The notes under the pieces are model-generated. The model ran no database searches. It was not told the DNA's origin and was given only the letters and a program-made list of their open reading frames with translations. The position numbers and the translations under genes are program-made. From the NCBI GenBank assembly GCA_048013815.1, contig CM106585.1:16802001-16866000 (forward strand): a stretch of DNA of 64,000 nucleotides, written 5' to 3'. Positions 1 through 64,000 of this stretch are shown piece by piece. Position 1 is the first letter of the stretch. Each line of letters begins with the position of its first letter. The DNA is from Setoptus koraiensis. Lineage: Eukaryota > Animalia > Arthropoda.

Positions 1-167
1 TATTATGAGGCGCGCGGATATAGTCGACACGCGCTGCAAAAGCCAGTGGCACGCACAGGTCGCGCTCGCCAGGCGCCTATAGCCCCGGAGCCACTTGCCC
101 GACATGGGCGCCCGGGCCCCCGAGCCGATGATGTAATCAAAGATCAAGAGCCAGCGCGAGCAAATGA

Positions 168-202
<35 letters not shown>

Positions 203-516
203 CTATGTGCGGTCTAGCCGGGGCTAATCTAGTGCGCGCGTTGTGGCCGCGCGCGCTGGCTTGGGGCGACTGGCTCACCGGCCCGACTGGCGCGACGGCC
301 CGTCATTGTTGTGGCGAACTGGCGCACAGCGGCCGCGCCGTGCAAACCGCCCATTCGGCGACCGGGGACCCGGGCAGCTGGGGGGGCCCCGCGAGTCACA
401 ATCGCTGTTTGTTGGTGCGAACGCAGCACTGACAGGGGCCATTCAATTGAGCTATCGCCTGCGCTGGGGCCCATTGTGCCCGGCCGCTCGGGCCCCAGCG
501 CTCGGTGTGGCCAATG

Positions 517-640
517 TGGATACGCGTGGATATGTGCGGATATGCGCGAATGTGTGCGGATATGTGCGAATGAGTGCGAACGTGTGCGGATATGTGCGAA
601 TGTGTGCGATTGTGTGCGATTGTGTGCGGATATATGTGAA
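517..640 (+). repeat. Degenerate 10-bp tandem array (GTGCGGATAT/GTGCGAATGT)
   Basis: Read directly from the sequence; boundaries approximate. Confidence 0.85.
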
Positions 641-2208
641 TTTGGCGTGTGCGGATGTGCCAGCCCAACACTGGGCCGTCGTCGGCTCGGCTCGCTGCAA
701 GTGAGCAACGCGCGACAAACGCCGACGCCAGCACATGGGCTGGCAAACAATTCGGGGCCCCGTTTTGTCGCGCCAGCGGCAAGCGGGCGCACAAGAGAGC
801 GCCGACGAGCGACAATCAAGAAGAAAGGAATTGATTATTTTCAGCGGCAGAGGCGCAGGATCTTGCACATCCATCTCTCTAGGTATGTGTCCCCGCGGAA
901 TTGTTATAATAGTTACATTATAACAGTGTGTGTGTGTGCTATAATTTCGCGAGAATTATGCCTGAGCGGGCCCCATGTGCCGCTATGTACGCACTACACT
1001 AAAATAGTCTCATAGTGAGGTATAATTGCAGCGTTGGAGACGCGCGCCACGAGGCCAAGATAATTATCTATTTAACGACCCACAATCACCATTATCATCT
1101 GGCGGCGCTGGCTTGCTCGCAGCCCGCGCCAGACACAATCGCGGGCCACACAAGCCAGCGCCGAGAATGGGGCGCCGGGCCCCATTGTTTGGGTCTCGCC
1201 GGTGTTGTTTAGTGCCCCTGGCTGAATAAGATCAATTTTGTTGGCCTTGATAGATGGCTATTAGCCAGCAACCAGTAACCGGCCGCTAGGTGGCCGCCGA
1301 ATGAAGCTGCAGGTTGGCAGCCTTGCTCGGCGCGGCTATTGGCCCACCGGGGTCCATTGGCTATCTGTCTACGGGTATATATCAGACCAATATATATATA
1401 TCAGACAGATATATATATATTGGCAGCGCGCATTGGCTCGGCGCGGCTCGACGCGGCTCGGTGCGGCGCCCCCAAACAAGCAAATAGACGACAAATTTGT
1501 GTGCTGATTTACATCCCGGCCAGGCCCGTTATTCGCGATAATGGCACGTTTGAGCGCGACGTTGCTGCCACCACTGGCGCCTTTGGGGGCCCGCAAGCCG
1601 ACAGGCAAGTGGCCGCGTGCGTCACGAGTAGCGACTCGCCAGCAATATGACGATAAATGGCGCGACAAATGAAGGCGCCATTACAACTAACTAGCTGTTT
1701 TGTAGCGTGGCGCGACAGTTGGCTATCATGGGCGCAATGGTCGGTTGGGGCCCCAAACCACACAACGGCGCCTTGTGTCGCGGCCGACTGGTGCAACGCG
1801 TCGGGCCGGATAATGCCACTGGATAGCGTTTGGATCGAGTGGATATTTATATCCGCACATATGTGCAATATTAAGCGAATGTATACGCGGCCGACCGGCA
1901 CAAATTTAAGGGGCGCAAATGTTAATGCGCGGCCACTGGGGCCGCTGGGCGCAACATTGATTACTGCTACTTGCCTTTATAATAGATAGATGGATAAATA
2001 GATTAATAGAGCGACGATGATTACGTGTGTACGGTTGTGGTGCGTGCGCCAACGCGATAACGGTGCTATATGTGCGGTGGATATTTGCTTGTTTGCGTTC
2101 ATATATCGAGTCTCATATATTGAGATATCGGGGGGGCTATTGTGTGCGCTATTGTGTCGGATATAATCGGATAGCGTGTATTGTGTGATGCTACGATATT
2201 GCTGGGGC

Positions 2209-2298
2209 GCCCGGATATTAAGGGCCGATACTGTGCCGATATTGGGCCGATACTGTGCCGATATTGGGCCGATATTGGCCGATATGGGGGCCGATATT
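2209..2298 (+). repeat. Degenerate 11-bp tandem array (GCCGATAYTGK)
   Basis: Read directly; boundaries approximate. Confidence 0.85.
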
Positions 2299-3158
2299 AC
2301 AAAGGTGACGACACTAACTAGCGGATTGCTGGATTGGGCCTGTTTTGGGTGCGATTTTTGTTGGCAGCCCGGCGCTGATCAAATTAATCAATTTGCGTGA
2401 TCTCTTATTTTGTGCGTGTGTCGCTGCGTTGCCGCGGGCCCCAACAACCCAACAACTAGATTAACACTAATCTATTTAATTGATCTGCTATGTTGCGTGC
2501 ACACCCACGCATTTACAACAACTTGCTGCCTCGTGTGTGTGTGTGTGTGTGTATTGTACGTGTAAGATGGATCAAGTCGGGGCCTCTTGTCGGCCACTAA
2601 TTCGGGCTAGCTCGCCCACTGTTTGCAGCTCGCCCACTGTTTGCAGCTTGCGAACACTATTGATGGATGGCCGGCCGCTCGAGCGTAACCCTAATCTCGG
2701 CCGCGTAATCTCGTGTTATCTCGCCCAGCGATATATATGCAAATTAATGCCATTACGTTGTGTGCGATACTTGTGCTCGTGCTTGTGTTGTCGTTGCTGC
2801 TGCTGTTGTCGTTGTTGTCGGTGTCGTTGTTGTTGGACTGTCTTGGCGGCACGACTACTAACTACTGAGTTAACTAATTACTTGCCGCTGCACAGCCAGT
2901 CGATGTTACGCGGCCTAATGTGGCGACTGGCGCGAGATGCAAATGAGCCAAATCGGCCGATCGGACCCCGAAATGGCTGACGGCAGCGCGTTGAATTGTG
3001 AGCCTTGACAATGAAACAATGAGCAAAATTTGCGACAACCGGTCAATTTTAACGATGCTGGCTCGCTTGCTTGACAGCGTTTTGGCACTCTGGCGCTTGG
3101 CCGCCCTAGTCAGCACACAACCAAACGAACGCCAAACAGCTGCACGGGGCCCCAATCG

Positions 3159-3221
3159 GCAACAATTCGCCACAATTCGCTACAATTCGCAGCAGTTCGC
3201 AGCAATTCGCGACACAATTCG
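3159..3221 (+). repeat. 10-bp tandem array (GCNACAATTC)
   Basis: Read directly. Confidence 0.8.
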
Positions 3222-4220
3222 AGCCGCAACAATAAACAATTCGACGCACTGCCAGCTAAGTACGGCGCGGCCAGCGATCGAGGCGACACTGATTGCGCGT
3301 GAACTTTGCGCTCATTTTTGGGGCCCACCTGTTCCGAAATGGGCCATCGCGGCGTGTGTGGGCGGCGGGAACAGGAACTGTTTTTGTCACTGTTAGGTCG
3401 CTGTGACTGTACACTAACAATATTGTCACTTCGGTGGCCGTGTTGTGCGTGACAATAACGGGCTGATGCTGTCGCTGTTGTTGCCGTCGTTTGCCGTCTG
3501 TTGTTGCTGTCGTTTGCCGTCTGTTGTTGCTGTCGTTTGCCGTCTGTCGGGCTCGCGTGCCGACGACTCGCCGAGCGGATGATGATGACTGACACTGCAA
3601 ATTGCGTAATTGCTGTCGCGACTCACCTAACTGCTCACTGGCTCAACTGTCTGGGGGGGCTCCACTAAATTGCTCAATTGGAGTAGAGTAAAATCGAGTT
3701 CGCTGATTTGCCAAGACACTTTTGGCAAGCTGGCAGCTCATTAAAATTTGCTTCTGTTTGTGCGTGTCTGTGTGCGTCTTTGTTTGTCGTCGTCGTCGTC
3801 GTCGTCGTCGTCGTGACTCGGCCTCGTGCCAGTGTAAAGTTTCTGCCGGTTGCTGGCTGCTGGCTGCTAACTAACTCGAATCTGGTGACTGGATTGCGCG
3901 CCGGTGGGTGCTGGCCTCGGTGCGATCGGGAGCTCCGTTGAGATGCCACTGTCGCTCGCTCGCCGCGGCTCGTGCCAACGAACGCACGGTGTTACGCAGC
4001 GACGGTGCAGGCGAACGCACAGCGCACCGTCGTTACGTAACCGCCTGTCGGCATTACGCGACACAGCATCACGGCAACCTGCGCACCAGCGAGCAAACAA
4101 ACTGTCGGGCTGCAACGGCCACTTGCAGCTCTGACGGCTCGCTGCAGCGGGCCCCGGCGCGCACTGCGCAGCTTCCAGCCCACGGCCGCCGGAGCCCCAA
4201 CGTTGGCCCAGCGCCGGCCC

Positions 4221-4286
4221 CAACGCCAGCCAACGCCAGCCAACGCCAGCCAACGCCAGCCAACGCCAGCCAACGCCAGCCAACGC
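4221..4286 (+). repeat. Perfect 10-bp tandem array (CAACGCCAGC) x6
   Basis: Six identical copies plus a partial copy. Confidence 0.95.
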
Positions 4287-7200
4287 TGGCCCCAGTGCCG
4301 GCCCCAGTAGCAGCCAGACACTCGACACTGATGAAATGGGGCGAAATAGTTGAAACTTATTGAGGCGACCAGCCTACGTGACTACCTATTGGTCGGCCGT
4401 TTCGGTGGGCCCGAGGCTCGCCGACACCAACCAAAAGCATGAATCGCTCATCAGCTCGAGCCGCGTCCAATTGCCGCCAGTCGTTTTGTCGGCCGGCCAG
4501 CGTCGTTTTGTCGGACGAGCGCCATAAAACAAGCGTCATTTTTCACGCTCTCTGGCCAGCTCACGGTTTGTGTGGGCCCTAATGACGCGTCTAGGCGCCG
4601 CAGCGCCGCCAATGCCAAGTGCCAAATGTCGCCCCAATCCCAATTGCCCCTGCCAAGCGGAGCCTCGAAAGTGGCTCGTGCCGTCAGTGACAATCTTGAA
4701 TATGAGAGCACAGCCAGGAATTTGTGTCGCTGACGGTGCTCTCGGCCGAACAGCCGAACAATTCGGGGCCCCATTTTGGCGCAATCATCGCATCGATTCA
4801 TTACGCGCGAGCCGCCAAGAGCCGCCAAGAGTCGCCGCTGTCGACCCACGCTCGCCCGTTTCTATATACGAACCCATATAAGAAGCCACGGGCCCGAGCG
4901 CGAGCCGGCCAGGCCGGCAGTTAAGTGAAGCGTACGCTGCCCGTCGGCCGCACACGATCGGACCGGGAGCAGCGGGCCGGTCCTGGTGGCGGTCTGGCGG
5001 CGCTCGTCTCGGGCCGGGTCGCAGTGTGGCGGCACTCGGCTCGGGCTGTGGTGCGCGGTGCGCACGGTCGTAACGCGTCCCCACCCGCTTCACTCCGCCG
5101 GGCCGGCGCGGCTCCAAGGGGCTCTGTCGGGCCGACAGGCCCGCCGATACTCCGATCAGTCGGCAATGTCCGTGCACAGTCCACGGTGCGGGACAAAGTC
5201 CGGCGGGGCAGCCGCATTTCGCTCAGAATGCCCTTGGCCGTCCGTTGTCACAATGGCCTTGAGGCGCGGACCAAGGTGAGCGGCGGGCCGGGCCGCGGTG
5301 CGCCGAGCTCCAGCGCGAATCAAATGCGATCAGCGCAAATCAAATCCGCTTGCAGCTAATATGATTTTGCGGCCGCCCATATTGGCGCACGGACAGCGCC
5401 AGAAATATAAGGACGCGAAGAGTGAGTGCGCCTCATTAGTCTTTAGATCGTATTTCGCCGTATCTCGTCGTTGCGACGGCGGCCCCAACCGAGCAATACT
5501 CGGCGGGTATCGACCGGGCCTTTGTTTGTGCTGCTAGCGGCCATCGGACATCGGCCAGCGATTGGGGCCCGCCGGAGCGGGCCCCCATTGCGGCCAGCAA
5601 GCCAATCATGCCAGACGCACGGCTGGCTAATTCGGCGCTGTCCACTTTGTTGGCTCGCTCGCTGGAATGTTGCTGTCAATTGGCGCTGGGAATTATATTA
5701 CCAGCGCCAGCGGGCCGGTTGCGTTAAGTAATGGCATCACCGCAAGCAAAACCAACAGCGGACAATAATGGGGCTCCCACTGGACGGATTGTTGGTCGGT
5801 TTGTTTGGTTGGTGCGCTCGGGCGGCGCCGTCGCGCTGGACCGGCCGCCGGCCCGCCGGCCCACCGACCAAGCGCCGGCCACAACAAATAAGCTGTCGCT
5901 GTTGTCGTTGTTGTCGTTGTCGCTGTCTCCCCTAATGAGCCCGCGTGGCGCCGGCCAATCTAATGATGGTCGCAACTAATTAGAGCGGCCCATTAGCCGC
6001 GCACAATCGACGTGTTTATTTTACAGCGACAGCAGCGCCAACAACGGTGACCTTTACACGGACAGCGGCGTTATTCAATGTCGCGCGCGCCGCTTTTTCA
6101 GCGCTCGTGAGGTGTTGGCTCGCCGGGCCCCATTGACCACTCTGGCTGCGCTGGCCAGTTGCGTTTTCGCAGCGACTCGGCGCGGCCTCTTGCGGCTGAT
6201 TTGAGGAAGCCTTCGGCCGGCTTGTGCTCGAGTTGGGCCGCTCGGCCCGCTCGATTGTCCCCACCAAATTGGCCGGCCCACGAGAAGAAGCGGCCCGCGA
6301 GTTCGGACGAGAAGCGGCAGCATTCAGCCGGCGAAACGCGCCCGCACGGCACTTGTCGGCCACAGTCGGGCTGCCGGAGTGCGACGTTTCATGGGGCCGG
6401 TATGTCGGAGTCGACTTATAGTGTGTGAGTTATAGAGCCACGAAGTGTTGCGCCGGGTTGCATATGAAAATCAGTTTCATCACGCATGAATTGACGCGCT
6501 TTGCTACTTTGGGGCCCCGACTTTTGATAACGTTTTGAGGACAGTTTAGAGAGGCTTAGTGCCGTTTGTGGCACAACAACTGGCGCGCTGGCGACACCTA
6601 ACGATAAGCTGCGCGTCTTGCGACACCGTCGTATCGACAATAACGGTTCGCAGCGACAGCAATAACGGTTTGCAACGACAACGGCGCCAGCGACAACGAC
6701 AGCAACAACAGCGACGGCAACAACAGCAACAACGACAACATCAAAGTGTCACTCTAGTTGGCCAGCCAACGGCATCGGGCCGTCAGTATCGGGCCGACCG
6801 AATCGGGCCGACGGTATCGGCCGGCCATATAGGGCCCCAATATCGTGAGCAGCTGTCTATTGTTGTCGCGACGCTTGTCAGCGTGGCTGCAGTGCTTTAT
6901 TGAGGGCCAACTGTGGCGATGGGGCGAGCGGCAAGTGGCCAGACCGGCCAGACCGGCCAATATCCTGGCAGCATCCGCCAGTTGGCGCCAACGAACCACT
7001 TTGGGCCCAATCGTGCCACTTCGGGCGCACGGCGGCCCGGATTGGGTGTCGCTGAAGGCGGCAAGTGGCTCAAAAGCGAGCCACTCGGGCCGGTGCGCCC
7101 GTCCGGCCGGCCAGTCGTGTCCAGCGAGTGGAAAATTTGCACTTGCAGCCAGTGCGGCCCGCTGGCCAGACAAGTGCAGTTGAACTGGCCACTGGCGCCG

Positions 7201-8071
7201 GCGGGTCAGTCCGCCGCTGCTGGTAATCGCTCGGCTTGGCTCCACTTTGCGCGCTACATCCGCCAGGCGCCCGGACAAAGTGAGCGAGCGGACAAAGTGA
7301 GCGAGCCGAGCGCAAAGCGAGCGAAACGATGAGCCCGACTCAATTTCGCGGGCTAAGTCGCCGGCATTATCTGCATAGTGGCTGGCATTATCCGGCTGTG
7401 AGTGGCTGCCGGTCGGCCGGACAAACTAACTGTCTGGCCGGCTGGCGGCGAGACGACGGTCAGTTTGTGTAGTTGTTTTTGTCTGTTTTTGTGTCCGAAT
7501 CAATGAACAGCGAGCAAACAACAAAACAATAGTAACAGTTATTTGCGTGGGTGGCCACTGGTCACTCTGCTGGCTCGTCGTCGTGTTATATACACACAAC
7601 ACAATGCCCACTGACCAGTGCCAGTGAGCTCGTGGGCCCCACGGGAGGCCCGCTCCATATTAATCAATTCAGTGCCAGGCTGGCCGGCAGTCGCTTGGCG
7701 CGCTGTCAAGTGGACAGTGCCAATCAACGAGTTACGCAACATGAGCACACCGACTCCTTGGCTCGCTCTCGGCGCGCCACTTCAGCGGCCACATAAACAG
7801 CACATAAACGGCGTATAAACAAAGCCAAACACTCGGCCAAACCGGCCCGCGGTGTCCGTGCATTTGTACTGTATCTCGCAGCGGCCCGCGAGTCGGCGAG
7901 TCGCGAAAGACGCTATAGTCGCTATGGTCGCGAACGGCGCTATAGTCCCGCGCCCGCACTGCTCGCTCGCGCTCTTACGGCACATATGTTATATGATGTT
8001 ATGTCAGTGTTATATAATGTACTATTACGTAATGCAGTATTACGTAATGCATAGTGTTATTATATCGTAAA

Positions 8072-9859
8072 TTAGCAGCGTGCATAGCGGCGGCACTCAC
8101 CTTGCTGGATCTCGTAGCCGTACCGGCACTGGCAGGTGTGCGCCACGTTGAGCACCGATTCCGAGGACCGGGCGCGCCTATTGCTTCCGGTGGCGCCTGC
8201 GCGGATATTGTGCCCGGCGTCGATGAAGAGCGGCTCGTCGATGATATGGGCCATGGAGTGGTCGTTTATATCGATCGTAGAGCCGTCGTCGATATCAAAC
8301 GCGGAGTCGTCGATGTCCACTGTGAAGTCGTCGATATCAACTGTGAGCTCGTCTAAATTGGTCAGATTGCCCCTCGGCGCGCCAGCGCCAGTCCCACCGT
8401 GGGCCACTGGGGCCACTGAGGCCGATAATTCCGATGGGGCCGGTGAGTCCGCCGAGGCCGGTGAGTTCGATGAGTCCGATGAGGCGCCCACAGCCATGGG
8501 CCCAGAAGTGGCCCCGTGGCCACTTGTTATCGAGTTGTGTTGTCGAGCTGGCCGCCTCTTGGCCCGGTGGCGCTGCTGTTGCTGCTGGCTCGCCTGCGCG
8601 GCCGGCGCTGCCGGCCCGGCGGACACGGGCAGCGGCACGGGCAGCGGCCTAGAGCCGGAGGTGGATATGAGCACTTGTTTGGTGGGCAAACAGAGCGCGT
8701 TGTCGGCCAGGCACTGGTCGTGGGACAGACAGTAGTCGTCTAGCGACTTTATGGGCAAACAAATGCGCAGCTCCTGTTCGGCCTGGTCCGCTTGCTCGCC
8801 CGGCCCCACTAGCTGGAGGGCCTGTGGTCGGGCCGCGCCGTCCGTGTCCCCGAAGGCCCGGCCCGAGAAGTGGTTGTGGTGGTTGCGGTTGTTGTTGTCG
8901 TTGTGGTTGCCGATCGGGCCGGATTGCGCCAGGGCCGGCCCAGCCGCCTCTTGCGACTGCGGGTGCGGCTGTTGCGCGGCCGCTGTGGCGGCCCGCTTAT
9001 CGGGCTCATCGGGCTCATTAATGTTCATTTCGGTTGACGCGGGCGCGGGCGCCGGTGACGCAAACAGCGACCCATGAACAGACCGCTGCCAGACGGCGGC
9101 GGTCTCATATCTGGCCGGCGCCATCTCATTCTTATTCAATGTTCGTTGTCGGGTTGCCGCCGGTTCTGGTTGGCTGGTCCGGGCGCCCGAGCGGCTTGTG
9201 TCGTCGAGTGTGTCGTCGTGTGTGTCGCCGTCTCGGGGCGACACTTGTCGTCGTTTTCTTGTTACGTCGCTTGCTCCAGTGGCGCCGCTGTCACGATCGC
9301 CGTCCTGCTCGCGGTCGCCCGGCGAGGCAAGGCCGCCGCCGCCGCTATTAACGCCGCCGCTGCGATGACTTGATGACGTAATGGATATAAACAGCGGCCT
9401 TGATTCTACGAAGGCGGCCTTGCATTGGCACAATTGATATATTTTATTGCACTGCGAATGGCTCAATGATAGACAATCGTCGTCTTGCTGACAATTTAAT
9501 TTATTCCAATGGCCGCTGCTCCTGACCTGGCGCCCGCCTGCCCCTTGGCTCGTGTGCGCCGTGTTGTGCTGCACCGGGTCCCGTTGCTGCGCCGGGTTCC
9601 GTCGCTGCAAGGGCGATGGCCGCGCGGGCAAACGAGCTGCGTTCGCGGCTTGCATAATACGGTCGGCGTTGATAAATGCCGGCCCATTTATCAGTGGCCG
9701 CTCGGCCGGCTGCTCGCCATGCCCGCTGCCATTTGTACCTACGGCGCCCCCAGCGGCCGCCCGGGCGCTTGCAAACCCGAACGGGGCGCCGGTCCAAAGA
9801 AGCAGCAGGCCCATCGCGAAAACAGCGACACTTGCGCGACAACCAATCATCACAGCCAT
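8072..9859 (-). CDS. Secreted Cys-rich protein with EB-module-like units and long low-complexity inserts (~595 aa)
   Basis: Long ORF (612 aa from GTG 9910). The likely start Met at 9859 gives a hydrophobic signal-like N-terminus (MAVMIGCRASVAVFAMGLLLLWTGAPFGFASA). Cys spacing CQQDDDC..SQC..LCQCKAAF and CLP..DYC..QC..LC..TCQCRYGY..GEC resembles EB modules. A strong donor (AAG|GTGAGT) at 8100 may extend the gene. Confidence 0.7.
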   Translation of the reverse strand: MAVMIGCRASVAVFAMGLLLLWTGAPFGFASARAAAGGAVGTNGSGHGEQPAERPLINGPAFINADRIMQAANAARLPARPSPLQRRNPAQQRDPVQHNTAHTSQGAGGRQVRSSGHWNKLNCQQDDDCLSLSHSQCNKIYQLCQCKAAFVESRPLFISITSSSHRSGGVNSGGGGLASPGDREQDGDRDSGATGASDVTRKRRQVSPRDGDTHDDTLDDTSRSGARTSQPEPAATRQRTLNKNEMAPARYETAAVWQRSVHGSLFASPAPAPASTEMNINEPDEPDKRAATAAAQQPHPQSQEAAGPALAQSGPIGNHNDNNNRNHHNHFSGRAFGDTDGAARPQALQLVGPGEQADQAEQELRICLPIKSLDDYCLSHDQCLADNALCLPTKQVLISTSGSRPLPVPLPVSAGPAAPAAQASQQQQQRHRAKRRPARQHNSITSGHGATSGPMAVGASSDSSNSPASADSPAPSELSASVAPVAHGGTGAGAPRGNLTNLDELTVDIDDFTVDIDDSAFDIDDGSTIDINDHSMAHIIDEPLFIDAGHNIRAGATGSNRRARSSESVLNVAHTCQCRYGYEIQQGECRRYARC

Positions 9860-10944
9860 GATAATGATGATGGTGATAATAATAATATCAGTAATATATA
9901 TAGTGGGCACTGCTAATAATAGTGTGTATGTAACGTATAATGGCGCAACCGCTCGGGCGCGTCCGCGACACTAGCACCCGCCACTTGCAGCGCCCCTCAA
10001 TTAGATTGCTGGTGGCGCCGCCGAGCCGAAAATTGCTGCCGCTCGCTCGGGCTTGTCGGGCTCGTCGGGCTTGTCGCGCTCGCCGGGCCCCGATGCGGCT
10101 CGTGCAAGCTCAAATGTTGGCGCTCGGCGCGCTTAATCCGCTCGTGTCGCCCGATTCTCGCGCAATTCGCTCGCGTCGCCCAATTCTCGCAATCCTCGCA
10201 ATCCGCTCAATTGGCGCGCCCGCCGTGACGAGCGCAACTGGCGCAGGGAGCCGGCTAAATGGCAAGATTTATGGCCATGTTATTGGCCCGACCAAGTGAT
10301 ACCGTTCGCCGCGAGCCTCGGCCCAGAAGCGCGATGGGGCCCGTCGACTGCTGTTTGCGAGCGGATATATACGTGTGTGTGTGTGTGTGCGTGTGTGAGA
10401 GGGCTCGCCAGATATATATTATGCCGGCGCTACATATATTATGGCGTGTTGCTCTTGTCGGGACTGTTGGTTCGGCTCGGGCCGCTTATTGCCGTTCCGG
10501 CGCGACTGTCGGGCCGGCGATTTTCAATTTAATAATGGCTGCAGTTTTGTTGGCTGACAAATTCACTTGCTGTTGTTGTTGTTGCGTCATGCTCGCTCGT
10601 TAGCCGCTGATTGTTGTTGGCTGTATCCGATGCTGGCGCTGCTGCTGCTGTCAAACCAAACAAGTTGCTGTTTAGTTAAACGAGTACGAGTCGCTGTTCA
10701 ACTATCCGAGTCGCTGATCGGGCCGCTGACGCAAGCGAATCTTGCTGCAAATGGATATAAATGCCTGGCTGCAAGGCAGGGGGGCGAGGGTGGGGGGCGA
10801 AAGGAGACAGGGGCCCCAAGAGACGGGTGCCGGGTTAGGTGAGAAGAGCAGTTCAGGTTGAAGTGTGAATTACGCAATGTCGTCGTGCTGTGTAACTGAT
10901 ACTAATACTGGTGCACAGACACAACTGGCTTGTTTGTTGTCGGT

Positions 10945-11100
10945 CGCCAGTTGTTGTCGTCGGTTGTTGCCGGTTGTTGCCGGTCGTGGTCGGTTGTTGC
11001 CGGTTGTTGCCGGTGGTCGTCGGTTGTTGCTGGCGGTTGTCAGCAACAACAGCAACAACAACAGCAACAACAACAACACCGGCAACAGCAACAACCGGCG
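10945..11100 (+). repeat. 10-bp array (CGGTTGTTGC) followed by a CAA/CAG trinucleotide tract
   Basis: Read directly. Confidence 0.85.
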
Positions 11101-14100
11101 GCAACCAACACTAATCTCGACATTAGTCGTCTGGGCGTGCAACGAGCACGTTGTAAAACAAGATTGTGAGCAGCAGCTCATAATAGGCGCCCCTTTATCT
11201 CTCTCTATGTGATGCTCTCACAATTTGTGAGTCACAAATGCTCGTATGAAGCGCTCGCTGGGCCCCAATTTTAGCCCCATTTTAATAGCCTGGCCGGCGG
11301 CCTGTGGGCCCAGTGGAGCAGTCGACGGGGCCCTGCGCTTTGTAGCTGCGGGGAACGAGCAGCGTCGGGAACTTTCGAGAACATACCAGCGAGTTTCTCA
11401 CACAAGAAGGAAGCAACCAAAATTGGGCCCGTGCGCGACGTTTTATGATTACTGGGGCTGGTGTTTTGCCCTCCTATTACACGCGCCCCCTGTTGTCATC
11501 GAGCGGGCGCCGCATTATCGGTCGGATATTTGTTATCGCGGGGCCAGCGCAAATATAATCTATCTATTATCTGGCGGCTGCAGCGGGCTCCTGGCCGCGC
11601 TGACTGTGATTCGATTTTTGAGCTGGCTTTGGGCTTTTTGGGGGCCCCTGCAAAGCGCCGCACTGCAGATGCGGCCGGATAATCTGGCGCCGCACTGAAT
11701 TTTGGGCGAGTCACAACGGCGAGATAGCGAGCGATTGACGAGCTTAAATTTGAGACGCTCGCAGACACAAGTTGCTGCATTGATGGATGTCGCACAGATT
11801 GGGCCGGGCGGCGCTCAAGGGGCCCGGCCCAATCGCGGAGTGACGTTTGTCGCCGCCAGCTTCAGGAATGTCGCCCGTGATATGACTGGCGTCGTTACAT
11901 AATGAATGGCTTATATGAGCGACTCGCGCGTCGAGCACAGAAGCGTCGAGCTGCAATTTTCAGCAGTTTGCGGCACTGTTTGGGGGCCCGCGATTTTCAG
12001 CCATCAGCGCGCGGGCCATTCGCGAAACGCGAGATACGCTTTGATTGCTTGAGAGGCGGTGGAGGGGGGGGGCGCCTCAAAAATCGAGCAGCAGCCCAGA
12101 ATGGGGGCGCTGATGGCCGCTGGCGCCGCTGCCGGTGACACTGACAATATCAATATACACATCAATGCACTTGCTAGGCCCGGAGGAGCGCCCTCGAGTG
12201 GCCCAGTGGCCGCAAACCAAACAACTCCGACAACAACCACTTCACTGGCGCGCCAAATCCGCTGACGCTAACCGTTGTGCGGCACACAACGGTTGCGGGG
12301 CCCCCGTTCAGTGAACTTGAACTTTTGGCAGTTGTGGGGCGCCCATATCGCGCCCGGTTGGCATGTTTGCTCGGCTTTGCTCGTCATACCAATCGATGGC
12401 ACAATGGCACATTGTGTGCCTCACAACGCCACTTGTAACAAGTATGTGGCACGAGTCTCGCCGGGGCCCCTTCGCTGTGTCGGCAGCTACTCTAAATCTA
12501 TTTCTGTCTATCTGGCGCACACGACAACAACTACACCGGATAATTTCTGATATTGCCTAATCCACTTGGGCCCCGTTAGGCCTCGCTGGGGCTCGCTGGG
12601 CCTCGCTGAGCCAGGCAACTTGCCAACGGGCCGGCAGCACTACATATGTACATGTGGGGCGCCCGGAGCGATGCGCGGCGCGACCGCTTTCCGCCGCTGA
12701 CAGGCCGCCCGGTCGACGGTCGCCGCCATAAGTGTGTCACCGCTACCGTGTCTGGCATATCCGCGCCACATGCGCCCGATATCTGCGCCACCGCGGCCGC
12801 GCGCTGGTGCCGTGCCCGTGCGGTGCCCATCTGTTGTGATGTCGCACCATGTCGAGATGGCGCACCATGTTGTGATCTGTCCAACTCTCGATGATGCAAC
12901 CGCTTGATAAACTCTTGATGCGCCCTTGATAAACGACACACGCACGCACAAACAGACAGCGGGGACGGGGGGCTCCTGGCGCGCCGATATTTATAACTGG
13001 CCATACTCGTGCACCGATATAAATATCCGTTATTTATATGCCGACATGCAACAGCGCCCTTGCGAGCGCCGGCGCTCGTTCTCGTTGCCGGCGCTCGTTC
13101 TCGTTGTCGCCGCTCGGCCTCATCGGATTCCGATGATCGGAATGAGCGGCTATGAAAATAAGCATGATTGCGTTTATTCAGACGGGCGCCAATTGCCGAG
13201 TGGGCCCCCCCGACAAGTGATTTCGACAGGCGACCGGATTTCGCTGAGCAAGCTGGCCGAGCGTTGCGCAGAGCGCACAATCATCAACTTTGTCACATCG
13301 CCGGGCCTCTCAGACAATATATATATACAGATATACTTATATACTGCCAAGTGCGCGAGTATGAGTATTGTGCTCTTGTAATAAGGGTCTCGCTTGGCGG
13401 CGCAGCCCGATAACTTATATCATGTGAGTTATATGTGGGGCCGACGGCACGCAAATGGCGCCCTCGCGTGTCGCGAGGGCGCCATTTGCGTGGGGCCCGC
13501 GCGGCCGGGCCACGAGCGGCCGAGCCGAGAGCGAGCAGCGGGCCGGAGCTGGTCGCTAATGACGTTACAATGTCCATTTAGTTTAGTTGGCGACCATTAA
13601 ACGCGTACGCGCGTATAAGTGCGCGCGTAGCGCCGTGCAGCCGCCCTTTTCACGGGGCCCCAGCTCGCCAAACAAGCTCGGCAAGCGCGCCAAATGAACC
13701 CGGCAAGCTCTCCAAACGCGCCTAGCTCGCCAAATAAAGCCGGCCGACGCGGCCCGGCCCCCATGCCTGTCTATTTTAATAAATTAATAAACACTCAAAT
13801 CATTGGCCAGTGTCGCTGACTGATTGTTGCACTTGCCGCGGCCCGCGTGCAGCCGCTGCGGACCGCATCAAATATTGATAGCGGTGCATAAATAATGAGG
13901 CCATCTATTTGCGCCGAGTGGATACTTGATTGCTCATAAATAGATGCTCGGCACGCTCGCCGCCCTCGCCGCGCATCCCGGCGCATGCCGGCCCGGCCGC
14001 GCCAAGTGCAACCAGCAGTGCCCGGCCGCGCCAAGTACCACCATCGGTGCCCGGCTGCGGGCCCGACCGGGCGGTGCGTGCGCCAGGCGCGTATACTGTA

Positions 14101-15107
14101 CGCCATACACTGTATGCCATACACTATATGCCATATAGGTGGCCGCGCGGACGGACGCGAGCCCGCGGCCGGTCGGGCTGTGCCGGCCAGCCGGTGATCG
14201 ATTAATTCATGCGAATAGAGTTAAAGTGCCTGCAGTCAGTTGGTCACTTGCTGCTGGCTATCGGTTGTCAATGGCGCACGAGCGCCCGCGATCAAGGCGC
14301 CCGGCGCCGAGCCAAACTGAAATCGGATACCCGCAGTGTCCGATGGTTGCGCAATAGTTTTGCCGCCGAGACACAGTCGGCGGTTAATCAGTTGTCTGGC
14401 GGGCGCTGCGATTTGTCAGTGGTGCATTGGCAGCGTGCAGCCGACCGCACCACCTATCGATCACGCGCCGTTAGAATCAATCGGTGGCCGGGCCGGCGAG
14501 GCGCCCGTGTCATAATGCGGCCGGCGGCCGCGGCGGCGGCCCATTTTCGCTTCGGCTCGGGCGTGCGCGCCGCCGATCGGGCCGAAGCGAATGCCGAGCC
14601 GAGCCGAGCCGAAAATGGGGCCCGCAGCGCGCACAATTACTGCTATCGGCGCGCTATCTGCGGCGGGCGCCATCGACAACAAGCTTGTTAGCAAATAACT
14701 GCCGCCAGCCGGCCCGCTACGTCTGTCGGACGCATGACGCAAACAGACAAACAAACGGCGGCGCGATGAGCGCCGCAGATACAAATACACAGATACAAGA
14801 GCGAGCCACGCGATCGGGGCCCCCGCCAACAATAACGAAATTACCAACAGCAAATAACCAATAAGCGAAATATTCGTGAATGAAAATGTAAATCAATGCC
14901 AGCGAGTTCAAACTGAAACAAACAGCGCTGGACAGGCTGCACCTTGTTGTTGTCGATGGGCGCTCGGCCGCCGGGGGCCCGTCGAGTCTTTATAAAGATG
15001 ATTGATGATGTCTCGTTCAAAATGAATGAGTGAGTGAGTGGGCGCCCAATGGCGAGCCAATGGAAATGCCATCGGGAATGGGCAGCCAAATTGAAATTGC
15101 GATTGGA

Positions 15108-15260
15108 ATCGAAACGAAACGAAACGAAATGGCGCACACCAAACTGGAGCCAACGACACGCAACGCGAACAAATGGAATTGATTCGAGTGAAAAAGACGA
15201 AACCAAACGAAACGAAACGAAACGAAACGTAACGAAAAGAAAAGAAACCAAACGAAACGG
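15108..15260 (+). repeat. (GAAAC)n pentanucleotide tracts
   Basis: Two clusters, read directly. Confidence 0.8.
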
Positions 15261-17327
15261 AACTCGACGAAAAGCACGCACGCACGCCGCCGGACAGCTC
15301 CTCTCGGGCCCCTTAATGGCCTAATAGTCTTAATGTTATGTAATGGCCAGCAGCGGCGGCGGCATCAACTCGAGCATCCGAGCGATTCTTTGGCAAGGAG
15401 TCTTTGCCGAACAGCAGCCAAACAGCGCCGGCCCCCAGAATTCGCCAAGGTCCGACAGGCGACTCGCTGGTAAACAACCGGCTGGGGACCTAATAATACG
15501 TTCGGCGTCACTGAGCTCGACGCGCCCGGCCGACACAAGTGCCGCTGGGCCGCGGGCTCTGGAGGCGCTCGCGTCTCGGGTTCTCGGGACGAGAGTCCGC
15601 GAACAGCGCCAGCGAGAACGCAAACAGCGCCACTGAAAAATCAGTGACGGGGCCCGCGATGGTGAGCGTGTTTCTGGGGTGTTGCTGGGATGTTGTCGGG
15701 CCAGGTTGGCGCCCCTTTTGCGGCAATATCATGGCTTTATCTGCCTCGAAAGGCTCCACTTATCTTGGCGCTTTTATCTGGGCCGGGCGCGTTTTTTCTC
15801 GCGCGCTTGGACACAAGTGCCCGCGCTCAAGCGAGCGCTGGCACGCCAGCATCGGCAAACATGGGGCCGGCAAACGGGGCCCCGTGTTTGCCGCACGGGC
15901 AAACATTGGGCTACACTGGCGGGGCCGATGTAGCGAACAGGGGTCCCGGCGCCAACGCCAACGCCGCCGCTCTTTTTCAACGGCACAGAGATTTTATCGT
16001 GTTGTTGTTTTTCCATCAACAAATGATACTCTAAGGTTACATTTGCTGGCGCCGGTTAGGCAAACAACGGGGCCCCGCCAGCCTGGCCGTGCTGTTGCCA
16101 CTTGCAATCGGCGGCGGACCCGCTATCTGTCCGACTTTATCTATCCGTCCGTTTCGTCTGTGTGTTTCTCGCGCTGGCTCGCCCCAGGTTTGAATGCCGG
16201 GCCGGAGCTCGGATGCAGTAGGGGCCAGTGTGGACCCGCAGTGGCTCCTATTGTATTATTGTATATATATATATATCTATATATATTATTATAATATATT
16301 TTATTTTATTATATTTTATTGTATTATATATCATCATATTTTAAGGCCGCAGTTGCCGGCAGTGGGCCGCATCTCGCGAACGCATCGCAAGCGTCCTCAT
16401 TATTTGCGAGCTTCGTCAGTGGCCCGGCCCCAAGATGCAAACGGCAAATAAACACCCATTATGTTTATATACTCTCTGGCTTTCGAGAGAGAGAGACTTT
16501 TTGCTGCCTACTGTGTATTTACTGTACGTGTTTTTTTTTTCTCACTGCGCCCTTTTCACTCTCTTTTATCCGCCAGACAGTCGGCCGCTATCTGTCGAGA
16601 TGCACAACAGCAAAGCTCCGATATACAGACTCTGTTTCGCAGAGGATACAATGCCAGACGCGATCAGATATCACCAACGGCTCCCCTTTCGCGCCCCAAC
16701 AATACGCTCTCATCTGCCTACGGCTCGGCTTGACGTTCGGCTGGGCGCTCGCCCAGATGCTCGCCTGGATGCTCGGCCAGACGGTCCCCTGGATGGGGAG
16801 CCGCTTGCGTTTTTTTATTTTTTTGCTGTCTGCACTTGCACACTTGCACCGATGCCAATTCGCCCCATTGTGAGGCCCCATTGTTATTCGCATCTCTCTT
16901 CAGATGGGGCCCGATGTGCCGATTGAGAGCTCATTGTTGTTGCAAGGCCACCTTTTGCACAGCGGGCTGGCGGTCCTTGTGGAAATTCTGACATCGCGCT
17001 GCCGATCTACATACGACTCTCCACTGTCTTGCGAGTACCGTCGCCAGCCACATAGATACGTTGGTATATATGTATAAATATATATGTATAAATATATATT
17101 TAGACACATTAGGGGCGCCGTATAATACCGTTGCGGGTTACCCTGGCGGCCGGGCCCCGCTCGCTAGCTCGGGCACGAGCTCGTTGGCGGTGGTGGGCCC
17201 GGTGCGAGCCGGCTGGCTTTGCAGAATGCAAAAGGTGCATGTCAAAATCGATCATTTGATCGGGCATAAATTGTTAAATTCAATTGTCTATTGTGTGCTG
17301 TGTCGTGTTTTTATCGTGTTTACTCAC

Positions 17328-17680
17328 CGTGTTTCACTACTTAGTCGTCGTCGACGACGACGACGACAACGACAACGACGACGACCTAACAAAGCCCCCA
17401 ACTAACGCCTTTTCTTCAACAAACATTAAAACTGCGGGCCAGATTGAAAGCCGGAATCTGTCTAGTTAGCTTCTTTGTTGCTTGATGGCTTATTTTGAGC
17501 TCGCTGAGGGACGCGTGAGGGACGCGTTGTCTTGGTGGGTTCCGTCGCCGAGCTGACACAGGTAAATGGCAAGGTAGATGCGCGAGTTAAATTTCACGTC
17601 ACTCTAGTTTTTCTTTTATAGTTGTTGTTATTGCTAGGTCATTGGGTGTCGTCGCTTCTCTACCGCTTTCTCTCTCCCTC
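17328..17680 (-). other. Candidate non-coding first exon of the EB-module gene
   Basis: Minus strand has TATAAATA at ~17709-17716, a GA-repeat tract, and a strong donor ACG|GTGAGT at 17328/17327. A matching acceptor (TTAGCAG|) lies at 9910, just upstream of the EB start codon. The 5' boundary is approximate. Confidence 0.25.
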
Positions 17681-18105
17681 TCCCTCTCTCTCTCTGTCTG
17701 TCTCTAAGTATTTATAGCGGCCATTGCTAGGCGTTATTATTTTTGTTGTTCGTCGGTTGTTTCGCACTGCTTCTCTGCTTCCTCTTCGGATTATTTAGAA
17801 TATCGTTTTGGTGTTGTTGTTGTTGTTGGTGGTGGTGCTTTTTGTTGTTGCTGTTGCCCTACAATCTAGAAACAACATTTACTATTAACAGATAGCGGTA
17901 CACACAATTTCAATTTATTATTAGATGGATTATGTATTAAAAAGCGATCATCTGATTCGCAAGCACACACACACGAGCCAGAAGACTCATTATCTTTTGG
18001 GGCCCCTCTTTTTGGTATCCTCTCGCCAGATGGCACGGACCTCGCCTGTTCTATTGTTGTGTTCGTATTGGCCCGGATACCGATACACCAACAACAGCAA
18101 CAACG

Positions 18106-18139
<34 letters not shown>

Positions 18140-18515
18140 AGCAACTTGCCACAAACACTAACACGCACAAACACATGCATCCGTTACGTCACGGGAGCCT
18201 CTTGAATAAATCGCATTCGAAATGACGATTCGCAATATTTAAATTTTTTGTGCGTGCACCAACAAGCGGATTTCCGTTTCTGGTAATACCGCGATGACAA
18301 GGCCGAATTTGGTCGCACCTCACAGATTGTCGAGGCAGATTTTTTGCGATTGCGATTGTGATCGCAAGTTCGCAAACGATCTCTCGCACTCGCCAAAAGA
18401 ATCCGCTTGTCGTCAAGTAGTGGCTCGTCGAATCGTATGGAGGCTCCTTTTATGAAAGAATATTCTTTATTATTATCCATAATTTATGTAACAAAGCTTC
18501 GAGCTTCGGCCTCTT

Positions 18516-20030
18516 TCAGCCTTTGATCACACCAATGGGACGCAATTTTATACACTTTGTGCTTATCCCAGCCGCATGACAAGTATTAACAACATCGTGG
18601 ACATTCTTATAGGACTCGGGTGCCTCCTCCATAATCAGCTTCGGCGACGCAACCCTCACCGCTATGCCTTTAGCCTCCATTGCCGCCAGCACGTCCTTGT
18701 AGTCGAGATTGCGCCGGGATTTGGCTCGCGACAAGGCACGGCCGCTGCCGTGACAAGTTGTTCCGAATGTCTCCAACATGGCTGTCCTGGTGCCGGTCAA
18801 CACGTAACTATTTGTGCCCATGGTTCCGCCAATGAGTATAGGCTGGCCAGTCAATTGATAATCTACAGGTATGAGTGGATGGTTGGGTGGAAAGGCCCGC
18901 GTGGCGCCCTTTCTGTGCACCAACAATTTCTTTGGTTTACCATCAACAAGGTGTTCCTCAATTTTGGCTATATTGTGAGATACGTCGTAGATAATGTGCA
19001 TATCTAACTCTTCGGGTGTCTTCTTAAATACTTTCGCAAAGGCCTGTCGCGTCAAGAATGTCATAGTGGATCGATTAACAAAGGCAAAATTTGAGGCGCA
19101 CGCCATCGCCTTGAGATAGTTTTGGCCCTCCTCGGATTGAATTCTGGCGCAGGCCAGTTGTCTGTCATTTACAATTATATTATCACGCTTCATTGCCTTT
19201 TCCATGACGAGCAAGGCATCCGTTGCCACTTGATGGCCGAATCCCCTACTGCCACTGTGTATCATTACACAAACCTGTCCCACGTGCTCTATGCCCATTT
19301 TGGCCGCCTTCTTCTTGTCAAATATCTCATCTACAACCTGAATTTCGGCATAGTGATTACCTGAGCCCAGCGTGCCTAATTGTGGCAGGCCACGCTTCTT
19401 GGCTTTGAGCGAAACTTTGCTAGGGTCAGCGCCCAACATTCTGCCATATTCCTCGCAATGTTCCTTGTCCTCAGGCCAGGCGTAACCCTCGCGCAACGAC
19501 CAATCGATTCCCATCTCTATGGCTTCGTCCAGATCGTGCGCCGTCATCGGTATCAGTCCTTTTGTTCCCACTCCCACGGGTATGTGATCAAATAGACACT
19601 GACAGATCTGTTGTTTCACTGGCGCCACATCCCTCTCGAAGAGATTTGTCCGCACCAGTCGAACTCCACAATTAATGTCGAATCCAACACCGCCCGGCGA
19701 CACCACCGAATCCGGATTGTCCATATCCACTGCGGCTATGTTTCCTATGGCGAACCCGTAGCCGGAATGAACGTCGGGCAAACCAATCGAATGGCCCACA
19801 ATGCCAGGCAAACAGGCAACATTGGCTATTTGTTTCACCGCCGGCAGGAATCCGCCGCCCCGACTGTCATGCTGTCGTAGTTCTTCGAATATGAGCTCCT
19901 CTAGATTTTTGTTCACGTAAAATCGGCCCTCCACTCGCATATTGGGCACAAATCCCTTCTTGATGCGCCACGTGTTTTGATCGATCCTCTCCAGGAATTG
20001 TTTTTCCTCTTCGAAGGTCCTGGAGGCCAT
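18516..20030 (-). CDS. RTCB: RNA-splicing ligase RtcB (tRNA ligase complex catalytic subunit), intronless, 504 aa
   Basis: [16 protein letters not shown] start; motifs [72 protein letters not shown] and C-terminal [14 protein letters not shown] on the minus strand at ~18466-18471. Confidence 0.97.
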
Positions 20031-20441
20031 TAGTCCGACAATTTTCTCACGCGGGCTGTTAATAGTTATAAATAAATATAAATAGTAACTGTAAATAAAA
20101 ATAAATAAATAAATGTACCCAGAATAATGTTGATAAACAACAACAACAACAACAATAACAACAAAAAGGCGTGGCACACTGCGGGTCCCAACTGCGGGGC
20201 ACTGACAATACCCCGCGGCAATGCACTGAAAGCGCACGTTTTATCTTGTTTATTGCACCACTCGCCATGGTTCGTGCCTGACACATCAGCCATCATTATC
20301 CGTGTATCCGGAGCAATATTTTATTATATAACCATCAATATAATCAATTTATCTACCCTTATCTGTATAAACTCTGTGTGAATATTAGCCCAAAGTCTCC
20401 ATTATTTTATAAATATACAGACACACACAAATTGAGCTGAG

Positions 20442-21308
20442 ATGACCTCCGCAAAAGGGATACTGGCTGGCGGAATCACGGGCGGCATAGAAATCTGTAT
20501 CACCTATCCAACGGAATATGTCAAGACGCAGCTACAATTGGATCAACGGTCCGCCAAGCCCCGTTACACTGGAATAGCCGATGTGGTCAAGCAAACCGTC
20601 AAGGCCAACGGAGTTGGTGGCTTATATCGTGGCCTGAGCGTATTGATTTACGGCTCCATACCTAAATCGGCTGTGAGATTTGGAGCATTTGAGGAGTTCA
20701 AGAAGCGAAGCATAGACGAGAAGGGCAATCTGGCGCCCGGTCGTCGATTGGCCTGCGGTTTGGGTGCGGGCGTTTGTGAGGCCATTTTTGCCGTCACACC
20801 CATGGAAACGTTGAAGGTGAAGTTTATCAACGATCAGGCTAGCGCAAATCCAAAATATCGTGGTTTTTTGCACGGTGTCAGACTTATCATCAAGGAACAG
20901 GGAATCAGGGGCACATATCAGGGTCTGTCGGCAACGATAATGAAACAGGGCAGCAATCAAGCAATTAGATTTTATGTTATGGAAACACTTAAGGATTGGT
21001 GGCGAGGGGGCGACCCCACCAAGCCAGTCAACAAGGCGGTTGTGGGCGCCTTTGGAGCAGTGGCTGGGGCGGCCTCGGTTTTCGGCAACACTCCCATTGA
21101 TGTGGTGAAGACCCGTATGCAAGGCTTAGAAGCAGCTCGCTACAAAAGTACGATGGACTGTTTTTTACAAATAGCCAAACACGAGGGATTTCCGGCATTT
21201 TACAAGGGCACCGTTCCTAGATTGGGTAGAGTTTGTCTAGATGTGGCCATTACATTCATGATCTATGATTCGTTTATGGATCTATTCAATAAGGTCTGGA
21301 AGAGTTGA
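20442..21308 (+). CDS. SLC25A1: Mitochondrial tricarboxylate (citrate) carrier, intronless
   Basis: Three carrier repeats with PxExxK/PxDxxK signatures ([32 protein letters not shown]); [16 protein letters not shown] and [10 protein letters not shown] are typical of the citrate carrier. Head-to-head with RtcB, 411 bp apart. Confidence 0.93.
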
Positions 21309-22204
21309 AGTAGTTTTTTATTGTTTATTATTATTATTATCAGTTGCATCATTTTCATGAGCATTTTTACATCTGCAGTATGCTCATCAGTTTCCTCTCC
21401 ATGGGTTGGCATCGAGTGGGCAACCCATTGTCATTTTCACTAACTACCAAGAAAATGGACAAAGGGCCACAAGAACGGGATTCATCGTATCATTTTGAGC
21501 AAGTACATAAGATAAGAAGAACATTGGCAATAATCATCATCATCGGCATCATTACTCCCCCCGCCCTCAACCCTCATATACAATATTTCTCTTTCTCTCT
21601 CACACACACTTGAGCGTTGATCTCAATCAATCGCTAAAATCGCAATCCGCAATGATAAATTAGATTGCAATGATCAATTAGATGACAACGATAATGATAT
21701 GATAGCAAACAAGGATAGGATAGCAGAAGCAACTGCAGCGGCAAACTGAAAATGCCTAGGTTGTCCTTATTAATGCCATTAGATACTATACTATACATAT
21801 ATACCACCACTATTGGCCGTTGTTGTTGTTGTTGTTTTGTTATTATAACTATAATAACCAACTAATACTTTTCGACTAACGTCATCTACGTGTATATCTA
21901 TACAATTGAGGCGTATAGATATACACTAATTGTGTGTCTATGTTTAAGTGTGTCATTGTGGCACTTAGTAAGCTAGTGCCACTCACTATAATCCAATAGG
22001 TTGTGCTTGTTTCCAGATAAAAGTAGAATAATATTAAATCAAATAATAATATTAAATCAAATAAGTGTGTGTGTGAATTATGGATTTTTAATCAGATTGT
22101 GTAGGCAGCTTCTATTGAGATTGTGAGCTAATAATGATTATGTTGTTGAGTACGAATTATATCATGAGTGTGTTGTTCATTATACAAAGTTGTCGGCCGA
22201 TTGT

Positions 22205-22803
22205 CTAGGTCTTCTTTCCTTTCTTGTTGGCATGAGTTTGTTTTTTGTTGCTCTTCTCTATGACATATTCCGGCGCATCGGGTGATGGAATGGCCGTGGT
22301 GGTGATTCCGTCCTGCTCGCTGGGCGGATTAATTCTCAGCTGGCGATTAATTGAATTCGGATATTACATTATTAGGATGAGAGCGGAAGCAGCAAGCATT
22401 TTGGGGGTTAATTAGATCATGAGTTAGTTTAGTCAGAGGTGTGCGTTGTGTGTATAAAATCAATTAATCATCGGCTTACCATGATGCGTTCTTTTTCGGC
22501 GCAAGCATAATCGCTCTCGTCGACGTCGTTGTAGCAATCGCTCGCTACACCCTTGGGGACCCCTTTGCCGTTATATTCGCACAAATTGTTTAGTGGCTTA
22601 GATCTGACTATCATCTTGTTTGCGTCTTGTGGCTTCTCTTGTGGACAATAGAACACTTTGGGCGTCTTAATGTCGAACACTATTGATTTTCGCATCATGT
22701 CGCCATAGGCAACCACGGCCAACAGTGTAGCAACAAGTGCCACAAGTGCAAAGTATGTAAGTTTTACTGTAGCGCATGTTGTCGTATATTGTCGTTGTGG
22801 CAT
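22205..22803 (-). CDS. Small secreted Cys-containing protein, 2 exons: 22480..22803 and 22205..22339 (152 aa)
   Basis: Hydrophobic signal (LTYFALVALVATLLAVVAYG), then MMRKSIVFDIKTPKVFYCPQ with four Cys. Donor ATG|GTAAGC at 22479 and acceptor CAG|CTG at 22340; the phase-0 join gives KERIM-LRINPPSEQDG...KKGKKT* (TAG 22205-22207). Confidence 0.75.
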
Positions 22804-23279
22804 ATTGAATGTTGTTGTTAAACGAACGTTTTGGTAAACCGAATCATTAAAAGAATTATTGAGCGAATCATTAGAAGAATTATCAAGCGAATTATTGAGC
22901 GAACGTTGCCGCTATTTACACAAACAAAATCGTTGCAAACTCACCTGAAATCATGGCGGCGGATCGTTGTAGTTTCGTGCTATTAGTATTATGTTATATT
23001 AGTATTATGCTGGCTGGGGTGTCTGAGCGTCGGCGTTGAACTTGAATTATGTGGATCGATGAAATGGATCTATGAAATGGATGGATGTGATTGGGCGAAT
23101 TCTCATGCGAGCCTGTGGAAATTCTCTCCGTTTGTGAAACAACGTCCTGCGAATATCGGTTCGTTGTCCAAAAATCTGTTTGTTTGTGTTTCGGCGTTCT
23201 CGATGTGTCTGTGTTTGCATAGCATTCGCTGTCGACTCGACACACAGCCAGAAGAACATACAGCCAGAAGAATTGCGCT

Positions 23280-23400
23280 TCGTTGTTGTTGTTGTTGTTG
23301 TTTTTGCTGTTGTTGCTGTTGATGCTGTTGCTGTTGTTGCTGTTGATGCTGTTGATGCTGTTGTTGTTGTTGCTGTTGATGCTGTTGTTGTCGATGTTGT
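23280..23400 (+). repeat. TGT/TGC/TGA trinucleotide-derived tract
   Basis: Read directly; a similar ~24-bp degenerate array lies at 23630-23810. Confidence 0.85.
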
Positions 23401-24748
23401 TCTCGGTGCAGCTTCGAGGAGCACGGCAAAACAACAGGGTCCGCTGAACAGAGGCTGCCAAAAAGTGGATCGTTGCGCGATTTCAATGCCGGCGACGCTG
23501 GACAATGTTGATTGGTCGGCGGCACACTTAATGGTCAGTCTAATGATGCCCAAACTACAGCGGCAGACATGGCGGCCAGTCAGTCTTTATTTTTCAGACA
23601 TTCAGTTCTCGGACCTTGAGTCTCGTTCTTGTCGTTGCTGCCTGTGCCGCTGTTGTTATCGCGGTTGTTGCTGTTGCTGTTGTTATCCAAGTTGTTGCTG
23701 TTGCTGTTGTTATCTTGGTTGCCGCTGCCGTTGTTATCATGGTTGCCGTAGTCGTTGTTGTCGTGGTTGTTGTTGTTGCTGTTGCCGTTGTTGTTGTCGT
23801 TGTTGCACAAACAGGCCTGACAGCACGGTACAGGTGTACTCAGGTGTGCGGCAATGGCGGCGCCAACAGCAGTCAGTCAGTCATGTCAGTCACGAGACGC
23901 CAGAGAAAGACTCAAACTTTTCAAGATTGCCAGCCCGTTCTTTGCAGCCCGTTCTTCGCAGCCCGTTCTTCGCAGCCCGTTCTTTGCCAGCCCGCCCGCT
24001 CACCTGTTGCGGTCGGCGAGTGTCGGCATTTTTCACTATTTCGCTGGCTAATCTTGTGCTCGTTTCAGGCGGCTCATCCGCCGCCGCCACCAGTCGTCTG
24101 ACAATCGTTAACAATTGTTAACAATTGCTAACAATTGCGAGCGGCGGCAGGTGCACATTTGTTTATCCGACAAACTTTAGGGCGAGCGCGAGCCAACTCG
24201 CTCGGCTCGCGAGCAATCTCAGCCAGCCAAGTCGAGTCGGCCGCCCACGCGAGCGCCTCTCTCGCTGTCGCGCATGCATTATCATACTCACGGCCCATAA
24301 GTTTGATATAAGTTATATACTGCTAATTGGTGACAAACTAAACGAATTAGTGCGCGCGAGTTGATTAGAGCAGCGAACGCGAAACAGACAGTACGCACGA
24401 CAACGCGTCGGATAATCGCGTCGTATAATTGCGTCGGATAAGCGCGCCGGATAGACGCCGCGGATAAGCGCGCCGGATAGACGCGGCGGAGTGTCGTCAA
24501 AAAAACAGGTTGCATCGCACTTGGCGCGCACTCGGCTCGTGCCAAACAAAAGCGAGACGGCAAAAAACGCTGCTGGCTCGCCGACATTGTTGATAATTTG
24601 CGCATTAATTACCATTAACTCGTCTTGCCGCATGCGATTGCGGCGCCCGTTGCCGCAATCCGCAACGGCAATGCGAGTCGGCGAGACGAGCAAACGGAGC
24701 GACATGCAAACGGAGAAGCGCCGTATCCCGTTGCAGTTGACACTTGCG

Positions 24749-24860
24749 AGTGTCAAACTCGCCAGTGTCAAACTCGCCAGTGTCAAACTCGCCAGTGTCA
24801 AACTGCAAGTGTCAAACTGCAAGTGTCAGACTCGCCAGTGTCAGACTGCAAGTGTCAAAG
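24749..24860 (+). repeat. 15-bp tandem array (TGTCAAACTCGCCAG) with 13-bp variants
   Basis: About seven copies, read directly. Confidence 0.9.
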
Positions 24861-26175
24861 TTTGACACAAACGATCGACGCGTCGCTGGCCCGATGCTGG
24901 CCGTGCCCGACAACGCGACAAACACGCCAACCGGAGACACTCTATCGGCTGGCGAGGGCTCTTTTTGCCGCAATGCGAGCAGCTTTTGCCGCAAAAAATC
25001 GTCGGCCGAGTGCCCGTGCCACAGCGCGCCGGCCACTTGATACCGCGCCCGCGTTTCTTTTGGCCGTCTCCAGTTGAGACTCTCGACTGGCTCCGCGGGC
25101 TCCGCGGGCTCAGCGCGGCCGCACCGACCGTCTCGGCTGTCGCGGTGGCGCATGGCGCCGGGCTTGCTTCGGCTCGCGTCGGCTTTGGATTTGCATTTGG
25201 CGAGCTCTGGCGCCTTTTTGCGGCGTGACAGCCACAAAAAGAAGCTGTCACGCCGAGCGTGTGTGCGTTTTTTGCATATTTGTAGTCGCATTTTTGCTCT
25301 ATTCGCATTTGTATTCGCACTTGTATTCGCACTTGTATTCTGTTCGCATGCCATGGGCTGACACAGACCGTGCCCGACGGTATCCGCTATCAGCCACCAT
25401 CGAGCGCCACGACGGGCAACACATGATATTGCAAATATCATGTTTGACACATCGCACCGAGCCAGCACCGAGACACTTGTGCGAGCCTCGAGTCTTATTG
25501 TCGCATCGTCGACGAGACGATACATCCAGCTGATAACGCATGCGATATGACGCGCATGCGAATGTTGCAACATTTTGCCATTTTGCTGTCTTGCCATTTC
25601 GCTGTCTTGCCATTTTGTCGTCTTGCCATCTTGCAGCGTCTAGCAGCGCTCGCTGATTGTCACTCTGGCGGCGCCACAAGCGACAAGCGGGCCTTTGCGC
25701 CCGTCGCTGTGGCGCGGGCTGCGGCGCGGGCTGTGGAGCGGGCTGTGGTGCGGGCGTCCGCCGGAGCGCGCCGCACTGACAGGTGGTGCCAGTGAGTCCG
25801 ACCGCTGGTCAGGCCCGGACTGCAGGCGCGCAGTGGGCAGTGGACAGCGGGCAGCGGGCAGTGTGGAGCCATCACAGACTCGGTGCCGCAGAGTCTCGCC
25901 GAGCAGTCAGCACGGACACTGGCGGGCGGCGGTCGGACGGCCCGTATCTCGGCGGGCGGCCCGCTCCTCGGCCTGTTTTGGGCTGGGCCGGCCCGTTTTC
26001 GGAGCCGGCCGAGCAACGGGCCGCGCTGCGGCAAGACGCGGGCAGGTCGCGGGCGGGCCGGAGAGCGGTCTGGTGGCGCGCATGACGACGCAAGTTGGCG
26101 ATTGCAAGTTGGCTAGTGCAAGTTGCGAAAAAGTGCATCGTAGCCAACAGTTGGCTGGGCAACAGTTGGCTGCCG

Positions 26176-26242
26176 CGACTCGCAACTTGCGACTCACAAC
26201 TTGCGACTCACAACTTGCGACTCGCAACTTGCGACTCGCAAG
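26176..26242 (+). repeat. 14-bp tandem array (TTGCGACTCRCAAC)
   Basis: About four to five copies. Confidence 0.9.
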
Positions 26243-27336
26243 TGAGCCCTCCAGCGACCCAACAAGTGAGTCGCTGGTGGGCCTGGCCTAGCGCCGGCTG
26301 GCAAGCCAACTGGCAAGCTAGCTGGCTGGCAAGCCAGCAAACAATGATGAGAGAGAGAGTCTCGCAATGTGCAACAGCGACAAACAACGGCACACAACAA
26401 GTTGTTGTTTGAAATGGTTTGACTCAATTATTGTGTGTGCTGTTGCCTATTGCCGATCATCATGTTTCACTGTTTTGGTTAGCTGCTCGGTGCGGCGCCG
26501 GCTGAGCCAGCAGCCTGCAGCGGCAGTGTATTATTATGTAACAGCGGCGGCGGCGGTGGCGATGATGGCGGCAGTTGCATCGGCGGTTGTTGTTGTTAGC
26601 GAGCACTGCTCCCACAGCGCGGCGGGCATGCGAGTCGGGCGAGCTGAAATAGGCATCGGGCGGCCGAAATAGACGAGTCGGGCATACGACGAGTCGGGCA
26701 AACTCACATAAGAGTCGGGCAAACTCTCATGCGAGTCGGCCAGCTAAAACTAGGGACGCCAGCTAATGGTTGAATCGGGAAAAAAGTTGAACCGTATTGT
26801 TTTGTCTCTGCCTCGCCAGCGAGTCTCGGCGCTGCTGATGTTCGGGCTGATAGCTGTCGCAGCAGCGTCTGACAGTGTCTGATAATGTAGGCTGAACCGT
26901 TGGCCAGCCGCACAACAGCAACAGCAAGTCAAGTGAGCAAGTCACGGCGACTCGCCAGCATCCAAATCAAATTGTTGATATATTGTTATTATCGCCAGCG
27001 AGCGCATTTGCACATTTCGCCCGCCGCCAGAATCGCCTCGCCGCACCGCTCGTCCGCTCTCATCGCCGCTCCGATCGCCGCTCGTCCGCATTAATCGCAA
27101 GTTGCAGCGTCTGAAGCATCGCCGTCAAGAATCGTCTAGTCGCACCGTCAAGAATCGCCGAGAATCCGCTGACCGTCCGCCGTCAAGCCGCCCAAATCCA
27201 ATGATACAAGCGCAGTGCAGATACCAGCAAACAACAGCAAGTCCGACAATCTAGGCCACCGAGCCACCGCAAGCCAGCAGCCAGAGAGCGGCCCCAGCAG
27301 CCAGAAACAGCAGCCCCGCCGACAGAGCGGCCCGAC

Positions 27337-28325
27337 ATGGACATCATCGGCCAGTTCAAGGGGGTCAAGGGCTTCATAAAGCCCCAGACCTGCATTATCG
27401 ACAATCACGTATTTCGGCTCCACTACCGGGCCTCGTCGCTGTTGCTGCTCATATTCAGCGCGCTCGTCACGGCCCGACAATATTTTGGCGATCCCATCGA
27501 TTGCATATCCAAAGACGACATTCCGTCCGAGCTGCTGGACACCTTCTGCTGGATTCACACCACCTTCAGCCTGGAAAGTGCCTGGAACAAGACGGTGGGC
27601 ACTGAGGTGCCCTACCCGGGCGTAGACAAATACACGCCCGGCGAGAAGCGCGTCTATCACGCCTACTATCAGTGGGTCTGTTTTGTGCTATTCTTTCAGG
27701 CCATTCTGTTCTACATACCCCATTATGTTTGGAAGGCCGTCGAGGCGGGCCGCATCAAGGCCATTAGGTCGTCGCTGTCGGAACCCATTCAAAAAGACAG
27801 CGAAAAACGCGAACAAAAACAATTGCTTGTGACATATTTAGACAACAGCAAAACGCACCATACGGGCCCATTTTATTGTTATGTAACATGCGAGATATTT
27901 AATTTAGTTAATGTTATCTCGCAGATGCTCATGATGGACAAATTTCTTGGGGGCCAATTTTCAACGTACGGCTGGCAAGTGTTACAATTCACCGAATGGG
28001 ATTGGTCAGTTCGTTATGATCCCATGATCAAGGTATTTCCGCGCCTAACAAAGTGTACCTTTCATCGGTACGGATCATCGGGCGACGTACAGAGGCACGA
28101 CGCAATGTGCATATTGCCCATTAATATCATCAATGAAAAAATCTATATTTTCCTATGGTTCTGGTTCTATTTTTTGGCCGTTATAAGCCTATTGACACTA
28201 GTGTACAGATTCACCACCATAGCCTCATCAAGAGTTAGAGCTCACCTGTTGCATCAGCGAGCCATGTCGTTGGCGGACAGAAAGGACATTGACACTATTG
28301 TTAGAGAGACAGACATTGGTGATTG
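27337..28325 (+). CDS. Innexin (gap-junction protein, inx2/ogre-like), exon 1 of 2
   Basis: IDNHVFRLHY, QYFGDPIDC, YYQWV, FPRLTKCTFHRYG and CILPINIINEKIYIFLWFWF are innexin motifs. Ends GAT TG|GTGAGT (phase-2 donor at 28326). Confidence 0.95.
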
Positions 28326-28448
28326 GTGAGTACCTGTTGAATATATTAAACTATTATATTTCAGTTTGTCATCGCTACACAATCGCGCAAGATCCACACA
28401 CAGTTTGTGGCACAATTTGTGTGACGCGAACATCAGTTATCCGATCCC

Positions 28449-28510
28449 TAGTTTTTAGTCACTAAATTTAGTACGAAATTTTAGTACGAAATTTTAGTGG
28501 CTCAAAACTA
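28449..28510. repeat. Imperfect 18-bp inverted repeat enclosing TTTAGTACGAAA direct repeats
   Basis: TAGTTTTTAGTCACTAAA (28449-28466) pairs with TTTAGTGGCTCAAAACTA (28493-28510), 2 mismatches. Confidence 0.7.
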
Positions 28511-28589
28511 AAGCGCGCCTAGTCGAGTCGACCCTTCGGCCTCCTTGGCCGATCGTTCGAGCCGCATAAATGCGGCCAGTTTCGCTACG

Positions 28590-28730
28590 AAATGCGCTCG
28601 CTCGAGCCGGAAAAAACGCTCGCTCTAGCCGAAAAATGCGCTCATCTAGTCGGAAAAATGCGCTCGCTCGAGCCGGAAAAAACGCTCGCTCGAGCCGGAA
28701 AAAACGCTCATCTAGTCGAAAAATACGCTC
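28590..28730 (+). repeat. Degenerate ~21-23-bp tandem repeat, about 6 copies
   Basis: Unit approximately AAATGCGCTCGCTCGAGCCGGAA, read directly from the sequence. Confidence 0.85.
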
Positions 28731-28931
28731 CGACTGAACGCCCGAATGCGGTTAGTCCCGCTGCAAATACAGTGGCCGAACGTGTGCCAATAAGGCCGCA
28801 CTAAACGATATTGCGGCCTTGATGTGGGCGCGTCCAAACCATTGGGCCGCCATAACAGTGATCAGATTAACCAATTGTTATGTCATGATTGCAATTGTTT
28901 TTGCGGTCGCCAACAATATCGGTCGCCACAC

Positions 28932-28966
28932 ATATGTTATAGACAACATATGTGTCTATAACATAT
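28932..28966. repeat. Near-perfect 35-bp AT-rich palindrome
   Basis: ATATGTTATAGACA pairs with TGTCTATAACATAT (14 bp) around ACATATG. Confidence 0.8.
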
Positions 28967-29762
28967 ATGTAGAGAATACGAAATTTTACATATAATTAAA
29001 TGTCGCGCTTTGCAGCAGCAGCAGCAGACGTAGAGGATAATATCTCGCTTGATTCACGAGTAATCAGCGATAATCAGCGATAATAAATGATCTCGATTGA
29101 AGGGCCGAAAACGGAAACACGCGATTGACACATGACCCACCGGCCTGACTTATGACACACAGCAATGTAACGTGACACATGCCGAGCTTACAGCGATTGC
29201 GAAACTCTTAGCTGGTTGCGCCCATGGGTCCTCTGGACGTTCGCTCGTTGACGTTCTTAGAGAATTTTTATCTGCGTCACGAATCTGGCAGCAGCGTTTC
29301 AAATCTTTGACAAGATATCTCTGCGAAATCTGTGCGAAAATCAGATGTGTGATGATTCGCGAAAACAGAAACAAGTGACGCCGAAATGTTGTTGTTTGCT
29401 TCGCTGGCTCGACGGGCTTCTCCGGCAATTCAGTCCATTGGCCCAGTGCAATGTTGTCACATTATGCTGTGTGTTATTAAATATTTTGCACCAAATATTT
29501 CAGCAATTTTTGTGTAGCGTGTGCACTTGAGTTTCAATGTCAGCCTATCGCATCAGATGATCAGTTTGCTGCCGCTGATCATACGCCGCTCGAGTTGGCT
29601 AATGGGCGATAATACATTTATCGGCCCATCCAGCTAGGCGAGCGTGTATATATATGCTGATTCTGCACGCCTGGAACTAGAGCAATCTGTCACAGAGAGC
29701 CATTGATAGTTTCAGAAATCACAGCGAGCCGCAATAGCAGAGAGCGGCCTTGAGTTGCAACC

Positions 29763-30060
29763 ATCCGAAAACTTTTGAAAGCGTCAGAAAGCGTCAGAAA
29801 ACGTCCGAAATCACCCGAAATCATCCGAAATAATCTGAAATCACCCGAAATCGTCAGTTGAGTCATTTGTGAGTCGTCGGTCAATTAGCGCGTCAGTCGT
29901 CAGTGCTAATTGGTCGCTTAATCGAGCGCAACCGCGCGAAATCCGGCGAGAGCAAGCGAAAGCAGCGAAATCCAACGAAAGAAGCGAAATCAAACGAAAG
30001 CAAGCGAACGCAGCGAAACCCAACCAAAGCAGCGAAACCCAGCGAAAGCAAGCGAAATAA
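29763..30060 (+). repeat. Two 10-bp arrays (CCGAAATCAY; AGCGAAAGCA-like) upstream of the maltase ATG
   Basis: Read directly at 29763-29852 and 29945-30060. Confidence 0.8.
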
Positions 30061-30095
30061 AGTCGACAAGTGTCAGCCAGCAACAGCGAAGCAAG

Positions 30096-31988
30096 ATGAG
30101 GACGCGCCAATCTCTAGCCGCGCTCGCGGTCGCCCTGGCGTTCGGCTGCCTGCTCGCGGCCGGCCCGTGCTCGGCCCTGCCGGACCTGGCCACGGACCCG
30201 GCGCTAAAGCTGGACCACGTGAAGCTGAGCGACGCGGCCCGGCAAGAACTGGAACAGATCGAGTGGTGGAAAAAGACAAACTTTTATCACATATACGTGA
30301 GGAGTTTCAAAGACACCAACGGCAACGGCCAGGGCGACCTGAGGGGCATCATCGAGCAGTTGGACTATCTCAAGATGATAGGCGTCGAGACGCTGCTCAT
30401 GTCGCCATTTTACAAGTCGCCCATGCGGGACGCCGGTTACGACATTAGCGACTACGAGGACATAAACGAGCTGTACGGCAACATGTCCGACTTTGAGGAG
30501 CTGGTGGCGGGCGTGCACGGGCGCCAAATGAAACTTGTTGTGGATTTTGTGCCGAACCATTCCTCGAATTTGCACAAGTGGTTCAATTACAGCGAACGGG
30601 CCCTGTTAGAGCCAGAGAAATACGGCAAATACAAGGATTATTACATGTGGTCCAATTCTACCCGTTTTCACGATCCAAAATACGGCGGCCGGCCAACAAA
30701 TTGGATATCGTTGTTCGGTGGCGAGACGGCGTGGCGTTGGTCGCCCGTTCGCAAAGAGTTTTATTTGCATCAATTTTTGCCCGAGCAGCCCGATTTAAAT
30801 TTGCGCTGTGAGCATGTTCGCGAAGAATTCAAAGAGATAGCGCGATTTTGGTTGCGCAAGGGCGTAGACGGATTGCGGGTCGATGCGGTGTTGCACTTTT
30901 TGGAGGACGCGCAAATGCGCGACGAACCCCAAGATCCCGACTGGCAGCCCTGGTGGAACCCGTACGACAGGTTGTTGCACATATTCATACGGTCGCTAAA
31001 GGAGAGCGCTAGCGTTGTGAAAGACTGGCGCCTGGTGGCTGACGAGCCCGAATTCGGGGGCAACCGAATCATCATAACGGAAGCGTACGATCCCATACCG
31101 TCCATACTGAATTATTACGGGCCCAGCCAGCATGACAAGTACGCCGATATGCCGTTCAATTTTGAGCTGATGGCGTTGCGTCACAACAAGACATTGCGAC
31201 CCGATCAAGTGGTTCAGACCATCATGAACTGGATGAATGCCACAGAGGAAATGGGCTGGCACAAGGAACACGAAGCGGTGATGCCGTGGACCTGTTGGGT
31301 GACGGGCAATCACGACAACATGCGCCTGGTGAACAGAATTGGCCACCAGAATGTCGATTCGTTCATGTGGCTAGTGTATATGCTGCCCGGGGCCCCCGTC
31401 ACTTATTATGGCGACGAAATAGCGTTGCACGACATTGATTTCAACAAGATACCCGCCAAGACACTGCAAGAGGGCGAACCTACCCGACTGATATTCCGCG
31501 CTCCCATGGCTTGGGACTGGTCACAACCGTCGGGCGGCTTCTCAAAATCGGCCGATCTGTGGCTTCCTATGAACACAAACTATCAACACAACAACGTTAT
31601 GTCGCAACTCAGCACGCCCGGCAAGACAAATCTGAAAAATTTCATTAGGGGCGCCAAGTTGCGTCAGACATATTTGCATACGCTTGTGTTTGGCGATTAC
31701 ACATTTTACAGGAATCAAAAGCGCACATCGGCCATCTTTTCCATGGCTCGCCTGTCAGACAAATCGCCCAGTCTCATGCTACTGATCAATTACGACGATT
31801 ATTTCACCGAACCGGTGCGCCTCGAGCCCGCTCAGCTCACCAGCGTGCGCCAGTATCCGGTGCCCAAGCGCGGCAAGGTGCTCATGGTGAATTACGACGC
31901 GGGCAGCGTCAAAGAGGGCCAACTGGTCGAACTGGACGGCCTCGTGCTGGAGCCCAACCAGGCGGTCGTGCTCGAGCTGGAGAAGTAA
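30096..31988 (+). CDS. Secreted alpha-glucosidase/maltase (GH13), intronless, 630 aa, nested in the innexin intron
   Basis: Signal peptide; WWKKTNFYHIYVRSFKD, DFVPNH, LHQFLPEQPDLN; catalytic-type residues present in GLRVDAV (Asp), IITEAY (Glu) and GNHD (Asp); YYGDEI. Confidence 0.95.
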   Translation: MRTRQSLAALAVALAFGCLLAAGPCSALPDLATDPALKLDHVKLSDAARQELEQIEWWKKTNFYHIYVRSFKDTNGNGQGDLRGIIEQLDYLKMIGVETLLMSPFYKSPMRDAGYDISDYEDINELYGNMSDFEELVAGVHGRQMKLVVDFVPNHSSNLHKWFNYSERALLEPEKYGKYKDYYMWSNSTRFHDPKYGGRPTNWISLFGGETAWRWSPVRKEFYLHQFLPEQPDLNLRCEHVREEFKEIARFWLRKGVDGLRVDAVLHFLEDAQMRDEPQDPDWQPWWNPYDRLLHIFIRSLKESASVVKDWRLVADEPEFGGNRIIITEAYDPIPSILNYYGPSQHDKYADMPFNFELMALRHNKTLRPDQVVQTIMNWMNATEEMGWHKEHEAVMPWTCWVTGNHDNMRLVNRIGHQNVDSFMWLVYMLPGAPVTYYGDEIALHDIDFNKIPAKTLQEGEPTRLIFRAPMAWDWSQPSGGFSKSADLWLPMNTNYQHNNVMSQLSTPGKTNLKNFIRGAKLRQTYLHTLVFGDYTFYRNQKRTSAIFSMARLSDKSPSLMLLINYDDYFTEPVRLEPAQLTSVRQYPVPKRGKVLMVNYDAGSVKEGQLVELDGLVLEPNQAVVLELEK

Positions 31989-32468
31989 CACTATATATAG
32001 CATAGCATCATATATAAAATTATACACATAACATTACATAACATTACATAACATTACATAGCGCAGCACAACAATAATAATCACCGATATTGCACAAAAC
32101 AAACCCGTTCCGTCGGCCCGCCGGACAAATTAATCAGCGTGTGCACTTGGTGCGTCGGCAAAAACCGGCCACCGCCGGCCATGTGCTGGCCGCAAGCTCG
32201 CCAGCTCGCCAACTCGAATCGTGAGGGTTGATTGAACCCTCGCCAGACACATGTTTGTTTGCCGACATTTTTTCTGTTCGCTGCGAATCGTTTGGTTACT
32301 GCTCGTGAATCGGTTGTGCGAACAACAGCAACTACCCACCGATTCGCAGCCAACAGCGCGTCGAACGGGCACCGTTTCCCATAGTGCACACAATACCGAT
32401 CGGCGTGATGCTGCCGACTCGGTGTCGCGAACAACCGCCGCCGCAACCGTTTGTTGCGTCAGTTCGAA

Positions 32469-32503
<35 letters not shown>

Positions 32504-34770
32504 TGTGCGGTTGCCGGTCATTCGACGTTCGGCGTTCGACAGGTGAGCGCTGCCTCTGATGCTCATCGACAATGTATTTGCATCTCTGTGCGCTCATACC
32601 GTGGCATATGTGGTTATATGTGCCTCTATCCCATCTTCTACATCGTATTGTGAGCCAACAAGTGCACTGGGCCCACACTTCAACTCAACGGCGCCGGCTC
32701 ATCAGTGGCTAGGTGACGCCATTGCCAGTTACTCGGCGGCTCGAGCCACCGATTGGCCCCGGCCGGCCGATGGGCGAAACAATGTCGACAAGAACAATGG
32801 ACAACCCAAGCAACGGTTGCCAGGTTACGTAAGGTTGCTGTGTAAAAGACAAAACTTTGCTTTCGCCAACTGCAGCCAACAGGTAATTTGGCAAATTGAG
32901 CTTATCAAGCCCGACGTAAAGTGGCGCTCTGTTGTCCATTGTGCCATGCTCACAATCAACATGGGCCGCTGCATTTTGTAGCGCCATTTCATGTAGCGAA
33001 AATCAGTGCTGAAATCAAAGTTCATTATCGCTCCTCCCAATTACTATTATTTGTTATTGTTGCGCAATGTTGTTGTTGTTGTTGCACACATTTAAAATAT
33101 CCATGTTGACCTATCGGGACATGATGCCATCACACGGCATTGCATCTAATCTGATGAACGTTATGTCCGCCCGGCCCCACTTGTTATGCGCTGTTGTGTT
33201 CTGGCTCGACACTCTCTTCTATATTGTGTTTGCTCCAAACAAGAGACTCTACGCCATGCAGTCGCTATACTAGAGAGAGTTTGATTGCGTCACCATGACG
33301 CTATTGTTGTTCATTGTCTATTGTAAACACTCACTTACACAATGCTGTTCATATGATACACGACGACAACGGCGACGACGACGACGACGAAGATGACTTG
33401 TTGTGAGAGTTCGAGAAACAAAATATCTCAATCGAGCCAATACGGCACAACAATGATACTCATGTAGCAGTGGTATGGTTGTTGTTGTTGCTCAAGTCGC
33501 TGGCTCTCTTCGGTTTCTTTCGCACTCATCAACAAGTCCAACAACTTGATCTAATCATCAGATAGTGGCAACAAAAGTTGTTGCTATCGTCATTTCATGT
33601 TGTCAACAATGATAATAATAATAACTAAAAGATACAAAGTCGACAAAAATAATTTGCTCTCTGTGTCTCTGGGACTGTTGCGTAATTTCACTTTTAGAAC
33701 TCCATAATAGCAACAACTGTTGAGCAGCAGCAGCAGGACAACTTTTGGTCGTTTGCTCGCCTGGAGACCCTGTGACCACCATAAAAAGTCGCTCACTCTC
33801 TTGTTGATGGCTCCAAGAAGCCATTGCCGCATTCTGAGAATAGCCGGCCAAGTGAAGTGGAGATACTTTATTTAGCTCACTTCTTTCTGGCCTGATGCAG
33901 TGCACTTTTGTAGGCACTGGCATACAGGGCATCTGTGCACCGGCAGCCAGTTTCAAAATAGATAAAATTTACCTGTTGTTGTTAGTTAGTCAGTTTCAAT
34001 TGGAGCAAGCCAAACGCTTTCTTGTTGCAGCAACTGTTGTTGTTGTAGGATACATAAATTTTTGACTAATAGTCTCTCAGTAGTCAAACGGTGTTAAGAT
34101 GTCCGCTACTGGGAACCGTCGTCGCAGTTGCCATCGTGATTCACTCGGCTCATATCAAACTACACATACACATACACACAGATTTGTTGTTGGCCACTGG
34201 CAACCAATTAAGACGATAATAATAATATAAATCTATCTAGCTGGTGTAGTCGCTCATTTTGGTGACAAGACAACCACCAATCGCAACAACAGCCAGTCAA
34301 CAACTGCTGCCTCTGCTTCACCAACAACAGCCAACAACAGCCAACAACAGCCAACGACAGTAACAACTCAACAATTAAACTATTACTCACAAGTCAGTCG
34401 ATAATACTGACGCATTACTCTCTATAAGCTAGCCAACATTTTGTCAGACAACATTTTGTCTGTGAGCTGCATGCCAAAACTCGTCGCTACTGGTGGTTTA
34501 TGGTTGTTGCTCGTATGTGACTCTCACTGTAATCTTGTCGCAGTGTGACTTTCTCGAGACGATAATGATCTTTTTAACTGATATCTGACTGACGGCTGCT
34601 GAAACTGTTTGTGTTTGTGAAACTGCTCATGTTTCACTTGTACCTAGACCAATACTTGCTGCCCATGTCCATGAGCCTTGTAGCCAAGTGATTCTTCAGC
34701 AAGACTCATTGATCGACACGGCTTGTTGTCGCGATTGGCTCGCGATGGACAGACAAGAAGCATGAGATGA

Positions 34771-34805
34771 TTTCCACAATTGATCAGTTAGATCAATTGT
34801 GGAAA
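34771..34805. other. Perfect 15-bp hairpin, extendable to ~34763..34812
   Basis: TTTCCACAATTGATC-AGTTA-GATCAATTGTGGAAA; outer TGAGATG/CTTCTCA pairs with one mismatch. Confidence 0.7.
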
Positions 34806-34837
34806 CTTCTCAAGTGATCAGCCAATATCTATCAGAG

Positions 34838-34854
34838 GTGGGTCATTGACCCAC
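34838..34854. promoter_or_regulatory. Perfect IR-1 nuclear-receptor element (EcR/USP-RXR type)
   Basis: GTGGGTCA-T-TGACCCAC. The core GGGTCA n TGACCC matches the RGGTCA-n-TGACCY IR-1 consensus. Function not shown. Confidence 0.5.
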
Positions 34855-35184
34855 ACAAACCGGACCCGCCAACTGAGTGTCGTTAGGCCGAGCATCGCGC
34901 CAATTTGGGCCCGCTCGTGCAGACCAAAATTGCAAGTCACCCAAAAGTTTGTTGTAACAGTTAATTACCTAATCAGACCAAATGTAATATCTAATCTCAA
35001 CAGTTGACCAACAACAAAATACAGGATACACAACCGTCGTGTCACAACAAAACAAACATTTTTTTTTTTTTATCTTTGAATTTGGCGCCCCCAGCCGCAG
35101 CCTTTCTCATAAATGATCTCTGACACTTGCGTCCAATGAGCACAATCCCCATGCGCTCGTCATTGCGAAGCCTTGATATCAGTA

Positions 35185-35582
35185 CAGGGTGTTTACGTGG
35201 AAACGTCGACAACACATTACCAAGCCTACGGTGTCCCACTCTGTTTTTGGTAGTCTCAGATTTTTCCTGTAGGGTTCTCGTCGCCGACAGATGCACCTGA
35301 TTTGAAATATAATAGCGCCCTCTATCAGCCGTATCGAACTAAACTTGGTGTAACTATTCGAGTGAGCACACAAAATAGCTCAAACACAATTCAGGTACAA
35401 GTTGTGCATTGCTGGCACAAATCAATGCACCAGTTTCCGCAATATATTATGCGTTACTACGCATGCACGTTGGATCTGCAAGCACAAAACTCACAATTGT
35501 GCTGCACAATTTAGTACCAGTGCACTGTAGAGGTCAGTGTGGAACATTCCAGTATGGTCGACACTTCCACGTAAAAACCCTA
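35185..35582. mobile_element. Degenerate non-autonomous Tc1/mariner-like element (MITE), 398 bp
   Basis: 31-bp terminal inverted repeats with 25/31 identity (CAGGGTGTTTACGTGGAAACGTCGAC.. vs ..GTCGACACTTCCACGTAAAAACCCTA), flanked by TA on both sides (35183-35184 and 35583-35584). Confidence 0.65.
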
Positions 35583-35820
35583 TATGATATATGGTTTACA
35601 CCCAGAGGGCGTAATCTCGTTTCTCTGTGCATACGCACACGGGTCTCTTTCCGCGTGCACACACGGCGCACATACAGCACAGCGCTACAGTGCTGAATTA
35701 TGATAGCTTTAGTGCTTGTGTGTGTAGAGCTCTAACGCACAATTAGAGAGATCGCGCGCACAAGACAGACCAAATCACGCACACAAACAGTTTCTACAGT
35801 TGTGTGTAGTACAACAACTC

Positions 35821-35872
35821 GCACAGAGAGAGGGAGAGAGAGAGAGAGAGACTGAGAGGGAGAGAGAAAGAT
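35821..35872 (+). repeat. GA-repeat tract upstream of the HTH gene
   Basis: (GA)n-rich run about 150-190 bp before ATG 36015. Confidence 0.7.
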
Positions 35873-36014
35873 TCCGAAAGAAACGGGATTACACCCAGTA
35901 TTATATATTGGCCATATGTATTATCGAAAACAATTTTATTTTACTATTAGCTAACAATAATATTCGAGATAATTTATAATTCTCAAGGAGCTCTGACAAT
36001 TTGCACTCGGTAAT

Positions 36015-37301
36015 ATGAGCAAATGTAATAGCGACGCGGATGAAGGAGATTCTGATAAGCCAAAGGTTTACAGGACGCCAATTGAGATCGAGGTGCGCGT
36101 TAAACAATTGCATGAATTACACTATAGTTATTCGCAGATAAAAAGCACCATATTAAAAAGCACAAGTTATAACATCTCCAGCGGAACTATCGCTAGAATT
36201 GTAAATAAAAAAGGGAGATGGCAGGTTAACAAAGAAAAAACAAAACGTAATGGCAGACCAGTGAAGAGAACAGATAACCTAATTGAACAAGTTATTTCTA
36301 TGGCCACTGATACGGAAAATCCCGTCTCTCAAAGACAAATAGCTAAAAGGCTCAACATATCCTCAACAACAGTGAATAGGATCTGTCGTGAGGATATTGT
36401 CAAGGTTGATCCGAAATTGGTTGGTCAAACTAAACCGTTGGACCATTGCATCATCAAGGCTAAGGCCAATGAACAGAACGACGCTATCATAGAGACTGCT
36501 GCAGCTATTATAGCCGATGGGGAGCCTCTGAGCCAAAGATTGATTGCCAAAAGGTTGGGGATATCAAACTCCAACGTCAATAGAGTTATTAATATGTATC
36601 TACCAGACCTGAAAGAGACAATTCGTTTACACAAAACACCCTCCAGGTCTTCATCTCATCAAAAAGTACCAACGAAAAAAGCTAGAAACAGCAACAAAAA
36701 GGACCTTTCTTCGGATGAAAATGATGGTGACAATGAATCATCTCAACACTCTTGTACATCCAAAAGTAACAAGAGAAATTCTTCGGAGTCGCTTGATCCA
36801 CAGCAGACACCTAAGTCTTCAAAAACAAAATCCACGAGTGTGAAACAACCGCATGGGCCGGACAAAGTGTCCGCAGCCGCTATACAGATCAAACTGTCTA
36901 CCGCTTTAGCCCAGCATCAACAATCACCAAAACAACAACAGGCTATCCTCGAAAAACAGAGGGCCCAACTACAAAAACAACAAGAGGAGATATTTCGACA
37001 GCAACAGGAATTGCAACGTCAGCAACAAGATCTTGAGAGAAAGCAGCAGCAGCTGGAAATCGAACGACAACAACAACTGGAGCTAGAGAGGCAACTAACA
37101 GAGAATCAGTACGGATCTGGAATGATGGTTACCTACTCGACACCGCCTAATACAAGGGCACAACAAGCAAGGGCCACAATGAATTCTCCCACGCACATGA
37201 GTGCTGTAGTTCAGCAACAAGTTCCTGCCACAGAAGATCAAACTTATTGGTCGATGCAACAAACAAACTACATACCAAACAATAGTCATAAGCCCACTTG
37301 A
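36015..37301 (+). CDS. Tc1/mariner-type HTH DNA-binding protein without catalytic domain, with Q-rich coiled coil (428 aa), nested in the innexin intron
   Basis: First HTH-like segment, GRP linker (RNGRPVKRT), second HTH SQRQIAKRLNISSTTVNRICREDI and a duplicate SQRLIAKRLGISNSNVNRVI. Followed by a S/K-rich region and a Q/E-rich heptad stretch. AATAAA at 37423-37428. Confidence 0.8.
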   Translation: MSKCNSDADEGDSDKPKVYRTPIEIEVRVKQLHELHYSYSQIKSTILKSTSYNISSGTIARIVNKKGRWQVNKEKTKRNGRPVKRTDNLIEQVISMATDTENPVSQRQIAKRLNISSTTVNRICREDIVKVDPKLVGQTKPLDHCIIKAKANEQNDAIIETAAAIIADGEPLSQRLIAKRLGISNSNVNRVINMYLPDLKETIRLHKTPSRSSSHQKVPTKKARNSNKKDLSSDENDGDNESSQHSCTSKSNKRNSSESLDPQQTPKSSKTKSTSVKQPHGPDKVSAAAIQIKLSTALAQHQQSPKQQQAILEKQRAQLQKQQEEIFRQQQELQRQQQDLERKQQQLEIERQQQLELERQLTENQYGSGMMVTYSTPPNTRAQQARATMNSPTHMSAVVQQQVPATEDQTYWSMQQTNYIPNNSHKPT

Positions 37302-37506
37302 TTAAACAACTGAGATAACTACACACATAAGAACTAACTGTCAGTCTTTAAAAACCAAAAACAATCCTTACCAATGAGCTTGACTTGAACGCAATTCATT
37401 TGACTATTTGAATTTTCCAAAAAATAAAAATATGCACGTGCCCCAATTAATTAACCTAAAATATTCCGTGCTTACGGATTTAATCTTTTCTCTCATCTGT
37501 CAACAG

Positions 37507-37633
37507 GTTCCTCATCTACCTGCTCGGAAAGAACATCCAACCTCTTAATTACAAGGAAGTTATTGAGGATTATGCAACGGAGTTATCGAAAAAACAAAAA
37601 AATGGCAAAACCGACTTCTTGGAGAATGCGTAG
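37507..37633 (+). CDS. Innexin exon 2 (C-terminal), completing a 371-aa protein
   Basis: Pyrimidine tract and CAACAG|G acceptor at 37505-37506. The phase-2 join gives GDW-FLIYLLGKNIQPLNYKEVIEDYATELSKKQKNGKTDFLENA* (TAG 37631-37633), matching the conserved innexin GDWFLLxxLGKNIxP tail. Confidence 0.88.
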
Positions 37634-38031
37634 GTATGAGTTCTGGAGCTCTAGAAGTATTACTATCCAAAAACAACGATAGTGATATATTCTCATGATC
37701 GTCATTACGTCTGGTGACAGATGGAGCTTTCAATGTAGTCATTTAAATGCCACCCACATCATGTTTCATAATAATCATCCACACATAGAGTATATGTTCA
37801 CTGCCGAAACAGATGCTAGAGATCCTAAAAATCCGGTGGTCTTTAGACCATGTTTTGCCACTTAAAGTTACGGAAAAACCTAACAGGAACATGTACGAAT
37901 TGCTCATCCATGTACTATGCTGAACACTATACCATCACGAAATAATGAACGTTCTCATCGAAAAAAAGATGTCTGGTCGAGTGTTGACAGAATTGTAATA
38001 TAATAATGATAATAAATTTTTACAAACTAGT

Positions 38032-40350
38032 TTAATCTACATTCATCGTTGTCTTCTTGGATTGATCCATAGTACTCTGCTCTTTCACTAACAATATGGC
38101 ATGGTATATTTTAACTGCTGGACCCAGCTTGATGTTTAATATATCTACCAGATCTCTCTGATTCATAAGCATCAAAGATTGACCACATATTTGTTGATAT
38201 TCAAACAAGCAACCATTTCCTGCGCAGCCAGCTATACTATCTACAAACTGCTTAACTGCATCAGGCTTCCAATTATCCACATCTTCTATCTTGAACTGAC
38301 TTATCCTGTCTTGGGGCATCAATTTTTCAATAAGGTGTTGCCAATTAGAATTTATATTACTACTGGCGTCTGAGAGATTTTTGAGCGGCTGGGGAGACTT
38401 AGACTTCATATACGGAGGTTTTGTCCTACGTAATTTATCATCAGGTCCGCCACTAAGTAATGATGATCCTGGCAAAACTTTTCTCGCTGTACAGGATGGT
38501 TTGAAATTCATATCGTGTCTCGGTTTCTTTTTTCCTTTCTCATTATTAATTCCATTTGTGAAGGGCTCGTGCTTTCTTTTGCTCTGATCTTGTGACTTAT
38601 TATTTAATTGTGATATTAAATCTTCATTTTCCTCTTCGTCATCAGTATCTAAAACTTCTAAATCACCAAACTCATTGAGAGTAAACTTGAAGTCACACCC
38701 TTCCAAGGTCCCTACGCCATTAGACCATCTCAAAAGTTTTTTAGCTTGTTCATCTAACAAGGGTTTATCTGATGACTGACTTTGAGGTTTAGGTGCATGA
38801 GTTGTCGTCACAGTATGACTAGGCTGCGAGTTACGCTGTGGAACTCGCCCAACCGACACTACATCTCTACCGGAAGTATTTGTGGTGGTAACTGTGGCTG
38901 GTGCTGAAGTTGGTGGATGTGATTCATTGGTGGCAGCTTTTACTGTATTTGAGACCGCTGTTGCGCTGCTCTTATACCCAGTTAGCGAAGTGGTATTAGT
39001 GGTTGTGGTATTAATGGAGGTTGCCACCACCGTTGTACTAGTAACTGTTGAGGGAATTTGAATGGTCAGCAAGGTGCCAGACAGATTTAGATTGTGTCCT
39101 TGAAGTTGGGTCTTTAGCTGTGGGTTATTCTTGAGAAATTCCATTGAGGTGGGATGAAATTTGTTTGCTTGCGAAGTGAACTGACTCATGTCAGAGTTAT
39201 TTAGTGATGACATGGGTATCGCCATCAGCGTTCGACCGTCTGGTACCGGAACCATTACCATGGGTACACTTTTTGAAGAGTTCGGTAGTTTCATCTCACC
39301 GGCGGTGGCTTGGGCCGGTAAGTATATTGAACCAGCTGGGATATTGGTCTTCTTTGTTGAAGTGTTAACACCAGATACGACAGGAGATGAACTAGCGTTG
39401 CAATTTAAGGCTTTAAACGTATAAGATGTATTCTTGTTGAATAATGGAGCTGAGGCTGTTAGAGAAGCCGGTATTGTTTCAGCCATAGTATTCAGGCCTA
39501 AGCTAGCTTGAGAAGAGTCAACGAATGTAGCAGTAGTTGTATAAGTGGGTTGGTTGTATATATAGGTAGTAGTATTACAAGAATTTGTTACGTTTGATGG
39601 AATAGATGCAATTTGTAATGTATTATTAGCCAGCTCTTTTTCATTTGATAATATGCCTGCACTCAAATCTGACTTTGGTACAGTAACTCGTGATACCTCA
39701 CAGGAATCAGCATCAGTAACTTGATTTTTGTTCCATGAGGCATCTGAAGAAACTTCTGAAATTTTCTGAATGCTTCCATCTCGTTCGGGGTCTAGTTTTT
39801 CACTACAAGTCAACATGGGAGATGGAGTTCTATCATCAGGTTGTCGTGTAGTATTTGCATCGGCATTTTGATCAGGCTGTTCTCCGTCTGGATCTGTTTC
39901 ACTGGACGAGACTAATTTAGGCTGAGCAATATCTCCTCCTTCAACAGCTACTGGAGATGTAGATTGTTCATTGGATGTCGTCTTGTTTTCCGAACTTTGT
40001 GGGTCGGAGGGCATCTTGATGTGACTTGCTGGTGAGAGGGGTTGTCTTATAGGCGATGCTTGACATATATGCGAATAATCAAAGCTAAGGTCAGACGAAT
40101 CTCCCGTCAAATCCAATGGTGCAGATGAGTCAGTTTTATTGACGGAAGAGTCAGATACGGTAGCCTTCTGAGAAGGAACTGGTTTTTCTATTGTTGTGTT
40201 CTCCTTGGGCGTACTGGTATCATTGCAAGACTGATCTGACGACGATGAATCTTGCGAACTAGATGATGAAGATGATGATGATGTGCGCGTAGACTGATCC
40301 TTACTTTCGCTAGTCGTGTTAGCATTGTGAGAACATTGTTCGTCGGCCAT
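38032..40350 (-). CDS. L(3)mbt-like SAM-domain protein lacking MBT repeats (772 aa, single ORF)
   Basis: C-terminal Polycomb-class SAM (WKPDAVKQFV..QQICGQSLMLM..IKLGPAVKIY) plus LRWSNGVGTLEGCDFKFTLNEFGDLEVL, which resembles the N-terminal motif I recall from L3MBTL/l(3)mbt proteins. The rest is S/T-rich low complexity. Confidence 0.8.
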   Translation of the reverse strand: MADEQCSHNANTTSESKDQSTRTSSSSSSSSSQDSSSSDQSCNDTSTPKENTTIEKPVPSQKATVSDSSVNKTDSSAPLDLTGDSSDLSFDYSHICQASPIRQPLSPASHIKMPSDPQSSENKTTSNEQSTSPVAVEGGDIAQPKLVSSSETDPDGEQPDQNADANTTRQPDDRTPSPMLTCSEKLDPERDGSIQKISEVSSDASWNKNQVTDADSCEVSRVTVPKSDLSAGILSNEKELANNTLQIASIPSNVTNSCNTTTYIYNQPTYTTTATFVDSSQASLGLNTMAETIPASLTASAPLFNKNTSYTFKALNCNASSSPVVSGVNTSTKKTNIPAGSIYLPAQATAGEMKLPNSSKSVPMVMVPVPDGRTLMAIPMSSLNNSDMSQFTSQANKFHPTSMEFLKNNPQLKTQLQGHNLNLSGTLLTIQIPSTVTSTTVVATSINTTTTNTTSLTGYKSSATAVSNTVKAATNESHPPTSAPATVTTTNTSGRDVVSVGRVPQRNSQPSHTVTTTHAPKPQSQSSDKPLLDEQAKKLLRWSNGVGTLEGCDFKFTLNEFGDLEVLDTDDEEENEDLISQLNNKSQDQSKRKHEPFTNGINNEKGKKKPRHDMNFKPSCTARKVLPGSSLLSGGPDDKLRRTKPPYMKSKSPQPLKNLSDASSNINSNWQHLIEKLMPQDRISQFKIEDVDNWKPDAVKQFVDSIAGCAGNGCLFEYQQICGQSLMLMNQRDLVDILNIKLGPAVKIYHAILLVKEQSTMDQSKKTTMNVD

Positions 40351-42302
40351 AACAGATTGTTAATAGTCTTAGACTGTTATTATTACTATTATATAATAAT
40401 AACGACAAAAGGTATGATGAGTACACTGCGCGAGCACAGCGAGTATGCAAATTTTGTTTTTTCAATGATATTTAGGGGATATTTAGGTAATATGATTGTT
40501 GCAATTGCTGTAGTTGCCGTTCACTATATACAATAATACTACGAAAATAGTAAAATGCGTTCATGCGTAGAATATAGCGGTCATCGATGATGGCATACGA
40601 GCAGCAGCGGACGAGTGTAAATTTCACTAGTTGAAGTTGGTTGATTTTCGCCTATTGATACGAAGAACTGTATCGATGTGATAATCATGGAATGAGAGAA
40701 AAGAGTGACCGTTAATTTGTTGTTTGATAGGTGCAAGTTTGAGTGGAAAAAACACCGATGTGTGGCATTCAAGATATGGTTTAAACTTACTGTTCTTCAC
40801 TGTTGCTTTCCCTGGATATATCTATGAATATGTGGACAGATATAGAATAATATCTATAGTTGAAAGAAATTTCTATTACATGCAATGTTGATAAGTGTAT
40901 GTATGTGTATGTTTGTGTGACTTAATTGGTATAGATAAGTTTTTTTTTCTTGTATTATTACTACAGATGTGAATTGATGCAATAGTAACGTATTGGTGTT
41001 TCCTAATCAGACGTTTCCGTGTTGACGTTTTTCTCTTCTATTGCAGACTCAATGATGAGCTTCCTCTATCTGTAAATGTTGTGTGGCATTAAAAGGTTAA
41101 GAAAAATGTCCCAAAGAACCGCTGCAGATTCTTTTCTTTTCTAAGCTTACTTGTTGTATAGAGGTTTCTATGCTACCCGTGATACAATATCCGTGAGTAA
41201 GTATATTCGAGATAGGAGATGTATAAGTTGGCCCTGATAAATGTCGGCCACTGCACTAACGAACGGTGCTTTGCATTAACAAATTGTAAAGATTTGGTTG
41301 TCTCTCCGTCGTCTCTACACGCAGAATCCCTAAACTATACTAAATACACACGCACGCACGAACGCACGCACAGACAAACAAACACACGCACAAACCAATG
41401 CTTACAGTGGGCTACAGTGGATGAACATTCGTTAGGCCTAAGGATATGGGGGCGCGTTATGTCTGGGGGCAGCAAATCCAAAGTGAGAGAGTTCGCTCCT
41501 CGGCGCTGTGCTGTATGTGTTGAAATTGTTGCCTGTAAGAGAGAGAGAGTGCGCTTCACGAGCCGAAAGAATTTCAAATTTGCAGTTGCACCCGTCCACA
41601 CTGCGGTACTACTGTGCGCCAATACAAGTCTGCTGGCAATGCAATCTACTCACTATGCGCCTGTCCCTTCCGATCTTGAAATTCGCTACTGTGAATTGTG
41701 CTCATTGAAACACAAATAACGTGATGCTCGCCCGGCTGATCTGTCTGTGTGCAAACTCAAGTGTGCCAGCCTCAACCACCAGGGGCGCCACTTTAGCCGC
41801 TCTCTGGCTGGGTGAGTGAAACGCCAAACTGCCCATCTCTCTCGATGTGTTTGACTTGTCGTATCAACTCGCACCCAGAATCGTTTGCTTTTTTCACGCC
41901 AGGCGCGCACGGCGGCGAGTTTATTCTAGCGCGACTTACTCCATGCGCGCTCACTGTGCACGCAAAATGCCCATGTTGTTTGCCGCAACAGTGACAACTT
42001 GTTACCTACGAGTTGCAAGCATTTTGGCGGCGCGCAGCGCCCCCAGACGAATCTCACTCGCATATGATGCGGCCTTTTGCAAAAAAGCATACTCACACTG
42101 TCGACTGGGCCACGTTTCTCAATCGTCAGCCAATTCAAACCAATATCATTATTATTTTTTTGCTATTTATTATTCCATTTTTTGTTGTTGTACCGAATAC
42201 CTAACATCATCAATATCCCAATCCGGACCGGCGCTGATTTCGTGAATCTATCCAAGCACACATTGCACTAATCGGACCTCGGAATATTGCACTCGATAAA
42301 AG

Positions 42303-43142
42303 ATGGCTACTCTAACTAGGGCAGACATTGCCACCAAACTCAGAGGTATTGAGAGATACAATCCGGAAAACATGGGACTCTTAGTGGATTATCTAGATTC
42401 ACAATGCAAGAATAACCATTATGATCTAGAGGCCAATTTGGCTATTCTTAAACTGTATCAATTCAATCCGGGCATGTTCCAGGCACAAGTTGTCGAGAAG
42501 ATTCTTCTCAAGGCCCTGACCAATCTTCCTCACCCAGATTTTATTCTTTGCAAATGCTTGATAGAACCTACCAAACTCGATTCAGGCAACATACAAACAA
42601 TCAATGAGATGCATCATTTGTTGGAGTTGTGTCAATTTAGGAAATTTTGGGTAAGTTTAAACCGACTCTTCCTGGCATCTTGACACACTTTGTCCCCCAA
42701 TACACAGTGCGCATAATTAATCTTTGAATAACCCTCTCTACAAACAAAACAACAGGAGGACCTTGCTGCAACTAGAGATATAATAGTACCTGTAGAGAGT
42801 TTTGAAGAAAGTATTAGGAAGTGTAAGTAGTTATTAACATGCTCTGGTGGTAATTAGCACAACGTTCTCTCCGCATATTCTAAAGCAATTGAACTCTTGT
42901 TTTCAGTCATTTGTCATGTTATAGGTATTACGTATCAGCACATTAGAGCCAATCTTCTTACTGATTTATTGGGATTCCGCAAGGATGAAGATATGGACGC
43001 GTGGATAGAAAAATACAACTGGAAAATTGAGGATGACGGTTACGTGTTTGTAGCCAATCAAGAGGACAAAATTAAGACTATCAACATTACGGAGAAAATT
43101 GAGCTTGAGCATGTGGCCAATATATTGGCGACTTATCGATGA
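42303..43142 (+). CDS. eIF3k: Eukaryotic translation initiation factor 3 subunit K, 3 exons: 42303..42650, 42756..42822, 42907..43142
   Basis: GIERYNPEN, YDLEANLAILKLYQFNP, LLKALTNLPHPDFILCKCLI. GT-AG junctions give in-frame FEESIRKFICHVIGITYQ and VANQEDKIKTINITEKIE. Confidence 0.95.
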
Positions 43143-43818
43143 AATAAAATATATAATATATTGTCACCGTGAATATCTATAATGAATATCTACGCGATTG
43201 AGTGTGTTCTGTCTAATAACAAACTGTTGAGTTGAATGGCTGCAATTTTGTAAGCTCAAAGTGTTCCCTTCAGCTCTTAGGAGCACTAAATGGGAAGTTT
43301 CGATCTTGTTTGCTCTCACCGATATGCAAATTCTGGCAGATTGTTGTATGACGTGATACAATTCAAGTACAGATTGAATTTGCTGGAGAGAAAGCTGTGA
43401 GTGACAAAACAGTTAACGCTTGGCTCTACTCGATCATTATCGCTCACAAACTCATCACAACTCATACGAGAAAGCTAATTCGCTACATCTCATCAGAGTT
43501 CATGCGGTTGTGACTTTTGTTCATTTGAAATCACTTAGCCACTTGACCTGATTAGATTCCTTGTGACCATTTGTTGTCTTTTATAAGTATTGTCTGACGG
43601 TTATATAAAGAAGCGCCAATGACTTGAAAACTTTCATTTGTTGAAACAAATCCTCGAATGCTGAAAGTTTCTGAAAACTTTTGCAAGAAAATAGTTAGCA
43701 GCCAAGTATTTATTTATCAAAATATTTAATAAAAACTACATAAATAAGTGATGTAAACAACTATCAATAATCATCGCTTCACCTTTCCAAATACAGAGAA
43801 TAAATAGGAGCCAAGACA

Positions 43819-45910
43819 ATGCTTAAAATAGTCCTGAATGTTAGTATGCAGCTCGTTTACATCTATTCAATCATAAATAACTTAATAGATTTGTAATCAT
43901 TGATCGTGAAAAATTGAATATCATCCGTCTGCTTATTCAGATTGCGATCATAAGTATTGGAGTTGCGGTATTGTTTCCGATTCCCTCAAGCTCAGCTCTA
44001 GATAGAACTCAACGAACTAGTACTCGTAAGTAACTTAAGTTAACTGGTAATTTGTATTCACCTTCATCACCAATAAGTCGCCAATAACGAGCACAATTTT
44101 TACATCGATCAATTCATCTTGAAGCCATCGATAATAATGTCTTGGCAGAGATACAGGTAATTTGTCGTAATGACGCTATCATGCTTCAAATGAATACCAA
44201 TCGGGCCTTCAATGGTATGATATATCCTAAAGGGTTGTCCAACAACAATACCTGCATGTCAGAATATTACTCCGCTAAAAACATCTCTTACAGGCTGCCT
44301 TTAAAATCATGTAACACCATGAGCGCTGATGTTGTAAGTATCTTTTAGGAAATCAAATATCTGCTGGACTTGACTTGTTTATTCTTCTGTTCATTCTCGA
44401 CTTATCTTGTATTCTTTTGTCCATTCTCCCCAAAGGATGACGGTATCGAATATTTCAACACCGTCATGGTGCAACCACATATGAGACTGCTGACCAATCA
44501 GGGAAAAGTTTATCATATCCGATGCAAATATCAAACAAGAGAGAAAACAATCGCAAACACTCAATTCAACGTGAGGTGAGCAATCTTTTGGAAATTAGAC
44601 CTCAAAAATCATACACTACTGTTATTGCGTCCTCAATAGTAAAAAACAATTGATCAAATCTATGTTTGTTAGTGCTACATTTGCGCTGCAAAATAATCTA
44701 GCTGGTGCACCCCCATTGTTGGCCACGGCCTCAATGCCATCATGCACAATGAAGATATTTCGCAGTGGAAACGATGATCCTGCCGAAAGTGTTAAAATAG
44801 GCGACAAATTAATTATGGTGATCGAGATTGACCAGCAAGGTGAGCTCATAGTTGATTATGTTACTCGTCATTCGGCGAGTCTTTTTTACATTTAGTGCTT
44901 GTGGCCAAACTGACGTTCACCCAACATTCCGTCATTCTCTCGCCAGATATGTACGGAATGAAGATCACAAACTGTGCCGTAAGAGATGGCCTCAATCTAG
45001 CCGAGCAACCATTGATAAATGACAACGGGTAAGATATTGCCAAAATAATTGATTGGCTCATTAATTATAAACAAAGCGGTCGAACGTTTTTACCTGACCC
45101 GAACGAACTGTCGTTTTGTTGCTGACCCATCGAACTGTGATTTCAGGTGCCCCTTGGACGAGACAATCATGCCACAATTTGAATATTCCAACAACTTTAC
45201 GAGATCCGCAGTATCGTTTCCGGCCCACAAATTTCCGCACACATCCTCTGTCTACTATCAATGCAATGTGCGATTGTGTATCAAGGATGGAGGCTGTGAT
45301 ATGGTAAGAGGATCTCGCTGCTTTAAGAAAACTGTTTCCTTTCAGCACCTCGCCCGCGTTCTAATACTTACATTGATATAACCCCCAATTTTCCTGATCG
45401 CTCTCACTAGCCCGATTGCTCTAATAAGGACAGCACGAGAAAGAAGCGTTTCATCGAGCACCCAAAATATGGCCCAGTTCGCAAAGATCCAAGCTTGAAT
45501 TTCGACGTCTACTCGGGATTGTATGTCAGCGATATGGATGCCTCACAAGGTCAGTAATGAATAAAGAATCCTCGAGCTATGAAAATTGAATGCTGCACTG
45601 TATCTTATTATTCAAGTCAATCTCTACTATTAATCGCGCGCTTTTTTTCATTCATTTTGTAGATAATGAAAAGGAACAATCGATGCGCCAGATTACCGGT
45701 GAGCAAGTTTGTATGCCATTCGGACAGTTTGCCGTGGCAGTTTCTGCAGGATTGGGTGCACTTATATTAATCGCTCTCATAGTGTTCGCTTGCAATCTAA
45801 CCAGATTACATTCACACAAATCCTTGTCCACTTGCTCATACCCGTTTCAATCAGAGCAACAATCATCTAGATCTTACTTTGATGGATCTACTTGCCAGAG
45901 AGACTGTTGA
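43819..45910 (+). CDS. Zona pellucida (ZP) domain transmembrane protein (cuticlin/dusky-like), about 9 exons
   Basis: In-frame GT-AG joins give signal peptide, ZP-N (VICRNDAIML..FNGMIYPKG..LPLKSCNT, NTVMVQPH..YHIRCKY), ZP-C (PSCTMKI, YGMKITNCAVRDG, NGCPLDE, AHKFPHTSSVYYQCNVRLC), furin site RKKR and a TM segment. The exon-3 acceptor is uncertain. Confidence 0.9.
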
Positions 45911-47146
45911 TTGCAGCAGACAGCACAAGAACCCTTAGCATGTTCAACACATTGGTTATAATCGTTTGTTTGTTGTTTTAGTCAGAACCAAGTAATCATC
46001 ATCCAAGTAAATAGACAATCGTTTGGCTTCTCTGTGGCTTGCATATAAACAAGAAACAAAATGTACAATTTTTAAGACTCTATGATGATGACAAAGAGTA
46101 TGCAAATGACCAAAAGAAATAAACGAACTTTTGCCTTTCACATTCAGTCCAGTGTCTATCTAGTTTACTTCCTTCTTGACCACAAACACGAAAGCTTTCA
46201 CGAGGAGAAATCGCTCCAACAAGAACTGAGCGAATACAAAATCCAACTTAATCTTTTCTCGCTATCTGGTGCCTTCTGAACTGATGTTCGCGTTAACTTT
46301 CTTCTGCGGATTGGTTTTGCATGCAAATGACAACATTGACTACTTACTTTTTATGTCCCTTGCCATGGCAACAACATGTTCATGGTCGCAACTGTAATAC
46401 TTACGTTGCTACCGTTGAAAAATTGAGTGTTTTACATATAGAGTTGAACAAATGGATTGATCTCTTGCGACGATCGCAGATTGCAGGTCGAGTGTAAGAC
46501 CAACAGTGACAAATAGTACGATCCACCATCTACACTGAGTGATGTCATTATCTGTTTCATTCGTTTGACTCTCTCTCTCTCTCTGATTTTTCATGTTGAT
46601 CGTGCAAACAAGACTGAAAAGAAAACAAATAAAGTGTAAGTTCGTTCTGTATATAACTACAAACAGATCCACTTCACTTTCGCTATTCGAAAGTGAATAT
46701 TAACGTACCTCTGGAATGCGATAAATGCTCAACGTCTGTTGATGAGCGCCGAGGGCTTGCATTCTTACACCGCATTTTCTTCAGGAATTTCTCTTCTTCT
46801 TTTTAGTTAGCCATAGAAGACACTCATATATGTGTTTATATTGTACAATGTGTATATTAATGAGTGCATCCAATTCAAACAATACAATACATTATGTAGG
46901 CGAAATTCCACCATTTTTGGCCCTCTTCTCTCAGGGATCTGAGTAGGCCCCCAAAGACCATAACCTTGAATCGAGAGGGTTGACAAAAGTGATCCAGAAG
47001 CCTTAGGTCGCATCTCGAGTGCGGTCTGTAGAGATTGTTGATTCAATTTCGATCGAATAATTGTAACAGTGGCAAATTAAAGTACATTCTCAAAGTATAC
47101 ACAATTTGAATTGGAAATCTATTGAGGCTTGTTCGACAGCGGCAAC

Positions 47147-48650
47147 ATGAGCAACATATCACCTCAATATACATCTAACATTGAGCGGCCTCCTTTTTAT
47201 CGAGCGCCACGCAATCATAACAGGTCCCAATCAGATTATCCATGGAAGCAGCATAATTTTCAGGTACCAAACAACAAAAGTCATGTATGTAGTCGACGAA
47301 TGTATAGCAGAGAACCACTCAATGAATTGTTGTGAAAAATTGATTTAACAAATTCTTTCCAAAATAAAATTTCATCATAGGTGAATGTTGGCTTCAACCT
47401 CACCCAAAACCAAGTACCTAAACCATTTGGATTGTCTCCAATAGGTTCGAATCGATCTAGTGACAGCAGTATTGATCAGCATGGGTATGCAACAATCTAT
47501 GAGAGTGTCCCTGCCGATTATTCGCCACAGAGTCAGGAACAACAAGTGTTTAAGCCAGCAATTGCGACTCAAAGAATCCATCATCAACCAACGTCGACAG
47601 TGCACAAGAGTTTTAATAAATCTGTCAGAATAATAGATACTAACGACAACAGTCAATGGTCGAACCACAACTTTGCGCAAGATCTTGGCTTGCCCCAGAG
47701 TTCCCATACTGCTCAACAGCGGCAACAACAACAGCAACCTCAAATTAGACGAGCGGGTTAGTTCAATGAAATCATATTCCGTTCATATGAACCTCACTGA
47801 TGATGAAATTCAAACTAACCAAAGTCTTGCTGTCTTAACAAACTATCGCTAGTTTCTCCTGCGATTGAGGTGAATAGGTCCAGCGCTTCGCAGCAAACCT
47901 CTGAAGAGCCTCCAAATAGTAGCGAAGCCACAAGATCTTCGCCATTGGCCAACCAAGAGCTTATAGGGTCTGGCATGATCGTAGGTCACATACCAGCATT
48001 CAAGACGGTGTTGCCCAACAGTAAAAAGGAGGAATTCATGTGGAATAGAGAGCTAGAAAGGGCATCAATCACACATCAGGTAGGCTTAACATGCATGTCG
48101 CCGAAAAATCTCCGTAACGTGTAGCTGTATCTCTTATTTGGAATTTCTATTTTTGTTTGTGTTATCTTACCCCAGACTTATAGAACACTGCCGATAGTCC
48201 AGCCTAAGCCGAAGGCTAGACATGATCTAGCAACGGGTAATTACATGAGGCTCGTATCGGACCCGACGTGGAACTTGCATCAATCTAGACCACCTAGTGC
48301 AGCGGCGAAAAATTACGAGGAAAAGATTCGACAAGCCATCAGCAACGTAAGTGATTCAACGTGTCAGATTAAGAAAGTCTTAAGATATAGCCGAAGAGTG
48401 GCTGTCTCATTCCATTTTATTTTATTTTAATGATGATTTTATGAACTCTTCGCAGATGGGGAATCAAGTAAAGCCAAGCTCCAGGGTTATTATTCCTCAC
48501 AATTCGCCAATAAATCTTTACCTCCCTACCAGTAATAAGTTAGCGAAAGAAAGCTCGCCTTCTCGCGCTATGCGACAAAACAACAAAGATCCGGATCAGC
48601 CGATATTCAATTACAAAGAGTACATAGATTCAACTAGGAGAGCTCATTGA
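47147..48650 (+). CDS. Uncharacterised 5-exon protein (~361 aa): 47147..47263, 47381..47756, 47853..48079, 48176..48346, 48456..48650
   Basis: Four canonical GT-AG introns whose phases (0,1,0,0) join five open frames into one ORF. S/Q/P-rich; no family recognised. Confidence 0.65.
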
Positions 48651-48699
48651 TAAGTGTACTTTGGTTAGAGTGTATTGTTCAGTGTCAACGAAAACAAAT

Positions 48700-48963
48700 A
48701 TGATGCCAAAAATGTTCAGATTGTCTATTTATAAATCAATTATTATCTACTGCTCTTTGTTGTTATTACTTATTGCTATACATAACAAGGTTGTCTTATC
48801 TCTCAACAAGAAGAACGATAATTCAAATAGTGAAGCATTCAAAATCAATGAGAAAGACAAAGATGTTTGGCATAAGTTTTGGTTGTATTCAATGATTACT
48901 ACTTATTGTATACTAGTGATTTCTGCTGCAACAATCTTGAAATACACTAGTAATTCGAAATAA
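48700..48963 (+). CDS. Possible 87-aa protein with two hydrophobic segments
   Basis: ATG 48700; hydrophobic IIIYCSLLLLLIAI and FWLYSMITTYCILVISAATIL. AT-rich, so it may only be 3' UTR. Confidence 0.3.
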   Translation: MMPKMFRLSIYKSIIIYCSLLLLLIAIHNKVVLSLNKKNDNSNSEAFKINEKDKDVWHKFWLYSMITTYCILVISAATILKYTSNSK

Positions 48964-49262
48964 ACATTTTCAAAAGTACATAGAGCCACTATTAGTGTTA
49001 GTTAAATCGGGATTCTGTTGTAAAACAACAATTAGTAGAGGCGGGCAGTAGCGTAAAGAAAACAAACTATCCGTCACTAACGCATATCACACAAAACACG
49101 TTTTGTGCCTGTTGTCGGCTATTTTTCGATATCACCTGGCTTCATTGATTTTCAGTTGTTTTACCGAATGAAGTTGCCAGATCATTCTAATTTACAAAAT
49201 CTATACTTGCATTCATTTTAATTACAAGCTAAAACATTTTCTATTTATCGTCTGCCATCATC

Positions 49263-50432
49263 ATGGAAAGGTCTCCGATTACACCTCCAATAGCGCCCAT
49301 GCAATTAGGATTGGCGAACAAAACAACGAGTAAACAACGTCTCGTGTCTATCGGCAATGGATCTCTAGATGATATATTAGGTGGAGGACTGGTTAGGTCC
49401 TCTGTAAATGTTTTAGAATGTGCCAATCACCATACAGTAGCAACAGGAAAAATGATCGATGCTACATTCGCATCAAATGTATTGTCTAACAACTCCAATC
49501 TTATTGTTTTGGTCTGTGACCAGATGACTCGTTTGAGTGAACAAGAATTTCTAGCTACTCTGCCTCTCAAGACTAGAGTTAGATCTGAAAACCTTTACAA
49601 GGACCTCTTATCAAGAGCGGCATCAACACGCATCAAGATTGCTTGGCGTTACTCAAATCTCAGTAGTCCCTCAGATCGTACCCTTTTAGTGGACCAGGCA
49701 GATTTCGGTGTTCAGCTCATTTCGGATAAAGATCTAGCTAATAACATCATGGAATCTAAGCTACTCAGAATATTGCATCTTGCTGATTATCCTAATGTGA
49801 AAGAAGCGATGAAAACATTAGTTCAACTGGTAGATGAAACGAACACCAACGGTACAAGTCATTCCGCTTTCTCTCAAGATCGTAGTTGCACGTCTGGTTT
49901 GGCCAAGAAAAGCACGTCGAGCAAAAACAGCGACATCAACATACTAGTGATAAACCTCACCAATCCACTTAGTCTTGTTAATACGGTAGACATGCCAGGT
50001 TTTATGTTCATATTGAGATGCTTGACGAGAAGCCGAAAGAATTGTACTTGTTTAGTGACTTTACACTCGGAATTGATTCTAGCATCGGCATTACCTATAG
50101 TTTTGGAACGTCTGTATAATCTATCAGATGGAGTAGTGAAATTGAGCTCATTCGTCGATATGAGCCAAACACCCTACGTTGATTATAATGGAATCCTAGA
50201 GATAATCAAAACTGCCAAAATTAACTCTACAGCATATCATTATGAGAGAGATGTTTGCGACTGGGGATACAGGATTACAAAGAACAGTAGATTTCTCGTT
50301 TTCGACAAGTTGAGTCTACCCCCATGTGATGAAGTCATTAGTAAATCAAACGAAGTAAGTCCTGATTTTCCGAAGCAAATAGGCGTGAAATCAAACTGTT
50401 CAACAAGTGAGACATCCAAGCTGGACTTCTAA
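49263..50432 (+). CDS. ELP4: Elongator complex protein 4 (RecA-like fold), divergent, intronless
   Basis: N-terminal SIGNGSLDDILGGGL, central IKIAWRY, LYNLSDGVVKL, YNGILEIIK and C-terminal DKLSLPP. Confidence 0.85.
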   Translation: MERSPITPPIAPMQLGLANKTTSKQRLVSIGNGSLDDILGGGLVRSSVNVLECANHHTVATGKMIDATFASNVLSNNSNLIVLVCDQMTRLSEQEFLATLPLKTRVRSENLYKDLLSRAASTRIKIAWRYSNLSSPSDRTLLVDQADFGVQLISDKDLANNIMESKLLRILHLADYPNVKEAMKTLVQLVDETNTNGTSHSAFSQDRSCTSGLAKKSTSSKNSDINILVINLTNPLSLVNTVDMPGFMFILRCLTRSRKNCTCLVTLHSELILASALPIVLERLYNLSDGVVKLSSFVDMSQTPYVDYNGILEIIKTAKINSTAYHYERDVCDWGYRITKNSRFLVFDKLSLPPCDEVISKSNEVSPDFPKQIGVKSNCSTSETSKLDF

Positions 50433-50628
50433 GCCAACATTTACACAAGGTCTAACCAGTATAGTATAATTTATTTACCTCTCTCTTTCTCTGTATTACT
50501 ATTGCTTTTACATTGAATCGTTGAAATCATTTTGATGATATCAAATGATGAAGGTATCAATAATTATAGACATAAGCAAATGTATTCATTTTTATTTCAT
50601 TGGTGCATTATCAATACATGGTTTCGTA

Positions 50629-51630
50629 CTAAAACTCTTGATTTAAAATCACTCCTTCTGTTGGCACATGACCCTCGACATCTTCTGCTACTCCGTTTTC
50701 GGGTCCATCTTCAGGCACAGCAAATCCATCTTCTGTGGCATAGAGTATTTCGAGAATCTTCTTACGTTCTTCTGCCGGTGTCTCCTCTTGCCCGTCTTCT
50801 ACCGCTTGTTCTGCTTGTTGACAAAGTACCTCAATATCTCTCAATTTTCCATAATAGAAGTCTCGTTCACGTTCTATGCTCTCAATGGTTGTCTTGAGTT
50901 GGTTTATTTCATTTTCTAATTTGATGACTTGATTCCGATCAACGGCAGCAGAGGATCCATTCTGAGCTACAGCTGATCTGACCCTATTCACGGCGGCACC
51001 TGATAATGGTGATGTTTTGGATTGAGTTGTAGCTGTTGTGCGAACTGATGCACTGGTTGCTGTTCGTGGATTTGTAGCTGTTTTTGTGCCAAGTGTTGTC
51101 CTACTATTGCCTGCTGATGATAATGTCGATGATGACGTAAGAGGCCTGGAAACACCTGAGAGTGTTCTCTCAGGACCATGAGAATGTGAAGCACCTAATG
51201 GAATACCACCTCTAACTTCTAAAGCGTTGTATTCGTGGCCATCGTAATTGGCATCGAAGAATTTTTTGAACCACTGCAAGAATTCAAAATTATCCTGGAA
51301 GCGGGCCATGACCAGCCTGTTGACAGGTATTTCCTTGTCACAGCCGACTTTCTTGAAAGCTGCTTGTACTAGCTTGAAGTTTTGTATATATTCATGCTCC
51401 AATAGAGTGCGAAATTTTACTTTTTTTAGAAGAACTGTTCCAGGGAATATAAGATCCATGAATTGTGCATAGGCAGCTCCGTTACTAAGCTCTTCAATTT
51501 TTTTATAATCAGCTTGAAGGCATTCATTAACCCAGTTCAGCATTTCATGTCGAGATAGATTGTCCGATGTTGCAGATGTGGCATGGACATTGACACATTG
51601 ATACTGTATGCCAGCGAGTCCGTCAGCCAT
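50629..51630 (-). CDS. MAPRE1: Microtubule end-binding protein EB1 (MAPRE family), intronless
   Basis: CH domain ([41 protein letters not shown]), EBH domain ([24 protein letters not shown]) and acidic tail ending QEF. Confidence 0.96.
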
Positions 51631-52494
51631 TTCGACAGGCAATAATATAATATATTTTGTTTGGTTTAATGAGTTGTTATTATCGTTGCGCTAACGGTTG
51701 GGCCCCGCTCTGATAGTCAGAATAACTGTTTATTAGATAGCTATGATGACGATGATGATTATAATGATAATAGAGGCGATAAGAATAAAATACAATGTAG
51801 TTAAAAATACAGATTTAGTGAGCTTGAGCACACGTAAATTTATGACGATATATCAGGTATGATTTTCATATATTGGTGCATTTTCTAAAGGTGGTGGGGG
51901 GAGGGAACAACACGATTACACACACACACATATTACAGCGTGCACCTTTTCCACAGACATTGGCACTGCGCCAAGAAACGCCGCTAGAGGCGTGCGAGGG
52001 CCTCGAAACATAGCATCAAGAAGCGTCCACAAGAACACATCTTTCGGCCGACATGAGAGATTAGACAAGTGATGCAACTGTCCACTATCTATGCAGTAAC
52101 TCGCCAACAGATTGGCGAAAGCCTAAAGCGCCGCCTCATGGGTGTTTTCTTTGGCACAATTGGCCCAGCGCCATTGGAAAAGGTGCATACGGTACAGCAA
52201 GAATATGTACAGTATATAGATAGTACAAAGAGAGATGAACGGCGAGAAGAAGGTGAAGAGTCCGGATAGTCTCTCGAAGAGAACGACGATACCGTCCGTC
52301 ACTGGCGCTCGTTGCCATAGTGTGTGCGTGCGTGTATTCTGTCGCTGACGCAGGGCGGCAATGCTGCTGTTCTCTGCAACGAATAACACACACACAGACA
52401 CACACAACTGGCACACACGCTCTACATACCACTCAAATGTTCCACTACTGTGCTCGGCTCCACAGTCGTCGGGACAAGACGACCAATTGCACAG

Positions 52495-52524
52495 GAGGCA
52501 CAGAGTTGACGCCCTCTGTGCCTC
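52495..52524. promoter_or_regulatory. Perfect 11-bp hairpin upstream of AdSS
   Basis: GAGGCACAGAG-TTGACGCC-CTCTGTGCCTC, shortly before a candidate donor (AAAGG|GTGAG, ~52536). Confidence 0.4.
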
Positions 52525-52845
52525 TTTAGAAAAGGGTGAGGTATTTTTTCACCCTATTATTTGTACATGTAAATATTTCGCGATCCTGTTGGCGCCATGT
52601 TCGAACACTGCGCGAATCTAACTCTATCATTGTTTAGCGATGTGTTTATCATTTTAGACGCCACGTGCAATTGTCTCATTGTACCATGTATTTGTTCCCA
52701 ACCCACGATAATGCGACTACTCGATAATTAGTGGACGTAGTTGTTTGAATTATTGTTGTTAATACTACTATTATCACCAGCATTATCATTATTCTTTAAT
52801 TATTTTATATTATTTAAACCGTTATCACTATTATTATTATCCGAG

Positions 52846-54273
52846 ATGGGATCATTATTATCGTCCCCAATTCATCAAATATCTGAGATCGCCCCCAATA
52901 GGCATAACGTGATAGTTGTGCTAGGCACTCAATGGGGCGATGAGGGCAAAGGTAAAGTTGTTGATTTGCTATCATCGCAAGCGGAAATTGTATGCCGATT
53001 TCAAGGTGGAAACAACGCCGGACACACCGTTGTTGTAGACGAAGTTTCCTATGACTTTCACCTTTTGCCATGTGGTATTATCAATCGCAATTGTATATCG
53101 GTCATTGGCAGTGGAGTTGTTGTTAATGTACCGCAATTATTCGACGAGCTTGAACGAAATCAAAAACTAAGCGATAATAGCAACAAGAGTGAAGCGGAAA
53201 AGGCCAAATGCAAACATCAAGATGTCAACAATAATGGCAACAATCACTCACACCATGATGAGGCACGCTGGATAGATCGCCTTTACATCTCGGATGAAAC
53301 TCATCTGGTTTTCGATATTCACATGTATGCAGACGGACTTCTAGAGGCAGATTTACAAGCCGACGGAAAGAGACAAATAGGCACCACCAAAAAAGGTATT
53401 GGACCGACTTATTCAACAAAGGCTCTACGAATAAGCATAAGAATGCAGGCCCTACTTGGTGATTTCGAATTATTTGAGAAAAAGTTTCGGCATCTCGTTG
53501 AGTACCATCGCAAGCAATTCAGCAATCAACACACAATAGATGTCGAGGCAGAACTTGAACTATACAGGAACTATGTTGAAAAAATCCGTCCATGCGTCAA
53601 AGACACCAGGAAGTTTCTCTATGAGTCAGTGAAAGCTGGAAAGAAGATTTTAATAGAAGGCGCTAATGGATCTATGCTCGATATAGACCACGGTACTTAT
53701 CCTTATGTGACTTCATCTAACACTACTATTGGAGGTGTCTTTACAGGCCTAGGGTTACCCTCTACCGCTATCGGACCTATTTATGGCGTGGTCAAAGCAT
53801 ATTGCACTCGTGTAGGCGATGGACCTTTTCCCACCGAACTACATGATGAAATTGGCAAGAAGCTACAAGAGCATGGCCATGAAGTTGGTGTCACCACCAA
53901 ACGTATACGACGTTGTGGCTGGTTAGATGCTGTTTTGTTACGTTATACTCATGAGTTAAATGATTACACAGCGCTTGCTTTAACCAAGTTAGATGTACTT
54001 AGTGACTTTGATGAAGTTAAAATAGGTGACAAATATATTCTTGATGGGAAAGTTTTAGATTCACCTCCCACGTATGAAGACAAGTTGAATCGTGTTCAAG
54101 TGGAGTATACCACTATGAAAGGTTGGAAAACTGACATAAGCAAGGCTCGCAAATTTTCAGACCTGCCGAAAGAAGCCCAAGAGTATGTTAAGCATATAGA
54201 GAAAATTGTTAAAGTTCCTATCAAGTGGATTGGAGTTGGACCCGAAAGAGACTCTATCATACATATGTTCTGA
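52846..54273 (+). CDS. ADSS: Adenylosuccinate synthetase, intronless CDS (475 aa)
   Basis: QWGDEGKGKVVD, RFQGGNNAGHT, GTTKKGIGPTY, EGANGSMLDIDHGTYPYVTSS, VGDGPFPTE, GVTTKRIRRCGWLD and WIGVGPER. Confidence 0.97.
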   Translation: MGSLLSSPIHQISEIAPNRHNVIVVLGTQWGDEGKGKVVDLLSSQAEIVCRFQGGNNAGHTVVVDEVSYDFHLLPCGIINRNCISVIGSGVVVNVPQLFDELERNQKLSDNSNKSEAEKAKCKHQDVNNNGNNHSHHDEARWIDRLYISDETHLVFDIHMYADGLLEADLQADGKRQIGTTKKGIGPTYSTKALRISIRMQALLGDFELFEKKFRHLVEYHRKQFSNQHTIDVEAELELYRNYVEKIRPCVKDTRKFLYESVKAGKKILIEGANGSMLDIDHGTYPYVTSSNTTIGGVFTGLGLPSTAIGPIYGVVKAYCTRVGDGPFPTELHDEIGKKLQEHGHEVGVTTKRIRRCGWLDAVLLRYTHELNDYTALALTKLDVLSDFDEVKIGDKYILDGKVLDSPPTYEDKLNRVQVEYTTMKGWKTDISKARKFSDLPKEAQEYVKHIEKIVKVPIKWIGVGPERDSIIHMF

Positions 54274-54677
54274 TTGGAGATGTGCATGTGCGTTATTTCG
54301 TGCATACCGTATATATATACATTTAATATTCACAAATAAACTTCACTTGATGTACTAACTACATTCAGTCAACTTCAATACCAACTCTGCATGAACCATG
54401 TCTTAGATCAACCCTATTTAGAATGATTTACAGAAGATAATTGTTGATAAGAACTTGTTAATATTCTATATTAAAACCAGCATCTAGATTAGCTTAATTT
54501 TTTGTGGTTTCGTTAATGTCGTCTACATGCATTTGGTCCTTCAGTAAACTGATTACATGACTGATGACCTTTCTTTTGGCGCAACTAGGCATCTTGTTCT
54601 GAGGCAAATGACCGAATTATGGGTGTAGCTAAGCTTTCTGTGAAAAAAAAAATCCTCTTTTTTCTGGGTTAAATTTA

Positions 54678-54734
54678 AAGAGATTAGTCAGCAGCACCTG
54701 GCCCAGTTTGCCAGGTGCTGCTGACTAATCTCTT
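54678..54734. other. Perfect 25-bp-stem hairpin (57 nt) between convergent AdSS and Dis3l2
   Basis: AAGAGATTAGTCAGCAGCACCTGGC-CCAGTTT-GCCAGGTGCTGCTGACTAATCTCTT. Confidence 0.85.
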
Positions 54735-55328
54735 GATAAAATTTTGGCCATCAGACCGGGTTTCATATTTATTTAGAAATAATAGCAGGACTACCAGCAG
54801 GATTCTATGCTTCGACCAGTCCTGCACAGTGCGCGATCGCTATATACTTTCGGTTTCTCCAATAGCGTTGCCCTTCCGGTTGGATGAAACAGTCGAAATG
54901 GATAAAAGTGGTTGAAACCATTGATTTACCACTGGAATACGGTTTGTTGGTCATCTCAAATTCAAAACTCACTTATCGCTGATCACTATAATAGGATATT
55001 CGCGGTAAACACAAATAGTAACAGGTGAAAATTTTCATTTCTAAGTGTTGCTTCAAAAGAGAAGAATTAAATGGACAAATTCAAAGGAATCCCCAACTAT
55101 TATCATCGAGAGTCCCGAGAGAACAAACATTGTCGACCGGGAACAATCCAGATCTCAGTGATGTGGGTCTGTTAGATGAGAGGACGCTGTCTAATATCAG
55201 TAGTGTGTCTACGATGTCAAGAAATGATTTCCTGCTCCCGAATGTATCTGAAGTAGGAAGACACAAAAGTTTGTTATCGTTCAACGAATATACAGGCAGA
55301 AAAGGACCCGATAGATTCTGCCTGTTAT

Positions 55329-57818
55329 TTATTCAATACATCGAAGAATGAAGTCTGGTAACGCCATGTCTGTTTTCAATTGCATCGAGTCTTTACCATG
55401 GACAAGCAGTTTAACTTTTACAATATCAAAAACTTGTATAATCTGGACTAAATCGGGTTCTGGATTGCTCCCGTTTTCCTCTTGTTCAGGCTTTTTGTGA
55501 TTCTCTAATGTGCTTTGACTAGAAGTGTCGGTATTTTTCTTTTTCTTTTTGAGTTTTTTGGCTGCTCTTTTTGATGATTTCTTTATCCCTTTAGGATCTC
55601 TCCACTTGATGACAAGTCTTCTCACACCAGAGTAACTTTCGAATGAGAAACTCTCCAGATACTGCTCAAAGCTGCTCAGATGAACTCTTCCTTTTTCATC
55701 ACAGTTGATTAATAAAACATCAAAGGATCGATCATTTATTTTAGTGACACAAGCCATTTCTTCTAAAGGTCCACATTGTTTTACAAACAAGTTGAAGTAA
55801 ATTTTGGCACTCTGCTCCGACACATTCTTAGCGGCGAGTTTTCTTTTGTTACATAGTTCAGCTAATCCGGTTAGCGACATAACATCCTCACACAATGAAG
55901 AACTATAGCCCAATGAGGAGGATAGTAATCTATGAACGATTACGTCTGGATATCTTCTAATTGGTGATGTGAAATGTGTGTAAAAGGGTACATTGAGTGC
56001 ATAATGTTTAAATAGTGAAACATGCCCCAAGGCGCCAGTGCAAAAGTACTCAGCATTCTTCATGGCTCGAAGCAAAAAGCTTGTTATGACTTTCGACATA
56101 TTGGCATCCCTGCTCTCAATTTCATGCAAACTTCGCTGAATAGATTTTGATGAAGTCACATCTATCGAACAATTTTTAACTTTACAAAATTCTTCTACTT
56201 CTTTGAGTAGTTTCACATCAGATGGGGGATGTCGTCTCAAGAAGGCCAGGTCGGGGTAATGTTGATATATCTTTTTGGCAACAGCCATGTTAGCTAAGAG
56301 CATGAATTCTTCAATCAATGTGTTAGCTAGAGTTCTCTCTTGCACAGAAAAACCGTTAGGTATTCCAGTCTCAGAGTCCAGCTCAAATTGGAGCTTCAGT
56401 TTATCGATTCTTAAAGCACCACCCTCAAATCGTGTTTTGCGAAGATTGACAGCAATTTCATTCAACATGTTGACACATTTTGATATCAAGTTATAATCAT
56501 ATGCATAAAGTTGTGGCATGTTGACGCTTTCTTCGATCCAGCAAGTGTCATCTCGATTTTCGATCATATCTAATGCCTGTTCATAAGCCAACTTGACACA
56601 AGAACGTATTATTGTTCTGCCGAACCATTCGTCCAAAATTTTGCCATCCTTTGTCATCTTCCATATCACAGAAAATGTTAGCTTCGGCTCACCCGGCGTT
56701 AAAGAACATAACTTCTCACATAATATCCTAGGTAGCATCGGTATAACTCTATCCACTAAATAGACTGATGTTGTTCTTTCCCTAGCGATTAGATCGACAG
56801 CTGTAGATTCGCTGACAAAAAATGATACGTCAGCAATATGTACTCCTACCTCGTAAATACCAGGGCTGATTTCTTTTACAGAAACAGCATCATCCAAATC
56901 TCTGGCAGTCTTTGGGTCTATGGTGAATATGCATTCCTTCGTCAGATCCCTCCTGTATGAATATTCTGCCTCTGGAATCGACCAACTATCAGATAGATCA
57001 TTCAATCCATTGAGTTCATAAACCTCGGAGGGAAATTCAGTATCGTCAACCTGATTCTCTAAGAGTATAGCTTCAATTCTAGTTTCAATGGACTTCGTAT
57101 CACCTATAAGTCGTATAAGATCAGCTAGAGCAAACTCTCCCTCCCAGGAATTCATTTCTGCTGCGAATAATATGTTCGCGTAACGATTTGGGCTTGTCGT
57201 AAAGTCGTTAGGACATTGTTCTATAGGTACATACATCCTAGGGAATCGCGAATCAGTTGGAGAGAACAAAGCGAAGTGATTACCATTTTTGCATGGCTTT
57301 AAATATCCTCCGGCTATTCTAGGATGTGCGTACTCAACAATAGTCTCTACGTAACCAGTTCGTTGAACACACTCAAACCAGATGGGTAGTCTAATCAGAT
57401 GAGATGCAGTTAATTGAGAAATTTCAACAGGAAGATTAGTGGGTATCTTGGTGGAATTCTCATCGCTTATACTTGTCATATCATTCTTGACACTTCTTTT
57501 TGGTCGATTTTTATGAAGTTGAGGTCCAATCTTTTTCTCCATTGAATTAGATATTTTGTTTTCATTGATGATGGACGAGATCACTGGCTGCAAAATGCCA
57601 GACCATTCATCCCATCTATTTATTATTGTTTCAGTGTTAACTTTCCAGTATTCAAAATGGTTAATCCTAACAATTACAATATCTCCATCCATAGCCTTAT
57701 TTCTACTTTCAACATTTTCAATATATATATCTTGTCCTCCAGCAGGACAAGTCAGGAAGGCGTCATTATAGTTTTTTCGATTTATCCTAAGCCTACCTTG
57801 GACAGTGGGGTGTTCCAT
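55329..57818 (-). CDS. DIS3L2: DIS3-like exonuclease 2 (RNase II/RNB family), intronless, 829 aa
   Basis: Starts at a cold-shock domain (QGRLRIN..RNKAMDGDIV) with no PIN domain; catalytic FTIDPKTARDLDDA; GVHIADVS, TSVYLVDRVIPMLP, LIEEFMLLAN and YTHFTSPIRRYPD. Confidence 0.93.
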   Translation of the reverse strand: MEHPTVQGRLRINRKNYNDAFLTCPAGGQDIYIENVESRNKAMDGDIVIVRINHFEYWKVNTETIINRWDEWSGILQPVISSIINENKISNSMEKKIGPQLHKNRPKRSVKNDMTSISDENSTKIPTNLPVEISQLTASHLIRLPIWFECVQRTGYVETIVEYAHPRIAGGYLKPCKNGNHFALFSPTDSRFPRMYVPIEQCPNDFTTSPNRYANILFAAEMNSWEGEFALADLIRLIGDTKSIETRIEAILLENQVDDTEFPSEVYELNGLNDLSDSWSIPEAEYSYRRDLTKECIFTIDPKTARDLDDAVSVKEISPGIYEVGVHIADVSFFVSESTAVDLIARERTTSVYLVDRVIPMLPRILCEKLCSLTPGEPKLTFSVIWKMTKDGKILDEWFGRTIIRSCVKLAYEQALDMIENRDDTCWIEESVNMPQLYAYDYNLISKCVNMLNEIAVNLRKTRFEGGALRIDKLKLQFELDSETGIPNGFSVQERTLANTLIEEFMLLANMAVAKKIYQHYPDLAFLRRHPPSDVKLLKEVEEFCKVKNCSIDVTSSKSIQRSLHEIESRDANMSKVITSFLLRAMKNAEYFCTGALGHVSLFKHYALNVPFYTHFTSPIRRYPDVIVHRLLSSSLGYSSSLCEDVMSLTGLAELCNKRKLAAKNVSEQSAKIYFNLFVKQCGPLEEMACVTKINDRSFDVLLINCDEKGRVHLSSFEQYLESFSFESYSGVRRLVIKWRDPKGIKKSSKRAAKKLKKKKKNTDTSSQSTLENHKKPEQEENGSNPEPDLVQIIQVFDIVKVKLLVHGKDSMQLKTDMALPDFILRCIE

Positions 57819-58110
57819 TGTTTGTTGTGCGGTTTATAAAGTATCTATTAAGATTCATTAATAAATAATAGAGATTATAATGTGATTTTGATACTCCCCA
57901 ACGCAATTGAAGGTCAAAAATATATACATTAAACAATAAATATAGCCACGATATAATACACAAATGGAGAGACTATCAGATAAGATATATCAAGCCAGTC
58001 CGCGAGATCTACATCAATTGCTTCTGTAGACAGGTACACACGGTCTGTAGACACGTGAAAGATGAAATAACATAATCAACAGCTGATGAAAACAGGCTCC
58101 AGCAGCAAGC

Positions 58111-58465
58111 TAGTGCTGGGGGCAACTATGGGCGGTGGGGCATGCCCGTGTGCGGCACAGGGGCAGTGGGCAGCCGCCCAACGGGCAGGGATTTTGCGGG
58201 CAGCTTTTGGGCGAGATGGGCAGCAGGCGGGCAGCGGGCAGCATAGGGGCAGCAAAGGGGCTATTTAAAAAAAAATATAAAAAAAAATAAAAAAATGTAA
58301 ATAGCTCCTTTGCTGCCCCTATGCTGCCCGCTGCCCGCCCGCTGCCCATCTCGCCCAAAAGCTGCCCGCAAAATCCCTGCCCGTTGGGCGGCTGCCCACT
58401 GCCCCTGTGCCGCACACGGGCAGTCGCTGCCCATGCAGCTGCCCCTGCCCCTGCCCCCAGCACTA
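58111..58465. mobile_element. hAT-type MITE, 355 bp, with 8-bp target-site duplication
   Basis: 14-bp TIR TAGTGCTGGGGGCA (58111-58124 / 58452-58465); identical 8-bp flanks CAGCAAGC (58103-58110 and 58466-58473); internal 125-bp inverted arms (58143-58267 / 58298-58422, 2 mismatches) around a 30-bp A-rich spacer. Confidence 0.92.
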
Positions 58466-58933
58466 CAGCAAGCTCGTTGTGGGCTGACAGCGCGCCAAAT
58501 AAATTCAAAAAATATATAGCATGCGCATGGTCAATTCTTATTAGAGTACTGCACTGGCTGAGTCTCTTCCAGTATTCACTGTAGATTGAAAAAAGTTCCT
58601 GTAGAGGCGCTTTGACCTAAAAAATTGCACTACCGAACCCTTAGAGCGCTAATAAACCTTTCTCTCTTTGTGATTGATTAAATTTTTCGTGCATTTCCTG
58701 CACCTTTCACAGGGTAAAAAGCAAGCACAACAGCGACACCTATGCGGATTTGTGTTGAACCCATAATAGTTGAATTGGATTAACTCAACACAGTGTTACA
58801 TATCTCGGGGAAATGAAATTTATACATTGGTCTCATAGATTTCTATTTCTGCAATGAAACATTTCGGCCTAAGCTGGACGAAAACATGCCTTGAACCTTC
58901 TTTCAATTTGACCAACACAACCAGTATTACATA

Positions 58934-61900
58934 ATGGCTGAACTTAGTAATTCTAAGGTAGATACGTCAAATATGACCAATCGCGTATCACTTGAAAGGC
59001 TCATCGAGCTTGGAGTCCAGCGTACTTATCACGAGTTGACAGTGTTAGCCGAACTTTTACCAAGGAAAACAGATCTGGAGCGTAAAATTGAAATTGTCCA
59101 ATTCGTATCAAGGACAAGACAAACATTCGTCCGTCTTTTGGCTCTTGTCAAATGGGCCAGCAAACTGGAAGGTGGGGCCACAAAGGTAGAACAATGTATG
59201 GATATTGTATCATTCCTGGATAAGCAGGCACTCTTATTTATTAATACTGCCGACAACATGGCGAACATTGCTCGAACTACACTAGTCCAAGCTAGACTGC
59301 CCAGCTTTCAATTACCATGCGCTGTCGAGGTGCTTACTCTAGGAACCTACTCAAAGATGCCCACATGCATCAGGGATAGAATTGTGCCACCAGACCCAAT
59401 ATCACGTAAGGAGAAAAGGGCAACTTTACTTAAACTCAATCACATCATAGAGCAAAAATTGAGTGTATCAAATTTGCCACTTTGTATGCGCAATCTCAAG
59501 ATAGAATACGGACGAGTCACATTTCACGTGAATTATGAATTCGACCTCACTTTAACATTACTAGGCGATGGTCCAAATATTCCGTGGAAAGCACTAAATG
59601 TTGATATTCTTGTAGAGGACTCTGACACATGTGAGGGCAAAGACCTCGTCCACGGTAGACAGTATTTATATCTTCTTCAAGTTATACAGAACCGCCTAAA
59701 TGAAAGTTCTAATCCTCTACAAGAAGTCTATGCTCTTCTCCATGGTTTCTGTTCGAACCTCCAGATCGAAGTATTACACGATCAGATAGAAAGGCTCTTG
59801 CGAGATAGATTAGCCAGCTTCATCAAGATAGCTGAATATGTTCCTGGAAATAAACTAGCCATAACTTATTGGAAAAGTAAGAATTTACTGAGGATTGAAA
59901 CAGACAAAGCTGACCCCACCAAACCTCTCAAGTTAATCCATCAACCCGAACTTGTGATAAAAGAAGAGAAAATAGCCGAGTCTGAATTCAAACCTGGCAT
60001 ACTTTCTATCGAGAGACTTATAGCTGAAACAACACAAGAGCGGGCTCAATACAAACTCAGTCAAGTGGCAATCGAGATCAGAGAGAAGGGACTAGGATCT
60101 TGTAAAGTTATGGGTACTCCAGCATTGTTATATGTTTCTTGTCTCGAGCCGTGCCGCGCTTCGGAGGAATTAATAATTTCGATAGACGCATTGAATGGCT
60201 CATATCTAGCACATGTAGCTCAATATGAAAACAATTGTTCGATAGCAGAAAGTATTCAAGACGCGTTGAACAACAATAGAAGCAAACTGAAGAGTTACTT
60301 CAATCAATTAAGGATATGGCTTACCAAGAAAAGATGCAATAAAACAATTGAGTTCTTGTCAATCACAGTTTCAGAAAATTTGCCGCTCTGCACAAAAACA
60401 AATCAACCCAAGCTCGACGAAAACATACCTAGGATGTTTTTTCAATTCAACAAATACAATCAGCACTACATAATGGCCGAGTTTAGTAACTCTGAGGTCG
60501 ACTCATGTCGTGTGAATATAAAGTACCATTTACTAACTACGGAAACTATGACAGGTGATACCATTGATAGAGAATTATTCCCTGATGTGCCCGTAGAGAG
60601 TTTACAGAAAGATCTCATAGTCGCTGAGTCCATGATGGAGCTAACAATTCCCTATGTGATAGCTTCAAGTTACTCTCACAACTCTATAACCTCAGATGTG
60701 TCCTTAAATCTATCCGATTCTTTCGGAAAACGCTCAGCGCTCGATATTAACGGTGACTCTATCGGCTTATGGAGCAAGCGATTCAAGAAACAGTCCAAAT
60801 CTAGCTTCCATGTTGCAGACCTGCCTCATCTCATAGGATTCTGTGAAGAGAAACTGGCTTACCTTGGGCTTTCAGCAGAATTGAGGAAGAGAAATATCAC
60901 GCATCAAATTGAAAGATCAGAGACTTCAGGTTCTGCTCATTGCATAGCAATAGCTCGATTTCCGCATTCGTCATCCGTGCCGAATGGAGTTTCTGATGCT
61001 CTGCAGAAAGACACATTGAGCATAACTGTTACTCTGCAAGAGAAAGTTTCCAAGATCTGGATGGCTACTTACGTCTTTACTAATTGTCCTGTCGATTCGC
61101 AATCTGCAAAAGAGTGCGGCACCAGAAGATTAATATATATGAATTATGATTCAACAGTTAGCGCACAAAAGCAACCAGCTAAATTCATCGATGATCATCT
61201 ACTTGATTTAACATGTACCGCTTATTTATATGACGCTGTGAAAGAACTTGCTCACGATCTAAAATCGAATGAATCCTTCCAAAAATCTATAACAATAAGA
61301 AGTTTCAATTACAGGAGGATATGCATAGCATACGGACCCGCTAGGCATTATACAGTCACAATAATATGGAGAGCTTTAGATAGAAAATTTCATTTATCTT
61401 TTGGTGTCGCTGGCGGAGGACCATTCAACTCGAACCCACACGGTGCGATGACAATTCATATTCGACATGAATTCAATAAGCATAAATCTATCATGACTCT
61501 GATGCAGAATCTCAATCTTACTCTTGGCCCTCTTACGACACTACAAAATTGTACGAGTATAACTATATTGGGTGTAATGCCAAGTCGACCTCAAGTTCCT
61601 ACTCAATTATTTTGTTTGATGGCACTTTCTTCAACGCACGTCCGACTATATTATCGCAATAACTACTGTTTGGATATTAAATTTCATACCAATGGTCTCG
61701 TGGCTATTAGGGACGGTGCCTATAGTAGATTTGATCACATGAAGGCTATGGAGGAATTGACTCCAATTGCAGGGCTGAAAGCATATTTGAGTAAATACCT
61801 AGACAACGGAGCCACATTACTAACACTGGAGGGGTTGAGAAGAATGTGTCGTGGCGAATCAAATCAGCTCTCCTCACTGGAAAGATTCCTAGGTTGTGTA

Positions 61901-63022
61901 TTCACGAAGAAAAATCTGCAAAAGAATGCTAGAGCCAACAATAACAGGGTAAGCACCCCCCCCACACACACACACACACACAATACTCACAGTTTACTAA
62001 GCGTTAACAGCCAGGATAATGACATTAATTAATTTTTGTTTATTCAAAATGTTCTCGGTGCGTTTCCGTACAGGTGGAGAGATCCAACGAACCTAGTTTC
62101 ATACAACTTAAAGGCGAGCACATGATATATAGATTTACCATAGATCCATCTTTGGAGTCACTTCACATGGAGGCCATTACTATGCCAGAAGACAGTGGTG
62201 TTTGGACTTATGATGAAGTTGAAACACTGGAGAAGTACTTTGCGCTGAAAGTCGCTAGCTACCCCCACAAACCAGACGCTTTCATTAGTTTCAATCGTTT
62301 GCTAACTAGTATACCTTTGATACTTAAAAAAGACTTTATAGCTCTGTTGAAGATTGAACTAAATCCGGAGGCTGAGCCACACTTCAATCCTATTTGGAAT
62401 CTTTCAGTTAGCATGACTATACCACCTGGTGCAGTACCTTTGACACACCCAGGAATGTCATCTATATGCATAATCAAACCTCAAGTTATATTTTTCTTTG
62501 TAAGTCGAAAAAGTCAAAATCAAAAATCCCCACAAAACTTACTCCATATGAAACCTACTAATGAAGTATCTCTATATTATTTCAGATCCACCTGACAATG
62601 AAGAACGTTCACAATCACAGACCTGAGAAGGTGCCTCCTTCAGTCTACATACCCTTGTTATACGATAGTGATCAAAATGCTCTAAGTGTTCATTTACCTA
62701 GAGGAGTTGATTCCTTTTTAAATGGTATAAGTGAGCATCTAAGGAACTACTGCAACGAGTTTAGAAATCGTAATTTAGGTGAGTAGCACTAAAAGCGATA
62801 ACTAACAGATATAACTTTATATATCCTATATTATTTTAATATACTAACACATAATATATATATATATTACATGTCTAATGAATCTTCTCATCTTCTCTAG
62901 GTAATGGTGCACCTTGTGTATTACAATGTGCTATAAGAGATTTAATGTTGAGACCAGACCTGCTTAAGCTCCCCTATAACTCAACGCCGAGGAATGCAGT
63001 TGTTGAGATGGAAACTATGTAG
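58934..63022 (+). CDS. MED14: Mediator subunit 14, 4 exons: 58934..61948, 62074..62499, 62586..62778, 62901..63022 (~1251 aa)
   Basis: N-terminal LAELLPRKTDLERKIEIVQFVSRTRQTFVRLLALVKWA, RLPSFQLPCAVEVLTLGTY, DGAYSRFD, LERFLGC and CAIRDLM. Three GT-AG introns join in frame. Confidence 0.93.
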
Positions 63023-63428
63023 CTCAAAACAGATAACTCAATTGTAGAATCACCTCTATGTTCTAGTGATAAATAAAGTAATGGTATTTCTCTCAACAAT
63101 TATTACGATGAACACTTTTGCCTTAATAGGATATTGCTAAGAATATAACAATGCAAAGTCATGATTGATCAGTAAAGTATCTATTTTTTGATAGCAACAA
63201 TCTAATAACAACAATAAATCTAATTATTCAAATAACATTGAGTTGGTAGGAACGAGTCATTCATTTCTGGAACTAACAATGGCACCTTCTCGGGGTGATC
63301 TAAGGATGTGTTCCGAATGAGGGGAAGGAATCAGTTTCGCCTTTTAAATCGTGTCTGAAATCGAGGTAGAGATGAAGAATTCAAGTGATTATATCTAACT
63401 CAAGCGACTGATTTTTATTACATAGCAA

Positions 63429-64000
63429 CTAGAATTTACCAGGTCTTTTCCTGGCTGTATATTTGCTATCTCTTTTAACGATTTTGCCTTGCTTTCTAGC
63501 CCTCTCTTTCTTTTTCATGACAAACTCCTTCCGTCTACCAACTTCGTTCTTGACTGCATGTTTATTTGATTCCTCAACTATGGCGTTAGGTAGTTTGAAA
63601 CTAGCTCCTCCACAAGACAATACTAGAAAAAACTTCTTAGCCTTTGTGCTATTGGGATTATCAATAACGAGACCACCCGTGAAACCAGCTTTAAGGGCTT
63701 GTTGGTTGATCAGTTCAACTTGTTGAGGATTTTCTGGATAAAATTGAAACACAGCACGTGCTTGGCGCGATAGGCAGGTGTATAGTGATGTAAAAAGCTT
63801 CAACAGCCTCTTAGCTGGACTGTGTGTTTTCTTGTCGGCGTTACATAACCACTGCAAGGCGGATACACTGATTGCGCCATCAAATGAGCCCGGCTTGAAT
63901 GGCAGACCTTCACCTAAATCCGACAGAATGATCTGCATGTCATCCAAATCGCCATCTCCTTTGCGCTGCTTAGCGATATCGATCATAGCTTCACTTATAT
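63429..64000 (-). CDS. BUD23: 18S rRNA (guanine-N7) methyltransferase Bud23/WBSCR22, 5' part outside the window
   Basis: DLGEGLPFKPGSFDGAISVSALQWLCNAD, RAVFQFYPEN, GFTGGLVIDNPNSTKAKKFFLVL and C-terminal KYTARKRP. Confidence 0.95.
   Translation of the reverse strand, partial: ISEAMIDIAKQRKGDGDLDDMQIILSDLGEGLPFKPGSFDGAISVSALQWLCNADKKTHSPAKRLLKLFTSLYTCLSRQARAVFQFYPENPQQVELINQQALKAGFTGGLVIDNPNSTKAKKFFLVLSCGGASFKLPNAIVEESNKHAVKNEVGRRKEFVMKKKERARKQGKIVKRDSKYTARKRPGKF

What the first reader, a model, noticed from the sequence alone, without database searches (positions are those of the whole stretch)
27337..37633. Innexin gene whose 9.2-kb intron holds two complete same-strand genes
Exon 1 stops at GD-TG|GTGAGT (28325) without the conserved innexin tail. 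The exact tail (W-FLIYLLGKNIQPLNYKEVI..) appears at 37507 behind a proper pyrimidine tract and CAG acceptor, in the matching phase, giving a normal-length 371-aa innexin. No other innexin 5' exon lies between them. The intron (28326-37506) contains an intact maltase, an HTH gene and a MITE. Nested genes are usually antisense, so two sense-nested genes in one intron of an otherwise intron-poor genome is unusual. Host transcription would have to read through their promoters and poly(A) sites, implying transcriptional interference or mutually exclusive expression (inference).
Basis: partly seen in the sequence, partly recalled or inferred. Interest (0 to 1): 0.88.

Follow-up and report, generated by a model that had tools for sequence, protein, structure and literature searches.

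The report
Innexin intron holding two sense genes
A mite gap-junction (innexin) gene is split by a 9.2-kb intron that holds two working genes on the same strand; an RNA-derived contig shows the splice, and relatives show the layout is old, but nesting of this kind is already well known in animals.

Summary
CDS 27337-28325 plus 37507-37633 gives a 371-aa inx2-type innexin that aligns without a gap to full-length homologues. A 1,882-nt RNA-derived contig of public run X3 starts on the tail exon at 37506. Its last 30 unmatched letters map uniquely to 28295-28324, so the 28325|37507 splice exists in RNA.

The intron (28326-37506) holds two intact, intron-free genes on the same strand. One is a GH13 maltase (30096-31988). 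The other is a tandem-HTH gene (36015-37301), whose transcript contigs are separate from the host exons.

The intron is specific to the clade. All ten relatives, including Fragariocoptes, stop at GDW. Halotydeus, Oppia and Centruroides orthologues have no intron there. In seven of eight relatives a same-strand maltase follows exon 1, so that nest is old. The HTH gene was found only in a congener, where it lies 200 nt upstream of an identical tail exon.

The MITE was not confirmed. Read-through and transcriptional interference remain untested inferences.

Same-strand, single-exon nested genes are common in Drosophila (29% of nests). The scan has noted other same-strand nests elsewhere in this genome. 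I read this as a sound gene model and a new member of a known kind. The more interesting idea, untested here, is that nested genes protect this 3' intron from loss in a genome that sheds introns.

The parts
26914..27336 (+). Probable 5' UTR of the innexin mRNA (inferred, and only if it is collinear with the genome)
   Evidence: X3 record 13 has 1,412 letters on the exon-1 side of the junction. Counting back from 28325 gives 26914. Only the last 30 of these letters were shown by the tool.
27337..28325 (+). Innexin exon 1 (CDS residues 1-329 plus two bases of W330), ending at donor TG|GTGAGT
   Evidence: ORF. Pfam PF00876, E 2.5e-111, profile positions 1-307 of 333. The donor is conserved as TG|GT(A/G)AGT in 7 related loci. 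X3 holds 0.90 of its sampled words.
28326..37506 (+). 9,181-nt phase-2 GT...AG intron, the last intron of the innexin gene
   Evidence: Junction 28325|37507 in the X3 contig. X3 depth is zero over 33801-35800. Apart from the two genes, the intron has no Rfam family, tRNA or ORF with a Pfam match.
28568..28743 (.).
   Evidence: the repeat finder family D1. No flanking terminal inverted repeats. No second copy in the window.
30096..31988 (+). Nested gene 1: single-exon secreted-type GH13 alpha-glucosidase (maltase), 630 aa
   Evidence: Intact ORF. PF00128, E 1.6e-102, profile positions 2-438 of 446. Same-strand orthologues follow innexin exon 1 in L001, L003 (partial), L004, L005, L006, L011 and an ENA contig. 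Transcription is inferred from X3 word shares.
36015..37301 (+). Nested gene 2: single-exon tandem-HTH protein with a Q-rich tail, 428 aa. Transcript contigs cover 35891-37341.
   Evidence: ORF. HTH Pfam matches at residues 76-125 and 165-194. X3 contigs 35891-36702 and 36709-37341 are collinear with the genome, show no joints and are not joined to the tail exon. In the congener L007, residues 1-242 carry 81 nt differences but only 8 aa differences. ATTAAA at 37301 overlaps the stop codon.
37507..37633 (+). Innexin terminal coding exon (last base of W330, 41 residues, TAG)
   Evidence: Acceptor ...caacAG|G. The X3 contig starts here with exon-1 letters in front of it. In the congener L007 the tail is 41/41 aa identical, and all 9 nt differences are at third codon positions. 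L002 has a homologous tail exon 2.9 kb after its exon 1.
37634..37976 (+). Innexin 3' UTR, up to the end of the transcript contig
   Evidence: X3 record 13 ends at 37976. A convergent minus-strand gene ends at 38032.

Best explanation
This is one ordinary cis-spliced inx2-type innexin gene of a probable eriophyoid mite. Its last intron (28326-37506, phase 2, GT-AG) contains two independent, intron-free genes on the same strand: a maltase and a tandem-HTH protein. RNA polymerase II that starts at the innexin promoter must run about 9.2 kb through both nested units, and the spliceosome then joins 28325 to 37507. The nested genes are transcribed from their own promoters and end at their own 3' sites. 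The HTH mRNA ends near 37341, about 165 nt before the host acceptor. The intron arose in, or is kept only by, the clade that includes Fragariocoptes. The maltase has sat in it since early in that clade, and the HTH gene is a late addition. Shown: the splice, intact nested ORFs, separate HTH transcripts, purifying selection, and synteny in relatives. Inferred: read-through of the nested 3' signals in cis, own promoters for the nested genes, and any interference between the three genes.
For: Splice junction in an RNA-derived contig. The joined protein aligns without a gap to homologues. These are the only innexin pieces in the window. Donor and acceptor are conserved in relatives. A same-strand alpha-amylase gene lies 0.6-3 kb after exon 1 in 7 of 8 relatives, with no tail exon in between. 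The congener L007 has HTH, then 200 nt, then the tail exon, then the same convergent SAM-domain gene. The tail exon differs only at synonymous sites, and the HTH domain has 81 nt but 8 aa differences. X3 has no depth in the non-genic intron and no joints between HTH and the tail. X2 DNA contigs tile 32201-38200 and break only at simple repeats. Both nested genes are single-exon, which is the known profile of same-strand nested genes (PMC3814207).
Against: The junction rests on one assembled contig from one small run, and only 30 of its 1,411 upstream letters were displayed. The two raw RNA runs tried (X6, X9) held no reads of this organism, so there are no read counts, no estimate of how often the splice is used, and no view of the donor side (read-through or early polyadenylation after 28325). 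Pre-mRNA continuity across the nested genes was not observed. DNA continuity over 28326-32200 was not checked with reads, and X2 may be the sample the assembly was made from. In the 64-73% relatives the contigs end before any tail exon, so nesting of the maltase there is inferred and not seen.
Confidence: 0.85

Rival explanations
1. Trans-splicing. Exon 1 and the tail exon are transcribed as two separate RNAs, the second starting downstream of the HTH gene, and are joined in trans. No polymerase then has to cross the nested genes.
For: Two same-strand genes with their own 3' ends lie between the exons, and the HTH mRNA ends only about 165 nt before the acceptor. No pre-mRNA coverage of the intron is seen in X3.
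Against: Absent intron coverage is normal for mature-RNA assemblies. The donor and acceptor are canonical cis signals conserved across relatives. In L002 the same intron is 2.9 kb with no maltase inside and looks like a plain intron. To my own knowledge, protein-coding trans-splicing of this kind has not been reported in mites.
Confidence: 0.04
2. The spliced 371-aa form is a minor product. Most transcripts read past the donor to the in-frame TGA at 28327-28329 and end early (ATTAAA at 28345), giving a 330-aa tail-less innexin, so the nested genes are rarely crossed.
For: A stop codon lies directly behind the donor and ATTAAA lies 20 nt downstream.
Against: The assembled contig follows the spliced path at depth 17.4. 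The tail exon is 41/41 aa identical in a congener with 9 synonymous changes, so it is under selection as coding sequence. A TGA inside a GTGAGT donor in this phase follows from the consensus and is no signal in itself. Relatives have GTAAGT (TAA) likewise.
Confidence: 0.08
3. Assembly artefact. A misjoin between the maltase and the HTH gene brings an unrelated region next to exon 1, so the two genes are not really inside the intron.
For: Short-read contigs of X2 do not bridge the microsatellites at 32461-32516 and 35817-35873. Region 28326-32200 was not checked with reads.
Against: The RNA junction requires exon 1 and the tail to be in one transcription unit. The maltase follows exon 1 directly, with no tail in between, in 7 relatives, and the HTH gene sits 200 nt upstream of the tail in the congener. 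Under cis-splicing both must therefore lie inside the intron, whatever the middle looks like. The X2 breaks are only at simple repeats.
Confidence: 0.03

Closest known systems
Same-strand host/nested gene pairs in Drosophila melanogaster (Lee and Chang 2013, PMC3814207)
   Same: A complete protein-coding gene lies inside an intron of another gene on the same strand. [quoted passage not shown] There is no exon overlap.
   Different: Here two unrelated genes share one intron, and it is the 3'-terminal intron of a gene in an intron-poor lineage. The maltase nest is conserved across a whole mite clade, whereas many fly nests are young. Expression relations are unknown here.
Introns kept in intron-poor genomes because they overlap other functional units (Giardia sense-antisense overlap, PMC6545626)
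   Same: In a genome that has shed most introns, a surviving intron contains other genes. Precise deletion by recombination with cDNA would remove them.
   Different: In Giardia the overlap is antisense and the introns are tiny. Here the content is two sense protein genes in 9.2 kb. The L002 relative kept the intron without the maltase, so the 'lock' is not absolute. No genome-wide test was done here.
inx2-type innexins of chelicerates (Halotydeus destructor, Oppia nitens, Centruroides sculpturatus)
   Same: 61-66% identity to exon 1, the same length class (about 360-370 aa), and the same C-terminal GDWF..LL.KN..PLN tail.
   Different: Their genes have no intron at the GDW|F site. The window's gene instead lacks the intron near residue 230 that Oppia and Fragariocoptes have.
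Other same-strand nests noted by this scan in the same genome (PTPA in ATG10 intron 1; NCOA6-like in MAO intron 1; ATG16 in YTHDC1 intron 1)
   Same: An intron-free gene inside an intron of a host gene on the same strand. The PTPA/ATG10 case was also reported as shared by distant mites.
   Different: Those are AI notes that I did not check. They concern first introns and single nested genes.

Membership tests
Innexin (PF00876), inx2-type | Match to the Pfam Innexin profile above the gathering score | tested here: met
   372.5 bits against a cutoff of 25. Exon 1 covers profile positions 1-307 of 333.
Innexin (PF00876), inx2-type | Complete C-terminal segment after the last transmembrane helix (GDWF..LL.KN..PLN), collinear with full-length family members | tested here: met
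   The joined 371-aa protein aligns without a gap across the junction to 11 full-length homologues.
Innexin (PF00876), inx2-type | Orthology to chelicerate inx2 | tested here: met
   The best named hits are all inx2 or inx2-like. In the tree it falls in a starred clade with Fragariocoptes inx2, within acariform inx2.
Intronic host/nested gene pair, same strand | The flanking host exons are joined in RNA | tested here: met
   The X3 contig joins 28325 to 37507.
Intronic host/nested gene pair, same strand | The nested gene lies wholly inside the intron, on the host strand, without sharing exons | tested here: met
   Coordinates 30096-31988 and 36015-37301 against intron 28326-37506. No joints between HTH and the tail exon.
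Intronic host/nested gene pair, same strand | The nested gene is an independent, functional transcription unit | tested here: inconclusive
   HTH: separate transcript contigs and purifying selection. Maltase: an intact conserved ORF, with transcription only inferred from X3 word shares. Promoters and transcript ends were not mapped.
Intronic host/nested gene pair, same strand | Host transcription passes through the nested genes in cis | not testable with these tools
   This needs nascent or long-read RNA.
GH13 alpha-glucosidase (maltase) | Alpha-amylase catalytic domain at full length | tested here: met
   PF00128, E 1.6e-102, profile positions 2-438 of 446. Catalytic residues were not inspected one by one.
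MITE | Terminal inverted repeats flanking a short non-coding element, and several copies in the genome | tested here: not met
   No flanking terminal inverted repeats in 28330-30100. No other copy in the 64-kb window. Genome-wide copy number could not be tested.

The most novel reading that the evidence does not exclude
The GDW|F intron is an eriophyoid-specific gain. It was possibly created when maltase-bearing DNA landed in the innexin coding sequence. It has then been 'locked' against the massive 3'-biased intron purge of this lineage, because precise removal would delete one or two genes under selection. If the other same-strand nests noted in this genome follow the same rule, nested genes would be a main reason why particular introns survive in streamlined animal genomes.
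Probability: 0.3. Interest if true: 0.55.

Novelty: new member of a known kind. Interest (0 to 1): 0.3.

Why it matters
In practice, it fixes a gene model that ORF-based or homology-based annotation gets wrong. All ten relatives in the protein database are recorded as 327-330-aa proteins cut off at GDW, and the Fragariocoptes entry is annotated 'partial'. In evolutionary terms, it gives a dated example of a nest that is old for the maltase and still growing with the HTH gene, in a lineage that otherwise sheds introns. This 3'-terminal intron is kept, while the intron near residue 230 that Oppia and Fragariocoptes still have is gone. That makes the idea that nested genes protect introns from loss testable across eriophyoid genomes. 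It is not a new mechanism.

Tried and rejected
1. A second innexin 5' exon or a decayed tail inside the intron: tblastn of the joined protein found only the two pieces.
2. Raw RNA-seq of 'organism C' (X6, X9): no read was laid, so those runs do not hold this organism and give no test.
3. A search for spliced full-length protein in the 5.8-billion-protein collection found none for this species or its congener. The best hit is a 330-aa genomic ORF.
4. A search with the 41-aa tail found only the congener's ORF, P0122. Tail exons of the more distant relatives therefore could not be located, because their contigs end 0.6-1.5 kb after the maltase.
5. A search with the HTH protein found only the congener's protein, P0121.
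6. Pfam on the 61-aa Fragariocoptes and 75-aa L001 maltase N-terminal fragments gave nothing. Pairwise BLASTP does support the Fragariocoptes fragment (IEWWKK..YHIY.RSF, E 2e-10).
7. MITE: no flanking terminal inverted repeats and no second copy.
8. No Rfam family, tRNA or Pfam-matching ORF elsewhere in the intron.
9. The SRA accession numbers of the relatives appear in no paper of the library, so their species names are unknown.
10. The bacterial-type promoter and terminator scan is not meaningful for an animal genome and was ignored.
Full report
**The observation.** The ORF 27337-28329 encodes 330 aa that match Pfam Innexin from profile position 1 to 307 of 333 (E 2.5e-111). It stops at a TGA that is part of a consensus donor...GGT GAT TG|GTGAGT, with the exon ending at 28325. 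At 37507, behind ...ctctcatctgtcaacAG, the frame continues G|TTC CTC ATC TAC... to TAG at 37631-37633. Joining the two gives 1116 nt, or 371 aa. In a MAFFT alignment with 12 homologues, 11 of them full-length (Halotydeus, Oppia, Dinothrombium, Ornithodoros, Dermatophagoides, Limulus, Centruroides, Galendromus and others), the junction is gap-free: GDW|F[LV]..LL.KN..P[LI]N[FY]. tblastn of the joined protein against the whole window finds only these two pieces. No other innexin exon or decayed tail competes.

**RNA evidence.** Only one read-laying run was allowed, limited to 6,000 letters, so both splice sites could not be covered at once. I laid window:32201-38200 (acceptor side, HTH gene, 3' end) with X2, X3, X6 and X9.

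- X3 behaves as RNA. It has contigs only over 35891-36702, 36709-37341 and 37506-37976, and zero depth over 33801-35800.
- X3 record 13 (1,882 nt, depth 17.4, no mismatches) lies on 37506-37976 with its letters 1412-1882.
- The letters before that are 'loose', and the last 30 (CTATTGTTAGAGAGACAGACATTGGTGATT) occur exactly once in the window, at 28295-28324.
- The G at 37506 equals the G at 28325, which explains the one-base offset. With GT-AG the junction is 28325|37507.
- Logan contigs are built from 31-mers, and the two sides share only that one base. Junction-spanning reads must therefore exist.
- If the contig is collinear upstream, it starts near 26914, giving a 5' UTR of about 420 nt.
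- X6 and X9 (raw RNA runs with the species label of X3) laid no read at all and give no test.
- X2 behaves as DNA. Its contigs tile the stretch and break only at simple repeats (32461-32516, about 34320-34360, 35817-35873). One 8.6-kb contig covers 35874-38200 and beyond. X2 may be the sample the assembly was made from.

**The nested genes.** The maltase ORF (30096-31988, +, 630 aa) has a signal-peptide-like N-terminus and a full alpha-amylase catalytic domain (PF00128, E 1.6e-102).

The HTH ORF (36015-37301, +, 428 aa) has two HTH motifs (residues 76-125 and 165-194, many overlapping HTH families) and a Q-rich tail. X3 transcript contigs cover 35891-37341 collinearly, with no joints and no link to the tail exon. 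HTH is therefore an intron-free, separately ended transcript. ATTAAA at 37301 overlaps its stop codon, and its contig ends 40 nt later, about 165 nt before the host acceptor.

X3 holds 0.45 of the sampled words of 30096-37950. The parts seen account for about 0.24. The remaining 0.21 (about 1.65 kb) must lie in 30096-32200, that is, most of the maltase. This is arithmetic inference and was not seen directly.

No AATAAA or ATTAAA follows the maltase stop for 2.3 kb. Nothing else in the intron matches Rfam, a tRNA or Pfam. The 'MITE' is not supported. There is a 22-nt tandem repeat (28568-28743) and two small palindromes, but no flanking terminal inverted repeats and no second copy in the window.

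**Relatives.** The best hits to exon 1 are ORF-called proteins of 327-330 aa that all end exactly at GDW: P0001 (97%) and P0002-5, 7, 9, 14, 15 (64-73%), plus Fragariocoptes setiger 'Innexin inx2, partial'.

- In a maximum-likelihood tree these ten and the window form one clade (100/99) on a long stem, with Fragariocoptes as the first branch. The genome is thus a probable eriophyoid.
- All eight loci with DNA show TG|GT(A/G)AGT at the same codon.
- The orthologues in Halotydeus (two tandem paralogues, L008), Oppia (L009) and Centruroides (L010) have no intron there.
- Oppia has introns near window residues 67 and 231. Fragariocoptes keeps one near 228. The window and its closer relatives have lost it.

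The GDW intron is therefore specific to the clade: either a gain, or a retention where three outgroups lost it.

**Age of the nest.** A same-strand alpha-amylase gene follows exon 1 in seven of the eight relatives. The distances from the end of exon 1 are:

| Locus | Distance to alpha-amylase |
|---|---|
| L001 (congener, 86.5% nt) | 1.4 kb |
| L003 (Fragariocoptes; N-terminal fragment at the contig end, IEWWKK..YHIY.RSF, E 2e-10) | 2.3 kb |
| L004 | 1.3 kb |
| L005 | 3.0 kb |
| L006 | 1.1 kb |
| L011 | 0.6 kb |
| ENA contig | 0.9 kb |

No tail exon lies between exon 1 and the maltase in any of the six loci whose DNA could be read (the ENA contig gave no DNA). In the four contigs that reach past the maltase, none lies in the 0.6-1.5 kb after it, where the contigs end.

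Maltase identities (59, 57, 45%) rank as the innexin identities do (73, 72, 68%), as expected if the two genes diverged together.

Only L002 lacks the maltase. There the tail exon lies 2.9 kb after exon 1, behind ...caaccAG. L002 sits deep inside the clade, so this is a secondary loss or relocation, and the intron survived it.

The congener's second contig, L007, shows HTH (508 aa), then 200 nt, then the tail exon, then the same convergent SAM-domain gene. The tail is 41/41 aa identical, with 9 nt differences all at third codon positions. HTH residues 1-242 have 81 nt differences but only 8 aa differences. Both are therefore under purifying selection. HTH has no other homologue among 5.8 billion proteins, so it is a late, lineage-restricted addition to an old nest.

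**How it most likely works.** It is a conventional cis-spliced long intron. Polymerase from the innexin promoter crosses both nested units, the nested 3' signals are bypassed in those transcripts, and the spliceosome pairs the strong donor with the acceptor 9.2 kb downstream. The nested genes use their own promoters.

Both nested genes are intron-free. This is the known profile of same-strand nested genes and removes competing splice sites (72.5% single-exon in Drosophila, against 37% for antisense nests; PMC3814207). The non-canonical maltase 3' region may ease read-through (inference).

Three things were not tested: how often the splice is used, whether the three genes are expressed in the same cells, and whether there is interference. 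In the one informative sample all three are present, with innexin at depth 17.4 and HTH at 10.8-12.5.

The rivals are trans-splicing, a dominant truncated isoform and an assembly misjoin. They are listed with their tests, and none is favoured by the data. Under cis-splicing both genes must be inside the intron whatever the assembly of the middle looks like. The maltase directly follows exon 1 in relatives, and HTH directly precedes the tail exon in the congener.

**Comparison with what is known.** About 10% of D. melanogaster genes are in nested structures, and 29% of nested genes are on the host strand (PMC3814207). Same-strand nesting is thus the minority orientation but common.

Eriophyoid genomes are intron-poor: 84% of Aculops lycopersici genes are intronless, intron gains are minimal, and 5' introns are preferentially kept, which was attributed to 3'-biased removal through cDNA recombination (PMC7738191).

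Against that background, a kept and possibly gained 3'-terminal intron is mildly notable. The natural explanation is that precise removal would delete the maltase. A similar argument has been made for the few introns of Giardia (PMC6545626).

The scan's own notes list other same-strand nests in this genome: PTPA in ATG10, an NCOA6-like gene in MAO, and ATG16 in YTHDC1. I did not check them. They suggest that this is a recurrent feature of the genome and not a singular case.

**Verdict.** The 'unusual' label and the MITE are not. This is a new member of a known kind. Its interest is modest (0.3), and the intron-locking idea is the part worth a genome-wide test.

Noticed in passing
L010 (Centruroides sculpturatus KZ494802.1) 3001-4086 and 5622-6734: Two intronless inx2-like genes lie inside the range of a + strand gene (389-aa product, CUT_N/VERL_C) that runs over the whole 7-kb locus. 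In the scorpion the innexins themselves appear to be same-strand nested genes.
   Followed up: no
L003 (Fragariocoptes) 10895-10976; L009 (Oppia) 3934-4000; window residue about 228-231: Fragariocoptes and Oppia share an intron at or near the same innexin position. The window and its closer relatives lack it: their exon 1 is continuous there. A short empty intron was lost while the gene-bearing one was kept.
   Followed up: partly
window 36740-36804 against L007 1865-2088: The congener's HTH protein is 508 aa against 428 aa here. The difference lies in the Q-rich, low-complexity second half, while the HTH half is 99% identical.
   Followed up: partly
window 29926-30060: An array of 7 copies (spaced 10 or 19 nt) of GCGAAA-rich repeats ends about 35 nt before the maltase ATG, in what should be its 5' UTR or core promoter.
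   Followed up: no
window 33001-33400 and 34201-34400: The DNA word depth of X2 rises from about 150 to 700-800 and to 2,765. These stretches are CAA/GTT-type and CCAACAACAG simple repeats shared with many other places.
   Followed up: no
window 34358-34641 against L007 215-481: This is the only non-coding stretch of the intron that still aligns with the congener (76% over about 290 nt). It lies about 1.4 kb upstream of the HTH start and may be a regulatory element.
   Followed up: no
runs X6-X14 and X6, X9: The 2026 RNA runs offered under the same species label as X3 held no read of this locus in about 1.6 billion letters each. Either that label is not specific to this mite, or those samples are of something else.
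   Followed up: partly
window 38032-40350 (-): A convergent 772-aa Ser/Thr-rich protein with a C-terminal SAM domain (weak Pfam match) ends 56 nt beyond the end of the innexin transcript contig. It is 86% identical in the congener.
   Followed up: no
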